From contig JAIQFR010000012.1 in the NCBI GenBank assembly GCA_020073205.1, forward strand, positions 747 through 64,746: DNA of 64,000 nucleotides, in the 5' to 3' direction. The translations under genes and the position numbers were made by a program. Below, in pieces: positions 1 to 64,000 of this stretch; within the stretch, counting starts at the first letter, position 1, and each line of letters starts with the position of its first letter. This stretch comes from Terriglobia bacterium (lineage in GTDB: Bacteria; Acidobacteriota; Polarisedimenticolia; Polarisedimenticolales; JAIQFR01). The notes beneath the pieces were generated by a model. That model had not been told where the DNA came from. It saw only the letters and a list, made by a program, of their open reading frames with translations, and did not search any database.

Positions 1-2
1 GG

Positions 3-938
3 GTCAACACGGTCCTCGCGTCGCTCCCGCTCGAGCCGGGGGACGAGCTGCTCACGACGGACCACGTCTACAACGCGTGCCGGAACGCGCTGGCGTTCGC
101 CGCGGCCCGGGCGGGGGCCGTCGTCGTCATCGCGCCGGTCCCGTTCCCGATCGAGAGCGAGGATGCGGTGCTGGACGCCGTGCTGGCGCGCGTCTCGCCG
201 AGGACGCGCCTCGCCCTCCTGGAACACGTCACCAGCGCGACCGCCCTGATCTTCCCGATCCGGCGGCTCGTGCGGGAGCTGCTTCGCGCCGGGGTCGAGA
301 CGCTGGTGGACGGCGCGCACGCGCCCGGGATGGTCCCGCTCGAGCTCGACGGGCTCGGGGCCGGCTACTACGCGGGAAACGCCCACAAGTGGCTGTGCGC
401 GCCCAGGGGAGCCGCCTTCCTCCACGTGCGGCGCGACCTCAAGGACCGCGTCCATCCCCTGGCGATCAGTCACGGCCACGACTCCGCCCTCAGGGGACGC
501 TCCCGGTTCCGCCTGGAGTTCGACTGGACGGGAACGCGGGACCCGGCACCGTGGCTCGCGATCCCCGAGGCGATCCGCTTCCTCGGCGGCCTCCTCCGCG
601 GCGGGTGGACGGCGGTCATGGCCCGCAACCACGAACTCTGCCTGTCGGCCCGCGACATCGTCTCCGGCGCCTTCGGCGTCGCGCCCGCCTGCCCCGACTC
701 GATGATCGGGTCGATGGCCTCGATCCCGCTGCCTCCACCCCGGCCCGGCTCCGATGCCGAAGCGCTCGACCCCGACGGACTCATGGATCGGTTCTTCGAG
801 CGTCACCGGATCGAGACCTGGCTCTTCCCGCGGCCTTCGGGGGGTGGCCGCCTGATCCGGGTCTCGGCTCAGCTCTACAACGACGTCGCGCAATACCGCC
901 GACTCGCGGAAGCCGTTCGGGCGCTGTGGGGGAAGTGA
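3..938 (+). CDS. PLP-dependent class V aminotransferase / isopenicillin-N-epimerase-like enzyme, 5' end outside window
   Basis: Frame 3 is open from base 3 (VNTVLASLPLEPGDELLTTDHVYNAC...) and continuous with listed ORF 168..938. It contains GNAHKWLCAP, a PLP-lysine context typical of fold-type I class V enzymes. Overlapping ORFs 77..976(+) and 470..784(-) are Arg/Pro-rich shadows. Confidence 0.75.
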   Translation, partial: VNTVLASLPLEPGDELLTTDHVYNACRNALAFAAARAGAVVVIAPVPFPIESEDAVLDAVLARVSPRTRLALLEHVTSATALIFPIRRLVRELLRAGVETLVDGAHAPGMVPLELDGLGAGYYAGNAHKWLCAPRGAAFLHVRRDLKDRVHPLAISHGHDSALRGRSRFRLEFDWTGTRDPAPWLAIPEAIRFLGGLLRGGWTAVMARNHELCLSARDIVSGAFGVAPACPDSMIGSMASIPLPPPRPGSDAEALDPDGLMDRFFERHRIETWLFPRPSGGGRLIRVSAQLYNDVAQYRRLAEAVRALWGK

Positions 939-939
939 G

Positions 940-2478
940 GTGCGGCTCCGACCGCGCGGCCGGGAAGCGTGGGTGACCGGGCTCTTCTGGTTCGCCGTCG
1001 CGGCGTGCCTCCGCCTACACCTGATGTGGCCCGGCGACGCGCCTTTCATCAACGACGAGCCCGCGTTGCTGCACGCCGCGCTGGACGCCGATCGCACCGA
1101 CCGCCTCGCGACCGAGGGGGCGCTCGGCACGGTCGGTGTGCGCTACGGGCCGCTGCCGACCTGGCTCTACCAGATCGCGCTGATGGCGACCCACGACGTG
1201 GTCGCGATCGTGCTCCTGAAGTCCCTGCTGTCCTTCGTGGCCACCCTGGCAGGCGTCCTGCTCATCTGCCGCTGGGTCGGCGCGAGCCGGTGGCTCGCGC
1301 TGACCGTCGCGGTCTCGCCCTTTCTCTGGCTCTACGATCGCATGCTGTGGGATCTCGTCTTCCAGATCCCGGTTTCGGTTTGGGCCGTGGCGGCCTATCT
1401 CGGGTTCGGCCGCCGGCGCTCCGGCTGGCGGCTGCTTGCGGTCGTGCTGCCGCTGGCGGCACTGGCAGGGATCCACCTCATGAGCCTGCCGACGCTGGCC
1501 GGCTTCTCGCTCTGCTTGCTCTGGCTCGACGGCCGCTGGCTGCTCCGCGAGTGGCGCCGGGCTCTGCCCGCCGTCGTGGCGGGAGCGGTCCTGTGCGTTC
1601 CCTACGCGTGGTACGTCGTGCACGTCGTCCAGTTCGGACGGGGAGAGCACACGTCCCTCGGATCGGCGCTCGGGGCCGGTTTGACGAGCGGCGGGATCTT
1701 CTCCTTCCTGGGATTCCACGAGTACTACGATCCGACTCTCTCGGCGAATGCGGGGCTGCTGAACGGCTCCACGCGCGAAGCTCTCGCGCTCGTCTCGGGG
1801 TCGGCGATCGCTGCGGTCCTCGCGGGCATCGCGATCGCCGGGTGGCTGCTTCTGCGCCGACGAAGCGCGTCCCGCGACGAGGCGGACGGCGCTCGCCGGG
1901 CCGCGGCGCTCGGGCTGTCGATCTTCGGTTTCGCGCTCCTGATGTTCGTGGTGCTGCGCCGGCAGCTCCACCCGCACTTCTATGCCGGCAGCGCCTGCGG
2001 AGTGCTACTGCTGCTGCTGCTGTGCGGACGTGCCGTCTGGAAGTTCCTGATCGCGCGGATCGTCTTCGGTCTTTACCTCGCCGTCATGACCGTGCTGCTG
2101 CTCGACCTCTCGCTTGCGCTGCACCGCAACGGCGGCGACTTGTCGCCCACGTACGGGCCCACCATCGGAAACCAGGTCGAGGTGGCCGGCCAGGCGGTCC
2201 GGATGGTCCGGGGCGGCGCGCGGACGGTGGTGCTGACCGGGCCCTACAGCATGTTCCCGTGGGCCTTCACGACGCTCTTCCGCCTGGATTCCGCTTGGAA
2301 TGGCGCGCCGCTCGTCTACCGGAGCGAGCTGGGAGCGGGCTACGTCAGGCTGACGCTCGACGGCGGCGCGATGGGTCTCGGCCCGGCAAACGACGCGGGG
2401 GAGATCCTGGTGGGTATGCTTCCCGGTCCGCCGGTGAGGCTGGCCGCGGTGAGCCGCCCGCCGCGCCCGCGCTCCTGA
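940..2478 (+). CDS. Polytopic membrane protein, GT-C-fold glycosyltransferase-like (ArnT/PMT-like)
   Basis: GTG start lies 1 nt after the upstream stop. The 512-aa product is dominated by hydrophobic helices, with an early INDEP acidic loop motif as in GT-C transferases. Competing ORFs 969..2543(+) and 1015..1977(-) are Arg/Pro/Gly-rich. Confidence 0.6.
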   Translation: MRLRPRGREAWVTGLFWFAVAACLRLHLMWPGDAPFINDEPALLHAALDADRTDRLATEGALGTVGVRYGPLPTWLYQIALMATHDVVAIVLLKSLLSFVATLAGVLLICRWVGASRWLALTVAVSPFLWLYDRMLWDLVFQIPVSVWAVAAYLGFGRRRSGWRLLAVVLPLAALAGIHLMSLPTLAGFSLCLLWLDGRWLLREWRRALPAVVAGAVLCVPYAWYVVHVVQFGRGEHTSLGSALGAGLTSGGIFSFLGFHEYYDPTLSANAGLLNGSTREALALVSGSAIAAVLAGIAIAGWLLLRRRSASRDEADGARRAAALGLSIFGFALLMFVVLRRQLHPHFYAGSACGVLLLLLLCGRAVWKFLIARIVFGLYLAVMTVLLLDLSLALHRNGGDLSPTYGPTIGNQVEVAGQAVRMVRGGARTVVLTGPYSMFPWAFTTLFRLDSAWNGAPLVYRSELGAGYVRLTLDGGAMGLGPANDAGEILVGMLPGPPVRLAAVSRPPRPRS

Positions 2479-2684
2479 GCGCTCGCGGTCGAGCGCGGTG
2501 CTTTCCGGATCACGGTATCGAAACGCGGGGTGCGAGTCCGTGACGGCCGGGCGGACCGAATGCCGGGCCGAGGCGAGATCTCGCGGTGCGCGATCCCGGC
2601 ATGGACCTTGCGCGTCACCGCCGTGGGCGCGCGCCGTCGGTCCGTCGAGGAGGCGGATCCCGGCCGGCGCAGGGCGGGGGCACG

Positions 2685-3371
2685 ATGCACGGCGCTTGCG
2701 AGTCTTGCGGCATCCTTCACGAGTCGTCGTCGGAATGTCCCGGTGACGCCCCGGCGGCGGGTCCGGAGAGGCCGGGCGCGAGGATGCGGGTCAGGACGGC
2801 GCGAGGGACCGAAGACGTCGGGGTCCTGATCGCCCGAACCCGAGGACGGTGGCGCGCCCGAATCGTGACCTACCCGAACGTGCTGTGGACGGCGCCGGGA
2901 GGGCGGACGACCCTGAAGTTCGTCTCGGACACCGCTGAGGAGGCCGAGAGGCAGGCGGTCGCTTTCATCCAGGGCCATTGCGCGCGGCGGCCGTCGGCCG
3001 CCCGGGGGATGCTGGTGCAGGTCGCGACGGCGGCCGAGCGATTCGAGTTCCCTGCGAAGCCGTCCTCCTCGAACCTGGCCGGAAAGCGGTGGCGAGTCGC
3101 CCTCCCGGTCCGGTACGGCGAGCTGCGCGCTTCGGATCTCGGCGCGACCGCGAACGTGTCGGCGGAGGGGATGTTCATCGCGGCCGCGTCGCCGAGCGAG
3201 GCGGGGTCGCCCCTCAGGATCCTCGTCGAGGTCCGCGGATGCACGATGCATCTCCGCGGCCTCGTGATGTGGAGCCGCCGCCGGCCCGAAGGGCGCCGCC
3301 CCGCCGGCATGGGGATTCGCCTCCTCCTCCCTCCGGCCCCCTGGGCGAGCTTCGTCGAGTCGATCTCCTGA
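2685..3371 (+). CDS. PilZ domain protein (c-di-GMP receptor candidate) with N-terminal Cys cluster
   Basis: ATG at 2685 was chosen inside listed ORF 2586..3371. The C-terminal KRWRV (RxxxR) followed by NVSAEGMFI (D/NxSxxG) is the PilZ signature. The N-terminus carries CESCG...SSSEC. Confidence 0.7.
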   Translation: MHGACESCGILHESSSECPGDAPAAGPERPGARMRVRTARGTEDVGVLIARTRGRWRARIVTYPNVLWTAPGGRTTLKFVSDTAEEAERQAVAFIQGHCARRPSAARGMLVQVATAAERFEFPAKPSSSNLAGKRWRVALPVRYGELRASDLGATANVSAEGMFIAAASPSEAGSPLRILVEVRGCTMHLRGLVMWSRRRPEGRRPAGMGIRLLLPPAPWASFVESIS

Positions 3372-3383
3372 GCGGGCCCACGG

Positions 3384-3911
3384 CTATCGGCCGCCCCGGC
3401 CCGCCACGAACCGCTCCTCGGCCCAGGCCGCGAGCACCTCGCCGAAGAACAGCCGGTGGTAGTCGTGCTGCGGGTACAGTTCCTCGATCTCCGGGTCCAG
3501 GAATCGTGACGGGTCCACGTCGACGGTGGACAGGACCCGGCACTCGAGCGACAGCTCGGCGCCCTCCACGCGAGGGACCGCGACGCGCTCGGACGGGACC
3601 TTCTCGATCCCGGCCAGGCGCCACTTGTCGAGGTCGCGCCCGGATCGCGTCCCGCACACGTCCATCGCCTCGCGCCGGGACTCCGGGAGGAAGTTCAAGG
3701 TGAACTCGGGATGCGCGTCGAGGAGCGAGAACGTGTGGCGCGTCGGCCGGACGTAGACGGTGACGACCGGGCGCTGCCAAAGGGTGCCGAGCCCGCCCCA
3801 CGAGACCGTCATCGGGTTCGGGCGTTCCCTGCCCGCGACGAGAAGCGCCCACTCGAGGTCCAGCAGCTCGAACGGCCGGACGGCCAGGCTGGTCGGATCC
3901 ACCTTCTTCAC
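3384..3911 (-). CDS. Flavin reductase-like FMN-binding split-barrel protein (flavoredoxin family)
   Basis: The 175-aa ORF has normal amino-acid composition. NPMTVSWGGLG and overall length match the flavin reductase-like domain family. The opposite-strand ORFs are low-complexity. Confidence 0.7.
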   Translation of the reverse strand: MKKVDPTSLAVRPFELLDLEWALLVAGRERPNPMTVSWGGLGTLWQRPVVTVYVRPTRHTFSLLDAHPEFTLNFLPESRREAMDVCGTRSGRDLDKWRLAGIEKVPSERVAVPRVEGAELSLECRVLSTVDVDPSRFLDPEIEELYPQHDYHRLFFGEVLAAWAEERFVAGRGGR

Positions 3912-3985
3912 GTTCTCCTCCCCCGGAGCATTCTCCGTTGTCGAGGAGCTATATTAGCCGCGTCACGAGGGGAATGAGGAGGATC

Positions 3986-5338
3986 ATGCGAACTCCGCTG
4001 TGGAAGCTCCTGGGACTCGCGGCCTTCGTCGGGCTGATGGTGTTTTGCGGCGCGTGCGTGGTGGCGGTCCGCGAAGGGCCCGCGAGGCGGGTCGACATGC
4101 CGCCTCCGCCTCCACCTCCGCCCCCCGCCGTTCCGGACGCGGCGGCCGACGACGACTTCGGGGCGTTCTACGACGGCCTGGCGCCGTACGGCGAGTGGTT
4201 CTGGCAGGATCCCTACGGCTGGGTCTGGGATCCCTCGACGGTCGACCCGGCCTGGCGCCCCTACACGGTGGGACACTGGATCTACACCGACGACGGGTGG
4301 TTCTGGAAGTCCGACGAGCCGTGGGGGTGGGCGACCTGCCACTACGGCCGCTGGTTCTTCGATTCGGATCGCGGATGGGTCTGGGTGCCCGGCCACGAGT
4401 GGGCGCCGGCGTGGGTCGCGTGGCGCCACGGCGACAGCTGGGTCGGCTGGGCGCCGCTTCCTCCCCGGGCCGTCTTCAGGGCGGGGATCGGCCTCGATCT
4501 GGGCGGCGTCGATCTGGACGTGATCATCCAGCCGTTCTGGTGGGGGTTCGTCGAGGAGCGCGACATCCTCGACCCGAGGATCGGCGTGAGGATCGCACCG
4601 GTCGCCCGCAACGTCACGCTGGCGCGGGTCACGCGAAATGAAACCAACTACGCCGTCGTCCGGAATCGTGTCGTGGTCCGGGGCATCGACGTGGCGGAGA
4701 TCGAGCGGGAGAGCCACCGCCGCGTCGCCCCGGTCAAGATCGTCGACGAGGGCGCCCCCGGGAAGGATCGCCACTCGAAGTGGGTCGGCCAGGATCTCCA
4801 CGTGTTCCGCCCGGCCATGAAGGATCCCCCGCCGTCCCGCGCGCCGCGCGGAGCCGTCCGGAACGAGGGCGGCTCGCCCGGGCGCGCGGCGCCCGACCTC
4901 GCGGTAGGGACGCCGCAGACGCCCCCGCGGCGCCCCGAAGAGCCGCAGCGCGAGCAGCGGGCCGCGCGCCCGGGTCCACCGCCCCGCGCCGCGGCCGAGA
5001 CCCCGGCCGCCGTTCCCGAGCAGGTGCTACGCCGCCAGCAGGCGGAGGCTCGCGAGTTGGAGCGCCGCCACGCGGCGGAGCGTTCGGCGCTCGGGCGCCG
5101 GCATCAGACGGAGGCCAAGAGCGCCCCGGCGAGTGCCCCCCCCGAGGAGCTGAAGAAGCGCCAGGACGACGAGCGGCGCGCGATGGACGAGCAGACGAAG
5201 CGCGAGAAGCTCCTGCTCGAGAAGCGGCAGGAGCGCGAGCGCAAGGAGAAGGCCGCGGAGAGCAAGAACAAGCCGGCCGACGAGAAGAAGCCGAAGACCG
5301 GTGAGAAGAAGGCGCCGGAGGACCGGAAGGGAAGCTGA
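3986..5338 (+). CDS. Membrane-anchored Trp-rich repeat protein (WxxGxW / YxWGxW-like repeats) with Pro-rich linker and Lys/Glu/Arg-rich tail
   Basis: GAGGAGG lies just upstream of ATG 3986 (MRTPLWKLLGLAAFVGLMVF = TM anchor). ATG 3974 and the listed start 3938 are alternatives. Repeats include YGWVWDP, GHWIYTDDGWFW, PWGWATCHYGRWFF and GWVWVPGHEWAPAWVAW. Confidence 0.7.
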   Translation: MRTPLWKLLGLAAFVGLMVFCGACVVAVREGPARRVDMPPPPPPPPPAVPDAAADDDFGAFYDGLAPYGEWFWQDPYGWVWDPSTVDPAWRPYTVGHWIYTDDGWFWKSDEPWGWATCHYGRWFFDSDRGWVWVPGHEWAPAWVAWRHGDSWVGWAPLPPRAVFRAGIGLDLGGVDLDVIIQPFWWGFVEERDILDPRIGVRIAPVARNVTLARVTRNETNYAVVRNRVVVRGIDVAEIERESHRRVAPVKIVDEGAPGKDRHSKWVGQDLHVFRPAMKDPPPSRAPRGAVRNEGGSPGRAAPDLAVGTPQTPPRRPEEPQREQRAARPGPPPRAAAETPAAVPEQVLRRQQAEARELERRHAAERSALGRRHQTEAKSAPASAPPEELKKRQDDERRAMDEQTKREKLLLEKRQERERKEKAAESKNKPADEKKPKTGEKKAPEDRKGS

Positions 5339-5343
5339 CCGGG

Positions 5344-5994
5344 TCAGGGTGGGGTCGGCTCGGACGGGACCCGCCGCGCGGCGGAGATCAGCGTGGTGGC
5401 GGCGACGGCGGCGGCGAGGCAGCCCGCCATCCCGTACAGGCCGGCGCCGGGCTGCATCTCGAAGCGGGCGACGAGACCGCTCGCGGCGCGGTCCCGGAGG
5501 CTGTCGAGCGGGTGGAAGCCGTGGCGCCCTCCGGGGTCCGCGAACATCCCGTGCACTTGCCAGTTGATCAGCGAGATGTGGACGAGCGCCGCGAGGGCGA
5601 GGACCGCTCCCGCGGCCGAGAGCGCTCGCGCGCCGCGAGCCCCCCGGATCGCGAGGAGCGGCACGACCGCCGCGCAGGCGGTGGATCCGAGGAGCCAGAG
5701 CGCGAGGAGCCAGGTGAGGCGCACGGCGGGCGGCGTCCGGCGGGCCATCGGGCTCTCGGCGACCTTCTCCGCGGCCGCCTCCTGATCCCCGGCGTCGTCG
5801 GTCGCGGTCTCGGCCTCCGTGCGGAGGTCCCGGACCACTCGGGTCGCCTCGGTCACCAGGTCCGGGCCGCGCACGGTCCGGTCGTGCTTGATGGGAACCT
5901 GCAACCGGAAGAGCGGCAGGAAGAAAAAGGCCACCGCGGCGCACGCCAGGACCGACAGGACCGCCCGCTCCACCGCGCGCTTCGGCTCCGTCAT
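5344..5994 (-). CDS. Hypothetical integral membrane protein
   Basis: The 216-aa ORF has several hydrophobic segments (VLSVLACAAVAFFFLPLF, LTWLLALWLLGSTACAAVVPLLAI, AGAVLALAALVHISLI). No family was recognised. Confidence 0.55.
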   Translation of the reverse strand: MTEPKRAVERAVLSVLACAAVAFFFLPLFRLQVPIKHDRTVRGPDLVTEATRVVRDLRTEAETATDDAGDQEAAAEKVAESPMARRTPPAVRLTWLLALWLLGSTACAAVVPLLAIRGARGARALSAAGAVLALAALVHISLINWQVHGMFADPGGRHGFHPLDSLRDRAASGLVARFEMQPGAGLYGMAGCLAAAVAATTLISAARRVPSEPTPP

Positions 5995-6119
5995 CTCAAT
6001 CTCGTCTCCGAGCGAGCTTCATCGGTGCAGTCTATCCCTCGCCTCGGCGGATCGACAAGACGAAAGGGCCTGGCTGCGGTGGGGACACCGCGACACCGCT
6101 TCGGCTTCGAGAGGCGGCG

Positions 6120-6731
6120 TCACCTCGGACGCGCGGCGAAGGGGCGGTGCCAGCCGATCTCGGGCTGGTCGCGGTACGGGCCGAGGTCGTGGAACGCGAA
6201 GAGCCGGGGGTTCGCCGAGTGGAGGAACCCCCAGCCGAGCCCGTTGATGCAGCAGGGGTCGAGCCGCGTCCCGTACGCGGCGAAGTGGTCGCGACCGTAA
6301 CCGAGCGTGCGGTTGTACCCCGTGCGGTGGACCGGCCCCCGTTCGCGGCCGAGGAAATAGGGGTGGACGTGACTTCCGCAGAGCAGGAGCGCCGCGCCGC
6401 CCGCGTCGGGGAACGCCGGCCCCTCGGTGCGGTACCGCGGAACGAATACGTCGCCGCGGCGGGCGTCGTGCAGGATCCAGCCGGTGTGCCCGGCGAGGAA
6501 GTGGTCGACGAAGAAGTTCTCGCCGTGCGCGAGGCAGTAGATCCGCTCGCAGTCGTTGTACCGGTTCCCCGGGCCGGTCGCAGGCGTCCCGCCGCGTGCG
6601 CTCACCGGGTACGGCGACGGCTGGGCCCCGACGACGGGCGATGCGGCGCGCCGGACCACGGGCTCCTTGCCGCCGCAGCAGCCGGCCGCGGCGGCGACGA
6701 GGCAGAGGGACGCCATCGCCGCTCGCCTCAT
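6120..6731 (-). CDS. Putative lipoprotein, His/Cys-rich, unknown function
   Basis: Listed ORF 6120..7307 was trimmed to the internal ATG at 6731 (MRRAAMASLCLVAAAAGCCGG = lipobox-like signal). This ATG overlaps the upstream gene's TGA (ATGA). The N-terminal extension in the track is Arg-rich junk. Confidence 0.65.
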   Translation of the reverse strand: MRRAAMASLCLVAAAAGCCGGKEPVVRRAASPVVGAQPSPYPVSARGGTPATGPGNRYNDCERIYCLAHGENFFVDHFLAGHTGWILHDARRGDVFVPRYRTEGPAFPDAGGAALLLCGSHVHPYFLGRERGPVHRTGYNRTLGYGRDHFAAYGTRLDPCCINGLGWGFLHSANPRLFAFHDLGPYRDQPEIGWHRPFAARPR

Positions 6732-7426
6732 CGCAGAATCCTCGCGCCGAGGTGCCACGCAGCCTGGACCAGCCAGACGAGACCGACGAGGCGGAACAAC
6801 CAGAGCGTGGCCCAAGTCCCGATCAGCGCCTGGACGTGGACGGGGAACGGGGAGCTGGCGCCGCCCGGGCGCGGCACCCCGCGCCAAGGGGCGAGCCAGC
6901 CGAGCGGGAGCACCGTGAGACTCACGCCGAGCTTGAACAGCGCGGCGGCGTCGGCGCCGGTCACGGGACCGAGGCGTCCCGTCCCCGCGAACAGCATCGC
7001 CGGCAGGTAGAGCGCGAGGGTGCCGAGGATCCCGGCGCGGAGGAGCCACGTCCGCCGGTCGGCCCAACCGAGGACCCGATCGAGACGCTCGCGGTGCCCG
7101 CCGGTGCAGGCGCGCCACGGGCCGCTCCCGATCGGTTCGGCGACGTCGAATCCCGGACCTCCCGACGCGCCGCCGCCGCACCAGAGGCATCTCCGGGCCG
7201 CGCGACGCAGCGCGAACGGGCGCGCGTAGAGCCGGTGCGTGACCATCAGCGCGACTCCCAGAACGAGCGACCCCGCCGCCCCGATCGGCGTCCGCGTGAA
7301 CAGCCACAGGACCGCCGGGACCGGCAGGAAGAGCAGCGCTCCAAAGACGCGGTCGGCCACGGGGGATATGTAGGCCGCCGCGGTCTCCGGCGCAAGGGGC
7401 GGGGCGCCCCGAGCGCGTCTTGCCAA
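6728..7426 (-). CDS. Hypothetical polytopic membrane protein with CxxC/CxxxH loop
   Basis: The 232-aa ORF has TM-like segments (FGALLFLPVPAVLWLF, GSLVLGVALMV, ILGTLALYLPAMLFA, TLWLFRLVGLVWLV) and a loop with CLWCGGG...ACTGGH. Its stop overlaps the start of the downstream lipoprotein gene. Confidence 0.6.
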   Translation of the reverse strand: MARRARGAPPLAPETAAAYISPVADRVFGALLFLPVPAVLWLFTRTPIGAAGSLVLGVALMVTHRLYARPFALRRAARRCLWCGGGASGGPGFDVAEPIGSGPWRACTGGHRERLDRVLGWADRRTWLLRAGILGTLALYLPAMLFAGTGRLGPVTGADAAALFKLGVSLTVLPLGWLAPWRGVPRPGGASSPFPVHVQALIGTWATLWLFRLVGLVWLVQAAWHLGARILR

Positions 7427-7455
7427 CTCGCCGAGAGGCCGCTTAGCATCGACGC

Positions 7456-8619
7456 ATGCGAAAACTCCACTTCGTCCTCACCATGGCCGCCACCCTCGTC
7501 CCGTCCGCCGCCCGGCATGCCATCGCGGCCGCGCCCGGGGCTCCGGTGCCCGCCGCCGCTCCGGCCGCGCCGGCCGAGGCGGAGGTGGGCCTCTCCTCGG
7601 CCGACGCGGGGCGCTTCGCCAAGCTCGCCCTGGACTGCGTCGGCAAGGAGTACCCGAACAAGATCGCGCACGTGATGAACGGGGACGGGGACGTCAAGCC
7701 GCCGCGCGAGCTGACCCCGGCGTTCTGCGGCTGCTTCGACTGGCACTCGGCCGTGCACGGGCACTGGCTCCTCGCGCGTCTCGCCAGGACGTTTCCGGAC
7801 GCCCCGTTCGCTCCGGCATCCCGCTCGGCCCTCGCCCGGAGCCTGACGCCCGTGAAGATCGCCGCCGAGGTCGTCTACCTCGAGGGAAACGGGCGCGGGA
7901 CGTTCGAGCGCCCGTACGGCCTGGCGTGGCTCCTCGAGCTGGCCGCCGAGCTACGGGAGTGGAACGACCCGGAGGCGAAGACCTGGTCCCTGAACCTCGC
8001 GCCGCTGGAGCGGGCGGCTTGGAAGCGCCTCGCCGAGTGGCTTCCGAAGCTGTCCCGTCCGATCCGCGTCGGCGAGCACGACCAGACCGCGTTCGCGCTC
8101 GGCCTGGCCCTCGACTGGGCGCGAGGCGCCGGGGACCGCGAGGCCGCGGCGTTGGTCGAGGCGCGCATCCGCGACTACTACCTCCGCGACCGGGACTGCC
8201 CGATCGGCTACGAGCCGTCAGGACAGGACTTCCTCTCCCCCTGCCTCGCCGAGGCGGACGTCGTGCGGCGGGTCCTCCCTCCCCCGCGCTACTCGGATTG
8301 GCTCAGGAGCTTCCTGCCGAAGATCCCCACGGTCGCGTCGTCGCGATGGCTGGCCCCCGCGGTCGTCACGGACCCGTCGGACGGAAAGCTCGCCCACCTC
8401 GACGGGCTCAACCTGAGCCGCGCTTGGATGCTCGAGGGGATCGTCGCGGGACTCCCCTCGGCCGACAAGCGGATTCCCGCGCTCAGGGCCGCGGCGGCCG
8501 CGCACCGGGATTCCGGCCTCAGGTCGGTGACCGGCGAGCACTACGAGGGCGGGCACTGGCTCGGTACATTCGCGGTGTACCTGGTGACGGAGAGAGGCCT
8601 CACGGCCGGGGGGACGTAG
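7456..8619 (+). CDS. DUF2891-family protein (secreted)
   Basis: N-terminal signal-like segment. Motifs EYPNKIAHV and CFDWHSAVHGHW, plus overall length, match my recollection of the DUF2891 family. Confidence 0.75.
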   Translation: MRKLHFVLTMAATLVPSAARHAIAAAPGAPVPAAAPAAPAEAEVGLSSADAGRFAKLALDCVGKEYPNKIAHVMNGDGDVKPPRELTPAFCGCFDWHSAVHGHWLLARLARTFPDAPFAPASRSALARSLTPVKIAAEVVYLEGNGRGTFERPYGLAWLLELAAELREWNDPEAKTWSLNLAPLERAAWKRLAEWLPKLSRPIRVGEHDQTAFALGLALDWARGAGDREAAALVEARIRDYYLRDRDCPIGYEPSGQDFLSPCLAEADVVRRVLPPPRYSDWLRSFLPKIPTVASSRWLAPAVVTDPSDGKLAHLDGLNLSRAWMLEGIVAGLPSADKRIPALRAAAAAHRDSGLRSVTGEHYEGGHWLGTFAVYLVTERGLTAGGT

Positions 8620-8642
8620 AGCATCGGTCGGGAGAGGGTCGC

Positions 8643-9695
8643 ATGCGCCGTCCGTCTTCAGCGAGCCGCCTCGTCTTCGAGGACCGCCTGCCGGACCTCC
8701 GTCCTCGCGGCGAGGCGCTCGTCATCTGCGACGCGAAGCTCCCGTCGCTCTCGGCGGGCCTCGCGCGGTGGCTCGTGCGGTTCCCTCGGGTCTATCCCGT
8801 GCGAGCCGGAGAGAAACTGAAGACGCTCCCGACGTTTCACCGCCTGGTGGAGTGGGCGGCCGCCACTCTCCCCGCGACCGATCGCTCGAGGCTCCGCGTC
8901 GTCGCGATCGGGGGCGGCTCCGTCGGCGACTTCGCCGGGTTCTTCGCGAGCGTGTGGCTCCGGGGAGTCGACCTCGTTCTGGTCCCCTCGACCTGGCTCG
9001 CCGCCATCGACTCCGCCCACGGCGGCAAGACCGCCCTGAACGCGGGCGGCGCCAAGAACGCGATCGGGACGTTCCACCCGGCGAGCGAGGTCCGACTCGT
9101 ACGTCGGCTCCTCGACCTTCAGGAGGCGGAGCGGGCCCGTGAGGCCTGGGGCGAGCTCGCGAAGATCGCGATCCTCGACGGGGGGGCGTGGGCCCGCGCG
9201 ATGGCACGGGATCCGGCGCCGGACGGCGAGCTGCTGTGGAAGTACCTCGAGCCCGCCGTTCGCGCGAAGCTCCGCGTGGTCGCGCGCGACCCCGAGGAGA
9301 GAGGCGGGCCGCGGCGACTCTTGAACCTCGGCCATACGACCGGCCACGTCCTGGAAGCCTGGAGCGGCGTCGCTCACGGCGTCGCGGTGGCTCACGGCGT
9401 CGCGTTCGCGGTCGCCTGGAGCGAACGCCGCGGGCTCCTGACGCGTCGTGCGGCCGGCGACCTTCGCGAGTTCCTCGCGACACGCCTCGGACCGACGGGG
9501 AGCGGCCTCCCTCCCGGCGTGCGCCCGATCCCGAGGCTCGCCGCCGCTCGCCTCCTCTCCCGCGACAAGAAAGCAATCTCCGCGTCCCGCGTTCGGGAGG
9601 TGTTCCTCGAGGGCTGGGGGAAGCCGCGGATCGAGGCGGTCCGATTCGCGGATCTCCTCGCCGAGATGGTGCGGCAGGGCTGGGTCCTGCCGTGA
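8643..9695 (+). CDS. aroB: 3-dehydroquinate synthase
   Basis: Listed ORF 7926..9695 was trimmed to ATG 8643. GGGSVGDFAGF, DSAHGGKTALN and NLGHTTGH are DHQS nucleotide/metal-binding motifs. The stop overlaps the next gene's GTG (GTGA at 9692..9695). Confidence 0.9.
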   Translation: MRRPSSASRLVFEDRLPDLRPRGEALVICDAKLPSLSAGLARWLVRFPRVYPVRAGEKLKTLPTFHRLVEWAAATLPATDRSRLRVVAIGGGSVGDFAGFFASVWLRGVDLVLVPSTWLAAIDSAHGGKTALNAGGAKNAIGTFHPASEVRLVRRLLDLQEAERAREAWGELAKIAILDGGAWARAMARDPAPDGELLWKYLEPAVRAKLRVVARDPEERGGPRRLLNLGHTTGHVLEAWSGVAHGVAVAHGVAFAVAWSERRGLLTRRAAGDLREFLATRLGPTGSGLPPGVRPIPRLAAARLLSRDKKAISASRVREVFLEGWGKPRIEAVRFADLLAEMVRQGWVLP

Positions 9696-12600
9696 GCCCG
9701 CGACGGCCGCCGCTCGACTTCGACGGCAAGATCCCGGCCTCGAAATCGATGTTCAACCGCGCCGCGGTCATCCGCTCGTTCGAGGAGCGCGTCGAGGTAC
9801 GGGGACGCTCGAGCTGCGACGACGTGCGGCGCCTCGAAGAGGCGCTCCGCGTGATGGGGACCGGCGCATCGCTCGACTGCGGCGAGGGAGGCACGGTCTT
9901 CCGCTTCCTGACCGCCCGAGCTTCGCGGATACCCGGACGCCACGAGCTCGCCTGCGGCCCTTCCCTCTTCGCGCGGCCGCACGACGGCCTGTTCGACGCG
10001 CTCGCGCCGCTCGGGATCCGCGTCTCGAGCGATCGCGCGAGGCGCGTCGTCGTCGTCGAAGGGCGCGGCTGGCGCGATCCGGGGCGTCCGGTCCGGGTCT
10101 CGCGGGACGTCTCGAGCCAGTTCGCCTCGGCGGTTCTGCTGTCGGCTTGGGATCTCCCCTTCTCCCTGACGCTGGAGGCCGGGCAGGACGGGCCGAGCGA
10201 GCCGTATCTCTCGATGACGCTCGAGATGCTGCGCCGCGCCGGAATGGAGTGGCGCCGGAGCGGAACCATCCTGAGCGTGCCCCCGATGCAGCACCCGGCG
10301 GCGGGGACGCGCCTTCGGTTGGAGCCCGACCTCAGCTCCGCCTTCGCGCTCGCGGCGCTCGCCGCCGTCGCCGGACGCGCACGAATTCACCAGTTCCCGG
10401 CGGAGTCTCTCCAGCCGGACGCCGCGTTCGTGGGGATCCTGCTTCGCATGGGCGCGCCGGTTTGCCGCGACCGGAACGGCGTGCTCGAGGTGAGGTCGCC
10501 CGCGGGCGGCGTGCGCGCGCTCGAGGGCATCGACGTCGACCTCGGCCGCTCGCCCGATCTCTTCCCGGTGCTCGCGGTCCTCGCCTCCTTCGCTTCGGGG
10601 CCGAGCCGCCTCGCCGGCGCGCCCCACCTCGCCCACAAGGAGTCGGATCGGATCCGCAAGACGGCGGAGCTCGTCGCCCTCGTCGGCCGCGAGGCGACGG
10701 TCCTTCCCGACGGGCTCCGGATCGAGGAGGGCGAGCCGCGTTTCGGAGCGGAGCGCGCGTACGATCCGGCGGGGGACCACCGTCTCGCGATGGCGGCGCA
10801 CGTCGCCGCCGCCGCCGGCGCCCCGATCGAGATCCTCCACAAAGAGGTGGTCGACAAGAGCTTCCCCGAGTACTGGCCGATCGTCCTCGGCGGCGGCCTC
10901 GCCGAGACGACGTTCCTCGCGGGGCAGCGGGGGGTCGGGAAGTCGTCCCTCCTGAGGCGGCTCCTCGTCGCGGCGCGAGACCGGGGGATCGCGCTCCACG
11001 CGCTCGACCTCGACGGAGAGATCGAGAGACGAGAGGGTGTCCCGATCCCGGACCTCTTCGAGGCGGGAGGAGAGGCGCGGTTCCGAGCGCTGGAGCGGCG
11101 CACGCTGGAAGCGGTCCTCGACGAGTTCGCGGCCGCGCGCCGCCGCGGGGAGCCGGCCGCGATCGCCCTCGGCGCGGGGTTCGAGGCGTTCGACCTGCCC
11201 GTCTTCCGCTCGCCGCTGACGAGGGTGATCTGGGTGCGGCGACGCACCGACGACGACGGCCGGATCTTCCTCGACCGGCCGCGGCTCGACGCGTCGGCCA
11301 CGCCTCTGGCCGAGTTTCGGTCGCGCGCGCGGGATCGTGGCGCACGGTTTCGCGCGATCGCCGACCGCGAGCTCGTGCTGCGCGAGGGCCTCCCCGAGAC
11401 CGCGGGCTCGGAGCGCGACCTCCTCCTCCTCGGCCGGGCGCGTCTCGGCGCGTGGCTCACGATGCCGCCCTCCGCCCTCGTGCGACCCGCGGGCATCGCG
11501 CAGTACTGGGAGGCGAGGCGGGACTGGGGGATCGAGCGGGTCGAGCTCCGCGACGACCTGCTCCCGCCCGACCGGATGCTCGCCGCGCGCGACGGGATTC
11601 CCGACGAGCGACTCGTCGTGAGCTTCCGCGTCCCCGGCGCTCCCGTCCCTCGAGACCTCGATCCGCCGATCGAGGTCGACTGGGCGCTCGAGCTGGGACC
11701 GCCACCCGAGGGACTGCGCCCGACGATCGCGTCGCTCCACGAGCGGCTCCCCGGCGAGAGCCTTAGGAGCGCGCTCGACCGGCTCGTTGAGACGGCCCCT
11801 GCCGGGACGCCGCGGCTCAAGGCGGCGCCGGAGGTTCGCGACTTCGCGGAGCTCGCGGCGGGCGACGCGTGGCAACGGCGCGATCCCCACCGCCGGTCGT
11901 TTCTTCCCCGCTCGCCGGACGGACGGTGGAGCTGGTACCGGCTTCGGCAGAAGGGCCGGCAGGCGATGGGATTCGTGCGGGACGGCGGGGACGCGGGGCC
12001 GGTGGGCGCTCCCGATCAGCCGACGCTGCTGGAGTGGCTCGACGAGCGGCCGGGCCTCTCACGCTTCGGCGCGGTGCTCGGCGACCCGGTGGCGGCGAGC
12101 CGCTCGCCGGCGCTCCACCTGGCGTGGGCCCTCTCGCGGGGGGCGTCCTACTACGCGATCCGCGTCGCCGAGACCGAGTTCGACGAGGCGATCGCCGTCC
12201 TGGAGCAGCTCGGCCTCGGGTTCGCATCGGTCACCGCTCCGCTCAAGCGCGCGGCGCTCCGTCTCGTGGGCGCCTCGGCATCGCCGCTCGCCGCCGAGGC
12301 CGGCGCCGTCAACACGCTGCTCCGGGAAGGGCGAGAAGCGGCATGGACCGGCGAGAACACCGACGTGCCGGGGCTCGCCGCTGGCGTCGAGGAGTGGAAG
12401 CGCGCCGAGGCGATCCCGGACTTGGCCGCGCTCCGGATCGCGCTGTGGGGTGGCGGTGGCACCCTCGAGGCGATGCGCCGCGCGTTTCCCGGTGCCGTGG
12501 CGTTCTCCGCCAGGACGGGACAGCCGCGGGACGGGAGCCTCGCTTCGGGCCCGTGGGACGTCGTGGTCTGGGCCGTGCCCCGCTCGCGCGCCGGTGCGTG

Positions 12601-12775
12601 CGTCGCCCCGGGTCCCGAGCTTGGGCCCCGCCTCGTCTTCGATCTCGACTACCGGGAGGACTCCCCCGGTCGGGAGTTCGCGCTGACGTGCGGGGCGAGG
12701 TACTTCTCCGGCCTGCATTTCCTGGAGCGGCAGGCGGCTCTCCAGCAGCGATTCTGGAGCCTCCATGAGCGCTAA
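9692..12775 (+). CDS. Tetrafunctional shikimate-pathway fusion: EPSP synthase (AroA) - shikimate kinase (AroK) - type I 3-dehydroquinase-like (AroD) - shikimate dehydrogenase (AroE)
   Basis: One uninterrupted frame; listed ORF 9188..12775 was trimmed to GTG 9692. AroA (about 9692-10890): IPASKSMFNR, GEGGTVFRFL, SSQFASAVLL, HKESDRI, DHRLAMA. AroK (about 10900-11390): Walker A GQRGVGKSS, DLDGEIERREG..IPDLF..GEARFRALE. AroD-like (about 11390-12045): VELRDD, ASLHE, RLKAAPE. AroE (about 12050-12775): GDPVAASRSPALH, SVTAPLK, GAVNTL, GENTDVPG, WGGGGT. Confidence 0.88.
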   Translation: MSPRRPPLDFDGKIPASKSMFNRAAVIRSFEERVEVRGRSSCDDVRRLEEALRVMGTGASLDCGEGGTVFRFLTARASRIPGRHELACGPSLFARPHDGLFDALAPLGIRVSSDRARRVVVVEGRGWRDPGRPVRVSRDVSSQFASAVLLSAWDLPFSLTLEAGQDGPSEPYLSMTLEMLRRAGMEWRRSGTILSVPPMQHPAAGTRLRLEPDLSSAFALAALAAVAGRARIHQFPAESLQPDAAFVGILLRMGAPVCRDRNGVLEVRSPAGGVRALEGIDVDLGRSPDLFPVLAVLASFASGPSRLAGAPHLAHKESDRIRKTAELVALVGREATVLPDGLRIEEGEPRFGAERAYDPAGDHRLAMAAHVAAAAGAPIEILHKEVVDKSFPEYWPIVLGGGLAETTFLAGQRGVGKSSLLRRLLVAARDRGIALHALDLDGEIERREGVPIPDLFEAGGEARFRALERRTLEAVLDEFAAARRRGEPAAIALGAGFEAFDLPVFRSPLTRVIWVRRRTDDDGRIFLDRPRLDASATPLAEFRSRARDRGARFRAIADRELVLREGLPETAGSERDLLLLGRARLGAWLTMPPSALVRPAGIAQYWEARRDWGIERVELRDDLLPPDRMLAARDGIPDERLVVSFRVPGAPVPRDLDPPIEVDWALELGPPPEGLRPTIASLHERLPGESLRSALDRLVETAPAGTPRLKAAPEVRDFAELAAGDAWQRRDPHRRSFLPRSPDGRWSWYRLRQKGRQAMGFVRDGGDAGPVGAPDQPTLLEWLDERPGLSRFGAVLGDPVAASRSPALHLAWALSRGASYYAIRVAETEFDEAIAVLEQLGLGFASVTAPLKRAALRLVGASASPLAAEAGAVNTLLREGREAAWTGENTDVPGLAAGVEEWKRAEAIPDLAALRIALWGGGGTLEAMRRAFPGAVAFSARTGQPRDGSLASGPWDVVVWAVPRSRAGACVAPGPELGPRLVFDLDYREDSPGREFALTCGARYFSGLHFLERQAALQQRFWSLHER

Positions 12776-13796
12776 CCGTTTCGGCGAGCGGTTCGAGATC
12801 CTCACCTTCGGCGAGAGCCACGGCCCGGGCCTCGGCGTCGTCATCGACGGGTGTCCGGCGGGCGTCCCGTGGGACGCGGCCCTGCTCGAGCGCGAGATGG
12901 CCCGGCGCCGCCCCGGCCAGGCGTTCGGTTCGGGACGCGCCGAGCCGGATCGGGTGGAGGTTTTGAGCGGCGTGTTCGAGGGATTCACCCTCGGAACGCC
13001 GATCGCGCTCCTCACACGAAACGTCGACGCGCGATCCTCGGACTACGAAGCCTTGCGGGACGCCCCCCGCGTGGGGCACGCCGACGACGTCTGGCTCGTG
13101 AAGTTCGGCCGGAGCGACCCCAGGGGCGGCGGACGCTCGTCCGGGCGCGAGACGGTGGCCCGTGTGATGGCGGGAGCGGTCGCCCGCATGCTCGTACGCT
13201 GCCTCGAGCCCCGAATCGCGGTCCTCGGCTACACCTCCGCGATCGGCCCTCTCGCGCTGTCGGACGTGGACCGGACCGGCGCGGCGTCGATGGACGAGGA
13301 CCGGCTCGAGGCGTTCCCGGCACGCTTCCCTTCCCCGACGCGGTCGGAGGCGATCGTGGAGCTTCTCGATCGAGCGAAGACGGAGGGGATGAGCTGGGGA
13401 GGGACCGCCGAGATCCTGGTCGAGAACCCGCCGGCGGGCCTGGGCCAGCCGGTGTTCCACAAGCTGAAGGCGGACCTGGCGTCCGCGATGCTGTCGACCG
13501 GCGCCACTGCCGCGGTCGAGATCGGCTCGGGTTCCGCGTCCGCCCGCGCGGAGGGGACGGCGTTCCACGACCCGCGTGCGGGAGGGAAGCCGTACGGCGG
13601 CATTCGGGGGGGGATCACGACGGGAGAGAGGCTGAGGCTCTCGGTCTCTTTCAAGCCGACGTCGTCGGTGCGTAAGTTCGCCAGGAGCGGACGCCACGAT
13701 CCGTGCATCGTGCCGCGCGCCATTCCGGTCCTCTGCTCGATGACGTGGCTCGTGCTCGCCGATCACCTGCTGTGGCGGCGGCAGGACCGGGTCTGA
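12765..13796 (+). CDS. aroC: Chorismate synthase
   Basis: FGERFEILTFGESHGPGLGVVIDGCPAG, GGGRSSGRET and the RHDPC-containing C-terminus are chorismate synthase signatures. It overlaps the fusion gene by 11 nt. Confidence 0.93.
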   Translation: MSANRFGERFEILTFGESHGPGLGVVIDGCPAGVPWDAALLEREMARRRPGQAFGSGRAEPDRVEVLSGVFEGFTLGTPIALLTRNVDARSSDYEALRDAPRVGHADDVWLVKFGRSDPRGGGRSSGRETVARVMAGAVARMLVRCLEPRIAVLGYTSAIGPLALSDVDRTGAASMDEDRLEAFPARFPSPTRSEAIVELLDRAKTEGMSWGGTAEILVENPPAGLGQPVFHKLKADLASAMLSTGATAAVEIGSGSASARAEGTAFHDPRAGGKPYGGIRGGITTGERLRLSVSFKPTSSVRKFARSGRHDPCIVPRAIPVLCSMTWLVLADHLLWRRQDRV

Positions 13797-13808
13797 GGGG
13801 CCGCGGGG

Positions 13809-14603
13809 CTACGGCGCGCGTCCGACCGCCGCGAGCACCGGCCCGAGCTCCCGCACGATCGCGCGGAACCCCTCGGGGGTCAGCGCCTGGAAGCCGTCGA
13901 CGCGCCCGCCGGTGGGCGACGGGTGGACCTCGACCATGAGCCCGTCGAGACCCGCCGCGGCGGACGCGAGGCACATCGGACCGATCAGCTCGGGGCGCCC
14001 CGTCGCGTGCGACGGATCGACGATGACGGGGAAGCTCGAGTGCTGCCGCGCCCAGACGGCCCCGGCGAGGTCGAGGGTGTTACGCGTCTCGGTCCCGAAG
14101 GTCCTGATCCCTCGCTCGCACAGGACGATCGACTCGTTCCCGGCGCCCGAGACGTACTCCGCGGCGAGCAGCCACTCCCTCAAGGTCGCGGCGAAGCCGC
14201 GCTTCAGGAGGACCGGCTTCCGCGTCGCCCCGAGCTCCTTGAGCAGGTAGGAGTTGTGCATGTTGCGCGAGCCGACCTGGAACGCGTCGACGTGGTCCAT
14301 GAGCAGCCCGATGTGATCGGGCGACGCCACCTCCACCAAGAACGGGAGGCCGGTCGCCTCCCGCGCGTCGTCGATCAGCTCGAGGGCTTCGGTTCCGAGC
14401 CCCTGAAAGGTCTTGGGGTCGGTGCGCATCTTGAAGACGCCGCCCCGCAGGACGTGGGCCCCGTCCTCACGCAGGCGCCGCGCGACCGAGAGGAGCTGCT
14501 CGCGCGACTCGACCGCGCACGGACCCGCGATCAGCGCGAAGCGCTGGCCGCCGAAGCGCGCTCCGCCGATCCCGACGATCCTCGTGTCCGACTCGACCCT
14601 CAT
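13809..14603 (-). CDS. 3-deoxy-7-phosphoheptulonate (DAHP) synthase, class I-beta-like
   Basis: Listed ORF 13809..14792 was trimmed to ATG 14603 (MRVESDTRIVGIGG); an upstream in-frame ATG (MLRSRG...) is possible. LIAGPCAVES, GGVFKMRTDPKTFQGLG, FQVGSRNMHN and IVDPSHA fit the DAHPS/KDO8PS-fold I-beta family. The pathway context supports DAHPS. Confidence 0.85.
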   Translation of the reverse strand: MRVESDTRIVGIGGARFGGQRFALIAGPCAVESREQLLSVARRLREDGAHVLRGGVFKMRTDPKTFQGLGTEALELIDDAREATGLPFLVEVASPDHIGLLMDHVDAFQVGSRNMHNSYLLKELGATRKPVLLKRGFAATLREWLLAAEYVSGAGNESIVLCERGIRTFGTETRNTLDLAGAVWARQHSSFPVIVDPSHATGRPELIGPMCLASAAAGLDGLMVEVHPSPTGGRVDGFQALTPEGFRAIVRELGPVLAAVGRAP

Positions 14604-14751
14604 CCGCTCCCCAGGGGGGTTCCCCCGCGACCGCAACATCGTACCGGGTGGGACAGGCCGTGTCGACGTCTCCGTTATGATCGTACCCGGCCTCTCCGGG
14701 GCCCGGTCGCGCCGATCGCGCGGGGCGATCCCGGAGTGCGGATCCCGAGCC

Positions 14752-15807
14752 ATGCGCTCCGCCGTCGCGTTCGTCGAGACGTCGCCCGGCACCCTCGCGG
14801 TCGCCGAGGGGGATCTGCGCCGGCTCGCGAGCCCGCCCGACGGGGTGGGGGCTTTCTACGCGCCCGACTTCCGGCTCGCCGACCCCGCGCCCTGGCGGGT
14901 TCCGACCTCCGAGGCCCGCGCCACCCTCCCGTTGCGCGCCTTTCTCGAGGAGTTCTCGCGGCGGGGCCCGGCGGGATCGCTCCCGGAGTGGACCGCTCCC
15001 GACGAGCCCAGGTTCGTGCGCGCCTACCGCTCGCTCGCCGCGTCGTTCGCGCGCGGCGATCTCCTCAAAGGGGTCCCGGTCACGCGGGCCTGCGCGGCGT
15101 GGCCCGACGACGAAGCGGAGCCGCTGTTCCGGCGGCTCCTGTCGAGGATCGGCTCGCTGCCCGAGGGGCTGCACCCTTACGGCCTCCTGGGTCCCGCGCG
15201 CGATGGCGCGGGGTCCGAGTTCATCGTCGGCGCGACCCCCGAGATCCTCTTCGATCGTCGGGGACGCGGCACGATCCGGTCGGAGGCGATCGCGGGAACT
15301 CGCGTCGTCGGGTCGGCGGCGCCGCCGCTCCTCTCCGACCCGAGGATCCGCGAGGAGCACGGTCGCGTCGTCCACGACCTCGTCGAGCGGATGTCGCTCT
15401 GGGGCCCTCCCGAGGCGACCGCTCCGCGGCCGTGCGCCTTCGGGACGCTCGAGCACCTCGTGTCCGTCGTCGGGATCGAGACGGCCGGCGGGCCTGCCTT
15501 CGACGAGATCGCGCGGCACCTCCATCCGACCGCGGCGCTCGGGAGCTACCCGCGAGGCGCCGCGGGATCGCGCTGGCTCGAGGAGATCGACCCTCTGGGC
15601 GAGCGAGGGAGCTTCGGCGCCCCGTTCGGATTCAGGTACCCCGACGGGACCGGCCGCTGTCTGGTCGCGATCCGAGGAATCCGTTACCTTGGCGGGAGGC
15701 TCGAGATCTGGGCGGGGTGCGGGGTCGTCCCCTCGAGCCGTTACGACGACGAGTGGCGGGAGGCGTGCGACAAGATCCGGGCCGTGAGGTCGTTGTGGGG
15801 GATCTGA
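14752..15807 (+). CDS. menF: Isochorismate synthase (short MenF type)
   Basis: Listed ORF 14413..15807 was trimmed to ATG 14752. GATPEILF, AIAGT, REEHGRVV, HPTAALGSYP and AGCGVVPSS...E are chorismate-binding enzyme motifs. It sits immediately upstream of menD. Confidence 0.85.
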   Translation: MRSAVAFVETSPGTLAVAEGDLRRLASPPDGVGAFYAPDFRLADPAPWRVPTSEARATLPLRAFLEEFSRRGPAGSLPEWTAPDEPRFVRAYRSLAASFARGDLLKGVPVTRACAAWPDDEAEPLFRRLLSRIGSLPEGLHPYGLLGPARDGAGSEFIVGATPEILFDRRGRGTIRSEAIAGTRVVGSAAPPLLSDPRIREEHGRVVHDLVERMSLWGPPEATAPRPCAFGTLEHLVSVVGIETAGGPAFDEIARHLHPTAALGSYPRGAAGSRWLEEIDPLGERGSFGAPFGFRYPDGTGRCLVAIRGIRYLGGRLEIWAGCGVVPSSRYDDEWREACDKIRAVRSLWGI

Positions 15808-15818
15808 GCGCTCCCGGG

Positions 15819-17411
15819 GTGCCGGGTGCGGAAGGCGGGGTCAACGAGGCGCTCGCGATCGAGATCGTCGAGCGGCTGTGGCGATCCGGCGTGCGCACCT
15901 TCTGCGTATGCCCGGGGGGACGGAACGCGCCGATCGTGGAGGTCCTCGACGCGCTGCCTCGCGACCGCGCGTCGGTGCTCGGATTCTTCGAGGAGCGCGC
16001 GGCGGCGTTCTTCGCGCTCGGCCGCGCGCGCCGCGATCGCGCCCCCGTCGCGGTCGTGACCACCTCGGGCACCGCGGCGGCCGAGCTGCTGCCGGCCGCC
16101 GTCGAGGCGTTCTACGCGGGGGTACCGCTGGTCCTCGTCACCGGGGACCGCCCGGCCTCGTACCGAGGGACCGGCGCGCCGCAATCGATCGAGCAGGCGG
16201 ACCTCCTCGGGCGCCACGTCGCGCGCGCGATCGACCTCGACCGGCCGGGGACGTCTTGGAGCCTCGGCGATCCGCGGGGCCCCGTTCACGTCAACGCGTG
16301 CTTCGACGAGCCGCTTCCCGGCGCGCGCGCCGGGGCCGGCCCGCTCCTCGAGGAGCGGCCAAGAGGCCTGCCGCCGTCCCCCGCCGACGCCGCGATCGCG
16401 CGCGAGGTCGGCACCTTCCTCAGGAGCCACGATCGTCCTCTCGTCGTCGTGGGGCCGCTCGACGACGAGCGCGACGCGGCGGACGTGCTGGCCTTCTGCC
16501 GCTCCCTCGGGGCGCCGGTCATCGTCGAGGCGTCGTCCGGTCTTCGGGAGCGTGTCGGCGCGCTCCGGCTCCGGGGTGGGAACCTGTCCGCCCGACTCGC
16601 GCTCGACCGCGGCGAGGTGAACGCGGTCCTTCGCCTCGGCGGCGTGCCGTCGTTTCGCGTCTGGCGCGATCTCGAGGCCGCGATCGCGGCGCCGGTCCTG
16701 TCGCTGTCGCGGTGGCGGTGGAGCGGGCTCACGCGTGGGCGCCATCTCGAGGTGCACTCCGGCGGGCCGTTGCCGCTCTCCCGCGTCGAAGCGGCGATCT
16801 CGCCGGCCGCCTTCGCGGCGACCTTCGCGCGCGACCGCGCGATCGCGTCGAGGGCGAAGGCGCTCGTCGAGCGGTTCCCCTTCAGCGAGCCCGCGCTCGT
16901 GCGGCGTCTGTCGCTCGCGATCCCGCGAGGAGCGCTCGTCTACCTCGGAAACAGCCTCCCGATCCGGGAGTGGAACGAGTACGCGGGGGAGGAGGATCGC
17001 GGCTTGAGGGTGCGGGACAGCCGCGGCGCCAACGGCATCGACGGGCAGGTGTCGACGTTCCTCGGCCTCGCCGGGCCCGATCGCGAGAGCTGGGCGATCG
17101 TCGGTGACCTGACCGCCCTCTACGATCTCGCGTCGCTCTGGGCCTTGAGGCACCTCGAAGGCCACGTGGTCCGGATCGTCGTCGTGAACAACGGGGGAGG
17201 ACGGATCTTCGAGCGGATGTTCCCCAATCCCGTCTACCAGAACCGTCACGCCCTTCGCTTCGAGGCGTGGGCGAAGCTGTTCGACGCCGACTACCGCGAG
17301 GGAGTCCCCGACGCGCCCCTCGGCCGATTCGCGGTCGTCGAGTGTCGGCCCGACGATGCCGAGACGGCGGCCTTCTGGACCGAGCTGAGGCGCGGGGCGG
17401 TCCCGCCATGA
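15819..17411 (+). CDS. menD: 2-succinyl-5-enolpyruvyl-6-hydroxy-3-cyclohexene-1-carboxylate (SEPHCHC) synthase
   Basis: This is the C-terminal part of listed ORF 13923..17411. GTG 15819 (alternative GTG 15795) precedes [30 protein letters not shown]...[10 protein letters not shown]...VTGDRP and the ThDP motif GDLTALYDL...NNGGGRIF. Confidence 0.88.
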
Positions 17412-18196
17412 CGCCTCCCCCGCGGTTCCTGGTGGTGGCGATCCACGGGTTTCTCGGCCGGCCGTCGGACTGGGATCCCGTCGTCCCGCACCTCCCGCGG
17501 GCACGCCTCCGTCCCATCGACCTGTGGCCGGTCTTGGACGGCACTCGCGCGGGGTGGGACACCGTCGGCGCGTCCCTCGGGCGCGCCGTCGACGACGTGC
17601 TGGCCCGCGACACGCTGCGTCCCGCGATCCTCGCCGCCTACTCGTTCGGTGCGCGACTCGCGCTCGCCGTCCCCGGGCTCGATGCGGGCGAGGGGGCGCT
17701 CGCCGCCGCCTGCCTCGTCTCGGCCCACCCGGGTCTTTCCGACGAGAGGTCCCGCCTCGCGCGGAGGGCGGCCGACCGCGAGTGGGCGCGGCGGCTCCTC
17801 GAGGATCCGGAAGAGGACGTGCTGCGCGACTGGGACGCGCAGCCGGTGCTGGCACGGAGCGGCGCGCGGGGCGCGGGGCGCCGGTTTCCCGCCTCGCGCG
17901 AGACGCTCGCCGCGGCGATGACGGGGCTCTCCCTCGCGGAGCAGCCCGACTTCAGGCCCCGCCTGGCCGCGTGGCGGGCGCCGCTCCTCTGGATCGCCGG
18001 GGGGGACGACGCGAAGTTCGCGGGTCTCGCCGGCGAGATCGCGGCGATCGGGCTCGCCGCGGACGTCGAGATCGTCGCGGGGGCCGGCCATCGCGTTCCC
18101 TTCGACGCGCCCGCCGCGTTCGCGAGGGCCTTCACGAGCTGGGTCGACAAGCGCGTCCCGCGCCGCGGCGACGCCGACGGGACGAGGAGGACGTGA
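17408..18196 (+). CDS. menH: Alpha/beta hydrolase, SHCHC synthase candidate
   Basis: ATG 17408 overlaps the menD stop (ATGA). [10 protein letters not shown], nucleophile elbow [10 protein letters not shown] and C-terminal [11 protein letters not shown] are present. Position between menD and menB supports the call. Confidence 0.8.
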
Positions 18197-19026
18197 TGGA
18201 GGTGGGCCAGACGGCGTGGGAAACGGTCAAGGAGTACGAGGACATCCGGTTCCTCAAGACGGCGGACGGCGTCGCCAAGGTGGTGATCGACCGGCCGGAG
18301 CGGCGGAACGCGTTCCGCCCGCGGACGGTGGCCGAGCTGATCGACGCTTTCGAGACGTGTCGCGAGGATCCGTCGATCGGCGTCGTCATCCTGACGGGAG
18401 CCGGGGACAAGGCGTTCTGCTCGGGGGGTGACCAGAAGATCCGCGGCGACCAAGGGTACCTGGACGAGCGCGGGGTGCCGCGGCTGAACGTCCTCGACCT
18501 GCAGAAGCTGATCCGTTCGCTCCCGAAGCCGGTCATCGCGATGGTGGCAGGGTACGCGGTCGGCGGAGGCCACGTGCTGCACGTGGTGTGCGACCTGACG
18601 ATCGCGGCCGACAACGCCGTGTTCGGCCAGTCCGGGCCGAAGGTCGGCTCTTTCGACGGCGGCCTCGGATCGAGCTACCTGGCGCGGATCGTCGGACAGA
18701 AGAAGGCGCGGGAGATCTGGTACCTCTGCCGCCGGTACGACGCGCGGCAGGCGCTCGACATGGGGCTCGTCAACCACGTCGTGCCGCTCGCCGACCTCGA
18801 GCGAGTCACCCTCGAGTGGGCCCGCGAGATCCTGGAGCACTCTCCCCTCGCGATCCGCTGCCTCAAGGCGGCGCTCAACGCCGACTGCGACGGACAGATC
18901 GGGCTCCTCGATCTCGCGGGGAACGCGACGCTCCTCTACTACATGTCGGAGGAGGCGAAGGAGGGGAGGAAGGCGTTCGTGGAGAAGCGGAAGCCGGACT
19001 TCAGGAAGTTCACCCGCGTTCCCTGA
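18196..19026 (+). CDS. menB: 1,4-dihydroxy-2-naphthoyl-CoA synthase
   Basis: ATG 18196 overlaps the menH stop by 1 nt. [39 protein letters not shown] and [21 protein letters not shown] are classic MenB crotonase-fold motifs. Confidence 0.95.
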
Positions 19027-19043
19027 CACGCGGGAGGACGGAG

Positions 19044-19943
19044 TTGGCAAGAGTGTCCGCTCGTGTGTGGCTCCTCGCCGCGCGCCCGAAGACGCTGACC
19101 GCGAGCGTCGCCCCCGTGACGGTCGGCACGGCGCTCGCGACGGCCTTTGGGCCGCGCCCGATCTCGCTCCACCTCCCGGCCCTCGCGCTGCTCTCCGCGA
19201 TCTCTATCCAGATCGGCACGAACCTCGTCAACGACGCGTCGGATTTCACGAGGGGAGCCGACGCCGACGGGCGGCTCGGACCGCTGCGCGTCGCGCAGGG
19301 CGGGCTCGCGACGCCCGGACAGGTCATGGCGGCGGCGGCGGTCTTCTTCGCGCTCGCGGCGTGCCTCGCCGTCCCGCTGGTCGTCGCGGGAGGGATCCCG
19401 GTGCTCGTCATCGGGCTCCTCTCGGTCGCCGCCGGCTACGCCTACACCGCCGGCCCGCTCCCCCTCGCGTACGTCGGCCTCGGCGAGGCGTTCGTGCTCC
19501 TGTTCTTCGGCTTCGCCGCGGTGGAGGGGACGTGCCTCGTGCTCGCGCGATCGACGCTGCCGCCGTGGTCCGAGGTGGCGTCGCTCCAGGTGGGGCTCCA
19601 GAGCGCGACGCTGCTCGCCATCAACAACCTCCGCGACGTCGAGGGAGACCTCGCCGCGGGGAAGCGCACGCTCGCGGCCCGATTCGGGATTCCGTTCGCC
19701 CGGGCGGAGATCGCGGTCACGGTGCTGGCGCCGTTCGTCCTCGGCGGGGCGTGGCTCGCGGCGGGCCGCCCTTGGGCGGCGGCGCTCCCGCTCGCCCTGC
19801 TCCCGCTCGCGATCTCGCTCGTGGTCGGCGCGGCGAGAGAGCCCCCGAGCCCACGATTCAACCCGCTCCTCGCGCGGAGCGCGCTCCTCCAGCTCGCCTT
19901 CGCGGTGCTCCTCGCGATCGGGCTCTCGATCCCGGGGAGGTGA
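19044..19943 (+). CDS. menA: 1,4-dihydroxy-2-naphthoate polyprenyltransferase
   Basis: This is the C-terminal part of listed ORF 18588..19943. TTG 19044 (GGGAGGA 5 nt upstream) or GTG 19053 is the likely start. It is a UbiA-family membrane protein with NLVNDASD and NNLRDVEGD Asp-rich motifs. Confidence 0.88.
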   Translation: MARVSARVWLLAARPKTLTASVAPVTVGTALATAFGPRPISLHLPALALLSAISIQIGTNLVNDASDFTRGADADGRLGPLRVAQGGLATPGQVMAAAAVFFALAACLAVPLVVAGGIPVLVIGLLSVAAGYAYTAGPLPLAYVGLGEAFVLLFFGFAAVEGTCLVLARSTLPPWSEVASLQVGLQSATLLAINNLRDVEGDLAAGKRTLAARFGIPFARAEIAVTVLAPFVLGGAWLAAGRPWAAALPLALLPLAISLVVGAAREPPSPRFNPLLARSALLQLAFAVLLAIGLSIPGR

Positions 19944-21196
19944 CGTGTGGAGGAGCCCGGGGGCGCGCCGTCGTGAAGCTCGGCTCCCACTTCGACGCCG
20001 AGACTCGATTCGACTGGCTCGACCGCGAGCCGGCCGTCGTCGCGAACCCCGAGTGGGCGCTCCGGCGCCCCGGCGATCTCGCGGCCGCGAAGCGCGCCCT
20101 GCCGAGGCTCGAGGCGCACGTGTGGGTCGCGACCTCCGGCACCTCGGGCCGGTCCGCGGGCGCCCGTTGGGTCGCGCTCTCGAAGGAGGCCTTCCTCGCC
20201 TCGGCGAGCGCGGTCAACGCACACCTCGACTCGCGCTCGCACGACGTGTGGGTCCACGCCCTCCCGCTCTTCCACGTCGGCGGGCTCGGCATTCTCGCGC
20301 GGGCCTCGCTGTCGGGAGCGCGGGTCGTCGCGGGGATCGAGGAGCGCTGGGACCCCGGGACCTTCGCGGAGCGCGCCGCGGCGGCCGGAGCCACGCTGAC
20401 GGCGCTCGTCCCGGCCCAGGTCCACGACCTCGTATCGGCGGAGATCCCCTCGCCGCCGGCGATCCGGGCCGTCGTCGTCGGAGGCGACCGGCTCGATCCC
20501 GCGCTCTGGCGGGCCGCGAAGTCGCTGGGCTGGCCGTGCCTCCCGAGCTACGGGATGACCGAGACCTGCTCGCAGGTCGCGACCGCACCCCTCGCGTCGA
20601 TCGAGGCACCCGGTCCGCCGTCCGCCCTTGCCGCGCTGCCGCACGCCGAGATCCGGTGCGGAGAGGAAGGGAGAATCGAGATTCGCGCCACGTCGCTCCT
20701 GACGGCCTACGCGGAAATCGAGGGCGACGCGGTCCGGGCATGGGACCCGAAGCGCGACGGATGGCTCGAGACGGACGATCTCGGCCGCGTGGCCGGCGGC
20801 TCCGTCGAGGTGTGGGGCCGGGCCGGCGAGGCGGTCAAGGTCCTGGGGGAGATCGTCCTCCTCCCTCGGGTGGAGTCGCGCCTCGAGGGATGGACCGCCG
20901 GCGACCCGTGGCTCAGGGAGAGGGTTCTCGACGTGGCCCTCGTCGCGAGACCCGATCCGAGGCTCGGCCACGAGCTGACGCTCGTGGTCGCGTCCGGCGA
21001 CCCGGCGCTCGCCGCGCCCCCCGCGCTCGATCGTCTGGCGCGCTCCCTGCGGGAGTTCGCGAGAGCCGAGCTGCTCCCGTTCGAGCGGCCGCGGCGCGTC
21101 GTCTTCCTCGACCGGATCCCGAGGAACGAGCTCGGCAAGAAGCGCCGGGACGCGCTAGCGCTCGAAGTGGGCCTCCATACGGGCCTTGATGTCTGA
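19940..21196 (+). CDS. menE: o-succinylbenzoate-CoA ligase (adenylate-forming)
   Basis: GTG 19940 overlaps the menA stop (GTGA); GTG 19973 is an alternative. TSGTSGRSAG (AMP-binding P-loop), SYGMTET, TDDLG and GKKRR are adenylation-domain motifs. Confidence 0.85.
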   Translation: MTCGGARGRAVVKLGSHFDAETRFDWLDREPAVVANPEWALRRPGDLAAAKRALPRLEAHVWVATSGTSGRSAGARWVALSKEAFLASASAVNAHLDSRSHDVWVHALPLFHVGGLGILARASLSGARVVAGIEERWDPGTFAERAAAAGATLTALVPAQVHDLVSAEIPSPPAIRAVVVGGDRLDPALWRAAKSLGWPCLPSYGMTETCSQVATAPLASIEAPGPPSALAALPHAEIRCGEEGRIEIRATSLLTAYAEIEGDAVRAWDPKRDGWLETDDLGRVAGGSVEVWGRAGEAVKVLGEIVLLPRVESRLEGWTAGDPWLRERVLDVALVARPDPRLGHELTLVVASGDPALAAPPALDRLARSLREFARAELLPFERPRRVVFLDRIPRNELGKKRRDALALEVGLHTGLDV

Positions 21197-21574
21197 CGGG
21201 ATCGGGACCTTCGCCCCCCGAACGAGGTCGGCGAAGACGTGCGTGACCCGCGTCTCGGCGCACCGCTTCGGCTCCCCCTGCTCCATGTCGAAGAACTGCG
21301 TCGTCACCTCGAACGAAGACTCCCCGATCTTGGTGATCCGGATCTCGGCGTCGTAGCTCCTCCCCGGCCGGAGCGGCTGCTCGAAGATCGCCTCCGCGCG
21401 GCGAATGGGCACCGCGACGCTCGCGTCCCGGAACCAGCTCGCCCACGAGGTGCCGAGCTCGTCGGTCACGAACCCCTCGTAGACGCGGTGCGCGACCTCG
21501 AGGAGCCGCGCGAAGAAGAGAACCCCGGCCGGGTCGGCCTGGTCGAAGTGGATCGTCACCGGTCGTCGATACAT
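21155..21574 (-). CDS. Hotdog-fold (4HBT/YbgC-like) acyl-CoA thioesterase, DHNA-CoA thioesterase candidate
   Basis: Listed ORF 21155..21616 was trimmed to ATG 21574 (MYRRPVTIHFDQADPAGVLFFARLLEV = 4HBT catalytic Asp context). It converges on menE with a 42-nt 3' overlap. Confidence 0.75.
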   Translation of the reverse strand: MYRRPVTIHFDQADPAGVLFFARLLEVAHRVYEGFVTDELGTSWASWFRDASVAVPIRRAEAIFEQPLRPGRSYDAEIRITKIGESSFEVTTQFFDMEQGEPKRCAETRVTHVFADLVRGAKVPIPSDIKARMEAHFER

Positions 21575-21732
21575 CGCTCGGATTCTCCACGCGGCGACGG
21601 CCGCCACGAGGACCATACACGAACCCCGGCCGCCGCCGCCAACGTCTCCCGGAGTATGCTTCGGGGTGCCGGGCCTCCGTTCGGACGGTCCCCAGGGTCG
21701 GGCCGATTCGAAGCGGGGACGAAAGGGCCGTC

Positions 21733-23538
21733 ATGCGAACCCATCGCCCGGATCGACTCTCGGTCCTGTGCGTCCACGGGATCGGCCACGGCGACGCGGA
21801 CGCGTCGCTCGTCCCGTCGTGGACCGACGCGATCACCCAGGTCGTCCATCGCTGGCAGCCGGGGTGCGCCGTCGACCTAGAGTTCCTGCGCTACGACGAC
21901 CTCTTCGATCACGCCCCGCTCGATCTCGCCGTGTACGGCCGGGCGCTGGCGGAGATCCTGGCCAGCGGCGCCGTCCACGGAATCGGAGATTTCCTCGGCG
22001 GGGCGCGCGGGCTTCACGACCTTCCCGATCAGGTCCGCTGGACCGCCGGGATGATCGCGCAGTGGGCCACGGAGGACGGCCTCCGCGACGGGCTGCGCCG
22101 GCGTCTCCTCCAGGCGATGAGGGACCGTGAGCCCGATCTCGTGTGCGCGCACAGCCTCGGCTCTCTGATCGCCTACGACACGTTCCGCCGCAACCCGGGG
22201 GTCCTCGCGGGGAAGACGCTCCTGACATTCGGATCCCAGATCGGCAACCCGTTCGTCCGCGACGCGTTCGCGGGGCGGATCGAGCCGCTCGACGCCCGGG
22301 CCTGGTATCACCTCTTCAATCCCGCCGACCGCGTCTTCACGTCGCGGCTCAGGATTGAAGCGCCGAACTTCGTCGAGGTCCTGACGGAGTTCGACAAGCC
22401 GAACGACGTCATCAACCACGACCCCGTCTGCTACATGAGCCACCCGGACGCCCAGGCGCGGGTGTGGGCCGAGATCGCGGGCGGCGGCCCCCCGAGAAGC
22501 GTGGCGCGCGCGTTTCGCGCGATGCAGGGCTTCGCGAAGCGGCCCGACCGCCGCGCCCTCCTGGTCGGGATCAACGCGTACCCCGACCCTGCGAACCGCC
22601 TCGAGGGGTGCGTCAACGACGTGTTCCTGATGAGCTCGGTGCTCCAGGAGTGCGGTTTCGGCCCGGAGGAGATCCGCGTGGTCCTCGACGAGCGGGCGAC
22701 GGCGCAAGGGATCCTCGAGCGCCTCCACTGGCTCCTCGACGACGTCGACGGCGGCGCCGAGCGGGTGCTCTTCTACTCGGGGCACGGCGCCCAGATCCCG
22801 AGCTACGACGTCCGCGGGGAGGTCGACCATCTCGACGAGTGCCTCGTGCCGTACGACTTCGACTGGACCCCCGCGCGCGCCATCCGGGACAAGCAGTTCG
22901 TCGAGTTCTACAGCCAGCTCCCCTACGACGCGCGCTTCGTCGCGATCTTCGACTGCTGCCACTCCGGGGGGATGAACCGCGAGGGCGGGGCCCGTCCGCG
23001 CGGCATCGAGCCGCCGGACGACATCCGCCACCGCGCGCTCGAGTGGGATCTTACGCTCCAGATGTGGCGGGAGCGCAAGCTCCGGCCGCAGAACCCGACC
23101 CTCGCGGGGTCGAAGGTGGGGAGCGCGTATCTCGGGCGGCGCGGCGTCACGCACCGGTTCGGCCGAGGGATGGCGCTGCGCTCCCTGCCGTCGTCGACCT
23201 ACGACCGCGAGCGCAAGAGGCTCCGCCACCGCGGCGCCTATCTTCCCGTGATCCTCGAGGCGTGCCAGGAAGCCGAGCTCTCCTACGAGTATCGAGACGG
23301 GGCGACGTCTTACGGCGCGTTCACGTACTGCCTCGCCAAGGTGCTCCGGATCGTCCGCGGCCAGGGGCAGAATCCCACGTTCCGTGAACTCACCGAGCGG
23401 ACCGCCGGCCGGCTCCGGGCGCTCGACTACCGGCAGACGCCGGCGCTCGTCGGCGCGAGGCCCCTGCTCGACGAGGCGATCCCGTGGTCACGGCGGCCGC
23501 GCCCGCGCCGGGCCCGGCGAGGAGGAACCGATCGATGA
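21733..23538 (+). CDS. Fusion protein: N-terminal alpha/beta-hydrolase (lipase/esterase-like) domain + C-terminal metacaspase-like peptidase C14 domain
   Basis: N-domain: VLCVHGIGHG and nucleophile elbow AHSLGS (Ser codon 22153..22155). C14 domain: RRALLVGINAYP...GCVNDV, YSGHGAQ (His codon 22783..22785), FDCCHSGG (Cys codon 22957..22959) and a p10-like EACQEAELSYEY..SYGAFTYCL. No signal peptide. Confidence 0.88.
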   Translation: MRTHRPDRLSVLCVHGIGHGDADASLVPSWTDAITQVVHRWQPGCAVDLEFLRYDDLFDHAPLDLAVYGRALAEILASGAVHGIGDFLGGARGLHDLPDQVRWTAGMIAQWATEDGLRDGLRRRLLQAMRDREPDLVCAHSLGSLIAYDTFRRNPGVLAGKTLLTFGSQIGNPFVRDAFAGRIEPLDARAWYHLFNPADRVFTSRLRIEAPNFVEVLTEFDKPNDVINHDPVCYMSHPDAQARVWAEIAGGGPPRSVARAFRAMQGFAKRPDRRALLVGINAYPDPANRLEGCVNDVFLMSSVLQECGFGPEEIRVVLDERATAQGILERLHWLLDDVDGGAERVLFYSGHGAQIPSYDVRGEVDHLDECLVPYDFDWTPARAIRDKQFVEFYSQLPYDARFVAIFDCCHSGGMNREGGARPRGIEPPDDIRHRALEWDLTLQMWRERKLRPQNPTLAGSKVGSAYLGRRGVTHRFGRGMALRSLPSSTYDRERKRLRHRGAYLPVILEACQEAELSYEYRDGATSYGAFTYCLAKVLRIVRGQGQNPTFRELTERTAGRLRALDYRQTPALVGARPLLDEAIPWSRRPRPRRARRGGTDR

Positions 23539-24740
23539 GCGAGATCGCGCAGTGGACCTGGATCGTGTACATGGCCGGCGACAACAACCTCGAGGACGCG
23601 GGGCGCTCGGACCTCGGGGAGATGAAGCGCATCGGCTCGACCGCGGACGTCAACGTCGTCGTCCAGTTCGACACCGAGTCGAAACGGACGACGAGGTACC
23701 GCGTCGAGAAGAACCGGCTCAAGACGATCCAGGAGATGCCCGGAGTGGACTGCGGCGATCCCAAGGTCCTGGCCGGGTTCGCGCAGTGGGCCGTGAAGAC
23801 CTTCCCCGCGCGTCACTACCTGCTCGACGTCTGGAATCACGGCGGCGGATGGGAGAACCTCCCCGCGGACTACGACTACGATTCCATCCGCCTCGCCAAG
23901 CCGACGCGCGCCGCGCGCCTCCGCCGCCTCAAGCGCTCGCTGTTCCGCACCACCGTGGCGAAGATCCACCGGCGCGGCGCCGCCGCGCGCGCGATCGCGA
24001 TCGATTGCGGCTCGCACGACTACCTCGACAACCGCGAGCTCAGGAGCGCGGTGTCGAGGGCGTTTCCTCCCGGACGGAAGCTCGACGTCCTCGGCTGCGA
24101 CGCGTGCCTCATGAACATGATCGAGATCGCGTACGAGATGAAGGACGGCGCTCGCTTCATGGTCGGCTCCGAGGAAACGGAGCCCGCCGCCGGGTGGCCC
24201 TACGCAGCGATCCTGAAGGCGCTGGTCGGGAAGCCCGCGACGAGCCCCGCGGACCTCGCGAAGCGGATCGTCGTCGAGTACGGTAGGTACTTCAAGCGCA
24301 GAGGCGAAGCGGCGACGCAATCGGCCCTCGACCTCTCCCGCGTGACCGCCCTGGCCGGGGCCGTCGACGAGCTGGCCGTCGCGCTTCTCGCCGATCTCGA
24401 AGCGGTCGCGGGGACCGTGAGCCTCGCCCGGGACCGGGCGCAGAAATTCGAGATGCCGGAGTACGTCGACCTCGGAGACTTCGCCGCGCAGCTCGCCAAG
24501 CGCCTTCCACGGAGCGCCGCCGTGCAGGCCGCGGCGGCGAAGGTGCGAGCGGGACTCGATCCGGGCGGCGCCGAGCCGCTCGTCATCGGGAACGCGACCG
24601 CGGGGGCTTCCGTCGCCCGCTCGACCGGGGTATCGATCTACTACCCCCATCGCGAGGACTACTCGCCGGACTACGCGGAGTTGCGCTTCAGCAGGGACGT
24701 GAAGTGGCACCGGTTGCTGCAGGGGATGTTCAAGGCCTGA
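23535..24740 (+). CDS. Clostripain-family (peptidase C11) cysteine protease
   Basis: ATG 23535 overlaps the upstream stop (ATGA). WTWIVYMAGDNNLE, DVWNHGGGW (His codon 23838..23840), LGCDACLMNMIE (Cys codon 24105..24107) and GSEETEPAAGWPY are C11 hallmarks. No signal peptide. Confidence 0.88.
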   Translation: MSEIAQWTWIVYMAGDNNLEDAGRSDLGEMKRIGSTADVNVVVQFDTESKRTTRYRVEKNRLKTIQEMPGVDCGDPKVLAGFAQWAVKTFPARHYLLDVWNHGGGWENLPADYDYDSIRLAKPTRAARLRRLKRSLFRTTVAKIHRRGAAARAIAIDCGSHDYLDNRELRSAVSRAFPPGRKLDVLGCDACLMNMIEIAYEMKDGARFMVGSEETEPAAGWPYAAILKALVGKPATSPADLAKRIVVEYGRYFKRRGEAATQSALDLSRVTALAGAVDELAVALLADLEAVAGTVSLARDRAQKFEMPEYVDLGDFAAQLAKRLPRSAAVQAAAAKVRAGLDPGGAEPLVIGNATAGASVARSTGVSIYYPHREDYSPDYAELRFSRDVKWHRLLQGMFKA

Positions 24741-24769
24741 GGGAGAACCGGATCGAGCCGTCCGGAACG

Positions 24770-25708
24770 TCAGCGTGGCTCGGAGCCGGGCGACCACGTG
24801 AAGCGATGCGCGCGGCGCTCGCTTCCGCTGACCCAGTGACCGCGGGCCACGGCCGAGAAGGTGCGCGTCCGCTCGGCGAGGATCGGTCGCATCGTCGCGG
24901 TCTCGAGATCCACGGTCAACGTCTCGGTCACGGGGCTGAACTGCGCGTGCTCCAGGAATCGAGTGCTCGCGACCGTGTCGCCGTCTCCGAGCTCCCTGGC
25001 TTCGCGGGCCATGTCGATGAGGAACCCGCCCGTGTACCGGCGGACCGATTCCGACGGATAGACCGCCGCGGCCTCGAGCCGGGTCCGTCCCGCCGCGCCG
25101 CTCGACGACAGCCCTCGCCGCGTCGCCTTCACGGGCACGCGCGTGCCGTCGAGCTCCCATGCGCTTTCCGTCCGCGTCCACTCCCCCGGTTTCTGCCGGC
25201 TTCCGAGCCACGCTCCGACCCAGGCGTACCAGTCCCCGCTGGCGACGTCGCGAAGGAGGTTCTTGAAGGAGTCGAGACCCGGCGGCATTCCGGGGAATCC
25301 AGCGGCGGCGAGGACGCCGCGGGCGACTCCGTCGAGGTCGCGGCTTTCCGCGTAACGGCCGTCCCGGTCCACCAGGATCGTCGGCGTGGCGATCCTCATC
25401 ACGCGCGCGACGGCGATTCTCATGCCCGCGGGGTTCACGGAGGCGATCGGGACGTTGTCCACCGACACGATGCGGGCGTCGGAGAAGCGCAGGACCAGGC
25501 GATCGGACGTCGAGTCGGGCTCGACGCGGAGGTGCATCTCGATCACGACCGACCGCCGCTCGTCCCCCACGCTCCGCTCGTCGGAGAGCTCGATCGTCGC
25601 GTCGCCGCGCACCGGCCACGCGAAGCGCAACGTGCCCTCCGGCTCCGCCGGCCGCGCGGGCGGGACGACGAGGCCGAGGGCGAGGACCATCGCACGGAGA
25701 GCGCGCAT
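24770..25708 (-). CDS. Secreted hypothetical protein
   Basis: Listed ORF 24770..25864 was trimmed to ATG 25708 (MRALRAMVLALGLVVPPARPAE, signal-peptide-like). Composition is normal and no family was recognised. Confidence 0.55.
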   Translation of the reverse strand: MRALRAMVLALGLVVPPARPAEPEGTLRFAWPVRGDATIELSDERSVGDERRSVVIEMHLRVEPDSTSDRLVLRFSDARIVSVDNVPIASVNPAGMRIAVARVMRIATPTILVDRDGRYAESRDLDGVARGVLAAAGFPGMPPGLDSFKNLLRDVASGDWYAWVGAWLGSRQKPGEWTRTESAWELDGTRVPVKATRRGLSSSGAAGRTRLEAAAVYPSESVRRYTGGFLIDMAREARELGDGDTVASTRFLEHAQFSPVTETLTVDLETATMRPILAERTRTFSAVARGHWVSGSERRAHRFTWSPGSEPR

Positions 25709-25804
25709 GCCGATGATCCTAGCGCATTCCCGCCCGGGTCCCCGGGGCACATCGAGGCACGGCCTCGGCGCTACCGCGAATCGGGGCCCCCCGCTCTCCT
25801 TTTC

Positions 25805-25813
25805 TGCTAGAAT
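25805..25813 (+). promoter_or_regulatory. Extended -10 promoter candidate (TGcTAGAAT) for the GGDEF-EAL gene
   Basis: TGCTAGAAT lies 34 nt upstream of ATG 25847. There is no good -35, which is tolerated by extended -10 promoters. Confidence 0.35.
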
Positions 25814-25846
25814 GGCGCCGCCCCCTTTCCGACATTCGGGGCGCAC

Positions 25847-27958
25847 ATGACGGATTCCGCGCACTCCAACGAAAGACCCGTGTCTGTCGAAGATCCCTTC
25901 GCCGCGCAGGCCGCGGCGCTACGCCAGTTCGACGAAGCGATCCTCAGCGCCAGAACTCAACTGGAGGAGTACGTGGCGGCCTGGATCGCGGACCTGACGT
26001 CCGCCCGGGCCAGCCAGCCTCAGGAAATCGACGACAGCATCACGGCGCGTCTCGCGGAAGCCGAGGGGCGGCTCGATCATCTTCGCGACGCGCTTCGGGA
26101 TGGCCCGGCGGCGCTCGGGGCGCGGGTTCAGTCGAGCGAGGCCGCGCGCACGGTCGCCCTAAGGGATCTGAGGCGCACGGTCGAGGAGCACGAGGAAGCG
26201 GGGAGGGTTCTCGCGGCCGCCAACGTGGAGCTGCGCGGTCAGATCGCGGATCGTGAACGGCTCGAAACCGAGCGGCGCGGTGCCGACCAGGACCTGCAGG
26301 AGATTCAGGCGCGCTTCGAGAACGCCTTCGCCAGCGCCCCGATCGGCATGGCCCTCGTCGACATGGAGGGTCGCTGGCTCCAAGTCAACGACGCTCTCTG
26401 TCGAATCACCGGCCATACGAGGGCCGCGCTGAAGGCGACGACGCTTCCGGCCATCACGTTTCCGGACGACATCGATTGCGACGCCGATGCCCTCCGGGAT
26501 CTCCTCGCCGGCCGGGTCCCGAGCTACCAGGCCGAGAAGCGCTATCGCCACGCCTGGGGGCACTATCTCTGGGTGATGCTCACGGTCTCCCTCGTCCGCG
26601 ATCACCGAGGTCGGCCGCTCTACGTCATCTCGCAGGTCCAGGACATCTCGGAGCGGAAGGAGATGGCGGCACGCCTCGATTTCCTGCTCGATCACGATTT
26701 CCTGACCGGTCTCTTCAATCGTCGTCGGTTCGAGCAGGAGCTGGCCCGGGAGGTCGAGCGGGCCTCGCGCTACGGCGCCAAGGGCGCCGTGCTCATGATC
26801 GATCTGGACAACTTCAAGGACGTCAACGACGCCTTCGGCCACAAGGCCGGCGACGATCTCCTCAAGGGCGTCGCCGGCGCGCTGAGGCATCGGGTGCGCC
26901 AAACGGACGTCCTGGCGCGGGTGGGAGGGGACGAGTTCGCCGCGCTGCTGCCGGAGACGGATGCCGACCAGGCCCAGATCGTGGCCGACGGGATCGTCAG
27001 AACCCTGCGGCAGAACGTCGCGGTCCTCGGCGAGCAATCGATCCGCGCCACGGCCAGCGTCGGGGTCGCCCTGTTCGACGGCCTGAGTGCCGCGGAGGTG
27101 CTGGCCTTCGCCGACCTCTCGATGTACGAAGCGAAACAGGCGGGTCGGAATCGAGTCGCGATGTACCGCCCGAGCGGGGGGCACCGCGAGCACGTGTCGG
27201 CGCGGCTCGCCGAGGCGGAGCTGGTCCGCAACGCCTTGGAGGAGGATCGCTTCATCCTCTACTGCCAGCCGATCGTCGACCTGAAGCGGAACGAGGTGCT
27301 CCAGTACGAGCTGTTGCTCAGGCTCCGCGGCGACGAGGGGCGCGAGCCGCTCCAGCCCAGCTCGTTTCTCTATGTCGCCGAGCGGTTCGGCCTGATCCAG
27401 GAGATCGACTGCTGGGTCGCGCGCCAGGCGGTCGCGCTGATCGCCGAGCACGCGCGCGCGGGCCGCAAGCTCGTGCTCCACGTCAACCTCTCGGGGAAGT
27501 CTATCGGCGATCCCAACGTGGCCGCTCTCGCCGAGAAGGCGATCGCGGACGCGGACATCGATCCCGCCTGTCTCGTCTTCGAGCTGACGGAGACGACGGC
27601 GATCGCCAACATCGAGGAGGCGAAGGCGTTCGCCCATCGTCTGCGCGCCCGCGGTTGCCGGTTCGCACTCGACGACTTCGGCGCGGGTTTCGGCTCCTTC
27701 TACTACCTCAAGTCCCTGCCTTTCGACTACTTCAAGATCGACGGCGACTTCATCCGAGGCATCGTCGCGAGTCCCATGGACCAGCTCGTGGTCGGGGCCA
27801 TCGTCGGCATCGCCAAGGGAATGGGCAAGAAGACGATCGCCGAGTTCGTCGCGGACGACGAAACCGCCCAGCTGCTCGAGAGGAGCGGCGTCGACTACGG
27901 GCAGGGCTACCACCTCGGCCGTCCGGGACCCGTGAGAGACGTTCTACCGTCGACGTGA
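25847..27958 (+). CDS. Coiled-coil - PAS - GGDEF - EAL c-di-GMP turnover protein
   Basis: PAS (FENAFASAPIGMALVD...). GGDEF with intact GGDEF and an RQTD I-site 5 residues upstream. EAL domain with QYELLLR (ELL variant), NLS, FELTET, DDFGAGFGS, KIDG and GQGY. Confidence 0.92.
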   Translation: MTDSAHSNERPVSVEDPFAAQAAALRQFDEAILSARTQLEEYVAAWIADLTSARASQPQEIDDSITARLAEAEGRLDHLRDALRDGPAALGARVQSSEAARTVALRDLRRTVEEHEEAGRVLAAANVELRGQIADRERLETERRGADQDLQEIQARFENAFASAPIGMALVDMEGRWLQVNDALCRITGHTRAALKATTLPAITFPDDIDCDADALRDLLAGRVPSYQAEKRYRHAWGHYLWVMLTVSLVRDHRGRPLYVISQVQDISERKEMAARLDFLLDHDFLTGLFNRRRFEQELAREVERASRYGAKGAVLMIDLDNFKDVNDAFGHKAGDDLLKGVAGALRHRVRQTDVLARVGGDEFAALLPETDADQAQIVADGIVRTLRQNVAVLGEQSIRATASVGVALFDGLSAAEVLAFADLSMYEAKQAGRNRVAMYRPSGGHREHVSARLAEAELVRNALEEDRFILYCQPIVDLKRNEVLQYELLLRLRGDEGREPLQPSSFLYVAERFGLIQEIDCWVARQAVALIAEHARAGRKLVLHVNLSGKSIGDPNVAALAEKAIADADIDPACLVFELTETTAIANIEEAKAFAHRLRARGCRFALDDFGAGFGSFYYLKSLPFDYFKIDGDFIRGIVASPMDQLVVGAIVGIAKGMGKKTIAEFVADDETAQLLERSGVDYGQGYHLGRPGPVRDVLPST

Positions 27959-28115
27959 GGCGGCGCGCTCCCGGAGGGAGCATGACGTCGCCTCCCCCGC
28001 CTACGTGGTCGGGTTCGGTGGCGCTCGCCTGACCCTGTGGCGTGACGCCGCCACCTGGAAGAGAATTCCGTCCGCCGCCGATCCCCGGGAGGGATCCGGC
28101 AATGGGAGGTGTCGC

Positions 28116-29075
28116 GTGATCGCGGTCGAAGGCCTGACCAAACGTTTCGTGGACCGGGACGCGGTCGCCAACGTGTCCTTCTTCGTGCCGGAGGGGGAGG
28201 TGCTCGGCTTCCTCGGCCCCAACGGCGCCGGCAAGACGACCACCATGCGGATGATCACCGGCTTCCTGCCGGCGACGTCCGGCAGCGTCCGCGTCGCCGG
28301 GATCGACCTCGCGCGCGACCCCCTCGGCGTGCGGGCCCGGATCGGCTACCTCCCCGAGAACGTGGCGCTCTACCCCGAGATGCGGGTCTCGGAGTACCTG
28401 CGCTTCCGGGCCGCCATCGAGGGGGTGCCGCGGAAGGATGTCGCCGCGCGGGTCGACGACGCCTCCGGCCGCACGATGATCGGCGACGTGCGGCGTCAGC
28501 TGATCGGCACTCTCTCGAAGGGTTACCGCCAGCGCGTCGGCCTCGCCAGCACGCTCTTGCACCGACCGCCGGTGCTGATCCTCGACGAGCCGACGGTGGG
28601 GCTCGACCCGCGCCAGATCGTCAACATCCGCGAGCTGATCGTCGCGCTGGGGAAGGACCACACGGTGATCCTCTCGACGCACATCCTCCCCGAGGTCGAG
28701 CAGGTGTGCCGACGGGTGCTGATCATCGACGAGGGCAAGCTGATCGCCGACGGCACGCCGGAGCAGCTGCGCACCGGCCTCGCCGGCGCCGCCGAGGTGG
28801 TCACGGAGCTCGACGCCCCCGAGGCGGACGCCCGCGCCGCGCTCGAGCGGCTCCCCGGCGTCGGCGCCGTGCGCGCGGACGGCCCCGGCCGATTCCGCCT
28901 CTCGGTCGAGGGGGGCGGCGACCTGCGCCGCGCGGTGTTCTCCCTCGCGGTCGAGAAAGGATGGGTGCTGCTCGAGCTGAGCCAAACCGTTCCGTCGCTC
29001 GAGGACATCTTCCTGCGCCTGACCACCCGCGACGCCGCGGCGCCCGAGGCGGCGGCGGAGGTGGCCCGTGCGTAA
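28116..29075 (+). CDS. ABC transporter ATP-binding protein (GldA-like, ABC-2 type)
   Basis: GTG 28116 with GGGAGG 6 nt upstream, inside listed ORF 28005..29075. Walker A GPNGAGKTT, signature LSKGYRQR, Walker B ILILDEP. Confidence 0.92.
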   Translation: MIAVEGLTKRFVDRDAVANVSFFVPEGEVLGFLGPNGAGKTTTMRMITGFLPATSGSVRVAGIDLARDPLGVRARIGYLPENVALYPEMRVSEYLRFRAAIEGVPRKDVAARVDDASGRTMIGDVRRQLIGTLSKGYRQRVGLASTLLHRPPVLILDEPTVGLDPRQIVNIRELIVALGKDHTVILSTHILPEVEQVCRRVLIIDEGKLIADGTPEQLRTGLAGAAEVVTELDAPEADARAALERLPGVGAVRADGPGRFRLSVEGGGDLRRAVFSLAVEKGWVLLELSQTVPSLEDIFLRLTTRDAAAPEAAAEVARA

Positions 29076-29808
29076 GAGCCTGGCACTCGTCCGGCGCGAG
29101 CTCACGGCGTACTTCTCGTCGCCGCTCGCCTACGTGGTGCTGACCGCGTTCCTGTTCTTCAACGGGTACGTGTTCTGGCTGATCATCGCATTCCTCAACG
29201 ACCCGCGCACGCAGGCGATGGCGCCGCTCAGGCTGATGTTCGGCGGCACGCTCTTCTTCTGGCTGCTCCTGCTGTTCGTGGTGCCGGTGATCACCATGCG
29301 GCTGCTCGCCGAGGAGCGCCGCACCGGCACCCTAGAGGTGCTGCTCACCTCGCCGGTGAGCGAGGGCCAGGTGGTGATCGCGAAGTTCGTCGCGGCGCTG
29401 ATCTTCTACCTGTTCCTCTGGCTACCGACGGTGGTCTACGTGCTCATCCTCGGCAGCTACTCGAGCATCGACCCGGGGCCGGTGGGAGCGGGCTACCTGG
29501 GCATCGCTCTCTTGGGCGTCCTGTTCGCCGCCATCGGTTTGCTGACCTCGGCGCTCACGCGGAACCAGATCGTCGCCGCGATCTTCGCGTTCGCGCTCCT
29601 GATGGTGCTGTTCTCGATCGGGCTGCTCGAGCAGCTCGCCACATCTCCGTCGCTCAAGAGCGCGCTCTCCTACATGAACCTCTGGGACCACATGGACGAC
29701 TTCGCGCGCGGCCTCGTCGACACCCGCCACGTCGTCTACGACCTCAGCCTCGCAGGGCTGTTCCTCTTCCTCGCGACCAAGGCCCTCGAGGCCAAGAAGT
29801 GGAGGTGA
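29068..29808 (+). CDS. ABC-2 type transporter permease (GldF-like)
   Basis: GTG start overlaps the ATPase gene by 8 nt. It has six hydrophobic segments, and the EERRTGTLEVLLTSP motif is typical of ABC-2 permeases. Confidence 0.88.
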   Translation: MRKSLALVRRELTAYFSSPLAYVVLTAFLFFNGYVFWLIIAFLNDPRTQAMAPLRLMFGGTLFFWLLLLFVVPVITMRLLAEERRTGTLEVLLTSPVSEGQVVIAKFVAALIFYLFLWLPTVVYVLILGSYSSIDPGPVGAGYLGIALLGVLFAAIGLLTSALTRNQIVAAIFAFALLMVLFSIGLLEQLATSPSLKSALSYMNLWDHMDDFARGLVDTRHVVYDLSLAGLFLFLATKALEAKKWR

Positions 29809-29811
29809 GCG

Positions 29812-31245
29812 GTGAAGAAGGAGACCGTCGTCACCACCTCGGCGACCGCCGTCGCCGTCGTCCTCGCCGTCGTCCTCACCGGGATGGTCAACTGGCTCGG
29901 CTTCCGCCACTACGCGCGCGGCGACTGGACGAGGTCGCGGATCTACTCCCTCTCCGGGAAGACCCTGGGCGTGCTCAAGGGGGTCGCCTCCGAGGTCGAC
30001 GCGGTCGTCTTCATGACCCCGTCGACGCCGCTCTACGCCGAGGTCAAGGAGCTGCTCGAGCGCTACCAGGCCGAGGCGCCGAAGCTGAAGGTCGAGTTCA
30101 TCGATCCCGAGCGCGACCCGCTCCGGACCCGCAAGCTCGTCCAGGACTTCGGCGTTTCCGCCCCCAACACGGTGGTGTTCTCGTCCGCCGGCCGGAAGAA
30201 GTACGTGACCTCCGACGAGCTCGCCGATTACGACTATTCCGGGATGCAGCTCGGGCAGCAGCCCAGGATGACGGGGTTCAAGGGCGAGGAGCAGTTCACC
30301 GCCGCGATCCTGGGGGTCGCGAACCCGAAGCAGCCGAAGATCTACTTCTCGACCGGCCACGGGGAGCGCGATCTCGGCGGGACGGCGGAGGACGGCCTCT
30401 CGCAGTTCAAGGAGGCGCTCAAGCGGGACAACCTCGACGCCGGGACCGTCAGCCTGCTCAAGGGGAAGGTGCCGGCCGACTGCGACCTCTTGGTGATCGC
30501 CGGCCCCGGCGCGCCGTTCGCCGATCTCGAGCGCGCGGCCGTCAGGGCGTACCTCGATCGGGGGGGGCGCGTGCTGATCCTGCTCGACCCGGTGCTCGGG
30601 GCGAAGGCCCGACCCTCGGGGCTCGAGGACCTCGTCAAGGCCTACGGCGTGCAGTTCGACGACGACCTCGTCGTCGATCCCGACAAGGCGGTGCCGTTCG
30701 TCGGCCTCTCGACCGTGTTCGCCGACGAGTTCCGCAGCCACCCGGTGGTCGACTCCATGAAGGGGCTGGCGGTGGTGCTGCCGGTGACCCGCTCGGTGAC
30801 CACCGCCACCGCCGACGGCGCGACGTCGACGCAGCTCCTCACGACCTCCGCGGGAGGGTGGGGCGAGCGCGATCTCGCCGCGGTGGAGGCGGGCAGGGGG
30901 ATCAAGAAGGACCCGACCGACGTCCAGGGCCCGGTGCCCCTGGGCGTGGCGGCCGAGTCGGCGAAGGACAGGAAGAACGGCTTCAGGCTGGTGGCCTTCG
31001 GGAACTCGTACTTCGTCTCCAACGGGGAGGTCTCCAACGCCGGCAACCTCAACCTGGCCCTGAACTCGGTGAACTGGCTGGCCCGGCGGGAGGAATCGCT
31101 CGGCATCGCGCCGCGCGCGCCGGAGCAGGTGCAACTCCTCCTGTCGCGCGGGCAGATGCGCTCCATCACCCTGATCTCGCTGCTCGGACTGCCGGGGATG
31201 GCGATCGTGCTCGGGGCCGCGGTCTGGTGGCGGCGGCGGCGGTAG
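29812..31245 (+). CDS. GldG-like ABC transporter auxiliary protein
   Basis: N- and C-terminal TM anchors flank a large soluble domain (IYFSTGHGERDL). Position after the ABC-2 permease matches the gldAFG arrangement. Confidence 0.8.
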   Translation: MKKETVVTTSATAVAVVLAVVLTGMVNWLGFRHYARGDWTRSRIYSLSGKTLGVLKGVASEVDAVVFMTPSTPLYAEVKELLERYQAEAPKLKVEFIDPERDPLRTRKLVQDFGVSAPNTVVFSSAGRKKYVTSDELADYDYSGMQLGQQPRMTGFKGEEQFTAAILGVANPKQPKIYFSTGHGERDLGGTAEDGLSQFKEALKRDNLDAGTVSLLKGKVPADCDLLVIAGPGAPFADLERAAVRAYLDRGGRVLILLDPVLGAKARPSGLEDLVKAYGVQFDDDLVVDPDKAVPFVGLSTVFADEFRSHPVVDSMKGLAVVLPVTRSVTTATADGATSTQLLTTSAGGWGERDLAAVEAGRGIKKDPTDVQGPVPLGVAAESAKDRKNGFRLVAFGNSYFVSNGEVSNAGNLNLALNSVNWLARREESLGIAPRAPEQVQLLLSRGQMRSITLISLLGLPGMAIVLGAAVWWRRRR

Positions 31246-31254
31246 GAGTCCGCG

Positions 31255-32583
31255 ATGCGTCTCCTAAGGCTCGCCGTCCTCGCGGTCGTGGTGCTCTCCC
31301 TCGGCGCCTACATCTACTTCGTGGAGCGGCACGGCCCCTCCACCGACGAGTTCAAGCAGAGCCAGGACAAGCTGTTTCCTGGCCTGGACCCGGCGAAGAT
31401 CCGCCGCGTCGTGGTGACCCATCCGAAGGGCCGGTTCGATCTCGAGAAGGAGAACGGCTCCTGGAAGATCATGGCGCCGATCGCCGACGAGGCGAACGAC
31501 GGCGCCGTCACCGCCTTGCTTTCCTCGCTCGCAGGACTGAAGGCCGAGCGGACGCTGGCGGCGAAGGACGTCAAGCTCGGCGATTACGCGCTCGACAGGC
31601 CGGCGACGTCGGTCGTCGTCACCGACGACAAGGGCCAGGAGAGCACGCTCTCCCTCGGCGCCGAGATGCCGCTCGGCAACACCCGAGCCGCTCGAACCCG
31701 TGGCGACACGGTCTACGTGATCGCCAGGACCATCGCCACCGACGTCGAGAAGGACCTGTCGGGGTGGCGCTCCAACGCCCTCGTAAGGGTCGACGCGGCC
31801 GACGTCGCGTCGCTCACCATCATGGACGCCCGCGGGCGGGTGGCGCTGGCGCGCGCGGGAAGGGAGTGGACGCTGACCGAGCCGGTCGCCGACCTCGCCG
31901 AGCGGGAGAAGGCCGACGACGTCGTCTCCGATCTCTCGGCGGCGCGGATCAAGGAGTTCGTCGACGCGCCGGGCGACCTCGGGACGCTCGGCCTCGAGCC
32001 GCCGCAGCTCGAGATCACCCTCGTCCGCAAGGACGGCAAACCGCCGGTCCAGCTCGCCTTCGGCAGCGAGCGCGAGAAGGACGGCACGAAGCAGCGCGCC
32101 TGCAAGCGCGCCGGGCGCGTCACCTGGGTCGACGCGACGGCCGCCGCCAAGGCGTCCACCGCCCTCGCCGATTGGCGGTCGAAGAAGCTCGTCCGCCTCG
32201 ACGCCTGGTCGGCGGACATAGTCGAGATCACGGCCGGCAAGGAGAAAGCGAGCGTCGAGCGCAAGGACGGCGTCTTCAAGGCGGGCAACGTGGAGGTGGA
32301 CGGCGACGCGGTTTCGAATCGCCTCGACATTCTGGCGGACATGACGGTGACCGCCTTCGACAGGCCCAAGCCGACCGGCGACGCAATGGGCCTCGTCAAG
32401 GTGACCGCGGGGGGCGGTGCCACGGTGGAGGCGACCTTCTACGCCGGCGCAGGCGCGGGCGAGTCGATCGCCGTCGTTCCCGGTCGCGCCGGTGCGCTCG
32501 CCGTGGACGGCGCCAAGGTGAAGGAGCTGCTCAGCGACCCGGCGTCGCTCTCGAAACCCAAGGCCGAGCCGAAGACGAAGTAG
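31255..32583 (+). CDS. DUF4340-like protein
   Basis: N-terminal anchor (LRLAVLAVVVLSLGAYIYF) followed by repeated beta-rich modules. DUF4340 proteins typically follow gldG-like genes. Confidence 0.7.
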   Translation: MRLLRLAVLAVVVLSLGAYIYFVERHGPSTDEFKQSQDKLFPGLDPAKIRRVVVTHPKGRFDLEKENGSWKIMAPIADEANDGAVTALLSSLAGLKAERTLAAKDVKLGDYALDRPATSVVVTDDKGQESTLSLGAEMPLGNTRAARTRGDTVYVIARTIATDVEKDLSGWRSNALVRVDAADVASLTIMDARGRVALARAGREWTLTEPVADLAEREKADDVVSDLSAARIKEFVDAPGDLGTLGLEPPQLEITLVRKDGKPPVQLAFGSEREKDGTKQRACKRAGRVTWVDATAAAKASTALADWRSKKLVRLDAWSADIVEITAGKEKASVERKDGVFKAGNVEVDGDAVSNRLDILADMTVTAFDRPKPTGDAMGLVKVTAGGGATVEATFYAGAGAGESIAVVPGRAGALAVDGAKVKELLSDPASLSKPKAEPKTK

Positions 32584-32807
32584 GCGTTCTCGCCCGGGAG
32601 ATCGCATGAACGGTCGAGGAGCGGATGCGGGCTGGCCAGCCCTTCGGGAGGGACAGGTTCCTGCCGACCGCAGCGTCGAGCATCAGCGGCCTCCCGGTGG
32701 GTGGGGTGGAGGCTGGGCTTCCCCCGATTTGGTGGACACCAGCGAATAGAACGGGTGCAACCGATCGATCCCCGCTCGCCACGGCATCCCTACGCGAACC
32801 CATCGCC

Positions 32808-33722
32808 TCAGCGTCGGAGCGTGAGCGTGTGCTTCATCTCCAGCCGCACCGGGAAGTAGGAGAGCTTCCCCTTGCGCAGCCCCGGGTCGCCGAGATCCTC
32901 CTCGCGGTTGATCAAGGTGAACCCCTGGCTCGCGATCACCCGGGCGGTCTCCCGGTTGATCACCTGGTAGAGGCCCTTCCGGCTCCTGAGCGCTCGCTCG
33001 AAGAAAACGACGGCCGTCGTCGGGTTGAGGCGGTCGAAGATCGAGAACGCCGAGGGTTCCCCCTCGACGCGTACGAGAAGGCCCTGGAGCCCCAGCGGTC
33101 CGAGATGGCGGAGGGCACGCTCGAGGGCCTGCGTCTCCTGAGCCAGCGTCACCGCGGATTCGGCGGTGCGCTTGCGCGCGATGTCGTCGCCGATCACCAG
33201 GCATTCCTCGACGTGCTCCGGACCGAGACGCTCGACGGACCAGGCGTAGAGCCTCGAGGCCTGGGCGAGCAGGTTGCGCTTCCCGGCGTAACGGCGGCCG
33301 CGGAGCTCGGCGAGGTCGGAGGCGGCGTAGACGTAGTTCGCCGCGTCCCGATTCGCGACGACGTCGAAGTGCGCGGCGAACGCAGCGTGCCGTTCCAGGA
33401 ACTCCGCGCTCACCGCTTCGATTCGCAGCGCTTCGGGAAGCTCGCCGGCGCACGAGAGGAGCGTCTCCTGGAGTTCCACGGGGAACGGGCCGACGGGCTG
33501 CAGGAGGCTCGGGGGACGTCCGGCCCCGGGGTCGGAGCCCACGAGGAGCGTGTCCGGCTCGACGACGACGTGGAGGTACCGGAAGACGGGCGCCCAAACG
33601 AAGAGCGAAGCGAAGCTGTAGTCGGAGAGCGGCTGAGCGTTTCGCGCCAAGAGATCCGCGAGGCGCGGGCGGTGCTCCATCTCGACGGGGACGAACCGAA
33701 GCCCCAGGAAGCCGGCGTCCAT
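32808..33722 (-). CDS. DUF2156-like protein (MprF C-terminal / aminoacyl-transferase-like fold)
   Basis: Listed ORF 32808..34427 was trimmed to ATG 33722 (MDAGFLGLRFVPV...). SDYSFASLFVW, GKRNLL and FERA...KGLYQ fit my recollection of DUF2156. The start overlaps the GNAT stop by 1 nt. Confidence 0.7.
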   Translation of the reverse strand: MDAGFLGLRFVPVEMEHRPRLADLLARNAQPLSDYSFASLFVWAPVFRYLHVVVEPDTLLVGSDPGAGRPPSLLQPVGPFPVELQETLLSCAGELPEALRIEAVSAEFLERHAAFAAHFDVVANRDAANYVYAASDLAELRGRRYAGKRNLLAQASRLYAWSVERLGPEHVEECLVIGDDIARKRTAESAVTLAQETQALERALRHLGPLGLQGLLVRVEGEPSAFSIFDRLNPTTAVVFFERALRSRKGLYQVINRETARVIASQGFTLINREEDLGDPGLRKGKLSYFPVRLEMKHTLTLRR

Positions 33723-34141
33723 CAGCCTCGCTTCTCGTAGAGCATCAGCTCGTGGCCGGCGCGCACGCGGTATCCCAGCGGCTCGTAGAACGCCCTCGTC
33801 CCGGGCTCGGCGACCAGGCCGATCCAGCCGATCCCGGCCTCGACGCACCGGTCGGTCAAGCGGCGGACGATTTCGAGGCCGATGCCGCGGGCGCGGTAGG
33901 CCTCGAGCACGACCACGTCCTGGAGGTACGCGTCGCTCGCCCCGTCCGAGATCACGCGGCCCATCCCGACGATGCGCCCCCCGGGCTCGCGCGCCACCAG
34001 GAATCGGAAGCTTCCGCTCACCATCCGGGGGATGACCGCGCGACTTGCCGGGTCCTCGTGCCACCAGCCGCCGGCCCGGTAGAGCTCGACGAGGGCCTCC
34101 GTCGGGGCGCTCGCGACGATCTCGTAGACGATATCCGACAT
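33722..34141 (-). CDS. GNAT family N-acetyltransferase
   Basis: The 139-aa product has the acetyl-CoA-binding motif VVLEAYRARGIGLEIV (Q/RxxGxG/A). Confidence 0.85.
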   Translation of the reverse strand: MSDIVYEIVASAPTEALVELYRAGGWWHEDPASRAVIPRMVSGSFRFLVAREPGGRIVGMGRVISDGASDAYLQDVVVLEAYRARGIGLEIVRRLTDRCVEAGIGWIGLVAEPGTRAFYEPLGYRVRAGHELMLYEKRG

Positions 34142-34258
34142 CGCTTGCCGTCTCCACGCGCCGTCGGCGCGTCCTCCGAGAGTCTACTCCGGGTGGATCG
34201 CCGGACCGCCGGTGGCGCAGCGGCCGTCCGCGTACAATTGTCACCGGAGGAACCGGGG

Positions 34259-34879
34259 ATGCGCGGCGCGCGAAAGCGACGGCCCGGTGGCGGCACGGCG
34301 GGCGCGGCCGCGTCCAGTGCCTTGCCGGCGTACGCGCGGATCGACCGGTCGCTTTCGGCCGGGGACCACCCGTACCTCCGGATCCTGCCCGAGGTCGCAG
34401 CGAGCCCGGCGCTGGAACGGATCGCACCGTCGGGAGCCGCCCGGACGCGGCTCCTCGAACGAGCGCGCGTCGAGATCCGCGACGTCCAAGGCTACGCCTT
34501 CGTGGACGACGAGGTGCCCTGCATTGTCGTGGCGGAGTGCTACTTCCGCGAGGGCACGCACCTCGACCTCTACCTGGATCTCCTTCACGAGATCACCCAC
34601 CTCCGCCAGCTCGAGGAAGGCTTCGATCTCTGGGACGAGCGGTTCGCTTACGTGGACCGGCCCACCGAGATCGAGGCGTACGCCGTCGCCATCGAGGAGG
34701 GGCGGCGCCTCGGCATGAACGACGCCGAGGTCATGACGCACGTCTCGAACCCGTGGATGACCCCGATGGAGGTCGCGCGGCTTCTCGGGCACGTGGGCGC
34801 TTTCCTGGAGACCGGGATGCTCGCCAACCTCGAGGCGGCGAAGCGGCCCGCTCCGCGCCGCTCGCGCCGTCCCTGGTGA
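34259..34879 (+). CDS. Hypothetical HExxH-motif protein (putative metallopeptidase-like)
   Basis: ATG 34259 with GGAGG upstream, inside listed ORF 33752..34879. It contains LLHEITHLRQ followed by EIEAY. Confidence 0.6.
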   Translation: MRGARKRRPGGGTAGAAASSALPAYARIDRSLSAGDHPYLRILPEVAASPALERIAPSGAARTRLLERARVEIRDVQGYAFVDDEVPCIVVAECYFREGTHLDLYLDLLHEITHLRQLEEGFDLWDERFAYVDRPTEIEAYAVAIEEGRRLGMNDAEVMTHVSNPWMTPMEVARLLGHVGAFLETGMLANLEAAKRPAPRRSRRPW

Positions 34880-34929
34880 CCCGCGCGATCAGCGATGAGG
34901 AAGACGCCGGTCCCGAGAAGCGTCCCGGG

Positions 34930-35832
34930 TCAATTCGCGGAGGGTGTCCAGGCTCCAGACGGCTCGAGGATCCGCGCAAGGACGGCCTCGAGCCTCGGGC
35001 GGTAGCGATGCGCGAGGATCGCGAGGAGCGGCGGGAGCGCGCACGCCGCGAGGAACAGGAGCGCGACGGCGCCAAGACTGGTGTGGAGGTAGTCGTCCGC
35101 GAGGCGGCTGAAGTCCATCCAGTGGCCGCCGCCCTTCGCCTCCTCGTAGATCGCGCGCTCGAGCGGGCTCCCGAGAAGGCGCAGCGCGAACCGCACGTCG
35201 AACAGCAGCGTGAAGATCGCGACGAACGCGTAGGCCGGCCGCTCCGCGCGCGCCACGAGGCCCTCGCCGGACAGTGCGCGGTGCAGGAAGATCCCGGCGA
35301 ACACCAGCTCGCTGCCGTGTCCCATGAAGAGGACCACCGCCTCGTGCCCCCTCGTCCAGGCCAGGAGCGAGTAGAGCGCGGTCGCGGCCGCAAGGACCGC
35401 GAGGGCGACGCGGCGGCCGCGGAGGAGCCAGCCGCCGAGCGCGATGGCGGCGTACACCAGGACCACGAGCGCCGCCTGCCGGTCCTGATGCATCGTGACC
35501 CCGCCGCCGTACGAGAAGTCGAAAGCCGGGACGGAGGGGTAGCCGAAGATCCAGCCGGCGGCGGCGTGCCCCAGCTCGTGGAGCAAGACGAGGAAGTACG
35601 AGAACACGAAGCTCGTGAACGGCACGAGGAACACCACGATCGCCGCGCCCGCGCCGATTCCCAGCGCCCTCCACCCGTCCCCGTCGATGGGGCGGACGTC
35701 GCTCCCGGCCGCCGCCGGCCCGGGAGCCCGAGGACCGGGTCCCGCCCCCTCGAACCTCGCGAACACGATCCCGCAGCGCGGGCACTCGGCCCCGCCTTCG
35801 GGCTGCTCGAATCCGCACTTGGGGCAGTACAA
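34930..35832 (-). CDS. Zinc-ribbon-containing polytopic membrane metalloprotease-like protein (HExxH within a TM helix, M50/S2P-like)
   Basis: The N-terminus has CPKCG...CPRCG. This is followed by TM helices, one containing LLHELGHAAAG. Confidence 0.7.
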   Translation of the reverse strand: MYCPKCGFEQPEGGAECPRCGIVFARFEGAGPGPRAPGPAAAGSDVRPIDGDGWRALGIGAGAAIVVFLVPFTSFVFSYFLVLLHELGHAAAGWIFGYPSVPAFDFSYGGGVTMHQDRQAALVVLVYAAIALGGWLLRGRRVALAVLAAATALYSLLAWTRGHEAVVLFMGHGSELVFAGIFLHRALSGEGLVARAERPAYAFVAIFTLLFDVRFALRLLGSPLERAIYEEAKGGGHWMDFSRLADDYLHTSLGAVALLFLAACALPPLLAILAHRYRPRLEAVLARILEPSGAWTPSAN

Positions 35833-35979
35833 CCGAGAGGCCTCCGGGACGTGGACAGAACTTAGGCTCCCGAGAAACGACCGGCAACCGAGGGGCCGGT
35901 CGCGGACGCGCTTGCCCGCGGCGGCGAAACGGGTTAGCGTGCCCGTCGTTCGCGGAGCGCGCTCCCTCGGAAACGTGCG

Positions 35980-36903
35980 ATGCCCGAGCTACCCGACATC
36001 GTCGTCTACGTCGAACGGCTCGAGGCCAGGATCCTCGGCCGTGTGCTCGAGCGGGTGCGCCTCAAGAGCCCGTTCCTGCTTCGCACGGTGACTCCTTCCG
36101 TCCGCGAGGCCGAGGGACGGACGGTCGTGCGCCTCGGACGGTTCGGGAAGAGGATCGCGATCGGGCTCGAGGGCGACCTCCACCTCGTGATCCACCTGAT
36201 GATCGCGGGGCGGCTGCGCTTCCGCAAGGCGGGCGCGGCGGTTCCCGGGAAACTCGGCCTCGCGGCGCTCGATTTCCCGACCGGTACGCTCCTCCTCACC
36301 GAGGCGGCGAGCAAGAAACGGGCCTCGCTCCACCTGGTCCAGGGTCAGGCGGCGCTCGCGGCGCTCGACGCGGGAGGTCTCGAAGTTCTGGAGACCGACC
36401 TCGCGGCGTTCGAAGGCGCCCTCGCCCGCGAGAGCCACACGCTGAAGCGCGCGCTCACCGATCCTCGCCTCTTCAGCGGAATCGGGAACGCGTACTCCGA
36501 CGAGATCCTCCACCGGGCGCGGCTGTCGCCGATGAAACTCAGCGGAAGCCTCGACGCCGAGGAGACCGAGCGGCTCTGGCGGTCCGCCCGGGAGACGCTC
36601 CTCGAGTGGACGGACCGCCTCCGCCTCAAGGCGGGCGACGGATTCCCCGAGAAGGTCACCGCGTTCCACGAGGAGATGGCGGTCCACGGCCGGTACGGGA
36701 AGCCGTGCCCCGCGTGCGGGACCCGAGTGCAGCGGATCGTCTACGCCGAGAACGAGGCGAACTATTGCCCCACCTGCCAGACCGGCGGACGGCTCCTCGC
36801 GGACCGCGCCCTCTCCCGTCTCCTGAGGGGGGACTGGCCTAGGACCCTGGAGGAGCTGGAGGCGGGGCGGGCGCCTACCAGCTCACGACCCGAGACGTCG
36901 TGA
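35980..36903 (+). CDS. Fpg/Nei family DNA glycosylase / AP lyase
   Basis: N-terminal MPELPD, the H2TH region [16 protein letters not shown] and the C-terminal zinc finger CPACG...CPTCQ. Confidence 0.9.
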
Positions 36904-36969
36904 AGTTCGCACCCACGGCGCCGAGGCCCGCCGTGTGCCACAATCGGAGCGCGAGCTCGAGGAGCCGCG

Positions 36970-37647
36970 ATGCCGCGTACGCCCCGCCTGCTGATCATCG
37001 ATCCGTCGGTCGCGTTCCCCGAGGACGAGGGCGCGGCCGAGGCGGCGCGCGGCTGGCCGGGAGAGGTCCGCGTGCTCCGGCCGGCGCTCCGGCCGGGGGA
37101 CGGCCCGCGGCCGGGGGACGGGTACGAGGCCGACGGGATCGTCCTCCTGGGCTCGCGCGCCTCGGCGAACGACGACCTCCCCTGGCTACGGGATCTCGGC
37201 GCCTGGCTCCTTCCGGTCCTTCGCGGCGAAATGCCGCTCCCCCTCCTCGGGATCTGCTTCGGGCACCAGCTCGTCGGGAAGCTCGCGGGAGGGACCGTGG
37301 GCTACCTGCACGAGGACCGGCACGCGGAGCTGGGCGTCCGCGAGTCGATTCTCGACGGCAGCCGCCTGCTCCCCGACACGCTCCGGATGCGGGTCGTCGC
37401 CTCCCACGGCGAAGAGGTCAAGGAGCTGCCGCCGGGGTACCGGATCGTCGCGCGCCGGCCTCCCCTGGTCACCGACGGGCTCGAACACCAGCGGCTTCCG
37501 ATCTTCACCGTCCAGTTCCATCCCGAGGCGCGGCAGAGATTCCTGACCCGCCGGGGGGCCGACCCCTCGGGGCTCGACGCGGTAGCGATCGTGGACAACG
37601 ATCGCCTGCTCGACGCGTTCCGGCGCCTCGCGCTCGCCCCGGGCTAG
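36970..37647 (+). CDS. Class I glutamine amidotransferase-like protein
   Basis: Nucleophile elbow GICFGHQ and QFHPE (His/Glu of the triad). Confidence 0.85.
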   Translation: MPRTPRLLIIDPSVAFPEDEGAAEAARGWPGEVRVLRPALRPGDGPRPGDGYEADGIVLLGSRASANDDLPWLRDLGAWLLPVLRGEMPLPLLGICFGHQLVGKLAGGTVGYLHEDRHAELGVRESILDGSRLLPDTLRMRVVASHGEEVKELPPGYRIVARRPPLVTDGLEHQRLPIFTVQFHPEARQRFLTRRGADPSGLDAVAIVDNDRLLDAFRRLALAPG

Positions 37648-37660
37648 CCGCCGCACCCAG

Positions 37661-38548
37661 TTACCGCGGTGCCGATTCCGAGGAGACCAGCGCGATCCGT
37701 ACTCCGACGGCGCTCCCGGAGACGAACGGGAGAATCTCGGGCCGGACCGCGCGCGACCGTGCGTGGAGGTGAACCATCCCCTTGCCGATGGCCCGGCCCA
37801 GCATCGCCGCGCCCACCACGTCGGAGAGCCAGTGGGCGTCGTGCTCCAGCCGGTGGACGCCGACGGCGCCGGCAAGCGCGTAGAGCGGCCACCGCACCGA
37901 GCGGTAAGGGTAGACCTCGCTCACGCTGGCCGCGAATGCGAAGGCGCCGATGGCGTCGCCGGAGACGAACGACGAGCTGCCACCGACCGTCGACCCGCGG
38001 GGCCCTTGGAAGTCGTACGGCCCGTTCGCGGTCGGCGGCCGCTCCCGGTGGGTGAGCGACTTGATCACCGCGCTCGCGCGGACCGCCCAGAACGCCGACT
38101 CCGCCGCGAGGAAGCCCGAGTCCGAGAGGCGCTCGTCCCGGAACGCGAGCCCCGCCACGAAGAGCCCCGCCCCGTAGAGCGTCAGCCGGCTTCCGATGAA
38201 GCGGTCGCGGATCGGGTCCACCAGGTCGATGACGGTTCTCGATCGGCGATCCTGGACGAAGTCGCGCGCGCGGCCGTCGAGCGGGATCAGCCCCACCGTG
38301 ACCGCCGAGCCGGCGGCGGCCCTCCCCCACTCGGCGGCGCTCCACGCGGCAGGGCGCGCCGCGAGGTTCAGCGGGTCCTTCACGAGCCACTCGAGGTACT
38401 TCGAGGCCCCCCGCTCGCGAACGTAAGGGAGGAAGGGTCCTTCGCCGGTCGCCGCGCACGCTGGCAGCGCCGTCGAGAGGCTCGCGGTAAGGTAGACCGC
38501 CATGGCGGCGAGCCGGACGGCTCGAGCGGCATTCCGCGGAGCGGTCAT
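37661..38548 (-). CDS. PAP2-superfamily phosphatase-like protein (variant motif 2)
   Basis: Signal/anchor N-terminus. Motif 1 is KSLTHRERP. Motif 2 is SGD where PSGH is expected. Motif 3 is HRLEHDAHWLSD. Confidence 0.75.
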   Translation of the reverse strand: MTAPRNAARAVRLAAMAVYLTASLSTALPACAATGEGPFLPYVRERGASKYLEWLVKDPLNLAARPAAWSAAEWGRAAAGSAVTVGLIPLDGRARDFVQDRRSRTVIDLVDPIRDRFIGSRLTLYGAGLFVAGLAFRDERLSDSGFLAAESAFWAVRASAVIKSLTHRERPPTANGPYDFQGPRGSTVGGSSSFVSGDAIGAFAFAASVSEVYPYRSVRWPLYALAGAVGVHRLEHDAHWLSDVVGAAMLGRAIGKGMVHLHARSRAVRPEILPFVSGSAVGVRIALVSSESAPR

Positions 38549-38623
38549 GCGCCGAGCATGCTCTTCCCTACGTCACGGCTCAACCCCCGCCGGGAGGATC
38601 GGTGAGGCGGTGTCCCGGTCAGC

Positions 38624-39913
38624 TCACGCTCGCGAGGGGATCCCGTCCGACGCGGCGGGCTCCTGCGGGAGCCCCTCGAGGACGTCCGTCCTCGCGTCAC
38701 GGTCCGCGCGGAACTCGCCGAGGGCGATGGGGACCGCCACCTTGAGCATGAGCGTGAAGATCAGGAAGCCGACGGAGAAGATCCCCGCGGCGATCCGAAG
38801 CTCGGTCAGCGTCGGGCTGTACTCGTAGATCTCGCCGAGCGTGTCGGGAGTCAATCCGGGGATGATGAGCCCCATCCCCTTCTCGATGTACACGCCCGCG
38901 TACGTCGCGAGGCAGCCGAGGTTGAGCGTCAGCCAGCGCCTCCGCGTGGCCGGAACGATGAAGAGCGCGAAGGCGAGCAGATTCAGCGCCACCGCGGACC
39001 AGGCGTACGGGACGAGCGTGCGGTGCGCTCCCAGCCCCGAATACCAGTACTTCGTGTAGAGCAGGTGCTGCGTGTCGGAGTAGAACTCCTTGAACGCCTC
39101 CGCGCCGTGGAGGAACAGGTTGAGGAACATCGCGTACGCCATCAGCTCCGCGATCTTGTGGATCGCGTCGTCCTGGATCTCGAACCGCGTGAATCGTCGC
39201 AGGAGCTGGAGCATGATCAGGAGGATCGCCGGACCGGAGCAGAACGCGGAGGCGAGGAACTGGGGGGCCAGGATGGACGAGTTCCAGTACGGGCGGGCGG
39301 CGAGCCCGTTGTACAGGAACGCCGTGACGGTGTGGATTCCCACCGCCATCGGAATCGAGAGGAGGACCAGCGGCACGACCAGACGCGTCGCGTACGGCCG
39401 GCCGGTGAAGGCCCGGTACAGGATGTGGGTCACCACCACGAGGTTGACGAGGAAGTACAGGTTGAGCACGATGACGTCCCACGCCAGGAGGGACGAGGGG
39501 AAGTTCAGGTGCCCGACCCACGGGATCAGGTGCCAGACCCGGTCCGGCCGCCCGATGTCCACGAGGACGAACAGGAAGCACATGACGATGGCGCTCACCG
39601 CCAGTAGCTCGCCGTACACGACGATCTGCCGGATCGGCTTCCAGTCGTAGACGTAGGCCGGGATGACCAGCACGACGGCGGCCGCGGCCACGCCCACCAG
39701 GAACGTGAAGTTGCCGATGTAGAAGGCCCAGCTGACCTGATCCCGCATGGCCGTGACGACGAGACCCGTCGAGAGCTGGCGGGCGTAGGCGAGTGCGCCC
39801 GACGCGATCAGCACGAGGAGGAACGCGACCCAGGTCCAGTACCCGGCGCTCCCGCGGAGGACCCGCCACAGGCTTCCCGCGACGAAGTGAGCGAAGAGTC
39901 GTGCGGTTCTCAA
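38624..39913 (-). CDS. NrfD/PsrC-family quinone-interacting membrane subunit (module 1)
   Basis: The 429-aa polytopic protein has a TTG start 7 nt after the FeS gene stop. Helix pattern and motifs (YWNSSILAPQFLASAF) match polysulfide-reductase NrfD-type subunits. Confidence 0.85.
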   Translation of the reverse strand: MRTARLFAHFVAGSLWRVLRGSAGYWTWVAFLLVLIASGALAYARQLSTGLVVTAMRDQVSWAFYIGNFTFLVGVAAAAVVLVIPAYVYDWKPIRQIVVYGELLAVSAIVMCFLFVLVDIGRPDRVWHLIPWVGHLNFPSSLLAWDVIVLNLYFLVNLVVVTHILYRAFTGRPYATRLVVPLVLLSIPMAVGIHTVTAFLYNGLAARPYWNSSILAPQFLASAFCSGPAILLIMLQLLRRFTRFEIQDDAIHKIAELMAYAMFLNLFLHGAEAFKEFYSDTQHLLYTKYWYSGLGAHRTLVPYAWSAVALNLLAFALFIVPATRRRWLTLNLGCLATYAGVYIEKGMGLIIPGLTPDTLGEIYEYSPTLTELRIAAGIFSVGFLIFTLMLKVAVPIALGEFRADRDARTDVLEGLPQEPAASDGIPSRA

Positions 39914-39920
39914 GGCCGCC

Positions 39921-40802
39921 CTACGTGCCGTAGAAGTAGAGGAACTTCGGCATCGTGCTCAGCTCCTCCTTCAGGACGAGCACGCGCTTGTGCTCGATGA
40001 TGTAGCGGATCTCGCCGCCCGGGTCGAGCAGGTCGCCGAACTTCCGCGCGCCCGCGGGGCAGACCTCGACGCACGCGGGGTACCGCCCGACGCGCGTGCG
40101 CTGGATGCAGAAGGTGCATTTCTCCACGACGCCCTTCGGCCGCGGCCGGTTGCCGAGGACGTGCATCCGCGGGTTGAGCTCGCCCGCGGGTATGGACGGC
40201 TCCTTCCAGTTGAAATGGCGGGCACCATAGGGACACGATGCCATGCAGCAACGGCAGCCGATGCACCAATCGTAGTCGATCACGACGATGCCGTCGGGCT
40301 CCTTCCAGGTCGCTCCGCTCGGGCACGTCTTCACGCAGGGCGGGTTCTCGCACTGCTGGCAGGCCACGGGAACGTAGAAGTGGCCTTCCTCCGGAACCTC
40401 CGCCGGATGGTAGTAGGGATCGGCGTGCGAGAAGTCCACGCCCCGCTCCTTCTCCATCGCGAGGACGCGGATCCACTGCACCGCTGGGTCCCGCGACGGG
40501 TTGTTCTCCTCGACGCAGGCGTACACGCAGCGGCGGCAGCCGACGCAGCGGGACAGGTCCAGCGCGTACGCGAACCGGACTCCCGGGATGGCGGGGGTGT
40601 CCGCGACCGTCACCGGCACGCCGTAGGTTTCGGTGTATCGGCGCTCCAGCTCCCGGAGCGACGCGCGCAGCCTCTCGCGGGGCATCTCGACGAGGCGTTT
40701 CGGCCCGCACGCCGTCAGGATCCAGGCGGCCCCGGCCGCGGCGGCGCACGAGACGAACTTCCTCCGCGAGAGACATTCCTCGCCGTTCCCGTCGCCTTTC
40801 AC
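39921..40802 (-). CDS. Tat-exported 4Fe-4S dicluster subunit (NrfC/PsrB/DmsB-like, module 1)
   Basis: Listed ORF 39921..41327 was trimmed to GTG 40802 (GGAAGGGGA upstream). Twin-arginine SRRKFV. Cys clusters CVGCRRCVYAC, CQQCENPPC, CIGCRCCMASCP and CTFC...CVEVCP. Confidence 0.88.
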   Translation of the reverse strand: MKGDGNGEECLSRRKFVSCAAAAGAAWILTACGPKRLVEMPRERLRASLRELERRYTETYGVPVTVADTPAIPGVRFAYALDLSRCVGCRRCVYACVEENNPSRDPAVQWIRVLAMEKERGVDFSHADPYYHPAEVPEEGHFYVPVACQQCENPPCVKTCPSGATWKEPDGIVVIDYDWCIGCRCCMASCPYGARHFNWKEPSIPAGELNPRMHVLGNRPRPKGVVEKCTFCIQRTRVGRYPACVEVCPAGARKFGDLLDPGGEIRYIIEHKRVLVLKEELSTMPKFLYFYGT

Positions 40803-40821
40803 GCAGGGTCCCCTTCCGTGC

Positions 40822-41358
40822 CTAGGGTCGCGACGGCCGCAGCGGCGCGGGCTTCGGTGCCAGCGGCCGGAACCTGGGCTGGTGCGGATTGTGACAGTTG
40901 GCGCACAGGAGGTACTTCTTTCGGCCGTTCCACTCCCCGGTGCGCCGGCCATGAACCCCCGCCCTCCAGTCCCTGAGCTTCTCGCCGTGGCACTGGCCGC
41001 ACAACAGGTAGGACTGCTCGAACGCGATCGGCTCCCCGCTGGCCAGGTGGAGACGGTCGCGGTTCTCCGCGTCGTGGCAGTCCAGGCACCACCGGTGCTG
41101 CTCGTCGTGCCGGAGCTCGATCTCCTGGTGCATGTCCGTGAGCCGGCGCCGCGTGCGGTTCGCCTCCATACCCGCGTGGCAGCTCGAGCACGGGAAGATC
41201 CCGTCGGAGAACGGTGGAGGAGGAACCTCGAGGTGCTGGTCGGACGACCCCGGCTCGTCCGGCGTCTCGGCGCGTCCCGCGGGCCCGCTGGCCAGAAGCA
41301 CCGCGATCGCCGCGAGGCGCAGCGCACCCGGGAGGCGGGATTCCACTCGGAGCCTCAT
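40822..41358 (-). CDS. Periplasmic tetraheme c-type cytochrome (module 1)
   Basis: Signal peptide plus four CxxCH motifs: CSSCH, CLDCH, CGQCH, CANCH. Confidence 0.9.
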   Translation of the reverse strand: MRLRVESRLPGALRLAAIAVLLASGPAGRAETPDEPGSSDQHLEVPPPPFSDGIFPCSSCHAGMEANRTRRRLTDMHQEIELRHDEQHRWCLDCHDAENRDRLHLASGEPIAFEQSYLLCGQCHGEKLRDWRAGVHGRRTGEWNGRKKYLLCANCHNPHQPRFRPLAPKPAPLRPSRP

Positions 41359-41361
41359 CGT

Positions 41362-41832
41362 CTACGTGTAGCGGAGCTCGACGACCCGCTGCATCTCGCG
41401 GAGCCACATCGTCTGGAAGACCTGGAGGCGGTGGCCGATCACGGCCGCGACGTTCCGGGTCACCACGTACGCCACGGACGGATGCGCGGAGAAATGGTCG
41501 AGCAGCGCGGCCCGCGAGAACGCGGTCAGCTCGCTGTCCACCGCCGCGGTGGCCTTCAGCGTGAACCGGTGGGGGGGGACGAGCCCCGACCATCCGAGGG
41601 TCTCCCCCGGGAGCCTCTCCTCGATGAGCACGTCCTCCTCCGCGCCGCGGACCTGCATCGGCAGCGTGAGCGTGACGCGCCCGCGCACGACCTGGAACAC
41701 GCTGGCGGCCGGCTCCCCGAGGCGGAACAGCACCCCGCCGGCCGGGACGGCCATCGGGGTCCCGATGGCCAGCAGGCGGTCCGCCTCGTCCCCGGAGAGC
41801 CCTTTCAGGAGATCGGTCTGAGCGCTCGGCAT
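41362..41832 (-). CDS. Stand-alone cyclic-nucleotide-binding (cNMP/Crp-type effector) domain protein, no DNA-binding domain
   Basis: ATG 41832 has GAGGTG 8 nt upstream; the listed GTG 41838 is an alternative. LFRLGEPAASVFQVVRGRV...GETLGWSGL fits the beta-roll cNMP-binding fold. The protein ends after about 157 aa with no HTH. Confidence 0.75.
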   Translation of the reverse strand: MPSAQTDLLKGLSGDEADRLLAIGTPMAVPAGGVLFRLGEPAASVFQVVRGRVTLTLPMQVRGAEEDVLIEERLPGETLGWSGLVPPHRFTLKATAAVDSELTAFSRAALLDHFSAHPSVAYVVTRNVAAVIGHRLQVFQTMWLREMQRVVELRYT

Positions 41833-41844
41833 CGTCACGACACC

Positions 41845-42159
41845 TCAGTTCACGAAGGGCGACGCCGTCCGGGAGTGGAGCGACTCCGGCGTCGGGACGT
41901 CGAGGAACGACTCCGCGGCGGCCTGCTCGAGCCGCACGTGGCGCTCGATGTGGCTGAGCAGCACCTCGAGCGGGATGGGGGGGGGCACGGCCGGCTTGGC
42001 CGATCCCCCGGCGAAGAACCTCGGCGTATCGAGGGCAAGCCTCGGATCGGGCCGGACCTCGGGACGGATCTCGGCGGCGTGACCGGTCCTGTCGAACATC
42101 AGGACGCACACCGCCGTGGCGATCACGCTGGTGAACACGATGGTCAGGAACATCATCAT
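41845..42159 (-). CDS. Small single-pass membrane protein, unknown function
   Basis: Listed start 42201 lies inside a sigma54 -12 element. I reassigned it to ATG 42159, preceded by GGAGGAGGG-N6 (MMMFLTIVFTSVIATAVCVLMF = TM helix). Confidence 0.55.
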   Translation of the reverse strand: MMMFLTIVFTSVIATAVCVLMFDRTGHAAEIRPEVRPDPRLALDTPRFFAGGSAKPAVPPPIPLEVLLSHIERHVRLEQAAAESFLDVPTPESLHSRTASPFVN

Positions 42160-42195
42160 GGCGAGCCCTCCTCCGTGCGCCGACGGGGTCAGCGA

Positions 42196-42213
42196 TTGCA
42201 TTCCGCCTGCCAG
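42196..42213 (-). promoter_or_regulatory. Sigma54 (-24/-12) promoter candidate for the module-1 operon
   Basis: The minus strand reads CTGGCAGGCGGAATGCAA, i.e. TGGCAG-N5-ATGCA versus consensus TGGCAC-N5-TTGCA, with canonical GG/GC spacing. It lies about 40 nt upstream of the RBS+ATG at 42159. A sigma54-dependent activator is encoded divergently. Confidence 0.65.
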
Positions 42214-42297
42214 CGGCGGCAGGGTCGCCGGAACGCCGTGAAGCGCGGTTTCCCGGGACCTTGGCGCGGCGAGACCCGCGAGATCCGGCTCGGTCCC

Positions 42298-42341
42298 GAC
42301 AGATTGTCAGGACCTGCCTGACGGAATGTCAGAAGTTGACA
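42298..42341. promoter_or_regulatory. Cluster of TGTC/GACA inverted repeats, candidate enhancer-binding-protein sites (UAS)
   Basis: Sequence is GACAgatTGTCAGGacctgCCTGACggaaTGTCAgaagtTGACA. It contains three overlapping inverted repeats sharing a TGTCA/TGACA core, about 100-145 bp upstream of the sigma54 -12 element (minus-strand sense). Confidence 0.45.
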
Positions 42342-42364
42342 CCGCCGATTCGCCCGCGCAGTAT
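42336..42364 (+). promoter_or_regulatory. Sigma70-like promoter candidate for the kinase/regulator operon
   Basis: TTGACA (42336..42341) - 17 nt - CAGTAT (42359..42364). The -35 is part of the last TGTCA/TGACA inverted repeat. Confidence 0.35.
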
Positions 42365-42416
42365 GGGAAACGTCGCTGCCGGCTCGCCTTGCGCGTGGGA
42401 TTTCCCCGGAGCCCGG

Positions 42417-44287
42417 ATGAGACTCCGCCTGACCAGCATGACGGCCGGGCTGACCGTGGGGGTCACGGCTGCGGTGGCGATCGCCTGCGCCGCGGGCACC
42501 TACCTGTACTCCGTCCATCACTTCCGGACCCTCCTGGAGACCGCGAGGTCGACGGCGCTGGCCCAGGGACAGATGATCCGGGCCGGCCTCGAGCACCAGA
42601 TGATGGAGAACGACCGCAGCCTCATCGGGAGCATGATCGAGACCTTCGGCCGGGAGCCGAACGTCGAGAAGGTCATGCTGCTCGACCGCGAGGGGCAGGT
42701 GCGGTACACCAGCGCGCCGCAGGTGACCGAGCGGCAGCTGAAGATCGATTCGCCGACCTGCCAGGCGTGCCACCGCCTCCCGCCCGAGCAGCGAGCCTCG
42801 AGCCGGGTCATCGAGACGGGCCAGGGGACGCTGCTGCGCACGGTGATCCCGGTGCGCAACCGGGAGGCGTGCCACCGGTGCCACGATCCGGGCCACCGGA
42901 TCAACGGCATCCTCATCGTGGACGTCGACGCCGGCGAGATCCGGGCGACGATGAATCGCGATCTCCGGTGGATGGTCGGGGGGAGCGCCGGCCTGGCGCT
43001 CCTCCTGGTCGGCGCCATCGCGGTAGTGGTGCGACTCTCGGTGATGGGCCGGCTCCAGCGATTCGAGACCACCGCGCGCCGGATCGCGGCGGGCGATCTC
43101 GAGCGGCGCGTGCCCGTGAAGGGCTCCGACACCCTCGCCTGGCTCGGCCGGGAGTTCAACTCCATGGCCGACACCATGACGGGACTGCTCGCGGACGTCC
43201 GCGACCAGCGCCAGGAGCTCGAGACCGTCATCAACGGCATCGACGACGGCATCGTGGTCCTGGACCGGGATCGGAAGATCCTCGCCGCCAACGACGCGTT
43301 CCTGCGCCGCACCGGCCGGGATCGCGCCGGCGTCCTCGGCTCTTCGTGCCTCGAGACCGCGGCGGGCGCGTGCGGCGCCGTCGATTGCCCGACCCTGGCG
43401 TGCCTCAGGACCGGGGAGCACCAGGTCCGGATCTGCCAGCGCCGGACGCCGTCGGGCGAGCCCGCCTGGGAGGAGGTGCACGCGTCGCCGATCCGGCGGC
43501 CTTCCGGCGCCATCGCGCAGGTCGTCGAGGTCTGGCGGGACATCTCGGAGCGGCGCGCGGCCGAGGCCCGCCTCGCGGAATCCCACCGGCTGGCGTCGCT
43601 GGGGCTGCTGGCGTCGGGGTTCTCGCACGAGCTGAACACGCCCCTCGCCACGATCCTCGCCTGCGTCGAGGGAATCCAGCGCTCCGCGCGAGCGGAGGGC
43701 CGCTCGGACCCCGAGGACTGGCGCCGGATCGGGGAAAACGCTTCGATCGCGCGGGAGCAGCTTCTCCGGTGCCGCGGGATCACGCAGCACTTTCTCCGCC
43801 TGTCGAGAGGGCAGCGGTCGCCCGGCGACCTCGTGGACCTCCCGGAGACCCTCGCGGCCGTGACCCGGCTGATCGAGCCCACGGCCCGCGCGGCCTCCGT
43901 GACGATCCGCGTGGAGCCCGTCGCGCCGGGGACGTCCGTCCGGGTCAATGAGGCCGACCTGCACCACGTGCTGCTGAACCTGGCGCTGAACGCGATCCAG
44001 GCGTGCGGGCGGGACGGCCGGGTCGTCCTGGGCGCCGAAGGCGGCGATCCCGTCCGGATCCGCGTCATCGACGACGGGTGCGGCATCGCGTCGGAGAAGC
44101 AGCAGCGGATCTTCGAGCCGTTCTTCAGCGATCGGCGTGGAGGAACGGGACTCGGCCTGTTCCTGTCCCTCGACCTGGTCCGCCAGTGGGGCGGCGACAT
44201 CCGCGTCCTAAGCGCGCCCGGGCGCGGCTCCACGTTCGAGGTGTCGATTCCCGCCGCGGGAGGCACCGCGCCGCCCGGAGGGGCCCC

Positions 44288-44291
<4 letters not shown>
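42417..44291 (+). CDS. Sensor histidine kinase: TM - periplasmic loop with two CxxCH heme-c motifs - TM - HAMP - PAS - HisKA - HATPase
   Basis: ATG 42417 inside listed ORF 42261..44291 (ATG 42363 is an alternative). CQACH lies at 42759..42773 and CHRCH at 42870..42884, between two TM segments. H-box is FSHELNTPL; the N/G boxes are LNLALNAIQA and DDGCGI...GTGLGL. Confidence 0.9.
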
Positions 44292-45649
<1,358 letters not shown>

Positions 45650-45786
45650 GTCCGAGCACGCCGCCGCATCGCCCGGGTTCCGCCGCGCGGGACTTTCATC
45701 TTGACATCGACGCGATACCTGGTAACACATGACGCCCGAGAGGGCGTCCATTGCGGACATTGGAGTCCTCTTTCCAGGAGGCACGG

Positions 45787-46935
45787 ATGAGGCGCGTGGG
45801 GTTCGTCGTGGCGGTCGCGTGCGCGCTCGCGTGCTCGGCGCCGGGTCTCGCGACCCCGATCGTCAAGGGACGGTTCAGCCGGAGCGACACGTGCGGGGAG
45901 TGCCATCGCGACATCTACCGGATGTGGCGGGCGTCGGCGCACGCCAGGTCGATGGAGGATCCGGTCTTCCTCGACGCGTACCGCCAGACGAAGGACCGCG
46001 AGGGAGCGGCGGTGGGCCGAACCTGCCTCGAGTGCCACGCGCCCGTGGTGAGCGTGACGAAGGACTACGACCTCACCCAGAAGCTGTCCTGGGAGGGCGT
46101 CAGTTGCGACGTGTGCCACTCGATCACCGCGGTGGAAACCTCGGCGGCGGGAGCGAGGTACACGCTGGACGTCGGGGTCGTGAAGCGCGGGCCGATCAAG
46201 GACGCGTCCTCGCAGGCGCACGACGTGCGTTACTCCGAGCTGCACGCGCAGGCGCTGGTGTGCGCGCCGTGCCACGAGTTCGCCAGCCCCGACGGCACGC
46301 CGCTCATGACCACGTACTCCGAGTGGCGGCAGAGCGAAGCGGGGAGATCCGGCAAGAGCTGCCAGCGCTGCCACATGGGGCGGACGAAGGCCGACGTCGT
46401 GGATCCCATCGTCAAGAGGGTGCCCGACGCCGAGGTGAACCTGCACGAAGTTCCGGGGGGACACTCCCTGGAGCAGCTCAATCGGGCCCTGGACGTCGCC
46501 CTCCTGCCGAGGCGCGAGTCCGACGCGATCCTCCTCGACGTGCGGCTCCGGAACCGCGGAGCGGGCCACGCCGTTCCCACCGGAATGCCGGGCCGCCATG
46601 TGATCCTGAGCGTGAAGGTCCGCGCCGGCGGCAAGGACCCCGACGAGGAGCGGCGGACCTATGGGAAGAACTTCGTCACCGCGGGAGGAGAGCCGATCTC
46701 CAGGGACAGCTCCTACTTCGCCCGGGGCGTCCGTCTCGCCTCCGACACCCGGCTCAAGGCCGACGAGGAGCGCACCGAGCACTTCCGCTTCAAGGTCCCG
46801 GCGGACGCCACCGCGTTCGTCACGGTGAAGCTGGAGTACGAGCACGCTCCGACCGGGACCGACGAGAACCGGACCTCGATCACGTTCTTTTCCGAGGAGC
46901 GCGCGCTGCTCCCCGGGAAGCCGCCCGGGTCATGA
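45787..46935 (+). CDS. Pentaheme c-type cytochrome with C-terminal non-heme beta-rich domain (module 2)
   Basis: AGGAGG lies upstream of ATG 45787, inside listed ORF 45751..46935. Signal peptide (lipobox-like ALACS). CxxCH motifs: CGECH, CLECH, CDVCH, CAPCH, CQRCH. The C-terminal roughly 170 aa contains NRGAGHAVPTGMPG. Confidence 0.88.
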   Translation: MRRVGFVVAVACALACSAPGLATPIVKGRFSRSDTCGECHRDIYRMWRASAHARSMEDPVFLDAYRQTKDREGAAVGRTCLECHAPVVSVTKDYDLTQKLSWEGVSCDVCHSITAVETSAAGARYTLDVGVVKRGPIKDASSQAHDVRYSELHAQALVCAPCHEFASPDGTPLMTTYSEWRQSEAGRSGKSCQRCHMGRTKADVVDPIVKRVPDAEVNLHEVPGGHSLEQLNRALDVALLPRRESDAILLDVRLRNRGAGHAVPTGMPGRHVILSVKVRAGGKDPDEERRTYGKNFVTAGGEPISRDSSYFARGVRLASDTRLKADEERTEHFRFKVPADATAFVTVKLEYEHAPTGTDENRTSITFFSEERALLPGKPPGS

Positions 46936-47015
46936 CGGGAGGCTCGGCCCGCGCGCGCGGCGTCGAGCGGCCCGGACGAGGAGGGGACGGTGGGAATTCA
47001 GAGGGTGGCATCGGC

Positions 47016-47477
47016 ATGAGGGGACGATTCCGGGAGGTTCAGCACCTCGTCCGCGCGGCGCTCCTGTTCCTGGCGGGCGTCGCCGCGTTCCTCCTGCTAC
47101 GGCAATCGCTGGTGCCCAAGGGCTTCGGCGAGTACGGGCACTTCCGGAGCGGAGCGCTCGAGGACAACCGCGGCCGCCCGCTCCAGTTCGCGGGGATGGC
47201 CGCCTGCGAGGAGTGCCATTCCGACGTCGTCGAAGCGAGGAAGGGGAGCAAGCACGCGGCGGTGCGCTGCGAAGCCTGCCACGGACCCCTCGCGGCCCAT
47301 GCCTCGGACCCGACGACGGGAAAGCCCGTTCGGCCGGACCCGAAGACCGTCTGCCTCGTCTGCCACCGCGACAACGTCGCCAAGCCGAGAGGGTTCCCGA
47401 AGGTCGATCCCGGGGAGCACGGCGGCGGCGAGGCGTGCAACACCTGCCACAAGCCCCACCATCCGGAAGTCGCCTAG
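47016..47477 (+). CDS. Membrane-anchored tetraheme c-type cytochrome (module 2)
   Basis: ATG 47016 inside listed ORF 45729..47477. N-terminal TM (AALLFLAGVAAFLLL). CxxCH motifs: CEECH, CEACH, CLVCH, CNTCH. Confidence 0.88.
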   Translation: MRGRFREVQHLVRAALLFLAGVAAFLLLRQSLVPKGFGEYGHFRSGALEDNRGRPLQFAGMAACEECHSDVVEARKGSKHAAVRCEACHGPLAAHASDPTTGKPVRPDPKTVCLVCHRDNVAKPRGFPKVDPGEHGGGEACNTCHKPHHPEVA

Positions 47478-47488
47478 GAGGTTCGCGG

Positions 47489-48271
47489 ATGTCCGTCGAT
47501 CGCCGGGGATTCCTGAAGGAGGGCGGGAGGCTCCTGGTCCTCTCCGCCGCGGCCGCCAGCGCCCTCGATCTCGTGCTGGCCGGCCGCCCCGAGGAGGCCG
47601 ATGCCTACAAGCTCGCCGACCACTGGTGGGGCATGATCATCGACATCAACAAGTGCATCGGCTGCGGCAATTGCGTGCGCGCGTGCAAGATCGAGAACGA
47701 CGTCCTCAAGGAGCCGTACTACTTCCGCACCTGGGTCGAGCGATACCACGTGCCGGCCAAGGACCTCGTGCGCCCCGAGGCCGAGGACCACCCCGAGGTG
47801 GACTCCCCGAACGGCGGGTTCGACGGGTTCAAGGAGAAGTACCACGCCGGGGACGGCTCGAAGAACTTCTTCGTCCCGAAGCTCTGCAACCACTGCGCAC
47901 ATTCCCCGTGCGTGCAGGTCTGCCCGGTGGGCGCGACGTTCGAGAGCCCCGACGGCGTCGTGCTGGTGGACAAGACGTACTGCCTCGGCTGCCGGTACTG
48001 CGTCCAGGCGTGCCCCTACGGCTGCCGGTTCATCGACCCGCGCACCGAGACCGTGGACAAGTGCAGCCTCTGCTACCACCGGATCACGAAGGGGCTGACC
48101 ACCGCCTGCTGCGAGACGTGCCCCACCGGCGCGCGGACCCTCGGCGACCTCAAGGACCCCCGCGATCCGATCCACGAGTTCCTGAGGACCCACGGCGTGC
48201 AGGTGCTGAAGCCGCAGATGGCCACCGGCGCCAAGGCCTACTACAACGGCCTCGACGGCTCGGTGAGGTAG
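47489..48271 (+). CDS. Tat-exported 4Fe-4S dicluster subunit (NrfC/PsrB-like, module 2)
   Basis: ATG 47489 inside listed ORF 47213..48271. Twin-arginine RRGFLK. Cys clusters CIGCGNCVRAC, CNHCAHSPC, CLGCRYCVQACP and CSLC...CCETCP. Confidence 0.9.
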   Translation: MSVDRRGFLKEGGRLLVLSAAAASALDLVLAGRPEEADAYKLADHWWGMIIDINKCIGCGNCVRACKIENDVLKEPYYFRTWVERYHVPAKDLVRPEAEDHPEVDSPNGGFDGFKEKYHAGDGSKNFFVPKLCNHCAHSPCVQVCPVGATFESPDGVVLVDKTYCLGCRYCVQACPYGCRFIDPRTETVDKCSLCYHRITKGLTTACCETCPTGARTLGDLKDPRDPIHEFLRTHGVQVLKPQMATGAKAYYNGLDGSVR

Positions 48272-48278
48272 CGAAGCG

Positions 48279-49451
48279 ATGGAGAGCGTGCTGCAGGGCG
48301 TCCAGGGCTTCATGTACCCCAACGAGGTGGAGCTCCAGTGGAGCATCCTCATCGTGCTCTACCCGTTCGTGACCGGGCTCGTCGCCGGCGCGTTCATCCT
48401 CGCCTCGCTCGAGCGGGTCTTCAACGTCGAGGCGGTGAAGCCCACCTACCGGCTCGCGCTCCTCACCGCACTGGCGTTCCTGATCGCGGCGCCGCTCCCG
48501 CTGCAGCTCCACCTCGGCCACCCGGAGCGCTCGTACGAGATGTACACGACGCCGCACACCAGCTCCGCCATGGCGATGTTCGGCTTCGTGTACCTGTGGT
48601 ACCTGCTGGCGGTGCTGGTCTTCGAGATCTGGCTCGACTACCGCAAGGACATCGTGCTCACGGCCCGGGCCAGCCGCGGGGCGAAGCGCCTCCTGTACCG
48701 GGCCCTCTCCCTGGGCTCGGACGACATCAGCCCCCGCTCGCTCGAGATCGACTCGAGGGTCGGGAGGTTCGTCACGATCGTCGGGATCCCGTCCGCGTTC
48801 CTCCTCCACGGCTACGTGGGGTTCATCTTCGGCTCCGTGAAGGCGAACCCGTGGTGGTCGACGCCGCTGATGCCCATCGTGTTCCTGTTCTCGGCCATCG
48901 TGTCCGGCATCGCCGCCGTGCTGCTCCTCTACATGGCCCTGTCGTGGGCGCGGGGACGCCAGCCCGACATGGCGTGCGTGGACACCATGGGCCGCTACCT
49001 CCTGTACGCGTTCATCATCGACTTCTCCCTCGAGATGCTGGACCTCATCCACCGGATCTACGAGGCCGACGAGTCGTTCAAGAGCCTCGACTTCATGGTC
49101 CACACGCGGCTGTACACGTCGCAGGTGATCCTGCAGATCATCGTGGGCACCCTCGTCCCGATCGGGCTCCTCGCCCTGGTCCAGGTCGTGCGGACCACCG
49201 CGCCCGCCCGGAAGGGGTTCTACGTCGCCGCCGGGGCGCTGACCCTCGTCGGCATCTTCGCGATGCGCTGGAACGTCGTGATCGGCGGGCAGCTGTTCTC
49301 CAAGAGCTTCCTCGGGTACACGACCTACAAGATGCACTTCGCCACCCGCGAGGGACTGTTGCCCGCGATCCTCGTGCTGCTCCTTCCGTTCGGGATCCTC
49401 TGGGAACTGCTGAAACTGCTGCCTCCCTGGCCGGACGAGGGATCCGCGTAG
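48279..49451 (+). CDS. NrfD/PsrC-family membrane subunit (module 2)
   Basis: The 390-aa polytopic membrane protein lies immediately after the FeS subunit. Its helix pattern resembles the module-1 NrfD-like protein. Confidence 0.87.
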   Translation: MESVLQGVQGFMYPNEVELQWSILIVLYPFVTGLVAGAFILASLERVFNVEAVKPTYRLALLTALAFLIAAPLPLQLHLGHPERSYEMYTTPHTSSAMAMFGFVYLWYLLAVLVFEIWLDYRKDIVLTARASRGAKRLLYRALSLGSDDISPRSLEIDSRVGRFVTIVGIPSAFLLHGYVGFIFGSVKANPWWSTPLMPIVFLFSAIVSGIAAVLLLYMALSWARGRQPDMACVDTMGRYLLYAFIIDFSLEMLDLIHRIYEADESFKSLDFMVHTRLYTSQVILQIIVGTLVPIGLLALVQVVRTTAPARKGFYVAAGALTLVGIFAMRWNVVIGGQLFSKSFLGYTTYKMHFATREGLLPAILVLLLPFGILWELLKLLPPWPDEGSA

Positions 49452-49542
49452 CCGTTCCCGCCGGCCGCGCCTCGCTGGACGCGGAGGGGATCGGGGTCCA
49501 CGTTGTCGGCCGGGCCGTCCGGCGGCCCGAGGGGGCGAGATC

Positions 49543-49953
49543 ATGGACAAGGACCGAGGCGAGCTGTTGAGGGATCTCGGATACTCCGAGAAGGCGATCC
49601 GGTTCATCGCCGAGGACAGGAACTTCGGCCAGCTCCCGGTCTTCTCGGTGAAGTCGTCGCACCAGGGACAGTGCGGCGACGTGCTGCGACTCTACCTCGA
49701 CGTGGACCGCGGCGTCATTCGCGAGGCCAGCTTCGAGCACGTCGGGTGCACGGGGCTCCAGGCCAGTGCGGCCGGCGTGACCACGATGATCCGCGGAATG
49801 ACGCTCGACGACGCGGCGAAGCTCGACGTCAAGGACATCGTGGACTTCCTGGGGAAGATCCCGGACGCCAAGCTCGACTGCGCCCAGCTCGCCCGCGACA
49901 CCTTGCGGAAGGCGATCCAGGAGCTGAAGCAGGCCTCGACCCCGGCCTCCTGA
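49543..49953 (+). CDS. NifU-N/IscU-like Fe-S cluster scaffold domain protein
   Basis: The 136-aa product has the three scaffold Cys contexts GQCGDV, VGCTGLQAS and LDCAQLA. Confidence 0.75.
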   Translation: MDKDRGELLRDLGYSEKAIRFIAEDRNFGQLPVFSVKSSHQGQCGDVLRLYLDVDRGVIREASFEHVGCTGLQASAAGVTTMIRGMTLDDAAKLDVKDIVDFLGKIPDAKLDCAQLARDTLRKAIQELKQASTPAS

Positions 49954-49970
49954 GGAGCGAGAAGGCGGGA

Positions 49971-50004
49971 CCCGGCCGGGGATCGGCAGCGATCCCCGGC
50001 CGGG
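49971..50004. terminator. Perfect 15-bp-stem hairpin between convergent genes (bidirectional terminator candidate)
   Basis: CCCGGCCGGGGATCG-gcag-CGATCCCCGGCCGGG, exact reverse complements. It starts 18 nt after the IscU-like stop and ends 19 nt before the convergent gene's stop. There is no U-tract. Confidence 0.55.
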
Positions 50005-50022
50005 CAGGCGGTGAGACGGGGG

Positions 50023-50583
50023 TCAGTGTTCGTGCTCGACGCTTTCGACGTCGATTTCGGGCTCGAACTGACACTCCATCCCTTCGAGGAGCTTGAACGA
50101 AAGGTCCACTTTGAAGTCGAGGGTGATGGTCACCGGCTGGCCTTCCACCGCCGTGAACGAGACCATGCGCTCCACCGTCACGCCGGCATGAGGCAGAGTG
50201 ATCGTGATCGTGGTCCCGTTGGCGAGGACCAGCTCCGAGCCGGCGATCGTCACGCGAATGCGGTCATACGTCCCGGCGGGGACCGCTCCCGCGGCCAGGG
50301 TCAGCGTCTTGCCGTTGACGAGGGTCAGCAGGTCGATGGTCATCGGGAACGTTCCGGACACCGGGACCCAGACCCCCTGCGAATCACGGACCTCGATGGC
50401 GGAGAACGTGACGTTCGCCTGGGAGAAGGCCGGCGAGGTCTCGTCGTGGATCACGATGTTGAGACGCGCCTGCCCGGGGCCGAGCATCCCGCCGCTTCCG
50501 CCGCCGGAGCTCGAGCAGGCGGCGGAGACCATCGCGACGACGACCAGGGCGAGCAGCGAAAGCGATCTTCGCGTGGGGGCCAT
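50023..50583 (-). CDS. DUF4382-like lipoprotein
   Basis: Listed ORF 50023..50652 was trimmed to ATG 50583 (GGAGGTG upstream). MAPTRRSLSLLALVVVAMVSAACSS is a lipobox signal. The beta-rich body fits DUF4382 (IEVRDSQG.W..V). Confidence 0.7.
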   Translation of the reverse strand: MAPTRRSLSLLALVVVAMVSAACSSSGGGSGGMLGPGQARLNIVIHDETSPAFSQANVTFSAIEVRDSQGVWVPVSGTFPMTIDLLTLVNGKTLTLAAGAVPAGTYDRIRVTIAGSELVLANGTTITITLPHAGVTVERMVSFTAVEGQPVTITLDFKVDLSFKLLEGMECQFEPEIDVESVEHEH

Positions 50584-50674
50584 GGCGGGTTCACCTCCGT
50601 GCGACGTTCGGAACCGGGAACTTCCCCCCGCGCCGATGAATGCGCAAGCCACGTGCCCCTACGCCCTCGGCGAC

Positions 50675-50688
50675 TTGACCCGGGTCAA
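50675..50688. promoter_or_regulatory. Perfect 14-bp palindrome TTGACCCGGGTCAA (operator candidate)
   Basis: It is an exact self-complement, located in the 291-bp divergent intergenic region 50584..50874. Confidence 0.3.
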
Positions 50689-50862
50689 CAGGGGCCGAAC
50701 GGGCCGGAATGGGGAGCATTCGGCCCACCGCGCGCGTCCCGGGCGACCGGGAGGCCGCGCGGGTCGGCCGGCGAGGGGTGTAACCGTTACCGAGGGCGTG
50801 CAAAGAGGAAGGGCCCCTAGGGCATCGCCTCGTGGGGTGGTGGCTGCGGAGCCGGGTGCCGG

Positions 50863-50868
50863 TAGAAT
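50863..50868 (+). promoter_or_regulatory. -10-like TAGAAT placed 6 nt before the ATG (possible leaderless transcript)
   Basis: TAGAAT-gtcctc-ATG(50875). No Shine-Dalgarno fits in the gap and the -35 is poor. Confidence 0.3.
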
Positions 50869-50874
50869 GTCCTC

Positions 50875-51618
50875 ATGCGAATCTACCTCGCCCGTTGGGT
50901 ATGCCTCGACGTGGAATCCAACCTGGAGCGCGTGGGAGTGGAGGCCACCGCCGCGGCCGTCGCGGGAGCGGGGGTCTGCGTGTACCCCGAGGGATTCCTC
51001 CACGGCTACGAGCGGAAGGTCGAGCCCGACCGGGTTCGGAGGACCTTCGCGGCGGTGTCGCGGGAGCACCCGGAGATCGCGTTCTGCTTCGGCTCGTTCT
51101 CCGAGGATCGCCGCAACCGGATGACGCTCTGGCGAGCCGGCGAGGAGATCGCCCGCTACGACAAGGTCCACCTGTTCCGCCCGTTCGGCGAGCCGACGAT
51201 CTGGGAGCCGGGCGACCGGTACGTCGCGGTCCGCCTGGGGGAGTGGACCGTCGGGCTCGTCCTGTGCAACGACCTGCGGTTCCCCGAGCAGGCGCGCGCC
51301 ATGCGCCTCGCGGCCCGGGTCGATGCGCTCCTGGTCGTGGCTTGGTGGCCCTGGCGGCGGGACCACGTCTGGCGAACCCTGCTGAGGGCGCGCGCGATCG
51401 AGAACGGCGTGTTCGTCGCCGGGTGCTGCGTCGCCGCGTCCGAATTCCCGGGGGAGCGCTTCGCCGGGGCGGGCAACCACGTGTTCGACCCGCTCGGCGA
51501 TGCGGTCCGGACCGCCGACGACCGGGTCTACGACCTGGACCGGGCGCGCCTCGGCGCGCTCGTGGTGGACCCGCTGGAGGACCACGTGAGGATCGATCGC
51601 GTCGAGGTGCTCCCTTGA
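50875..51618 (+). CDS. Carbon-nitrogen hydrolase (nitrilase superfamily)
   Basis: Glu-Lys-Cys triad contexts: VYPEG, DKVHLF, LVLCNDLRFPE. Confidence 0.85.
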   Translation: MRIYLARWVCLDVESNLERVGVEATAAAVAGAGVCVYPEGFLHGYERKVEPDRVRRTFAAVSREHPEIAFCFGSFSEDRRNRMTLWRAGEEIARYDKVHLFRPFGEPTIWEPGDRYVAVRLGEWTVGLVLCNDLRFPEQARAMRLAARVDALLVVAWWPWRRDHVWRTLLRARAIENGVFVAGCCVAASEFPGERFAGAGNHVFDPLGDAVRTADDRVYDLDRARLGALVVDPLEDHVRIDRVEVLP

Positions 51619-51638
51619 GCGATCCCGAGGAGGGTGCC

Positions 51639-52739
51639 ATGGACGAGGGCTCGGGTCGCCGCATTCGCGGCTTGGCGGAGTACCACCTTCTCGGCCGGAG
51701 CGGGCTCAGGGTCTCGCCGCTCTGTCTCGGCACGATGACGTTCGGCACGGAGTGGGGGTGGGGCGCCGACGAGACCGTCGCCCGTGCGATGTTCCACCGG
51801 TACCTCGAGGCCGGCGGGAACTTCATCGACACCGCGGACGGGTACACCGGCGGCCGCAGCGAGGAGATGCTGGGCCGTTTCCTCCGCGACGCGGGAAACC
51901 GCGACCGGGTGGTGCTGGCCACGAAGTTCACGTTCAACGGGTTCCCCGGCGATCCCAACGCCGGCGGGAACGGGCGGAAGAACGTCTTCCGCGCCCTCGA
52001 GGGCTCGTTGCGGCGGCTCCAGACCGATTACATGGACCTCTACTGGCTCCACGCCTGGGACGGGCTGACCCCCGTCGACGAGGTCCTGTCCACCCTCGAC
52101 GCGCTCGTGCGCGCGGGGAAGGTCCGGTACATCGGGCTGAGCGACACGCCGGCGTGGTATCTCGCCCGGGGCCAGACGATCGCAGAGCTCCGCGGCCTGG
52201 AGCGGATCTCGGCGCTCCAGCTCGAGTACTCGCTGGTCGAGCGGAACATCGAGCGGGAGCACGTCCCCGCCGCGCTCGAGCTGGGCATGGGGATCTGCGT
52301 GTGGAGCCCTCTCGCGGGGGGCCTTCTGAGCGGCAAGTACGCGCGCGCCGGCCAGGGGGCGTCCGGCGAGGGACGCCTTCAGGCAACCGCAGGCTCTCCG
52401 AATCCTGCGTTCCGGAAATTCACCGATTGGAACTGGCGGATCCTCGACGTGCTTCGGGACGCGTCGAACGAGATCGGCCGCTCCCCGGCGCAGGTCGCGA
52501 TCAACTGGATCACGAAGCGGCAGGCGGTCGCCTCGACGATCGTCGGCGCCACGCAGGTCGATCAGCTCGAGGACGACCTCCGGGCGCTCGAGTTCGACCT
52601 CCCCGACGGGATCGCGACGCGGCTGGAGGAGGCGGGGCGCCCCGACCTCGTCTTCCCGTACATGTTCTTCTCCCCGGTGCTGCAGGGGATGATCAGCGGC
52701 GGCGTCCCGGTGCGGAGGGAGCCGCGCTGGTTCCGCTGA
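51639..52739 (+). CDS. Aldo/keto reductase
   Basis: ATG 51639 inside listed ORF 50832..52739. LGTMTFG, IDTADGYTGGRSEE, LYWLHAWD and the GLSD motifs. Confidence 0.9.
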   Translation: MDEGSGRRIRGLAEYHLLGRSGLRVSPLCLGTMTFGTEWGWGADETVARAMFHRYLEAGGNFIDTADGYTGGRSEEMLGRFLRDAGNRDRVVLATKFTFNGFPGDPNAGGNGRKNVFRALEGSLRRLQTDYMDLYWLHAWDGLTPVDEVLSTLDALVRAGKVRYIGLSDTPAWYLARGQTIAELRGLERISALQLEYSLVERNIEREHVPAALELGMGICVWSPLAGGLLSGKYARAGQGASGEGRLQATAGSPNPAFRKFTDWNWRILDVLRDASNEIGRSPAQVAINWITKRQAVASTIVGATQVDQLEDDLRALEFDLPDGIATRLEEAGRPDLVFPYMFFSPVLQGMISGGVPVRREPRWFR

Positions 52740-52760
52740 TCGAGGCCGCAGACGCGGCGC

Positions 52761-53528
52761 TCAGGCGACGTCGAAACAGAGGCTGCAACAGGTCACGGCG
52801 CCCTCGGCCTTCGCCAGCTCCGACACGTCCACGGTCACCACCCGGATCCCCCGCGCCTCGAGACGGCGGAGGGTCCTGGGAAATGCCGAAGGGTAGACGA
52901 CCGTTCCGCCGACGAGCAGGGCGTTGGCGGCGAACGGCTCCGACGGCTCGATCTCGATCCGGTCGTGGGCGGCGAAGGCGCCGGGGTCCGCCCAGCCCGG
53001 ATGGATCAGCACGCCGTCGTCCGAGATCCGCGTGACCGCGGACTTCAGGTGCAGGCAGCCGGAGAGGGACACGGGCCTCACCTCGTATCCGAAGGGCGAC
53101 ACGATCCGGCAGAGCTCATCGACTCCCCGCGCGTCCGTCCGGGACGACCGGCCCACGAAGATCGTCTTCTCGAGCACGAGGACGTCGCCGCCGTCCAGAG
53201 TCGCCGGCGACGGGATCGTGGCGGTCGGCCGGTACGGTCGAACCGCCTCGGCGACGGCGACCACCTCGGGCCGCCGCGAGGGCGCACCCGGACGGGTCAG
53301 GATCGCGATCTCGTCCAGCACGACCGCGACGTCCTCGACGAAGACGGAGTCGGGCATGTCCGGCTCCGCCGGGAGCCGCAGGATCGCGCAGCCCAGGTCC
53401 GTCAGGCGGCGCTCGTACCGATGGTGCTGATCCCGCGCGCGCTCGGGGTCGATCGGCTGGCGCGCGACGTGGGTCAGCTCGCATCGTGCGAGGGCCGGGC
53501 TCACTTCCCTGGTGATCGCCAGCTTCAT
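52761..53528 (-). CDS. Dimethylarginine dimethylaminohydrolase-like / amidinotransferase-superfamily enzyme
   Basis: Listed ORF 52761..54842 was trimmed to ATG 53528 (MKLAITREVSP...). DSVFVED, GCLHLKS and the near-C-terminal nucleophile Cys context EGAVTCCSL. Confidence 0.8.
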   Translation of the reverse strand: MKLAITREVSPALARCELTHVARQPIDPERARDQHHRYERRLTDLGCAILRLPAEPDMPDSVFVEDVAVVLDEIAILTRPGAPSRRPEVVAVAEAVRPYRPTATIPSPATLDGGDVLVLEKTIFVGRSSRTDARGVDELCRIVSPFGYEVRPVSLSGCLHLKSAVTRISDDGVLIHPGWADPGAFAAHDRIEIEPSEPFAANALLVGGTVVYPSAFPRTLRRLEARGIRVVTVDVSELAKAEGAVTCCSLCFDVA

Positions 53529-53681
53529 GGAGCGTTGCCTCCCGGAGCTCCGGAATCCGCGGGACGCGCGGACCCGCATAGCATACGATGGCTGAACGCC
53601 CGGAGGCTGCGACGGCTGATCGCGACCGCGCTCGCCGATCCGCAGGGAGTCCGCCGCGCGCCCCGCAACGTGGAGGTCGCC

Positions 53682-54875
53682 ATGCGCCATCGATCGTCGA
53701 TCCCCCGCACCGCCCTCGCAGCGATCCTGGCCGCCGCCGGATTCGCGGCCCAACTCCCCGCCCGCGCCGAGGAGTCGAAGCCGCCGGCCCCTCGGGCCCG
53801 GTGCGAGGAAGCGATCCCGGCCGTGTACGACCGGGTCTCGCCCGCCGTGGTCTCGATCGCGGCGATGTCCGTGAACCCCTACGATCTGGACGAGCGCATG
53901 ACCCGGGTGGTCGGCTCCGGAGTGATCGTCGACAAGTCGGGGCTCGTCCTGACCAACTCCCACGTGGTCTTCTCGCGGCAGGTCATCACGGTGACGCTGG
54001 ACGATGGGTCCACGCTCCCGGCCCGCCTCGTCGGGGCCGACCCGATCTTCGACGTCGCGCTGGTCCGCATCCCCACGCCGAGTTCCGGCGAGCTGCCCGT
54101 CGCCCGACTCGGAGATTCGGAGAACGTCCCGGTGGGTGAGGAGGTTCTCGCGATCGGGAACCCGTTCGGCCTCGACCAGACGCTCACCCGTGGGATCGTC
54201 TCCGCGGTCAACCGGCTGCTCCCCAACATCCCGCTCTCGCTCACCGAGCCGCTGATCCAGACCGACGCCCCCATCAACCCCGGGAGCTCGGGAGGGCCCC
54301 TGATGGACCGATGCGGCGACGTGATCGGCATCACGACCGCGATCCTCCCCGAGGCGCAGAACATCGGATTCGCGATCCCGATCGATCTGATCCGGGGGGT
54401 GCTCCCGTCGCTGGTCGAGCACGGCCGGGTGATCCGGCCCTGGCTCGGAGTCCAGGGCCAGCTCGTGAGCCGACCCCTCAAGGACCTCCTCCGCGTCCCT
54501 CTCGTGGACGGCTTCCTGGTCGAGGTCGTCGAGCCCGGTAGTCCCGCGGAGAAGGCGGGACTGCACGGCGGCCGGCTCGACCTCACGATCGGCGGCGACA
54601 CCGTGTTGATCGGGGGGGACGTGATCACCGAAATCGACGGATCGCCCGTGTCGGATCTCGAGAAGATCGACAGGGCGCTGCGTTCGCTCGAGGTCGGCGC
54701 GACGACACACCTCAAGATCTTTCACGACGGAGCGACGCGCGAGGTGGACATCACCCTCGTCGAGCGGCCGCTGCTCCCGGAGGACGTCCCCTTCCGCCGC
54801 TCGGAGAGCCCGAGGAATACCACCGCGAGGTCGGGCGCCCACGCTCCCTTCCGCGGCATCCGGCGCGGAATCTGA
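53682..54875 (+). CDS. HtrA/DegP-family serine protease with PDZ domain
   Basis: ATG 53682 inside listed ORF 52965..54875. Signal peptide. Triad contexts TNSHVV, DVALVR and GSSGGPL. PDZ region (GFLVEVVEPGSPAEKAGL). Confidence 0.92.
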   Translation: MRHRSSIPRTALAAILAAAGFAAQLPARAEESKPPAPRARCEEAIPAVYDRVSPAVVSIAAMSVNPYDLDERMTRVVGSGVIVDKSGLVLTNSHVVFSRQVITVTLDDGSTLPARLVGADPIFDVALVRIPTPSSGELPVARLGDSENVPVGEEVLAIGNPFGLDQTLTRGIVSAVNRLLPNIPLSLTEPLIQTDAPINPGSSGGPLMDRCGDVIGITTAILPEAQNIGFAIPIDLIRGVLPSLVEHGRVIRPWLGVQGQLVSRPLKDLLRVPLVDGFLVEVVEPGSPAEKAGLHGGRLDLTIGGDTVLIGGDVITEIDGSPVSDLEKIDRALRSLEVGATTHLKIFHDGATREVDITLVERPLLPEDVPFRRSESPRNTTARSGAHAPFRGIRRGI

Positions 54876-54891
54876 CCTCGAACGCCGAGGC

Positions 54892-56472
54892 TCAGTGCGC
54901 GCCGGGCACAGGACCGTGGTGCTGCGGCTTCCGCATGAGCGGGATCAGCAGCAGCATGGACGCGAACATCACCGCCATCAGGAAGAAGACGTCGTTGTAG
55001 GACATCATCGCGGCCTGCTGCTGGACGCGTCCGAAGAGCGCCGCCGCTGCCTGTTTCTCGGCGGTCGCCGGGTCCACGCCGCGCTGGACCAGAGCGCCGG
55101 CGATCCCCTGGAGCTCCGCGCGCGACGCGAGGCCGTAGACGTCCACGTGCCCGCCGAGGAAGTTGGTGTGGATCTGGGCGCGGCGGGCCAGGAGGGTCGT
55201 CGAGGTGGCGATGCCGACGGAGCCGCCGATGTTGCGCAGCAGGTTGAAGATGCTGGTGGCGTTCCCCATCCGCTCCTTCGGAATCGGGTCGTTGGTGATC
55301 GTGGTCAGCGGGATGAACAGCAGACCCATCGCCCCTCCCTGGATGACCAGGGCCCAGAAGAAGTTCCAGTACCCCACGTCGAGCGACATGCGCGACAGCA
55401 GGATCAGGGACGACGACACGAAGACGACCCCGGCGGCCAGGAGCTTCCTCGGCTCGACCTTGGTCATCATGAGGCCGATCAGCGGCATCATGACGAACGA
55501 GGTCGCCCCCCGCGGCAGGGTCGCGAGACCGGCCTCGAACGCGGAATACCCGAGCAGCGTTTGCATGAACAGGGGAAGGAGCACGGTGCTCCCGTAGAGG
55601 ACGAAGCCGAGCACCGTGATGAGAAATACTCCGGCCGCGAACGTCCGGTTTCGGAAGACGGAAAGATCCACGATCGGGTGCTCCGCGCGGAGCTCCCGGG
55701 CGATCAGCGCGGCGAGCCCCACCCCCGCCAGGACCGCGAGCGTCACGATGAACCGGGACTCGAACCAGTCCTCCTGCTGCCCCTTGTCCAGCATGATCTG
55801 GAGGGCGCCGATCCCGAGGACCAGGAGCCCCATCCCCCAGTAGTCCACCCGCCCCGAGCCGCGCTTGATGTAGTGCGGGTCGAACACGTAGAGCTGCGTC
55901 ATCGTGATCGCGAACAGACCGATGGGGATGTTGATGTAGAACACCCAGCGCCAGCTGTAGTTGTCCGTGAGCCATCCGCCGAGCACCGGCCCGAGCATCG
56001 GGGCGACCACGATGCCGAGCCCCCAGAACGCCATGGCCATCCCGCGCTTCCGCGGGGGGAACGCCTCCAGCATGATCGCCTGGGAGAGCGGCTGGAGCCC
56101 GCCGCCAGTGATCCCCTGAACCACGCGGAAGAGGATCAAAAGCGGCAGGCTCGGTGCGAGGCCGCAGAGGAACGACGAAGCGGTGAACCCGATCACCGAG
56201 CCCATCAGGAGCCGCTTCCTGCCGAAGAAGTTGGCGAGCCAGCCGGTCATCGGGAGCACGATCGCGTTCGCGACGAGATAGGAGGTCAGCACCCAGGTCG
56301 CTTCCTCGTTGGAAGAGGACAGGGTCCCCGCGATGTGGGGAAGCGACACGTTGACCACCGTCGTGTCCAGCACCTCCATGAAGGTGCTGGCCATGACGGC
56401 GATCGCGACGATCCACGGGTTGACCTCGACGCCCGTCGCGACGCCCGTCCCGTTGCCGGCGGCCTCGCTCAA
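54892..56472 (-). CDS. MFS drug:H+ antiporter, DHA2 (EmrB/QacA-like, 14-TM type)
   Basis: Listed ORF 54892..56889 was trimmed to TTG 56472 (GGGAGG upstream; TTGA overlap with the upstream stop). LDTTVVNVSLPHIAG, GWLANFFGRKR and GGLQPL are DHA2 motifs. Confidence 0.88.
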   Translation of the reverse strand: MSEAAGNGTGVATGVEVNPWIVAIAVMASTFMEVLDTTVVNVSLPHIAGTLSSSNEEATWVLTSYLVANAIVLPMTGWLANFFGRKRLLMGSVIGFTASSFLCGLAPSLPLLILFRVVQGITGGGLQPLSQAIMLEAFPPRKRGMAMAFWGLGIVVAPMLGPVLGGWLTDNYSWRWVFYINIPIGLFAITMTQLYVFDPHYIKRGSGRVDYWGMGLLVLGIGALQIMLDKGQQEDWFESRFIVTLAVLAGVGLAALIARELRAEHPIVDLSVFRNRTFAAGVFLITVLGFVLYGSTVLLPLFMQTLLGYSAFEAGLATLPRGATSFVMMPLIGLMMTKVEPRKLLAAGVVFVSSSLILLSRMSLDVGYWNFFWALVIQGGAMGLLFIPLTTITNDPIPKERMGNATSIFNLLRNIGGSVGIATSTTLLARRAQIHTNFLGGHVDVYGLASRAELQGIAGALVQRGVDPATAEKQAAAALFGRVQQQAAMMSYNDVFFLMAVMFASMLLLIPLMRKPQHHGPVPGAH

Positions 56473-57092
56473 CCGGGCGCCTCCCGCCGGCCCATCGCGC
56501 AGACGACCATCCGCACGGCGGCCTCGACGCCGATCCGCGAGTTCACCATGAGGTCGTAGAGCTCGCGCGCCGTCCGATCGCAGCCGTAGTAGTGCTGCAC
56601 GTAGGCGGCGCGCGTCCGGTCCGCCCGCTCCATCTCGATCCGGGCGGCCGCCTCCCCGCCGTGGCGACGGGCGAGCCGGCGCACGCGGTCCTCGGCCGGG
56701 GCGTAGACGAACACGTGAAGCGCGTCGGTCCGGTCCCGGAGGATGCACTGGGCGCCCCGGCCGAGAATGACGCAGCTCCCCTGCGCGGCCGCCTCCAGGA
56801 TCACCCGCCGGGTCAGCTCGGCCATGAGGTCCGCGTCGAACACGTCCCCGCGCGGCGCCGCGGCGAACGAGTCCGCGCTGCCGGCCCACAATCCCTTCGC
56901 CATGCGGACCATCCAGGGGTTGAGCCGCTCGTCGTACTCCGCCGCGGCCTCGTTAGGGACGTCCGCCCTCCGCGCGACCTCGGCGATCAGCTCACGGTCC
57001 ACCAGCCGCCAGGCGAGCCCCTCCGCGACCCGCCGGGCGATCTCCCGTCCTCCGCTGCCGTATTCGCGGGCGAGGGTGATGACGTTCTTCAT
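56469..57092 (-). CDS. Cytidylate-kinase-like family (P-loop NMP-kinase fold) protein
   Basis: ITLAREYGSGGREIARRVAE (P-loop-like G-S-G-G-R), with length and layout as in the cytidylate kinase-like 2 family. It sits between the HlyD-like and MFS genes. Confidence 0.7.
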   Translation of the reverse strand: MKNVITLAREYGSGGREIARRVAEGLAWRLVDRELIAEVARRADVPNEAAAEYDERLNPWMVRMAKGLWAGSADSFAAAPRGDVFDADLMAELTRRVILEAAAQGSCVILGRGAQCILRDRTDALHVFVYAPAEDRVRRLARRHGGEAAARIEMERADRTRAAYVQHYYGCDRTARELYDLMVNSRIGVEAAVRMVVCAMGRREAPG

Positions 57093-57112
57093 GGACGGGA
57101 CCTCGACCCGGG

Positions 57113-58303
57113 TCAGCGCGTGAGCACCGTGGGGACCACCGACATCCCGGGGCGCAGCACGTGCTCCGGGTCCTGGTCTTTCTCGAGGACGATCTTCACC
57201 GGGACGCGCTGGACGACCTTCACGAAGTTCCCGGTGGCGTTCTCCGGGGGGAGAAGGCTGAATTTCGCCGCGGTCGCGCCGCCGATGCTCTCCACGTGAC
57301 CGCGATACGTGCGGGCGTAGGCGTCCACGTAGACGCTCGCCGGCTGCCCCGGCCGCATCCGCCTCAGCTGGCTCTCCTTGTAGTTCGCCACGACCCAGAT
57401 CCGGTCCAGCGGGACCAGCGCGAGCAGCGGCTGGCCGCCCTGGATCACCTGGCCGGGCTGCACGCTCTTGCGGCTGACGATGCCGGCGGCCGGCGCACGG
57501 ATCTCCACGTAGCCGAGGTTGAGCCTCGCTTGATCGAGCAGCGCCTGGTTCTTCGCGGCCCCCGCCTCCGCCGCGGCCGCGCGGGCGCGGGAGACCTCAA
57601 CCTGCCCCGCGGCGGTCCCGGCGGCGCGATGCTGGGCTTCCGCCTGCGCCACGCGGCTGCTCGCGGACAGAACCGCCGCCTCGGCCGCCTCCACCGACGA
57701 GCGGGCGGCCGTCTCGGCGGCGACGGCGGCGTCGAACTGCTGCCTCGAGATCTCGTCCTTCTCCACGAGCTTCCGGTACCGCTCGAGATCGGACGCCGCC
57801 CGGACGTGGTTGGCCTTGGCCTCGGTCAGGCGCGCTCCCGCGGCACCCGCTTCCTGCTTCGCCGCCGCGACCGCGGCCCGCGCGCCGGCGAGCTGGCTCG
57901 CCGTGCTGGTCTCGGTGATCGGGATCGCGGTCTTCGCCGCCAGCGCCCCCGCCCGGGCGTCGGCCAGCTCCGCCTCGGCCTTGCGCGCGGCGACCTCGTA
58001 GTCGCTTGCGTCGATCCGCACCAGCACGGCGCCCGACGGAACCTGCTGGTTGTCGTCCACGAGAACTTCTTTCACCGTCCCCCCGATCCGCGCGCTGATC
58101 GGAACGATGTTCCCCTCGATCTGGGCGTCGTCGGTGGATTCGCGCACGCGCCCGTGGATCCAGAACGCCAGCCCCACGATCGCCACCAGGAGCGCGCCTC
58201 CGGGGATCACGAGGCGCGCCAGACCACGCTGCCTCGAGCTCAATCCCGCCCGCGGAGCGGGCCCCGCCGGCGCCCCTTCAGGCTCGATGCGCGGTTCCGT
58301 CAT
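57113..58303 (-). CDS. HlyD/EmrA-family membrane fusion protein
   Basis: N-terminal TM, TDDAQIEGNIVPISARIGGTV, a long Ala-rich coiled coil, and the C-terminal beta-barrel motif VKVVQRVPVKI. Confidence 0.9.
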   Translation of the reverse strand: MTEPRIEPEGAPAGPAPRAGLSSRQRGLARLVIPGGALLVAIVGLAFWIHGRVRESTDDAQIEGNIVPISARIGGTVKEVLVDDNQQVPSGAVLVRIDASDYEVAARKAEAELADARAGALAAKTAIPITETSTASQLAGARAAVAAAKQEAGAAGARLTEAKANHVRAASDLERYRKLVEKDEISRQQFDAAVAAETAARSSVEAAEAAVLSASSRVAQAEAQHRAAGTAAGQVEVSRARAAAAEAGAAKNQALLDQARLNLGYVEIRAPAAGIVSRKSVQPGQVIQGGQPLLALVPLDRIWVVANYKESQLRRMRPGQPASVYVDAYARTYRGHVESIGGATAAKFSLLPPENATGNFVKVVQRVPVKIVLEKDQDPEHVLRPGMSVVPTVLTR

Positions 58304-59772
58304 TGCGTGCCTCCTCCGCCGCCGTCAAGGAGCGTCGGAAGCGACCGCTCGGCGGCCCCGACCGCGCGGGACAGCGCGAGCCGCGCCACGTTGTGGGCGT
58401 ACAGTGCGGACAGGTAGTTGTCGGAGGCGGTGGCGAGGGCATCCTGCGCCTGCACCACCTCGAGGTTCCCGACGACTCCCGACGCGAACCGATCCTGGAC
58501 CTGGCGGATCTGCTCGTCGGCCAGGTCGAGCGCCTCGCGGGCGACCTTCACCCGCTCCCCCGCCGCATCGACGTCCAGGAGGGCCGCGCGGACGTCGTAC
58601 TCGATTCTCGCGCGGAGGTCGTCCCGGCGGGCGCGGATCTGCGCGAGCGCGGCATCGTCCAGGCGGACGTTGGCGCGGATGCGACCTCCCTCGAAGAGGG
58701 GGACCCTGATGCCGACCCCCACCGCGAACGTCCGCTCGAGGCGCGGCCCGGTGGGGCCGATCCAGCCGACGTCCGCGTTGAACCGGATCGAGGGAAGGCC
58801 GTCGAATCGGTCCGCCCGGCGGTTCGTCTCCGCGGCTCCGAGCGCGGCCTCGGCCCGCCTAAGATCGGGGCGCGACCGGAGCGCCTCGTCGATCGCGGCG
58901 CCCGGCGAGAGGAGCGGCGCGGAGACGTAGGCGAGCTTGTCCGCCAGGTCGAAGTCCTGAACGAGGGGGAGGCCGATCGCTCGCGCGAGCGCCAGCTTCT
59001 GCTTGGCGAACTCGTTCTCGTAGAAGATCACGCGCTGCCGCTGCGCCGCCCGCTGCACCCGGGCGCGAAGCACCTCGATGCCGGCCACCACCCCCGCCTC
59101 CTTGAGGCGCTCCGCGCGCTCGAGGAGAGCGACGGCGACGGCGTCCTGGGCGCGTGCGGCCTCGATCCGGCTCGCCCCGAGGGCGGCATCGAGATACAGC
59201 GACGCGCAGGTCAGAACCACCATCTCCCGCGCGTCGCGATAGCCGTGCTTCGCCGCCTCGAGCCCCAGAGCGCCCGCCCGCGCGCGCTCGAGCGCCGCGA
59301 GATCCAGGATCGGCTGGGCCACGTAGATCCTGGCGTCGGTCACGTTGAACGGTCCCACGACCGGAGACTCTCCCGGCGCGACCGGGAAGCCGTAGGCCTC
59401 CAAGTCGATCTCCTGGCGCGAGCCGTACAGGAACCCGTTGAGGTCCGGCAGAAGGCCGCCTCGCGTCAGGTCGCGCCCGGCCTCCGCCGCCCGCACCGTT
59501 TGCGCCCCGAGGATCGCGCCCAGGTTCTGCCTCAGGCCCCGCTGCACCGCGTCCGCGAGGGTGAGCGAGAGCCTCCCCACGGTCGCGGAGCCCTCGGGGA
59601 CCCCGCCGAGGAACGAGTTCCCCGCGGGCGCGCCCCCCAGCATCCACGGCGTCCGTTCCTGGGCCATCGCGGGTACGGCGAGCGCCGTAGCCAGGATCAC
59701 GGCCGCCCGCCGGGGCGACGGTCCTCGCCTCGCTCGTGCTCCCCCCGCGCGTGTCGCTTCGGTCACGGTCAT
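58300..59772 (-). CDS. TolC-family outer membrane efflux protein
   Basis: Signal peptide and a duplicated helical/beta repeat architecture (two ...L..A...Y.....D.. repeats). ATGA overlap with the HlyD-like gene. Confidence 0.85.
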   Translation of the reverse strand: MTVTEATRAGGARARRGPSPRRAAVILATALAVPAMAQERTPWMLGGAPAGNSFLGGVPEGSATVGRLSLTLADAVQRGLRQNLGAILGAQTVRAAEAGRDLTRGGLLPDLNGFLYGSRQEIDLEAYGFPVAPGESPVVGPFNVTDARIYVAQPILDLAALERARAGALGLEAAKHGYRDAREMVVLTCASLYLDAALGASRIEAARAQDAVAVALLERAERLKEAGVVAGIEVLRARVQRAAQRQRVIFYENEFAKQKLALARAIGLPLVQDFDLADKLAYVSAPLLSPGAAIDEALRSRPDLRRAEAALGAAETNRRADRFDGLPSIRFNADVGWIGPTGPRLERTFAVGVGIRVPLFEGGRIRANVRLDDAALAQIRARRDDLRARIEYDVRAALLDVDAAGERVKVAREALDLADEQIRQVQDRFASGVVGNLEVVQAQDALATASDNYLSALYAHNVARLALSRAVGAAERSLPTLLDGGGGGTQ

Positions 59773-59874
59773 TCGCGATCCGCCTGGCCGGCTCCGCCCG
59801 GCTCCCGCCGTCCCGCGCGGAGCGCGACATGCCGGTCGAGGATAATGAAGGCGGGATCGGCCTGCAAAGCCGCG

Positions 59875-59902
59875 AGTATACCTACACCCCGCTCGCCTGC
59901 AA
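59875..59902 (-). promoter_or_regulatory. Sigma70-like promoter candidate for the efflux operon, flanked by direct repeat GCCTGCAA
   Basis: The minus strand reads TTGCAG-16 nt-TATACT. GCCTGCAA occurs twice on the plus strand (59860..59867 and 59895..59902), flanking a GTATAC palindrome. Confidence 0.35.
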
Positions 59903-59952
59903 TACGGGTGGCCGCCGTCCTGGCGGCCCGGCGCGCCACGCGAAGCGGCTTC

Positions 59953-60474
59953 CTACGACCCCGATGGGCCGGGCCGCGCCGCGCCCGACCGCGACGGCCC
60001 GGGCCGGACGGACGCCTGAGGTCGCGCCGCCATGCCGCGCTCCGACGGACGGACGCCGCGCGTTCCCAGGGCGGCAAACGGAGGCCACGCCTCGGACCGC
60101 GGATAGCGGAACGGCATCACGCCGGGAAAGCCGTACACGCCGCGGTAGGGTGCGACGTACCTCGGGCACGAGGACACGGCCGGGTGCAGGAGCCCCTCGG
60201 TGACGGAACGCTCGATCTCGTAATCGCGCTCCGCATCCACGCGGGCGTACTCGCGATCGAGGAAGGCCTGCACGAACTCCCACTCCCCCTCGTCCCGCGT
60301 CCGGACGGCCTCGTCCGGCCCGCTCGGAGGGCCGAACTTCAGGAGGTCGGCGTTGGTGTAGAGCGGGACGCTCTCTTCGGGGGCCGTGCCGGTCGGCGGC
60401 GGCTCGGCGCGGAGCACCCCCGGGGCCACCAGGACCCCGACCGCCAGAGCCGTCATCAGGCCGATCGCGCGCAT
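59953..60474 (-). CDS. Secreted hypothetical protein
   Basis: Listed ORF 59953..60516 was trimmed to ATG 60474 (MRAIGLMTALAVGVLVAPGVLRAE, signal peptide). Confidence 0.5.
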   Translation of the reverse strand: MRAIGLMTALAVGVLVAPGVLRAEPPPTGTAPEESVPLYTNADLLKFGPPSGPDEAVRTRDEGEWEFVQAFLDREYARVDAERDYEIERSVTEGLLHPAVSSCPRYVAPYRGVYGFPGVMPFRYPRSEAWPPFAALGTRGVRPSERGMAARPQASVRPGPSRSGAARPGPSGS

Positions 60475-60562
60475 GGGAGAAGAGTACGCCCAACCCCGGC
60501 CGGCCGCCACTCGCAAGAACGGCGCCCGGTCGCCCGGAGGGGGGGCCCGAGGTCGCCTCGGC

Positions 60563-60796
60563 TCAGAACGTGTAACCGATGCCGGTCGTGACCGCGAGCC
60601 CCTCGGATCCCCATGCCAGGTCGAGGCGCCCGACGATGTTGGGCTCGACCACCGCTCGAAGTCCGAGCCCCCAGCTTCGGTGGACGGCCGGCAGGGCCAC
60701 GAACCGCGGCGTGTGGGGGTCGCTCTCGGCGGCGGAGGCGGCTCCGGAGAGTGCCAGCAGCAGTATCAAGGACGAGCGGACCGTTGGCTTCGTCAC
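60563..60796 (-). CDS. Small secreted protein ending in aromatic residue (possible outer-membrane-associated)
   Basis: This is the only plausible part of listed 1109-aa ORF 60563..63892. AGGAGA-N2-GTG 60796, signal peptide (SSLILLLALSGAASAAE), and a C-terminus of GIGYTF. Confidence 0.4.
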   Translation of the reverse strand: MTKPTVRSSLILLLALSGAASAAESDPHTPRFVALPAVHRSWGLGLRAVVEPNIVGRLDLAWGSEGLAVTTGIGYTF

Positions 60797-60946
60797 GGTC
60801 TCCTCTGGATGAGAGCGAAGAGGATACGCCCTCGTCACCGTATCGCGAAGGCACCGCCTTGACCTCGCGGAGCGGCTCGGCGTACGCTCGCCGCGGTTTC
60901 CCCCACGGGTGATCGCTCTCTCACCCCGGCGACGCGAGGTAGCGTC

Positions 60947-63900
60947 ATGCTCTGTCCACGCTGCGGCGAGTCGAACGAGGAGACGGCCTCCACCTGCTCC
61001 GCGTGCGGGTCCGCGCTCGCTCGCGGCGGGGATGCCGCCGCGCTCTCCGCCGCCGGATCGGGATCCCCAGGGCTCCCGGGGCGGGGACGGGCGGACGTCT
61101 CTCGAACGTCCGCCCCCACCGAGGCCGGATCCGGCGAGGGCCTCCCGCCGGACGTTTCCCCCGCGGGGAGCCGCCTGCAACCCGGGGCACGCCTCGGGAG
61201 CCGCTACGAGATCCTCGCGATCCTGGGTGAAGGGGGGATGGGAGCGGTCTACAAGGCCCGCGACCTGGAGCTGGATCGCGTGGTCGCGCTCAAGGTGATC
61301 CGGCCGGAGATGGCGGCCCATCCCCATATCATCGAGCGCTTCAAGCGGGAAATCCTGCTGGCAAGCCGGATCACCCACAGGAACGTCGTCCGCATCCACG
61401 ACCTCGGCGAGGCCGGAGACCTGAAGTTCATCTCGATGAACTTCGTCGAGGGAAGCAGCCTGCGGGCGCTCCTCGATCACGAAGGGCCCCTCTCTCTCGA
61501 GAAGGCGCTGGGCCTCCTGCGCCAGATCGCCGGCGGCCTCGAGGCCGCGCACGAAGCCGGGGTGGTTCATCGCGACCTCAAGCCTCAGAACGTTCTTCTC
61601 GACGCGGACGGGAGCGCGTACATCGCCGATTTCGGCATCTCGCGGACACTCGACCACGGGGGCACGATGACCGAGGACGGCGCGCTCGTGGGAACGGTGG
61701 CCTACATGTCCCCCGAGCAGGCTCGCGGCGAGACCCCCGACCACCGCAGCGACCTCTACTCGCTGGGCCTGATCCTCTACGAGATGCTGACCGGGTCGCT
61801 GCCGTTCCAGTCGGACAACGCGTTGTCCACGCTGATGAGGCGGGCCCAAGAGAACGTGCCGTCCATCCGGACGATTCGCTCCGACATCCCCGCTTGGCTG
61901 GCCGGCATCGTCGCGCGCTGCCTTCGTCGGGACAAGGCCGACCGCTACCCGAGTGCCGCGGACCTGCTCCGTGATCTCGACCGGGAGCACGCGTCGGTCG
62001 CCCTCGGCCGCCGGCGCATCCGGCGGGCCGTGTCGGGCGCCCTGCTCGTCTTGGCGCTGGCAGCCGTCGTCGCCGGAGGCGTCAGCTGGTTCCGGGCACG
62101 GCCGGCCCAGGTCGTGGAGCCGCAGGCGTCGCTCGTCCTCCTCCCCTTCCGGAACTCCACGGGGGACGCGCGCTACGACTGGACCCGCACGGGCCTGCCG
62201 GACCTGCTCCGATCGGACCTGCAGCAGTCGGCCGCCCTCCGCCTGCTCGGTGAAGACCGAGTGAGGGAGGTCCTCGACGGCTTGAAGCTCGACGGGGCAA
62301 ACGAGTTCGATCCGGCGTCGGTCCTTCGAATCTCGAAGCTCCTCGGCGCCGACAGCGTGGTAACCGGCGGCCTCCTGAAAGCCGGAGGCCAGTTCCGGCT
62401 CGACGCGCGCGTCTATCGGGTCGGCTCTTCGTCCATCTCTCGCGACGCGCCAGTCCGCGTGGAAGGGAAGGGGGAGGTCTCCCTGTTCGCCATGGTGGAC
62501 GACCTCGGCCAGAAGGTCCGCGAGGAGCTCGGCGTTTCCCGGCACTGGGGCGAGAGCCGGCGCGGCGCCAACGAGCTCACGACGCGGTCGGTGGACGCCC
62601 TCCGTCTGTATAGCGAGGGGGTGGGCCTCGCACGCGAGGGAGGCGACCTCGATGCGGCGAAGAGCCTCGAGGCGGCCCTCGCCCAGGATCCGGACTTCGC
62701 GGTCGCCCGCGCCCTCCTGGCCGAGACCTACGCCCGGCTCGGCAAGTCCGACGACGCCAAGCGCGAGGCAGACCGTGCGGTCGCGGGGCTGCGGCACGCC
62801 TCTCCGTACGAGGCCGCCCGCATCCGGGCGATCCAGGCCCAGCTCGCCGGCAACGCGGAGGCCGCCAGCAAGGCCTACCTGGATCTCTGCCGCATCGCTC
62901 CGAACGACGCCGAGGCCCTCGCGGATCTCGCTTCCTCTCAGGAGCAAGGCGGCAACCTCGCCGGGTCCCGCAATACGTTCCAGAAGGTGGTCGAGCTGGA
63001 TCCCAAGAACCCCAGTGCGCGGTACTCGCTCGGGCGGGTACAGGCAAAGCTCGGGAACACGGCCGAGGCGCTCAACGAACTCAACGCCGCCCTCGGGCTC
63101 CACGCCGCGTCCGGCAACGACCAGGGGCGAGCGGACGTCCTGAACGGACTGGGCAACATCTACTATCGCTCGCTGGGCAAGCGGGACGAGGCCCTCCGGT
63201 ACTACCGGGACTCGCTCGCGATCCGGGAGCGGATCGGGGACCAGAGGGGCGTCAGCGTCGCGCTCAACAACATCGCGCTGGTTCTCTACGACTCGGGGAA
63301 GTACGACGACGCGATCCTGACCGCGAAGCGTTCGCTCCACACGCTGGAGGGACTGGGAGACCGGGCTGGCACCGCGGAGGATTACCGGAACCTGGGCGAC
63401 ATCTACCAGGGAGCCGGGAAGGCGCAGGAGGCGCTCGACGCCTACCAGAAGAGCCTGGACATCCTGAGGGAGATCGGTGACGAGGCCAGCCTCGCCGGAA
63501 CCTTCGCCAGCATCGGCTACATGAAGGCCGTCCTCGGACAGTACAACGAGGCGTTCTTCTTCCAGCGTAGCGCCCTGGACAAGCGCCGCCAGCTGGGCGA
63601 GCCCTCGGACCTGCTTCGGTCGCTGATCGACATCGGGCTCGTGGAGCAGGTCCAGGGACGCTACGACGAGGCCCTCAAGTACTACAGCGAAGGGCTGCCG
63701 CTCTCGCGGAAGATCGGCGACCGCACGGCGACCGTCGTCCTGTTGGCCAATCTCTCGAACATCGAGCTGGACCAGGGAGAATTCGGCGCGGCACTGAGAT
63801 CCCTCGACGAAGCGCGGAAGACGGCCCGCGAGATCGGGGACCAGAACCTCGTGGCGACCACGCTCGCGTACCTCGGCGACACCCGCTGCCACCTGGGCGA

Positions 63901-64000
63901 CGCGTCCGGGGCGGTGGAGGCGCTCGACGAGGCTCTCGAGATCGCGAGGAAGATCGGCAGCTCGGCGCTCGAGGCGGAGATCCTCACGAATCGGGGCGAG
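60947..64000 (+). CDS. Ser/Thr protein kinase: zinc ribbon - Hanks kinase - TM - periplasmic domain - TPR repeats, 3' end outside window
   Basis: It is not in the ORF track because there is no stop before the window end. My translation from ATG 60947 gives MLCPRCGESNEETASTCSACG..., GEGGMGAVYKA, VALKVI, HRDLKPQNVLL, ADFGIS and YMSPEQ, then a TM (ALLVLALAAVVAGGV) and many TPR-like repeats to base 64000. Confidence 0.9.
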   Translation, partial: MLCPRCGESNEETASTCSACGSALARGGDAAALSAAGSGSPGLPGRGRADVSRTSAPTEAGSGEGLPPDVSPAGSRLQPGARLGSRYEILAILGEGGMGAVYKARDLELDRVVALKVIRPEMAAHPHIIERFKREILLASRITHRNVVRIHDLGEAGDLKFISMNFVEGSSLRALLDHEGPLSLEKALGLLRQIAGGLEAAHEAGVVHRDLKPQNVLLDADGSAYIADFGISRTLDHGGTMTEDGALVGTVAYMSPEQARGETPDHRSDLYSLGLILYEMLTGSLPFQSDNALSTLMRRAQENVPSIRTIRSDIPAWLAGIVARCLRRDKADRYPSAADLLRDLDREHASVALGRRRIRRAVSGALLVLALAAVVAGGVSWFRARPAQVVEPQASLVLLPFRNSTGDARYDWTRTGLPDLLRSDLQQSAALRLLGEDRVREVLDGLKLDGANEFDPASVLRISKLLGADSVVTGGLLKAGGQFRLDARVYRVGSSSISRDAPVRVEGKGEVSLFAMVDDLGQKVREELGVSRHWGESRRGANELTTRSVDALRLYSEGVGLAREGGDLDAAKSLEAALAQDPDFAVARALLAETYARLGKSDDAKREADRAVAGLRHASPYEAARIRAIQAQLAGNAEAASKAYLDLCRIAPNDAEALADLASSQEQGGNLAGSRNTFQKVVELDPKNPSARYSLGRVQAKLGNTAEALNELNAALGLHAASGNDQGRADVLNGLGNIYYRSLGKRDEALRYYRDSLAIRERIGDQRGVSVALNNIALVLYDSGKYDDAILTAKRSLHTLEGLGDRAGTAEDYRNLGDIYQGAGKAQEALDAYQKSLDILREIGDEASLAGTFASIGYMKAVLGQYNEAFFFQRSALDKRRQLGEPSDLLRSLIDIGLVEQVQGRYDEALKYYSEGLPLSRKIGDRTATVVLLANLSNIELDQGEFGAALRSLDEARKTAREIGDQNLVATTLAYLGDTRCHLGDASGAVEALDEALEIARKIGSSALEAEILTNRGE

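Follow-up and report, generated by a model that had tools for sequence, protein, structure and literature searches.

A bacterial AroA-AroK-AroD-AroE fusion gene with the domain order of AROM in an overlapping shikimate operon

Closest described systems

AROM is a homodimer that associates via its DHQ synthase (DHQS) and dehydroquinase (DHQase) domains and forms a compact ten-domain assembly. In this pentafunctional polypeptide of fungi and protists (for instance 6HQV of Chaetomium thermophilum and 7U5S of Candida albicans), DHQS is the first domain, followed by EPSP synthase (EPSPS), shikimate kinase (SK), type I (Schiff-base) DHQase and shikimate dehydrogenase (SDH). Shorter arrangements are the bifunctional DHQase-SDH of plants (Arabidopsis 2GPT/2O7S) and the AroD-AroE fusions of bacteria, where a type I DHQase is directly followed by SDH. 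In the case of Candida albicans Aro1, the DHQase domain is inactive and its catalytic Lys is lost (PMC9074039).

Here, we describe a gene found in a window of 64,000 nt, i.e. the whole stretch of DNA that was analysed. Its product shares with AROM the order EPSPS-SK-DHQase-SDH and the type I DHQase, and with the plant enzymes and AroD-AroE fusions the direct step from DHQase to SDH; these latter proteins, unlike the window's, contain neither SK nor EPSPS. In contrast to AROM, the setting is a bacterial operon and the polypeptide carries four domains: DHQS is encoded by a separate, overlapping upstream gene (aroB) in another frame and with its own stop, as independent assemblies confirm.

Integrity of the fusion gene

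The first-pass annotation had proposed that one 3084-nt frame (9692..12775, forward strand, GTG start) encodes four enzymes, and this was borne out in several ways. Firstly, the 1027 codons are uninterrupted, with zero internal stops. Third-codon-position GC peaks in the fusion frame in all 180-nt bins from 9660 to 12540, and the best frame switches at just two places, from that of aroB near 9690 and to that of aroC near 12765. Secondly, four metagenome runs from freshwater sediment yielded contigs that span 8500..13900 free of insertions and deletions, and one contig of 9.7 kb matches the window identically throughout. Thirdly, an independent JGI contig (L081) from a strain with 97% protein identity shows identical gene calls and the same 1027-aa gene. 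Its aroB/fusion junction is identical to that of the window, and a frameshift parting aroB from the fusion, for which a check had been recommended, was found in none of these assemblies.

Most relatives are split at exactly the aroA|aroK point by overlaps of 1-4 nt, and because of this one wrong base could suffice to make two genes look fused. Thus, a stop lost or a frame shifted by assembly or sequencing might conceal two genes, as in B. bacteriovorus. We regard such an artefact as vanishingly improbable, given the four separate runs without an indel, the same gene in a diverged strain, the unbroken third-position GC periodicity and fifteen other fused homologues known at 34-45% identity. Moreover, the short EPSPS-SK linker (…EYWPIVLGGGLAETT…, 10886..10903, forward strand), which stands where relatives have the stop/start overlap parting aroA from the SK-DHQase-SDH gene, offers no start for a downstream gene: between 10877 and 10927 there is no in-frame ATG, GTG or TTG and no in-frame stop. 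The four-enzyme fusion is therefore a real gene, a rare fused variant of a larger three-enzyme family. Its transcription is weakly indicated by two metatranscriptome contigs with exact matches to aroB and to the SK region, neither of which spans a junction and for which DNA carry-over is possible.

Domains of the fusion protein

The proposed AROM order EPSPS-SK-DHQase-SDH was recovered by Pfam, PDB search, AF2 with fold search, and hhalign. The domain scan itself detected EPSP_synthase, SKI and Shikimate_dh_N; it missed DHquinase_I, and the DHQase was revealed by fold and hhalign instead.

The EPSPS domain (residues 1-398, 9692..10885, forward strand) is assigned by PF00275 EPSP_synthase, whose match over residues 59-396 scores 198 bits (E 2e-58; cutoff 22.8); TIGR01356 spans residues 14-396 with a score of 236, under its cutoff of 287. 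Compared to M. tuberculosis AroA (2o0b), it reaches 121 bits and a target-normalised TM of 0.82. Invariant in the family are K18, R23, K316-E317-S318-R320, D362-H363-R364 and K389, i.e. the motifs KS..R, KESDR and DHR together with K389.

The SK domain (residues ~405-566, 10904..11389, forward strand) is assigned by PF01202 SKI (E 1e-7, 32 bits, cutoff 22.1), which covers residues 413-478 only, corresponding to model positions 1-61; in the relative P0194 the match extends over positions 1-141. Its invariant residues are G411-x-R413-G414-x-G416-K417, D439/D441, G460-E461…F464-R465, G494/G496, R516-R517 and R529-P530, which we take, going by known SK structures, to comprise the Walker A motif (G411-K417), the DxD, the substrate Arg and the lid Arg. 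The fold search aligned this part co-linearly to 7tbv, a fragment of Candida Aro1 that comprises SK, DHQase and SDH.

The SDH domain (residues ~790-1027, 12059..12772, forward strand) has a short NAD(P)-binding half. It is assigned by PF08501 Shikimate_dh_N (residues 795-876, E 4e-12, 46.6 bits, cutoff 27), whereas NCBIfam aroE models match residues 793-928 under cutoff, and PF01488 and PF18317 were undetected in the Pfam scan of this part. S803, K852, N874, T890-D891, W919-G920-G921-x-G923 and Q1014 are invariant, and among these are the predicted catalytic residues K852 and D891 and the Gly-rich NADP loop WGGGG (919-923).

An AF2 model of the whole 1027-aa protein (pLDDT 85.8, pTM 0.68) finds its best PDB fold match in the AROM complex 6hqv, co-linear over ~1200 columns (E 8e-47). 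Superposition of the whole model on 6hqv fails (TM 0.32, rmsd 22 Å), the inter-domain geometry of the model being unreliable. From sequence and model, the domains should perform pathway steps 6 (EPSP synthase), 5 (shikimate kinase), 3 (type I dehydroquinase) and 4 (shikimate dehydrogenase).

The dehydroquinase domain

The DHQase segment (residues ~586-786, 11447..12049, forward strand) had been described as the most divergent part and possibly degenerate. Its divergence is evident: PF01487 DHquinase_I and NCBIfam DHQase models gave zero matches to the fusion protein at E<=0.01, and the same curated-model search found none in the B. bacteriovorus homologue either. A family profile of the segment placed two type I DHQases at the top of the PDB, with E-values of 0.4-0.7 that are not significant alone.

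Degeneracy found no such support. The AF2 model of the segment (pLDDT 87.8) has the (β/α)8 fold of type I DHQases: in a Foldseek comparison with the PDB, the top 37 matches all belonged to this class with probability 1.00 (best match E 1.7e-5, TM 0.62). The Arabidopsis enzyme is among these fold matches and is also the best PDB sequence match for residues 767-910, at the DHQase/SDH boundary. When hhalign compared the family with canonical DHQase I domains of bacteria (94%, E 1.4e-7), ELRDD, SxR, SxH, LK, WYR and DQPT fell in register with ELRLD, TxR, SxH, vK, lRv and PGQl, respectively. By this alignment the catalytic Lys/His and the substrate-binding Glu/Arg/Arg/Gln set is present, including a putative catalytic His683 (11738-11740, forward strand) and a putative Schiff-base Lys710 (11819-11821, forward strand), both in register with canonical type I DHQases. 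All of 14 family members, with 34-45% overall identity, keep E618, R620, R646, H683, K710, R750 and Q776 unchanged. Judged by alignment and model, the DHQase part is divergent, not degenerate.

The precedent of Candida albicans Aro1 (PMC9074039) suggests another reading, in which the domain is a catalytically dead scaffold, the protein is trifunctional, and a type II enzyme (aroQ) or another type I enzyme acts in trans. The failure of all Pfam and NCBIfam DHQase models and the mere 0.4 of the profile search would fit with this, and the window shows 64 kb of the genome, so that a separate aroD or aroQ, and likewise an aroK or aroE, could sit elsewhere. We consider it unlikely, as Aro1 lost the catalytic Lys whereas this family keeps the predicted His, Lys and substrate-binding residues, as the fold is confidently that of a type I DHQase, and as hundreds of clusters retain the DHQase-like domain.

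Operon and pathway cluster

The gene immediately upstream is aroB (3-dehydroquinate synthase, 350 aa, 8643..9695, forward strand), with Pfam matches to the N-terminal DHQ_synthase (E 3e-27) and DHQS_C (E 2e-20) models. As the first-pass annotation had noted, and as both the window sequence and JGI contig L081 confirm, its TGA stop (9693-9695) overlaps the GTG start of the fusion (9692-9694) in a GTGA (9692..9695, forward strand; CCGTGAGCC). Downstream, the ATG of aroC (chorismate synthase, 343 aa, 12765..13796, forward strand; PF01264, E 1e-98) overlaps the last 11 nt of the fusion gene, which ends in TAA. These overlapping reading frames suggest that aroB - aroAKDE - aroC are translationally coupled. 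The closest named relatives of aroC are Bdellovibrio spp. (~60% identity).

Convergent with aroC lies a DAHP synthase of type Iβ (13809..14792, reverse strand, start codon unrefined; PF00793, E 2e-63). It adds the missing step, and the genes then lead from PEP and erythrose-4-phosphate all the way to chorismate, with all seven shikimate-pathway steps within 6.2 kb. It is followed by menF- and menD-like genes, a synteny also seen in relatives including the B. bacteriovorus locus. Such menaquinone genes consume chorismate.

Some scores could point to a specialised route, such as quinate/shikimate catabolism or a secondary metabolite, with divergent domains of changed specificities. The aroB product stays under the cutoff of the NCBIfam aroB model (190 bits, cutoff 305) and also matches an NCBIfam model of AroB-related sugar-phosphate cyclase, and all three C-terminal domains of the fusion lie below curated equivalog cutoffs. 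Against this, the seven-step set is full and non-redundant, aroC (325 bits, cutoff 321, NF003793) and DAHP synthase (351 bits, cutoff 335, NF006421) exceed their curated cutoffs, the same cluster in B. bacteriovorus is the shikimate locus next to aroC, and chorismate-using genes come next. A role outside primary chorismate synthesis is therefore, in our view, quite improbable.

Split and fused relatives

At E<=1e-30, homologues of the SK-DHQase-SDH part fall into 449 clusters of 50% identity. Among the best 150 of these, 146 are 513-717 aa long, and nearly all of the 146 stand alone at full length; the other 4 are fused to AroA. Stand-alone trifunctional homologues are 35-49% identical over the whole 629-residue C-terminal part. 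This large Bdellovibrionota family is apparently undescribed. The possibility that four-domain fusions are widespread in this lineage and known from earlier work, which the first-pass annotation had allowed for, holds by half: three-domain forms are common and four-domain forms recur, but our literature search found no description of either.

The operon of the Bdellovibrionota trifunctional proteins, aroB-aroA-[SK-DHQase-SDH]-aroC, is the same as that in the window, and these proteins contain the cryptic DHQase domain too. In the stand-alone forms, the stop of aroA overlaps the next start (ATGA, GTGA or TAATG), whereas the window has one frame. Clean overlaps of this kind were seen in L002, L003, L006, L007, L010, L084 and B. 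bacteriovorus str. Tiberius (CP002930.1, L082), where the SK-DHQase-SDH product of 608 aa is encoded at 6178..8004 of locus L082. In the closest unfused relative (L084), aroA ends …WETTP* and the next gene begins V-ITTLVGHRGVGKT within CCGTGATC. In relatives, cultured B. bacteriovorus included, three junctions show overlaps of 4-8 nt: aroB|aroA, aroA|SK-DHQase-SDH and SK-DHQase-SDH|aroC. A single overlap does separate the window's fusion from a five-enzyme gene, but this is an ordinary state, and no five-domain bacterial form was seen in homologue searches of the family.

A similar arrangement occurs in Acidobacteria/Vicinamibacteria (L056, L033; P0236-P0299), with the same three-domain order, the gene order aroB-aroA-SK·DHQase·SDH and an unfused aroA. 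These proteins are ~30% identical to the window's in the SDH part and, unlike it, give Pfam matches for every domain, among them DHquinase_I at E 2e-32, SDH_C and SKI over its full length.

Altogether, we think it probable that the locus is a real chromosomal gene for one tetrafunctional enzyme in an overlapping operon, which arose by fusion from a split ancestral operon. The host would be an uncultured, high-GC (~71%) relative of Bdellovibrio, translating the enzyme from aroB - aroAKDE - aroC with overlapping frames, and the type I step would follow a Schiff-base mechanism through Lys710 with His683. Most probably, the lineage started from four genes, aroB | aroA | SK-DHQase-SDH | aroC, joined by stop/start overlaps of 4 nt, and the four-domain gene would have arisen when a small indel where aroA overlaps SK removed the stop. 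AroA-SK-DHQase-SDH fusions (L001, P0001-P0015, P0194) fall in at least three groups of a crude neighbour-joining tree, whose long branches leave number and direction of the events uncertain; fusion, or its reversal, seems to have happened more than once.

Relation to AROM

AROM is the best whole-chain PDB match to the fusion, in sequence (1e-38) as well as in fold (8e-47). Together with the identical, non-pathway order B-A-K-D-E, to which aroB directly upstream contributes DHQS, this top rank (by summed sequence score and by fold) could suggest a horizontally acquired eukaryotic AROM, from which DHQS and, in most relatives, EPSPS were split off. Single domains tell otherwise: EPSPS scores 121 bits with M. 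tuberculosis and 87 with AROM, aroB 112 bits with a bacterial DHQS (1ujn, Thermus) and 80-84 with the AROM DHQS, and SDH 36 with plant DHQ-SDH and 34 with AROM, while the DHQase part gave no sequence match to AROM in the PDB search. In addition, the family is extensive and deep-branching within Bdellovibrionota, where it lies in a bacterial operon and shows menF/menD synteny, and the domains of the canonical Acidobacteria counterpart are also nearer to bacterial or plant enzymes. Such a transfer thus appears extremely unlikely.

Judged by similarity scores, no domain is specifically AROM-like, similarity to ordinary bacterial or plant enzymes being equal or closer. Of the bearing on AROM's origin that had been suggested, the shared domain order is what stands, and order by itself does not show the fusion to be the ancestor of AROM. 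It is conceivable, if rather doubtful, that AROM inherited its non-pathway order from a bacterial aroB-aroA-[SK-DHQase-SDH] operon with overlapping frames, the loci of Bdellovibrionota and Acidobacteria keeping successive three- and four-domain intermediates. If true, AROM would have been built largely in bacteria, through stop-codon losses at coupled gene junctions.

SK, DHQase and SDH of the window are far more divergent than those of AROM, and too divergent for curated models (SKI partial, PF01487 absent, aroE below cutoff).

Integrity of the fusion gene

The aroA-aroK-aroD-aroE fusion gene (9692..12775, + strand) is open over 1027 codons, from a GTG start to a TAA stop. Because the G+C content of this region is 73% and spurious long ORFs are plentiful there, third-position GC was compared across all three frames. 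In 180-nt bins, the fusion frame ranked top throughout 9660 to 12540, and the best frame switched only at two places: at ~9690, out of the aroB frame, and at ~12765, into the aroC frame. These switches coincide with the gene ends. Firstly, the TGA stop of aroB (8643..9695, +) overlaps the GTG start of the fusion (CCGTGAGCC). Secondly, aroC (+) starts at 12765, 11 nt ahead of the fusion stop.

That the long frame might be an assembly artefact was ruled out by independent sequence data. The region 8500..13900 is covered by independently assembled contigs from four freshwater-sediment metagenome runs, with zero insertions or deletions, and one of these contigs (9.7 kb) is identical to the window throughout. 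Additionally, in a related strain (97% protein identity), represented by a JGI contig, the three genes are called in the same way and the aroB/fusion junction shows no difference. The single 1027-codon frame described in the first-pass annotation was thus borne out by frame-wise GC, by the indel-free contigs and by the related strain, and its aroB junction, for which an independent assembly had been called for, was recovered unchanged.

No in-frame start codon was found in the linker between the EPSP synthase (EPSPS) and shikimate kinase (SK) domains, so that translation could not begin there to yield the three C-terminal domains on their own. Metatranscriptomes contained only two short contigs with exact matches to aroB and the SK region, neither of which crosses a junction; they constitute weak evidence for transcription.

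Domain content of the fusion protein

Pfam scans recognized three of the four domains that had been read from motifs: EPSPS at residues 59-396 (E 2e-58), SK at residues 413-478 (E 1e-7, with only the first 61 model positions matched) and the N-domain of shikimate dehydrogenase (SDH) at residues 795-876 (E 4e-12). The fourth, a dehydroquinase (DHQase)-like segment at about residues 586-786, had no match from Pfam or NCBIfam. The NCBIfam aroA, aroK and aroE models cover the Pfam-matched stretches, with every score below the equivalog cutoff. In the predicted structure, EPSPS superposed on M. tuberculosis AroA with a TM of 0.82.

To describe conserved residues, the fusion was aligned with 13 full-length homologues of 34-45% identity. 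Invariant columns include KS..R, KESDR, DHR and K389 in EPSPS; the Walker A, DxD, GE..FR, G.G, RR and RP motifs in SK; and S803, K852, N874, T890-D891, WGGGG and Q1014 in SDH. Judged by sequence, these are the columns expected of active enzymes, and their catalytic roles are putative.

A cryptic dehydroquinase domain

Curated models were insufficient, and the identity of the DHQase-like segment was settled only by a predicted structure, a search for similar folds and a comparison of profiles. Against the PDB, the profile of the segment placed two type I dehydroquinases on top, with E values of 0.4-0.7 that are not significant alone. The AlphaFold2 model of the segment was confident (pLDDT 87.8, pTM 0.86), and in a Foldseek search of the PDB its top 37 matches were all type I dehydroquinases (best E 1.7e-5, TM about 0.62), among them the AROM complex and Arabidopsis DHQ-SDH. 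When its profile was compared with that of canonical DHQase I domains which Pfam recognizes in other bacterial fusions, the match had 94% probability and an E value of 1.4e-7.

The register of this last comparison (segment/canonical) runs ELRDD/ELRLD, SxR/TxR, SxH/SxH, LK/vK, WYR/lRv and DQPT/PGQl, and the sites of two catalytic residues, the general-base His and Schiff-base Lys, fall within the aligned motifs. Within the family, E618, R620, R646, H683, K710, R750 and Q776 are invariant. This segment had initially been regarded as the most divergent part and possibly degenerate. It is indeed very divergent, but from the aligned motifs and the invariant residues it looks active and not degenerate. 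It differs in this from the DHQase domain of Candida albicans Aro1, which is without the conserved catalytic dyad and inactive (PMC9074039); the domain in the window keeps the catalytic positions.

The middle domain of a 608-aa SK…SDH protein of the cultured Bdellovibrio bacteriovorus (L082:6178-8004, strain Tiberius, CP002930.1) is likewise unseen by Pfam. A type I dehydroquinase domain lies hidden from Pfam and NCBIfam across a whole family, this model predator included, and step 3 may wrongly look missing when the pathway is reconstructed automatically.

Relatives and possible origin of the fusion

A search of 5.8 billion proteins returned 15 further four-domain homologues of 968-1077 aa. 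Where a source is named, it is a MAG of Bdellovibrionaceae or Pseudobdellovibrionaceae, and the protein is labelled 'hypothetical protein' or after just one of its domains. With SK-DHQase-SDH as the query, 449 clusters were obtained at E<=1e-30 among 1.84 billion cluster representatives. In the best 150 of these 449, 146 of the proteins measure 513-717 aa and are nearly all full-length stand-alone three-domain proteins, while four are fused to AroA; the closest relatives among these 150 (47-49% identity) include both fused and split states. No five-domain member fused to aroB occurred among the matches listed.

In six loci with split genes (L002, L003, L006, L007, L010 and L084) aroA has its own stop codon, which either overlaps the three-domain gene's start or lies directly next to it (GTGA, TAATG, ATGA), and these boundaries are clean gene ends, not frameshifts. 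In B. bacteriovorus str. Tiberius, the order is aroB (350 aa), aroA (391 aa), the 608-aa SK…SDH gene and aroC, with successive overlaps of 4-8 nt. The aroC of the window is ~60% identical to that of Bdellovibrio, which accounts for nearly all named best matches; this makes the organism, with a GC content of about 71%, a GC-rich relative of Bdellovibrio.

A possible route to the fusion emerges from comparison with L084, the nearest relative with aroA unfused. The window linker (…LAETT-FLAGQRGVGKS) resembles what would result if the last residues of the L084 aroA (…WETTP*) ran on into the beginning of the next gene (VITTLVGHRGVGKT). A small indel would have removed the overlap between aroA and the three-domain gene, giving the four-domain gene. 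Fused forms fall in at least three groups when 162 SK-DHQase-SDH segments are placed in a neighbour-joining tree, which is crude and in which long branches may mislead. The pattern suggests that fusion or fission occurred repeatedly.

Comparison with AROM and with other bacterial fusions

AROM-type multi-enzyme shikimate proteins are described as a fungal and protist feature, and the bacterial enzymes as typically monofunctional (PMC6851490, PMC9074039). As a whole chain, the fusion found its best PDB match in the AROM complex (6hqv) on two measures: the sequence score summed over three stretches (1e-38), and the fold, which is co-linear across about 1200 columns (8e-47). This rank follows from the shared domain order. 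By similarity scores, single domains show no special affinity to AROM. EPSPS scored 121 bits with M. tuberculosis AroA versus 87 with AROM, aroB scored 112 bits with Thermus DHQ synthase versus 80-84, and SDH scored 36 bits with Arabidopsis DHQ-SDH versus 34. Superposition of the full-length model on AROM gave a TM of 0.32, a value which the model geometry makes uninformative on shared quaternary layout. Since AROM comprises five fused domains, the window protein lies outside the AROM family so defined, and the locus is predicted to work like four-fifths of it. Domain order alone would be the basis for any link to the origin of AROM.

The same gene and domain order occurs in a sizeable family of an unrelated phylum. 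In MAGs of Vicinamibacteria and other Acidobacteria (L056:4535-9413 and L033), aroB and aroA are followed by a ~697-aa protein whose SKI, DHquinase_I, Shikimate_dh_N and SDH_C domains are all fully canonical, although its annotation names just 'shikimate dehydrogenase'. This canonical protein is more similar to bacterial SK and plant DHQ-SDH than to AROM. Further metagenomic proteins (P0019/P0023, P0020/P0027, P0032/P0068, P0319; locus L011:5944-7572) join AroB-AroA, AroA-AroK, AroD-AroA, AroD-AroE-AroK or AroK-AroB; thus adjacent AROM-order pairs recur in prokaryotes, as do other orders. Several loci from other phyla that appeared full-span by tblastn (L013, L021, L022, L032, L050, L053, L074, L077 and others) actually carry the aro genes singly and differently ordered, without the fusion. 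One 627-aa protein, P0295, listed as 'chorismate synthase [Geodia barretti]' (a sponge), joins part of a shikimate dehydrogenase to chorismate synthase. Its SDH part is 94% identical to the Vicinamibacteria protein; bacterial DNA probably entered the sponge assembly, where two genes became merged.

Altogether, AROM gene and domain order exists in bacteria at three fusion levels (operon, three-domain protein and four-domain protein), which opens its origin to domain phylogenies. Of wider reach and greater use than the fusion itself is the large three-domain family with its cryptic dehydroquinase. The literature searched yielded no account of the Bdellovibrio shikimate locus or of bacterial proteins with the architecture EPSPS-SK-DHQase-SDH or SK-DHQase-SDH; Richards et al. 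2006, the key paper on AROM origins, which might mention such fusions, lay outside that scope. As the enzymes are fused in some close relatives and separate in others, they offer a natural test of a kinetic or stoichiometric benefit, a question left open for AROM itself (PMC9074039).

Genomic surroundings

A type Iβ DAHP synthase gene (13809..14792, -) is convergent with aroC. Together with the overlapping aroB, fusion and aroC genes, this places all seven steps to chorismate within 8643..14792. The aro operon is followed by a menF-like gene (chorismate-binding, 14413-15807) and a menD-like gene (TPP enzyme, about 15800-17411). As DAHP synthase, menF and menD also lie a few kb downstream in B. 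bacteriovorus Tiberius, in synteny with the window, the genes for chorismate synthesis and for entry into the menaquinone pathway make up a conserved supercluster.

A DUF2891 gene (7456-8619, E 1.5e-132) ends 23 nt before aroB. In the promoter/terminator scan the sole sigma-70-like site of the region lies upstream of it (7420-7449), so the gene and the aro genes may share a transcript. Its position ahead of aroB is not conserved in B. bacteriovorus. No convincing terminator was found around the locus in the same scan, which the 73% GC makes uninformative, and an Rfam scan of the window gave no riboswitch, leader or rRNA.

Elsewhere, zero reading frames between 17400 and 21100 passed the third-position GC filter for coding sequence. 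Adjoining genes at 21337-24740 encode a caspase-type Peptidase_C14 domain (733-aa frame) and a clostripain-type Peptidase_C11 domain. The genes at 25811-32583 specify first a PAS-GGDEF-EAL protein and then an ABC ATPase, a GldG-like ABC_transp_aux protein and a DUF4340 protein. The stretch 38624-49451, which may be a respiratory or redox module, encodes two membrane subunits of the NrfD family (38624-39958, -; 48267-49451, +), a PAS-HAMP histidine kinase (42135-44291) and a multihaem cytochrome (45733-46935). Finally, 60863-64000 encodes a Ser/Thr protein kinase with a long TPR region that continues past the window end.

Follow-up and report, generated by a model that had tools for sequence, protein, structure and literature searches.

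The question raised by this locus is what a fused hydrolase–metacaspase and the second peptidase encoded directly behind it might do together in a bacterial cytoplasm, in a 64,000-nucleotide stretch of DNA (hereafter the window). Both open reading frames claimed in an earlier note, made from the sequence alone, are present: gene 1 (21733..23538, + strand), recognized from its ORF, translation, and GC3 periodicity, encodes a 601-residue fusion of an α/β-hydrolase-like domain and a metacaspase, and gene 2 (23535..24740, + strand) encodes a 401-residue cytoplasmic peptidase of the C11 (clostripain) family. Their third-position GC (0.86 in gene 1, 0.90 in gene 2) shows the bias expected in a window of 71% GC, so that both are regarded as real genes. 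The motifs quoted in the note (VHGIGHG, AHSLGS, YSGHG, DCCHSG, WNHGGG, and DACLM) were all verified, and the proposed translational coupling is upheld by the overlap of the gene 2 start with the gene 1 stop (ATGA at 23535..23538) and by a strong Shine–Dalgarno sequence, GAGGAGG, 9 nt 5′ of the gene 2 ATG within the end of gene 1 (23519..23525, + strand); the same start Met is found in the gene 2 homologues. The 116-bp divergent intergenic region (21617..21732, from the gene calls), lying between a 4HBT thioesterase gene on the − strand and gene 1, is presumed to be the promoter region of this two-gene cassette, and a search of it for the σ70 consensus returned no match. Upstream lie the chorismate/menaquinone genes MenF, D, H, B, A, and E together with the divergent thioesterase gene, and downstream a convergently oriented gene of unassigned function, its product probably carrying a signal peptide, followed by a PAS–GGDEF–EAL protein and an ABC-2 transporter set; the description of the flanks as housekeeping and signalling genes is broadly right.

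The metacaspase domain of gene 1 (residues 273–573; 22549..23451, + strand) matches Pfam Peptidase_C14 (PF00656) with an E-value of 1.1e-27 (97.7 bits; cut-off 21.4). Its His351 in YSGHG (22783..22785, + strand) and Cys409 in DCCHSG (22957..22959, + strand) are invariant in 25 homologues, as is Cys408. The domain aligns over its full length with Arabidopsis metacaspase-9 (E 1e-20), and also with MC4, MCA2, and Yca1; the alignment extends into the p10 region, and at the S1-pocket motif (DECLVPYDFD) the segment LDECLVPYDF pairs with QDEAIVPCDF of metacaspase-9. The complete metacaspase-like C14 domain that had been claimed is borne out by the Pfam match, the His/Cys dyad, and the p10-like part, and by its sequence the domain belongs to the metacaspase type, including an acidic S1 pocket motif predicted to accept Arg/Lys. 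Its best solved-structure matches are type II metacaspases (Arabidopsis MC9 and MC4; family C14B), with which it shares the same p20–linker–p10 alignment, the His–Cys dyad, a DExxxPxD motif near the S1 pocket, and an extended basic linker downstream of the catalytic Cys. This p20-like/p10-like linker of gene 1 (residues 410–503; 22960..23241, + strand), marked by its composition and by low pLDDT in the full-length AF2 model, is about 95 residues long and contains 21 Arg/Lys in 96 residues. Within it, Arg423–Gly424 (22999..23004, + strand) and Arg478–Gly/Ala479 (23164..23169, + strand) are invariant candidate self-processing sites, conserved, like Arg483–Gly/Ser/Thr, in 100% of 25 sequences, and by analogy with type II metacaspase biology the linker would be expected to be processed by the enzyme itself. 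Type II enzymes combine a long, self-processed p20–p10 linker with the lack of an N-terminal prodomain; gene 1, which is bacterial, has a long linker with invariant Arg–Gly sites but begins with an unrelated hydrolase domain, and its linker, though highly conserved inside the gene 1 family, has no sequence relationship to theirs.

The lipase-like N-terminal domain (residues 1–250; 21733..22482, + strand), delimited by conservation and an AF2 model, carries an HG oxyanion motif, His15–Gly16 (21775..21780, + strand), inside VHGIGHG (residues 14–20), and a nucleophile elbow AHSLGS (residues 139–144) with Ser141 (22153..22155, + strand). From conservation and the AF2 topology, Asp199 (22327..22329, + strand) and His229 (22417..22419, + strand) are predicted to complete the catalytic set. 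Among 134 cluster representatives, Ser141 is conserved in 132 of 133 aligned sequences, Asp199 in 130/131, His229 in 118/126, and His15 in 122/124. In the model of this domain (pLDDT 77, pTM 0.80), the strands at residues 136–140, 190–195, and 213–217 are followed by Ser, Asp, and His, respectively, so that the predicted order Ser–Asp–His, each residue after a core strand, together with the HG motif, is that of a canonical α/β hydrolase. The domain has all the sequence hallmarks of a minimal lipase-like α/β hydrolase, the fold itself being predicted. No sequence match to it was found in Pfam, NCBIfam, PADLOC, or the PDB. Foldseek places lipases at the top by TM-score, at values (0.43–0.53) that lend weak support and with E-values of only about 1e-3: the Bacillus subtilis lipase target 1i6w ranks first when normalized by the target (0.53) and the A. 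fulgidus lipase 2zyh when normalized by the query (0.43), and flavodoxin-like and GT-B folds reach E-values like those of the lipases. The serine-hydrolase-like character suggested by the earlier note, for which it had proposed structure prediction, is therefore sustained by the near-invariant Ser/Asp/His, the HG motif, and the predicted triad order, but not by a profile match, and the fold matches are weak. The elbow of the LipA-type minimal lipases of B. subtilis is Ala–His–Ser–x–Gly, as in gene 1, and a small α/β fold with six core strands is predicted in common with them; gene 1 differs in having no detectable sequence homology with these lipases and in a putative lid, some 80 residues long, that is inserted between strands two and three.

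This lid loop contains Arg92–Gly93 (22006..22011, + strand), which precedes Ser141 by 49 residues and is a candidate Arg|Gly activation cut proposed from its conservation. The pair is invariant in the close family and sits in a segment (residues 79–93) of pLDDT<50; across the 134 representatives, position 92 is Arg/Lys in 78%, with Gly next in 66% of those, and a distant homologue has an ERGL motif 47 residues before the Ser. No second conserved Arg–Gly was found in the lid region across the representatives. The pairing of an α/β-hydrolase with a caspase is described as near-obligate in the VMAP and GAP1 conflict systems (Kaur 2020, PMC7159879), and in Lysobacter capsici LcCaspase cleaves LcHydrolase at two sites, Arg73|Gly and Arg117|Gly, the resulting fragments being toxic (Evans 2025, PMC12642450), so that zymogen activation of a caspase-associated hydrolase has been demonstrated (PMC12642450). 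By likeness to these LcHydrolase sites, a likeness drawn from the published description, Arg92|Gly93 may be an activation cut. As in those modules, a caspase-superfamily peptidase and a lipase-like hydrolase (about 30 kDa) are here linked genetically, a flexible lid-region Arg–Gly lies upstream of the nucleophile, and the system is cytoplasmic and patchily distributed. In contrast to them, both parts are joined in one polypeptide, no STAND, WD40, or vWA–MoxR sensor is attached or adjacent (by Pfam, neither protein has any extra domain, sensor and NTPase included), only one lid Arg–Gly is conserved, where LcHydrolase has two at a spacing of 44 residues, and a second peptidase, C11, is coupled. 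The suggestion that the architecture is undescribed consequently stands for the sensor-less single-chain fusion and its C11 partner, of which we found no published account, but not for the pairing of caspase and hydrolase (PMC7159879, PMC12642450).

Gene 2 matches Peptidase_C11 (PF03415) with an E-value of 2.8e-47 (162.4 bits; cut-off 25.8), and His102 in WNHGGG (23838..23840, + strand) and Cys191 in DACLM (24105..24107, + strand) are invariant in 23 sequences, in agreement with the claim of a C11 peptidase with intact His and Cys; as the note had proposed, both products are intact peptidases of clan CD. As clostripain proper (the TIGR02806 equivalog) it was rejected, scoring 29.6 bits against a cut-off of 550. 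With the solved C11 enzymes (PmC11, 3uws and 4yec; 6n9j; and the zymogen 6mzo) and clostripain it shares the Pfam family and the His/Cys dyad; its similarity to the solved enzymes is only distant (best PDB E-value 2.6e-12), and it differs from all of them in lacking a signal peptide and in a far more basic loop between His and Cys. This loop (residues 118–157; 23886..24005, + strand), defined by composition and PDB alignment, falls in a region with 13 Arg/Lys at residues 110–160. The processed PmC11 chains (3uws, 4yec) align to residues 8–114 and 181–281, and since they leave the loop uncovered, at the position where PmC11 cleaves itself, we take it as the putative site of the C11 activation cut and infer by analogy that gene 2 would be cleaved there.

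Where the two proteins act bears on one alternative, namely, that they are exported weapons or digestive enzymes acting on other cells or extracellular substrates after non-classical exit or lysis. The characterized C11 enzymes clostripain and PmC11 are secreted, and loci elsewhere combine gene 1 homologues with astacin-like and C70 peptidases, with peptidoglycan-binding and SH3 domains, and with a glycoside-hydrolase-like protein. However, the absence of a signal peptide or membrane segment from both proteins, as the earlier note had it, is corroborated by Kyte–Doolittle analysis: the maximal 19-residue mean is 1.19 in gene 1 and 1.76 in gene 2, the latter within an acidic amphipathic stretch, and no stretch is hydrophobic enough to be compatible with either element. 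Furthermore, the N-termini of both families open straight into the first core strand, and no conserved secretion-system gene occurs among the annotated neighbours. We regard export as very unlikely.

Gene 1 has 1730 homologues, the best 120 of which are all full length, at 58–73% identity. A relative is carried by 207 species genomes of many phyla, about 0.1% of species genomes, including those of cultivable Pseudomonas, Bradyrhizobium, Cupriavidus, Sulfuriferula, and Geomonas. For gene 2 there are 551 homologues, the best 120 of which are about 401 residues long and 55–74% identical. The spread of the gene 1 family is patchy, with non-syntenic flanks and a different neighbourhood each time, and the family was absent from plasmid and viral collections. 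In most relatives found, hydrolase and caspase form a single chain, and the N-terminal domain occurs also as standalone genes with no caspase nearby. Of 80 species loci with a gene 1 homologue, 9 have a C11 gene directly beside it, and among the close gene 2 orthologues about half (9/~18) lie next to a gene 1 homologue. Three gene orientations occur. Fusion and C11 are co-directional in an unrelated neighbourhood, and elsewhere form a divergent pair; a very distant low-GC pair consists of a 567-residue ABH–C14 protein and a 425-residue C11 protein, and the fusion is linked also to a second C11 lineage. The co-localization of C14 and C11 implied earlier thus recurs far above chance, but is facultative, most gene 1 homologues having no C11 neighbour, and indeed no peptidase neighbour at all. 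Where another peptidase is present, it is a small C14 (10 loci), an astacin-like (4), or a C70 peptidase (3); C11 and these families thus replace one another in the partner position, and relatives of the C11 and small C14 types are found on their own as well.

These linkage data also bear on the idea that the two proteases restrain each other like a toxin–antitoxin couple, one degrading or inactivating the other so that lost synthesis frees the toxic partner. The translational coupling would fix the stoichiometry, both families favour a basic P1, and both proteins have basic exposed loops. Yet either gene is often without the other, partners swap across unrelated peptidase families, and gene order and orientation vary, all of which is unusual for a tight couple, making this explanation improbable in our judgement.

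The genomic context gives mixed indications of conflict. Gene 1 matches the PADLOC 'caspase' model (E 3e-18), which is covered in its first third only, and in one Gemmatimonadales locus (L050) a gene 1 homologue lies 12 bp downstream of a bacterial gasdermin gene (PADLOC E 2.7e-71), the only gasdermin among 61 same-strand neighbours scanned. This recalls the bacterial systems of gasdermin and caspase-like protease, from which the present locus differs in that neither the PADLOC search nor the annotated neighbours revealed a gasdermin gene in the window. In some relatives a Phosphoesterase domain (phospholipase-C/AcpA family) or a PLD-like domain is part of the fusion, in keeping with the theme of a lipid-directed effector. 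The enrichment in defence islands raised by the earlier note is weak, only about one-tenth of the 61 immediate neighbours matching PADLOC models, and the window flanks are housekeeping and contain no known defence genes. A rival reading is a physiological role outside defence, in which a regulated cytoplasmic protease/esterase would help the cell to adapt to stress, to turn over proteins or lipids, or to remodel itself during development, with the C11 as a loose helper or a neighbour from the accessory pool. The very high sequence conservation across phyla, the lack of a sensor and of a defence-island context in the window, the heterogeneous neighbours with most homologues solitary, and the C11 and small C14 relatives standing alone all speak for it; the patchy distribution in non-syntenic insertions, the repeated linkage to degradative enzymes and once to gasdermin, the PLC-like and PLD-like fusions, and the precedent of the caspase–hydrolase death module (PMC7159879, PMC12642450) speak against it. 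On balance, such a role appears unlikely.

We conclude that the two genes are probably a fused, sensor-less variant of the caspase/hydrolase cell-death module with an extra protease. That the mobile cassette is a self-contained cytoplasmic module of protease and latent effector, whose cleavages, order, substrates, trigger, and phenotype we infer throughout, has in our view about an even chance of being correct. In this reading, gene 1 joins a lipase-like hydrolase (Ser141/Asp199/His229) with a type-II-like metacaspase (His351/Cys409) of predicted Arg/Lys specificity, two parts that known conflict systems encode as separate, cooperating genes, and gene 2, a C11 peptidase of zymogen type, would form a second degradative arm. 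In the predicted sequence of events, a cue such as an influx of calcium, damage to the membrane, or a product of a phage would switch on the metacaspase, which would process its own basic p20–p10 linker at Arg423|Gly and Arg478|Gly, and then cut the lid loop at Arg92|Gly93, unmasking esterase/lipase activity. The metacaspase might next cut the C11 loop between His102 and Cys191, or the C11 might cut the metacaspase, and the resulting breakdown of lipid and protein would lead to growth arrest or cell death. Counting for the death module are the intact catalytic residues, the predicted hydrolase topology, the published caspase–hydrolase pairings (PMC7159879, PMC12642450), the PADLOC 'caspase' match, the location of Arg–Gly 92, 423, and 478 in loops predicted to be disordered, the recurrent C11 linkage with interchangeable partners, the gasdermin neighbour, the PLC/PLD-like fusions, and the patchy spread. 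Counting against it are the 58–73% identity across phyla, unusual for a conflict gene, the single lid Arg–Gly and lack of sensor and NTPase, unlike the described modules, the housekeeping flanks, few defence-model neighbours elsewhere and mostly absent peptidase neighbours, the standalone N-terminal domains, the weak Foldseek matches, the poor full-length model of gene 1 (pLDDT 65), and the absence from plasmid and viral sets.

A bolder version of the death module, which we consider doubtful, would place the fusion at the centre of a modular 'executioner kit' that lacks a sensor. The metacaspase, triggered directly by a physiological danger signal (calcium influx or a damaged membrane, for instance), would license its own lipase and whichever degradative enzyme is adjacent (a C11, small-caspase, astacin-like, or C70 peptidase, a gasdermin, or fused PLC/PLD domains). 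If true, this would amount to a protease cascade in bacteria comparable to that of initiator and executioner caspases, occurring widely among soil Proteobacteria, Methylomirabilota, Nitrospirota, and Planctomycetota. Death effectors gated by a protease are coming to be seen as a shared principle of prokaryotic immunity and, to our knowledge, have so far been investigated in systems whose sensor domain signals to the protease when to act; the gene 1 family, present in hundreds of species, would represent a compact form of this in one chain, lacking any recognizable sensor. Even if the death-module model is false, a large, conserved, and unnamed family remains, annotated only as 'caspase family protein'. 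If it is true, the pair would be a tractable system for the triggering of a bacterial metacaspase and for the activation of one clan-CD protease by another, and would open a route to the substrate of caspase-associated hydrolases.

The tandem genes singled out in the earlier note, gene 1 (21733..23538, + strand, 601 aa) and gene 2 (23535..24740, + strand, 401 aa), are borne out by their translation, by a strong third-position GC bias typical of real genes (the window has 71% GC), and by a gene caller based on codon usage and trained on this locus, which recovered both of them together with plausible neighbours; all the motifs quoted in that note lie at the codons assigned to them. Gene 2 starts on the stop codon of gene 1 through an ATGA overlap, as had been proposed, with GAGGAGG located 9 nt before, and its start Met is the same in its homologues. 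Profile searches place Peptidase_C14 at residues 273-573 of gene 1 (Pfam, E 1.1e-27) and Peptidase_C11 in gene 2 (Pfam, E 2.8e-47), in agreement with the identities first read from the DNA. Both proteins are without signal peptide and membrane segment, again as claimed, and this lack of an export signal of any kind makes it quite improbable that the two are exported weapons or digestive enzymes.

The pair is indeed situated between menaquinone and signalling genes. Upstream, a contiguous aromatic and menaquinone block (12690..21616) comprises chorismate synthase (12690..13793), a DAHP-synthase-family gene (13812..14603, - strand), a MenF-like gene (14752..15804), and, in its remainder, MenD, MenH-like, MenB, MenA, and MenE, followed by a divergent 4HBT_2 thioesterase (21158..21616, - strand), which may be the DHNA-CoA thioesterase of the menaquinone pathway. 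Downstream, directly after gene 2, lies a convergent gene (24770..25690, - strand, ~306 aa), the product of which probably carries a signal peptide (MRALRAMVLALGLVV) and has no Pfam match; the gene was considered as a third component of the cassette and dropped, since it is not kept beside the pair in other genomes. The region 25880..32583 encodes a PAS-GGDEF-EAL protein and then an ABC-2 transporter set (ABC ATPase, ABC-2 permease, ABC_transp_aux protein, and DUF4340 protein), whose arrangement recalls gliding-type GldA/F/G transporters. The surroundings of the cassette show no hallmark of a mobile element: neither a tRNA nor an Rfam family was found in the window, flanking repeats do not exceed chance for DNA of 71% GC, and there is no clear GC shift; a promoter and terminator scan gave nothing informative. 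No sensor domain or NTPase is attached to gene 1 or gene 2 or adjacent to them.

In the C-terminal part of gene 1, the alignment to Arabidopsis metacaspase-9 runs over the full length (E 1e-20), and MC4, TbMCA2, and yeast Mca1 align there as well; the metacaspase alignment includes the DExxxPxD motif, which lines the S1 pocket for a basic residue. The catalytic Cys409 is separated from the p10-like part by a basic linker of ~95 residues, conserved and poorly modelled, in which Arg423-Gly424, Arg478-Gly/Ala, and Arg483-Gly/Ser/Thr are invariant. The contacts between the two domains are unreadable from the poor full-length AF2 model. Among solved structures, gene 2 has matches to C11 enzymes and to a C11 zymogen; across 23 homologues, its His102 and Cys191 do not vary. 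PmC11 processes itself into two chains, which align in gene 2 with residues 8-114 and 181-281, on either side of the very basic loop 118-157; this loop is thereby placed at the position of the activating cut.

The N-terminal domain of gene 1 retrieved nothing from Pfam, NCBIfam, PADLOC, or the PDB sequences, either as a single sequence or as a profile. Its AlphaFold2 model, built on 15 homologues and reasonably confident (pLDDT 77, pTM 0.80), contains six predicted core strands, with an HG motif after the first strand, Ser141 at the nucleophile-elbow position (after strand 136-140 and before a helix), Asp199 after strand 190-195, and His229 after strand 213-217, which in the predicted topology is the canonical α/β-hydrolase order. 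An insertion of ~80 residues between strands 2 and 3, including a disordered loop at 79-93, would be a lid in this model. From 1.84 billion cluster representatives, a profile search picked out 834 relatives of the domain, 214 of them at E < 1e-30; among 134 of the best relatives, Ser141 is kept in 132/133, Asp199 in 130/131, His229 in 118/126, and His15 in 122/124. The Foldseek comparison of the model with the PDB gave weak and mixed matches (E ~1e-4 to 1e-3), flavodoxin-like and GT-B folds among them, with the top TM-scores belonging to lipases (0.43 for A. fulgidus lipase and a target TM of 0.53 for B. subtilis LipA). Candidate residues for the Ser-Asp-His triad that the earlier note proposed to test for are in hydrolase order in the predicted topology; the fold comparison is equivocal. 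Judging from this topology, the conservation of the catalytic residues, and the best TM-scores for lipases, the domain is very likely an active serine hydrolase with a lipase-like minimal α/β fold. Standalone genes for the hydrolase domain also occur in two loci from other genomes, L246 (306 aa) and L247 (295 aa), with no caspase gene called beside them; short opposite-strand ORFs lie just downstream of both and might conceal decayed remnants of a caspase.

Searches for gene 1 detected 1730 homologues, the best 120 of which are all full length with 58-73% identity, and when one genome was scanned for each species, 207 species proved to carry a relative. Their phyla include Methylomirabilota, Nitrospirota, Gemmatimonadota, Planctomycetota, and Chloroflexota, and among the hosts are Usitatibacter, Sulfuriferula, Bradyrhizobium, Cupriavidus, the Pseudomonas mandelii group, and Geomonas. 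The plasmid collection yielded caspase-domain matches and no full-length relative of gene 1, and viral contigs, mostly giant-virus bins, likewise have the caspase domain alone; metacaspase-domain genes are common in IMG/VR contigs (L166-L245; 25-42% identity over the C14 part only), many such bins included, and none of them carries the hydrolase domain. The hydrolase-metacaspase core is also found inside longer homologous proteins, P0272, P0317, P0330, and P0374 (1050-1153 aa), P0283 (1166 aa), and P0277 (1353 aa), some with a Phosphoesterase (phospholipase-C/AcpA family) domain before the core and others with a PLD-like or ALO oxidase-like domain C-terminal to it.

The flanks of gene 1 homologues vary from genome to genome. 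At the 80 best loci of gene 1, a C11 gene is directly adjacent in nine (five upstream, four downstream), and these C11 genes all represent lineages distant from that of gene 2, with 33-52% identity where they align. Other peptidase neighbours are a small, standalone C14 gene (~270 aa) at ten loci, an astacin-like metallopeptidase at four, and Peptidase_C70 at three; a second peptidase lies next door in about a third of the loci, a figure that is a minimum given how many of the contigs are short. A gene 1 homologue adjoins nine of the ~18 close gene 2 orthologues (at least 59% identity, on metagenome contigs), the remainder having unrelated neighbours, once an S8 subtilase. The closest pair (contig L163) keeps the gene order in a completely different neighbourhood, the fusion and C11 genes are divergent in L165, and on the low-GC metagenome contig L122 (likewise on L139), a hydrolase-metacaspase fusion of 567 aa is followed by a C11 protein of 425 aa, with peptidase domains only ~35% identical to the two in the window and an N-terminal domain too diverged for tblastn. 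Since it survives such divergence and three gene orientations, the linkage appears, from these comparisons, to be functional and not accidental. It is also facultative: the co-localisation of homologues, which the earlier note put up for testing, holds as a recurrent association, and about half of the close gene 2 orthologues are without a gene 1 homologue beside them. The small C14 partner is linked in the same facultative way; of three long contigs examined, one has the fusion next to it, and in a related genome the small C14 is solitary at the same chromosomal site. In L252 and L253, NMT1-like and LysR genes surround a small 270-aa C14 gene in different arrangements; a 587-aa fusion gene comes right after it in L253 and none in L252, which suggests that related genomes differ in whether they carry the fusion. 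With solitary occurrence so frequent and the partners interchangeable, there is little likelihood that the two enzymes are a mutually restraining protease couple.

Other neighbours are diverse. In a Gemmatimonadales MAG, a bacterial gasdermin (L050:7143-7970; PADLOC bGSDM, E 2.7e-71) is located 12 bp upstream of a fusion (~L050:7983-9761) that is 55% identical to gene 1, and further genes that overlap gene 1 homologues, or come very close to them, encode a prokaryotic YEATS (pYEATS) protein (L076:9770-10582), an Rv2525c-like glycoside-hydrolase/SH3 protein (L025:9856-11433), and a CSS-motif EAL protein (L075:9746-11422). Enrichment in defence islands, which the earlier note proposed to test, looks weak: PADLOC models are matched by no more than about a tenth of the genes immediately beside gene 1 homologues, and the flanks in the window are housekeeping genes. 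This housekeeping context, the unusual conservation of the family, and the lack of a sensor are in favour of a physiological, non-defence role of the pair, a possibility that we regard as real and on the whole rather unlikely.

The association of caspases with hydrolases has precedents. In VMAP and GAP1 conflict systems, the caspase domain is accompanied by a neighbouring α/β-hydrolase gene (Kaur et al. 2020, PMC7159879), and a caspase of Lysobacter capsici cuts the lid region of a hydrolase zymogen, the closest homologues of which are lipases, at Arg73|Gly and at Arg117|Gly, yielding fragments that kill E. coli (Evans et al. 2025, PMC12642450). The earlier note recognised no described system in this architecture; the pairing as such is known, and we found no published description of a single-chain hydrolase-caspase fusion or of a C14-C11 pair. 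Like the L. capsici hydrolase, known here by its published description, gene 1 has an Arg-Gly (Arg92-Gly93) in the predicted, disordered lid loop, 49 residues upstream of Ser141 and invariant in the close family; position 92 is Arg or Lys in 78% of the 134 representatives, and in the distant L122 homologue an ERGL lies 47 residues ahead of the Ser. The L. capsici hydrolase has two cut sites; in gene 1 this Arg-Gly is a single candidate site, no second lid Arg-Gly being conserved. An analogous theme of lipase, caspase, and second protease, built from different families, is seen in an operon of a Pseudosulfitobacter plasmid (L248; NZ_CP085162.1, 10115..14805) with genes for a patatin-like phospholipase, a caspase family protein of 657 aa, and a serine protease; the operon recurs on 46 Pseudosulfitobacter plasmids.

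The interpretation offered in the earlier note is borne out in part. The best-supported reading, to which we give about even chances, is that the pair represents a sensor-less form of the caspase/hydrolase protease-effector module in which caspase and hydrolase are fused, the C11 zymogen being an optional second arm. In such a module, the metacaspase would process itself in its own linker and cut Arg|Gly in the lid to license the hydrolase, the metacaspase and the C11 enzyme would exchange activating cuts, and the resulting degradation of lipid and protein would arrest or kill the cell. What is directly observed is confined to the parts and how they are conserved, and we infer every cleavage, the trigger, and the phenotype of the cassette. 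The gene 1 family, which we found described nowhere, is large and conserved, and there are cultivable species among its hosts.

Follow-up and report, generated by a model that had tools for sequence, protein, structure and literature searches.

The locus analyzed here raises the question of why an uncultured sediment acidobacterium carries, on either side of a two-component system, two sets of genes for a cytochrome c, an iron-sulfur (FeS) protein, and an NrfD-like membrane protein, and to which partner these would be connected. The first-pass annotation described two duplicated modules whose terminal partner is not encoded in the island. The reading we prefer, at a probability of roughly 0.55, is that two distinct menaquinol:periplasmic-cytochrome oxidoreductases are encoded here, along with a periplasmic cytochrome that is their most likely partner.

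Genes in the window (the whole 64-kb stretch of DNA analyzed, ~71% GC) were called from third-position GC and open reading frames. All twelve genes previously listed for the island are present where they had been placed, and Pfam backs every domain assignment across them (Table 1). The metatranscriptomes of the same study contained homologue fragments only.

Table 1. Genes and regulatory elements of the island, with positions in the window.
Feature	Position	Strand	Details
NrfD1, DsrP-like cofactor-less quinone-interacting membrane subunit	38624..39913	-	429 aa
FeS1, DsrO-like Tat-exported 4x[4Fe-4S] protein	39921..40802	-	293 aa, GTG start
Module 1 periplasmic tetrahaem cytochrome c	40822..41358	-	178 aa, 4 CxxCH
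Cytoplasmic cNMP-binding-domain protein	41362..41838	-	158 aa, PF00027 6.5e-9
Small single-TM protein	41845..42159	-	104 aa, corrected start
Sigma54-type -24/-12 promoter TGGCAG-N5-ATGCA	42197..42212	-	53 nt ahead of module 1 operon
Palindromes, candidate activator sites	42304..42341		conserved block, three-way intergenic alignment
Sensor histidine kinase, periplasmic di-haem c domain	42417..44291	+	624 aa, Pfam
NtrC-type sigma54-dependent response regulator	44288..45649	+	453 aa, Pfam
PHC-family pentahaem cytochrome, C-terminal beta-sandwich domain	45787..46935	+	382 aa, 5 CxxCH
Module 2 membrane-anchored tetrahaem cytochrome c	47016..47477	+	153 aa, 4 CxxCH
FeS2, Tat-exported 4x[4Fe-4S] protein	47489..48271	+	260 aa, Fer4_11 1.7e-25
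NrfD2, quinone-interacting membrane subunit	48279..49451	+	390 aa, Pfam NrfD 1.9e-40
IscU/NifU_N-like protein	49543..49953	+	136 aa, NifU_N 9e-24

NrfD1 of module 1 matches Pfam NrfD (7e-36) and passes the NCBIfam DsrP equivalog model (415.9 bits, cut-off 350), while all other NCBIfam NrfD-type models score at most 30 bits; its top PDB sequence match is ActC of ACIII (8e-13), and D119...S140/141 fits the DsrP-type quinone-site pattern (PMC8076601). FeS1, whose counterpart in the related locus L002 is also called as a 293-aa gene, contains an SRRKFV Tat motif and 16 Cys across four ferredoxin motifs, matches Fer4_11 and related Pfam families, and has DsrO as its top NCBIfam model (173.8 bits, under the cut-off of 200). 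The tetrahaem cytochrome has no NCBIfam match to DsrJ. Four CxxCH motifs are found in 60 of 62 relatives, and because Cys are confined to these motifs and six further His are conserved, the sequence points to bis-His ligation of its haems. This trio is kept in 69 of the 69 loci with room for it. It spans Planctomycetota (Brocadiaceae among them), Gemmatimonadota, and other phyla, and NrfD1 relatives 65–84% identical (80 species-level loci) occur in >580 species of Acidobacteriota, Gemmatimonadota, Planctomycetota, and Myxococcota-type MAGs. In its make-up of tetrahaem cytochrome, DsrO-like FeS protein, and DsrP-like NrfD protein, module 1 matches the "DsrOhPh-tetrahaem" kind of complex, which was proposed to transfer quinol electrons to the periplasm (PMC13047784).

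The Acidobacteriota type of module 1 adds to this core a single-TM protein, a cNMP-domain protein, a divergent pair of di-haem kinase and sigma54 regulator, and a conserved -24/-12 promoter. Within a closer group of 46 loci (NrfD1 identity of at least 73%), the cNMP-domain protein is present in 44, the single-TM protein in 43, and the regulator and kinase together in 40; the cNMP-domain protein is absent from the Holophagae/Planctomycetota group of module 1 loci. It has no DNA-binding domain but does contain a conserved GWS.L.PPhRfTL motif and a C-terminal helix. The single-TM protein, without a Pfam match, has one hydrophobic helix (residues 4-22) and a conserved C-terminal HVRLEQAAAESF motif. 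We moved its start to the ATG at 42159, which is preceded by a ribosome-binding site and gives the same length as in relatives, where the ribosome-binding site and the ATGATGATG start are conserved; an ATG at 42201 was rejected because it falls within the sigma54 promoter. Both small proteins may have a regulatory role or dock at the cytoplasmic face.

The kinase (alternative start 42363) contains HAMP, PAS, HisKA, and HATPase domains behind its periplasmic domain, in which two CxxCH motifs 37 residues apart are kept in 39 of 49 relatives. Its sensor domain finds as best PDB matches the Geobacter haem-c PAS sensors 3b47 (E 0.016) and 3b42 (E 0.033), in alignments that rest on the second CxxCH, and thus appears related to them. 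The regulator consists of Response_reg, Sigma54_activat, and HTH_8 domains. The motif TGGCA-N7-TGCA has a single match in the window, with 0.08 expected by chance; the element is found at the same offset from module 1 in L001 and L002, and in relaxed form in 26/52 loci as compared to 10/520 control windows. The palindromes (GTCAGG-N5-CCTGAC and GTCA-N5-TGAC), ~100-130 bp upstream of this promoter, are candidate binding sites of the activator. The promoter would drive the module 1 operon, activated by the divergent regulator under control of the kinase, whose two c-type haems may signal the redox state of the periplasm or the presence of a ligand to the haems. A search for a sigma54 promoter ahead of module 2 found none, so control of module 2 by the two-component system is unsupported; its transcription may depend on a sigma70-like promoter or on read-through from the regulator genes. 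The two-component system, first annotated as dedicated, is tied to module 1 by conserved synteny and the promoter.

Module 2 shares the architecture of Geobacter Cbc4 (CbcSTU; 10.1101/2025.04.14.648717), namely an anchored tetrahaem cytochrome, an FeS protein, and an NrfD protein. Its tetrahaem cytochrome has an N-terminal TM helix (residues 10-28) and orthologues, likewise of 153 aa, in L002, L087, and L088. The top NCBIfam models of FeS2, which has the Tat motif RRGFL, are TtrB (201.7, cut-off 416) and DsrO (178.2, cut-off 200), both below cut-off, and NrfD2 scores well short of the cut-off of every NCBIfam model. The AF2 model of NrfD2 has a TM score of 0.76 to ActC and 0.42 to PsrC, and the invariant H78 and S96 fit the NrfD/DmsC-type quinone-site pattern. 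Module 2 is a conserved stand-alone unit, occurring by itself in L090-L092. The IscU-like gene, previously counted as part of it, lacks a counterpart in all 83 related loci, the closest relative (L002) among them, and is probably outside the system.

Both modules are, as first described, cytochrome c / 4x[4Fe-4S] / NrfD cores with no molybdopterin subunit, and their likening to DsrJOP and Cbc-type complexes was apt; the proposed quinone-site pattern is retained in both NrfD proteins, and both resemble ActC, NrfD1 by sequence and NrfD2 by its AF2 model. The modules are not, as had been supposed, paralogous copies, given pairwise identities of 19% for NrfD (E 4e-5), 32% for FeS, and 23% for the barely alignable tetrahaem cytochromes (E 0.009), as well as their assignment to different curated families.

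Electron transfer between menaquinol and periplasmic cytochromes is the most likely function of both complexes. The menaquinone cluster noted upstream is real (14.75-21.6 kb of the window): MenD, MenB, and MenA exceed their NCBIfam cut-offs, MenF-, MenH-, and MenE-like genes have top matches below cut-off, and neither MenC nor MenG was seen there. In DsrMKJOP, quinol is proposed to be oxidized at DsrP, with electrons continuing to DsrO and then DsrJ (10.64898/2026.08.25.746951). By analogy, menaquinol would be oxidized at a periplasm-facing site of the module 1 DsrP-like subunit, with protons released outside, and electrons would pass through four FeS clusters to the bis-His tetrahaem cytochrome. 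Flow may instead be reversed in one or both modules, and the two could run in opposite directions, although we consider this unlikely. Such periplasmic cytochrome:menaquinone reductases, similar to QrcABCD of sulfate reducers, would feed the menaquinone pool via cytochromes from periplasmic donors (H2, formate, Fe(II), reduced sulfur, humics). Qrc shares this cytochrome/FeS/NrfD core and is a menaquinone reductase (PMC6303296, PMC13059093); in L001, module 1 has a NiFe hydrogenase cluster 3 kb away, and unlike modules found together in several gene orders would suit an import/export pair. However, DsrOP is the curated family closest to module 1, with quinol oxidation proposed at DsrP, the QrcC and QrcD models score far under cut-off, a QrcB-like molybdopterin-fold subunit is absent, and there is no conserved donor-oxidizing enzyme nearby.

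The pentahaem cytochrome, which stands first in module 2, belongs to the PHC family (T. tepidum c552 / ExtKL-MccSep fold): its profile matches 5ze8 (3e-28) and MccSep (9wt8, 2.6e-12) in the PDB, and its AF2 model (pLDDT 79) matches 5ze8 in Foldseek with a TM score of 0.67. Because its relatives are always found at the front of operons for a quinol-oxidizing module of one of three kinds, a module-2-type unit (L088, L087), a module-1-type operon (L086, sharing 70% identity in NrfD and 66% in the cytochrome with module 1), or Rieske/cytochrome b (L084, L085, L089), it is likely a dedicated periplasmic partner, which makes it doubtful that no terminal partner is encoded here. It may serve as acceptor or hub, passing electrons onward. 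It cannot be an obligatory partner, since only a minority of genomes (1/57 scan loci) have a PHC cytochrome alongside module 1 or module 2.

It is doubtful that the pentahaem is itself the terminal reductase of polysulfide/S0, selenite, or another small oxidant, as is MccSep, in which case module 2 would be a complete quinol:substrate reductase and not an electron export system. This is suggested by its homology to MccSep and to T. tepidum c552, for which a role in sulfur metabolism has been suggested, by its position adjoining a quinol-oxidizing complex, as for MccSep in Geobacter, and by an invariant GAGHAVPTGMPGR motif and a Met at the Sec position in 118/120 close relatives. However, the residues essential in MccSep are gone, with Met267 in place of Sec325 and variable Leu/Met at Cys239/240; among the best 150 representatives of the wider family, L/M/I/S/T/V but never Cys occupies the Sec position, and six extra invariant His suffice for five bis-His haems. 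The earlier statement that the island lacks a catalytic subunit thus stands for molybdopterin subunits and is qualified by a MccSep homologue without the catalytic Sec and Cys.

The modules could also be functionally unrelated neighbors, module 1 forming one unit with the two-component system and module 2 an independent operon with the PHC cytochrome, which seems improbable. About 90% of loci contain module 1 without module 2, module 2 is found alone elsewhere, and its promoter type differs; against this, 7 of 80 species loci, and also L087, have a unit of the module 2 type no more than 10 kb from module 1, with at least five gene orders among them, a co-occurrence far above chance for single-copy genes, and the PHC gene is fused to the module-1-type operon in L086.

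Finally, it is very improbable that module 1 supplies just the JOP subunits of a DsrMKJOP sulfite-reduction complex whose genes are split, dsrMK and dsrAB being located elsewhere in the genome: NrfD1 passes the DsrP model, DsrO is the top match of FeS1, and dsr genes are present in some Acidobacteriota (PMC6018796, PMC10564751), but FeS1 falls below the DsrO cut-off, DsrJ is unmatched and carries three haems, including a Cys/His-ligated one (10.64898/2026.08.25.746951), as opposed to four haems and no spare Cys here, dsrMK is beside the trio in 0/83 loci and not among the scanned window genes, the trio spans the phyla listed above, and published work sets DsrOhPh-tetrahaem apart as a complex of its own, found even in organisms that have no sulfur metabolism (10.64898/2026.08.25.746951, PMC13047784). 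Module 1 is not a canonical DsrMKJOP piece; the refutation named in the first-pass annotation, placement of both modules inside a well-characterized complex, does not apply.

Both complexes of this uncultured sediment acidobacterium are variations on kinds that earlier publications have noted. Module 1 is a very widespread and highly conserved representative, with its own haem-sensing regulator, of a kind, DsrOhPh-tetrahaem, that has only recently been named.

The window has a GC content of about 71%, so most of the listed ORFs are shadows; gene calling relied on GC at the codon positions, with a cross-check against relatives. The resulting genes (table) form a real, coherent respiratory island at 38624-49953, in which a minus-strand NrfD1, FeS1, and tetrahaem cytochrome trio with cNMP-domain and single-TM genes (module 1) and a plus-strand anchored tetrahaem cytochrome, FeS2, and NrfD2 unit (module 2) flank a kinase/regulator pair and a pentahaem cytochrome. 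All of the domains named in the first-pass annotation were confirmed with Pfam, so the observation behind it is real. FeS1 and FeS2 each contain 16 Cys arranged as four ferredoxin motifs. The ATG at 42201 previously chosen as the start of the single-TM gene falls within a promoter element and is replaced by the start listed in the table. The kinase gene has two candidate ATG starts, 42363 and 42417; the sequence around the first, GCGCAGTATGGG, is kept in three loci, while the gene callers of relatives give a protein of 624 aa, corresponding to the second. Rfam and tRNA scans of the window returned no matches, and thus there is no riboswitch ahead of the cytochrome genes.

Features of the island and of related loci (positions in nt)
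Feature	Sequence	Position	Strand	Remarks
NrfD1	window	38624-39913	minus	
FeS1	window	39921-40802	minus	GTG start, Tat motif SRRKFV
Tetrahaem cytochrome (module 1)	window	40822-41358	minus	
cNMP-domain protein	window	41362-41838	minus	
Single-TM protein	window	41845-42159	minus	Start 42159 conserved, RBS ahead
Sigma54-type element TGGCAG-N5-ATGCA	window	42197-42212		53 nt upstream of module 1 operon
Conserved palindromes	window	42304-42341		Candidate activator sites
Histidine kinase	window	42417-44291	plus	
Sigma54-dependent response regulator	window	44288-45649	plus	
Pentahaem cytochrome	window	45787-46935	plus	
Tetrahaem cytochrome (module 2)	window	47016-47477	plus	N-terminally anchored
FeS2	window	47489-48271	plus	Tat motif RRGFL
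NrfD2	window	48279-49451	plus	
IscU/NifU_N-like protein	window	49543-49953	plus	
576-593-aa protein, no Pfam match	L091	9209-10990		
576-593-aa protein, no Pfam match	L092	9217-10989		
576-593-aa protein, no Pfam match	L090	9253-10983	minus	

The two modules are distinct families and not paralogous copies, as had been proposed. In pairwise comparisons, identity is 19% between NrfD1 and NrfD2 (E 4e-5), 32% between FeS1 and FeS2, and 23% between the two tetrahaem cytochromes (E 0.009), which rules out a recent duplication. Curated NCBIfam models also separate them: NrfD1 matches the DsrP equivalog NF045798 with 415.9 bits (cut-off 350) over profile positions 3-344 of 346 and scores at most 30 bits on all other NrfD-type models, and the best match of FeS1 is DsrO, at 173.8 bits just under the cut-off of 200, while NrfD2 and FeS2 come near no NCBIfam cut-off. 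Counting TM helices by hydropathy was too imprecise for the NrfD proteins and was replaced by a fold search. The nearest PDB sequence to NrfD1 is ActC of alternative complex III (phmmer 8e-13), which is also nearest to NrfD2 by fold; the AlphaFold model of NrfD2 (pLDDT 71, pTM 0.78) aligns with ActC at TM 0.69-0.76, as compared to 0.42 for the eight-helix PsrC, and its fold is accordingly ActC-like. Calisto and Pereira associate an acidic or His residue in helix 2 and a downstream Ser with quinone binding, and such residues are kept in both proteins (D119 and S140/141 in NrfD1; H78 and S96 in NrfD2).

Module 1 resembles a complex that was described only recently. [quoted passage not shown] The locus is also found in organisms without sulfur metabolism. 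The function of the complex is not known, but it was earlier named a candidate alternative complex III and is proposed to transfer electrons from quinol to periplasmic cytochromes (PMC13047784); a preprint on the cryo-EM structure of DsrMKJOP (10.64898/2026.08.25.746951) names the same complex DsrOhPhCyt. Module 1 likewise combines a probably bis-His tetrahaem cytochrome with DsrO and DsrP homologues in one operon lacking dsrMK, and it fits the DsrOhPh-tetrahaem kind by architecture and family assignment, as judged against the published description of the cable-bacteria proteins. However, the cNMP-domain gene, the kinase/regulator pair, and the sigma54 promoter are additions of module 1, and the lineages in which we find it (Acidobacteriota, Gemmatimonadota, Planctomycetota, and Myxococcota-type MAGs) do not appear in the DsrOhPh papers. 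A literature search found no earlier description in Acidobacteriota.

Carriers of NrfD1 comprise at least 580 species in a scan of one genome per species, and the best 120 database relatives are 78-98% identical to it. Eighty loci were kept from the scan, with NrfD1 identities of 65-84%; these belong to the Bryobacterales, Vicinamibacterales, Terriglobales, Holophagae, and Thermoanaerobaculia, and further to Gemmatimonadota, Planctomycetota (including Brocadiaceae), Myxococcota-type MAGs, and a single MAG carrying the label Verrucomicrobiia. Paludibaculum, Candidatus Solibacter, and Holophaga are among the MAG labels. Wherever a locus extends far enough upstream (69 loci), the NrfD gene is preceded by the tetrahaem and FeS genes. 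In the group with NrfD1 identities of 73% or more (46 loci), 44 loci carry the cNMP gene, 43 the single-TM gene, 40 the kinase gene, and 40 the regulator gene; a Holophagae/Planctomycetota group of 11 loci has none of the four. Clustering every ORF of the 80 loci revealed no further conserved neighbor and no catalytic subunit. The IscU-like gene, previously taken as a component of the system, has no counterpart at any related locus, not even the closest, and is probably only a neighbor. On the other side of the island, a same-strand gene for a PAP2-family phosphatase (37661-38548, minus) follows NrfD1 at a distance of 75 bp; related loci lack it and continue instead with a lactate permease gene or others. 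In the related locus L001, on a 2.47-Mb acidobacterial contig, a cluster 3 kb downstream of module 1 (14084-18215) encodes the small and large subunits of a NiFe hydrogenase, a cytochrome b domain, and a HycI protease. The window derives from a metagenome of freshwater sediment; metatranscriptome runs from the same study shared no words with it, and their contigs contained only homologue fragments below 90% identity.

Alternative complex III is comparable to both island modules in its core of haem c, FeS, and NrfD subunits, and in oxidising quinol and reducing periplasmic cytochromes, as is predicted for the modules. However, ActB is a protein of 930-1040 aa with an N-terminal molybdopterin-like domain that FeS1 (293 aa) and FeS2 (260 aa) lack; the similarity of these two proteins to ActB is confined to its C-terminal FeS part. 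Moreover, the alternative complex III operon encodes ActF in addition to ActC, whereas each island operon encodes a single NrfD, and ActD and ActE are not present in the island.

DsrMKJOP shares with module 1 a DsrP-like NrfD, a four-cluster FeS protein of the DsrO type, and a multihaem subunit in the periplasm. The cryo-EM preprint concludes that quinol is oxidised at DsrP in that complex, with protons released to the periplasm and electrons passing to DsrO and then to DsrJ (10.64898/2026.08.25.746951). By analogy, DsrJOP is likely a model for quinol oxidation by module 1 with proton release to the periplasm. Nevertheless, DsrJ is a trihaem cytochrome with one Cys/His-ligated haem, whereas the module 1 cytochrome has four CxxCH motifs and probably four bis-His haems; its Cys residues are confined to the haem motifs and six further His are conserved, which indicates bis-His ligation and argues against a DsrJ-like Cys ligand. 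The NCBIfam model for DsrJ does not match this cytochrome. No dsrMK lies beside the trio in 83 loci, where only accessory and regulator genes are conserved, and the scanned window genes include no dsrAB, dsrMK, molybdoenzyme, or terminal reductase. A canonical DsrJOP is ruled out by the tetrahaem cytochrome without DsrJ features, the DsrO score below cut-off, and the lack of DsrMK in these loci and scanned genes.

The QrcABCD and NhcABCD complexes of sulfate reducers also have a cytochrome c/FeS/NrfD core without a catalytic molybdoenzyme and link periplasmic cytochromes to menaquinone, but Qrc runs from cytochrome to quinone, its QrcC and QrcD models score far under cut-off in the island, and there is no QrcB. 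Membership in NrfABCD, PsrABC, TtrABC, or QrcABCD is excluded by the sub-cut-off equivalog scores of the FeS and NrfD proteins (far under for the NrfC/NrfD, TtrB/TtrC, and QrcC/QrcD models) and by the lack of a catalytic or QrcB subunit. Based on Pfam, neither the island nor its flanks contain a molybdopterin or NrfA gene.

Module 2 finds its closest parallel in Cbc4 of G. sulfurreducens (GSU0068-0070), a complex without an assigned role that consists of the anchored tetrahaem cytochrome CbcS with a linker, the four-cluster CbcT, and the NrfD-like CbcU (10.1101/2025.04.14.648717). The same three parts occur in one operon in module 2; this likeness is one of architecture, with GSU0068-0070 taken from their published description. 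Peptides derived from primers in the supplement weakly indicate that the first haem Cys of CbcS is near residue 64, as in module 2. The pentahaem gene ahead of the unit is a feature of the window and distinguishes it from Cbc4. NrfD2 is 78-91% identical to its best 120 relatives, and the three-gene core stands alone in three related loci (L090, L091, and L092). In these three genomes the module-2-type NrfD gene adjoins a gene for a protein of about 576-593 aa without a Pfam match (table), which has no counterpart in the window.

The pentahaem protein contains five CxxCH motifs and a C-terminal beta-sandwich with an H-x-x-P-T/D-G-x-P motif, and is a member of the PHC cytochrome family by both sequence and fold. 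The PHC family profile matches T. tepidum c552 (5ze8, 3e-28) and Geobacter MccSep (9wt8, 2.6e-12) in the PDB, and the AlphaFold model (pLDDT 79) aligns with 5ze8 at a Foldseek E of 2.5e-16 and TM 0.67 over 411 columns. MccSep, a selenoenzyme that reduces polysulfide, depends on Sec325 and on Cys239, a haem ligand (10.1101/2025.11.18.688581). In the pentahaem protein, Met267 aligns with Sec325 and is Met in 30/30 and 118/120 relatives, and Leu173/Met174 align with Cys239/240, in columns that vary among L, I, M, and V. When the family is drawn more widely (581 clusters, E 1e-30 or better), the Sec325 position is occupied by L/M/I/S/T/V, and never by Cys, in the best 150 representatives. As the catalytic Sec and Cys are both missing, MccSep itself is ruled out, and by these defining residues the predicted protein is not an MccSep-type enzyme. 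The earlier statement that the modules lack any molybdopterin or other obvious catalytic subunit calls for one qualification, namely the homology of the pentahaem protein to the polysulfide reductase MccSep, whose catalytic residues it lacks. The five CxxCH motifs and the PHC fold are common to ExtKL/MccSep, and the gene, like extKL, lies beside a quinol-oxidising complex; however, the ExtKL model gives only 80.5 bits (cut-off 250), and there are no porin or rhodanese genes nearby. A protein of 794 aa with 10 CxxCH motifs (P0241) matches the PHC profile twice and is a tandem double PHC cytochrome.

We read eight genomic contexts of PHC relatives (the window and the related loci L002 and L084-L089), and in all eight the PHC gene is directly ahead of a predicted quinol-oxidising membrane module, although the type of module varies. 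It is of the module 2 type in the window, L002, L087, and L088, and of the module 1 type in L086 (NrfD 70% and cytochrome 66% identical to module 1), while L084, L085, and L089 have a Rieske protein and a cytochrome b that often carries a fused multihaem domain. The latter parallels Geobacter, where extKL is beside the genes for ExtO (Rieske) and ExtP (cytochrome b). A cytochrome b-multihaem cytochrome c fusion of 953-1005 aa follows the Rieske gene in L084 (8757-11618) and L092 (3613-6630), lying immediately after the PHC gene in the former and immediately upstream of the module-2-type unit in the latter. A module-2-type unit is found within 10 kb of module 1 in 7/80 species loci, in several orders, and in L087 a module-1-type trio is directly followed by the complete PHC-module 2 set.

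Most simply read, these contexts suggest that the PHC cytochrome is a periplasmic acceptor fed by different quinol dehydrogenases, and the island would unite two such dehydrogenases, modules 1 and 2, with this acceptor. Most genomes with either module have no PHC gene nearby, so the PHC protein is not an obligatory partner. The functional picture in the first-pass annotation is thus partly right: the modules are of distinct families, and the terminal partner, which it held not to be encoded here, may be the PHC cytochrome within the island.

The periplasmic domain of the kinase contains two CxxCH motifs 37 residues apart, which are kept in 39/49 relatives. Its best PDB matches, aligned on the second CxxCH, are marginal (3b47, E 0.016; 3b42, E 0.033), and there is a weak match to the Pfam Mcp40H-20_sensor family. 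These structures are the periplasmic haem-c PAS sensors of the Geobacter chemoreceptors GSU0582/GSU0935, which have one haem motif and an MCP output, while the window kinase has two motifs and a histidine kinase output. Ahead of module 1, the sigma54-type element (table) is the sole match to TGGCA-N7-TGCA in the whole window on both strands (0.08 expected) and has counterparts in L001 and L002 at an identical offset; a relaxed form is found in 26/52 loci, as compared to 10/520 control windows. The -24 GG/-12 GC spacing together with an adjacent activator gene is that of a sigma54 operon. No sigma54 promoter was found ahead of module 2, the anchored cytochrome gene, or the IscU gene; instead, a conserved TTGACA-N17-TAACAC element ahead of module 2 suggests a sigma70 promoter. 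Because the sigma54 element occurs ahead of module 1 and not at module 2, the link of the two-component system to module 1 is well supported, while adjacency alone ties it to module 2. The proposal of a dedicated two-component system holds for module 1, on synteny and the sigma54 promoter, and is unsupported for module 2.

At 9188-21616, shikimate genes run into menaquinone genes to form a chorismate-to-menaquinone supercluster. The ORF at 9188-12775 matches EPSP synthase, shikimate kinase, and shikimate dehydrogenase, and may be several genes joined by the ORF caller. Next come genes for chorismate synthase and DAHP synthase (minus) and then the men genes; the menaquinone region, within 9.2-21.6 kb, comprises menF-like (isochorismate synthase-like), menD, menH, menB, menA, and menE-like genes and a thioesterase (4HBT). 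The menaquinone cluster described as complete is present upstream as described and, although menC and menG were not seen in it, that description is essentially right. Adjoining genes at 21733-24740 encode a Peptidase_C14 caspase-like protein (601 aa) and a Peptidase_C11 clostripain-like protein (418 aa); a gene on the opposite strand then encodes a protein of 364 aa that has no Pfam match. At 25847-32583, a gene for a PAS-GGDEF-EAL protein precedes an ABC-2 type transporter set that includes ABC_transp_aux and DUF4340 proteins. Two long ORFs overlap on opposite strands at 52761-54875, where the plus-strand ORF is trypsin-like with a PDZ domain (HtrA-like) and the minus-strand ORF, with a weak arginine deiminase match, is probably a shadow.

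Module 1 is probably a member of a recently noted complex that is now found to be very widespread. A much broader reading is conceivable, in which the trio with its cNMP-domain and single-TM proteins would act as a menaquinol:cytochrome c oxidoreductase that is ligand-gated and proton-motive, and in which Acidobacteriota of soils and sediments, along with several other phyla, would use it as their main "complex III" under anaerobic or micro-oxic conditions. PHC cytochromes would then be a hub in the periplasm, or a terminal reductase, that had gone unrecognised and that three kinds of quinol dehydrogenase could share interchangeably. We consider this reading improbable.

Acidobacteriota are among the most abundant bacteria of soils and sediments, yet their anaerobic electron transport is poorly known. 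A complex lately named in cable bacteria, with no function assigned, turns out to be among the most conserved respiratory gene sets across phyla, and in Acidobacteriota it is accompanied by a dedicated haem-based sensor, a sigma54 switch, and two cytoplasm-facing subunits that are as yet unexplained. In addition, a large pentahaem family, kin to a newly found sulfur reductase, appears to be wired to three interchangeable quinol dehydrogenases. Both points offer concrete targets for understanding the anaerobic respiration of these organisms, be it of iron, humics, or sulfur.
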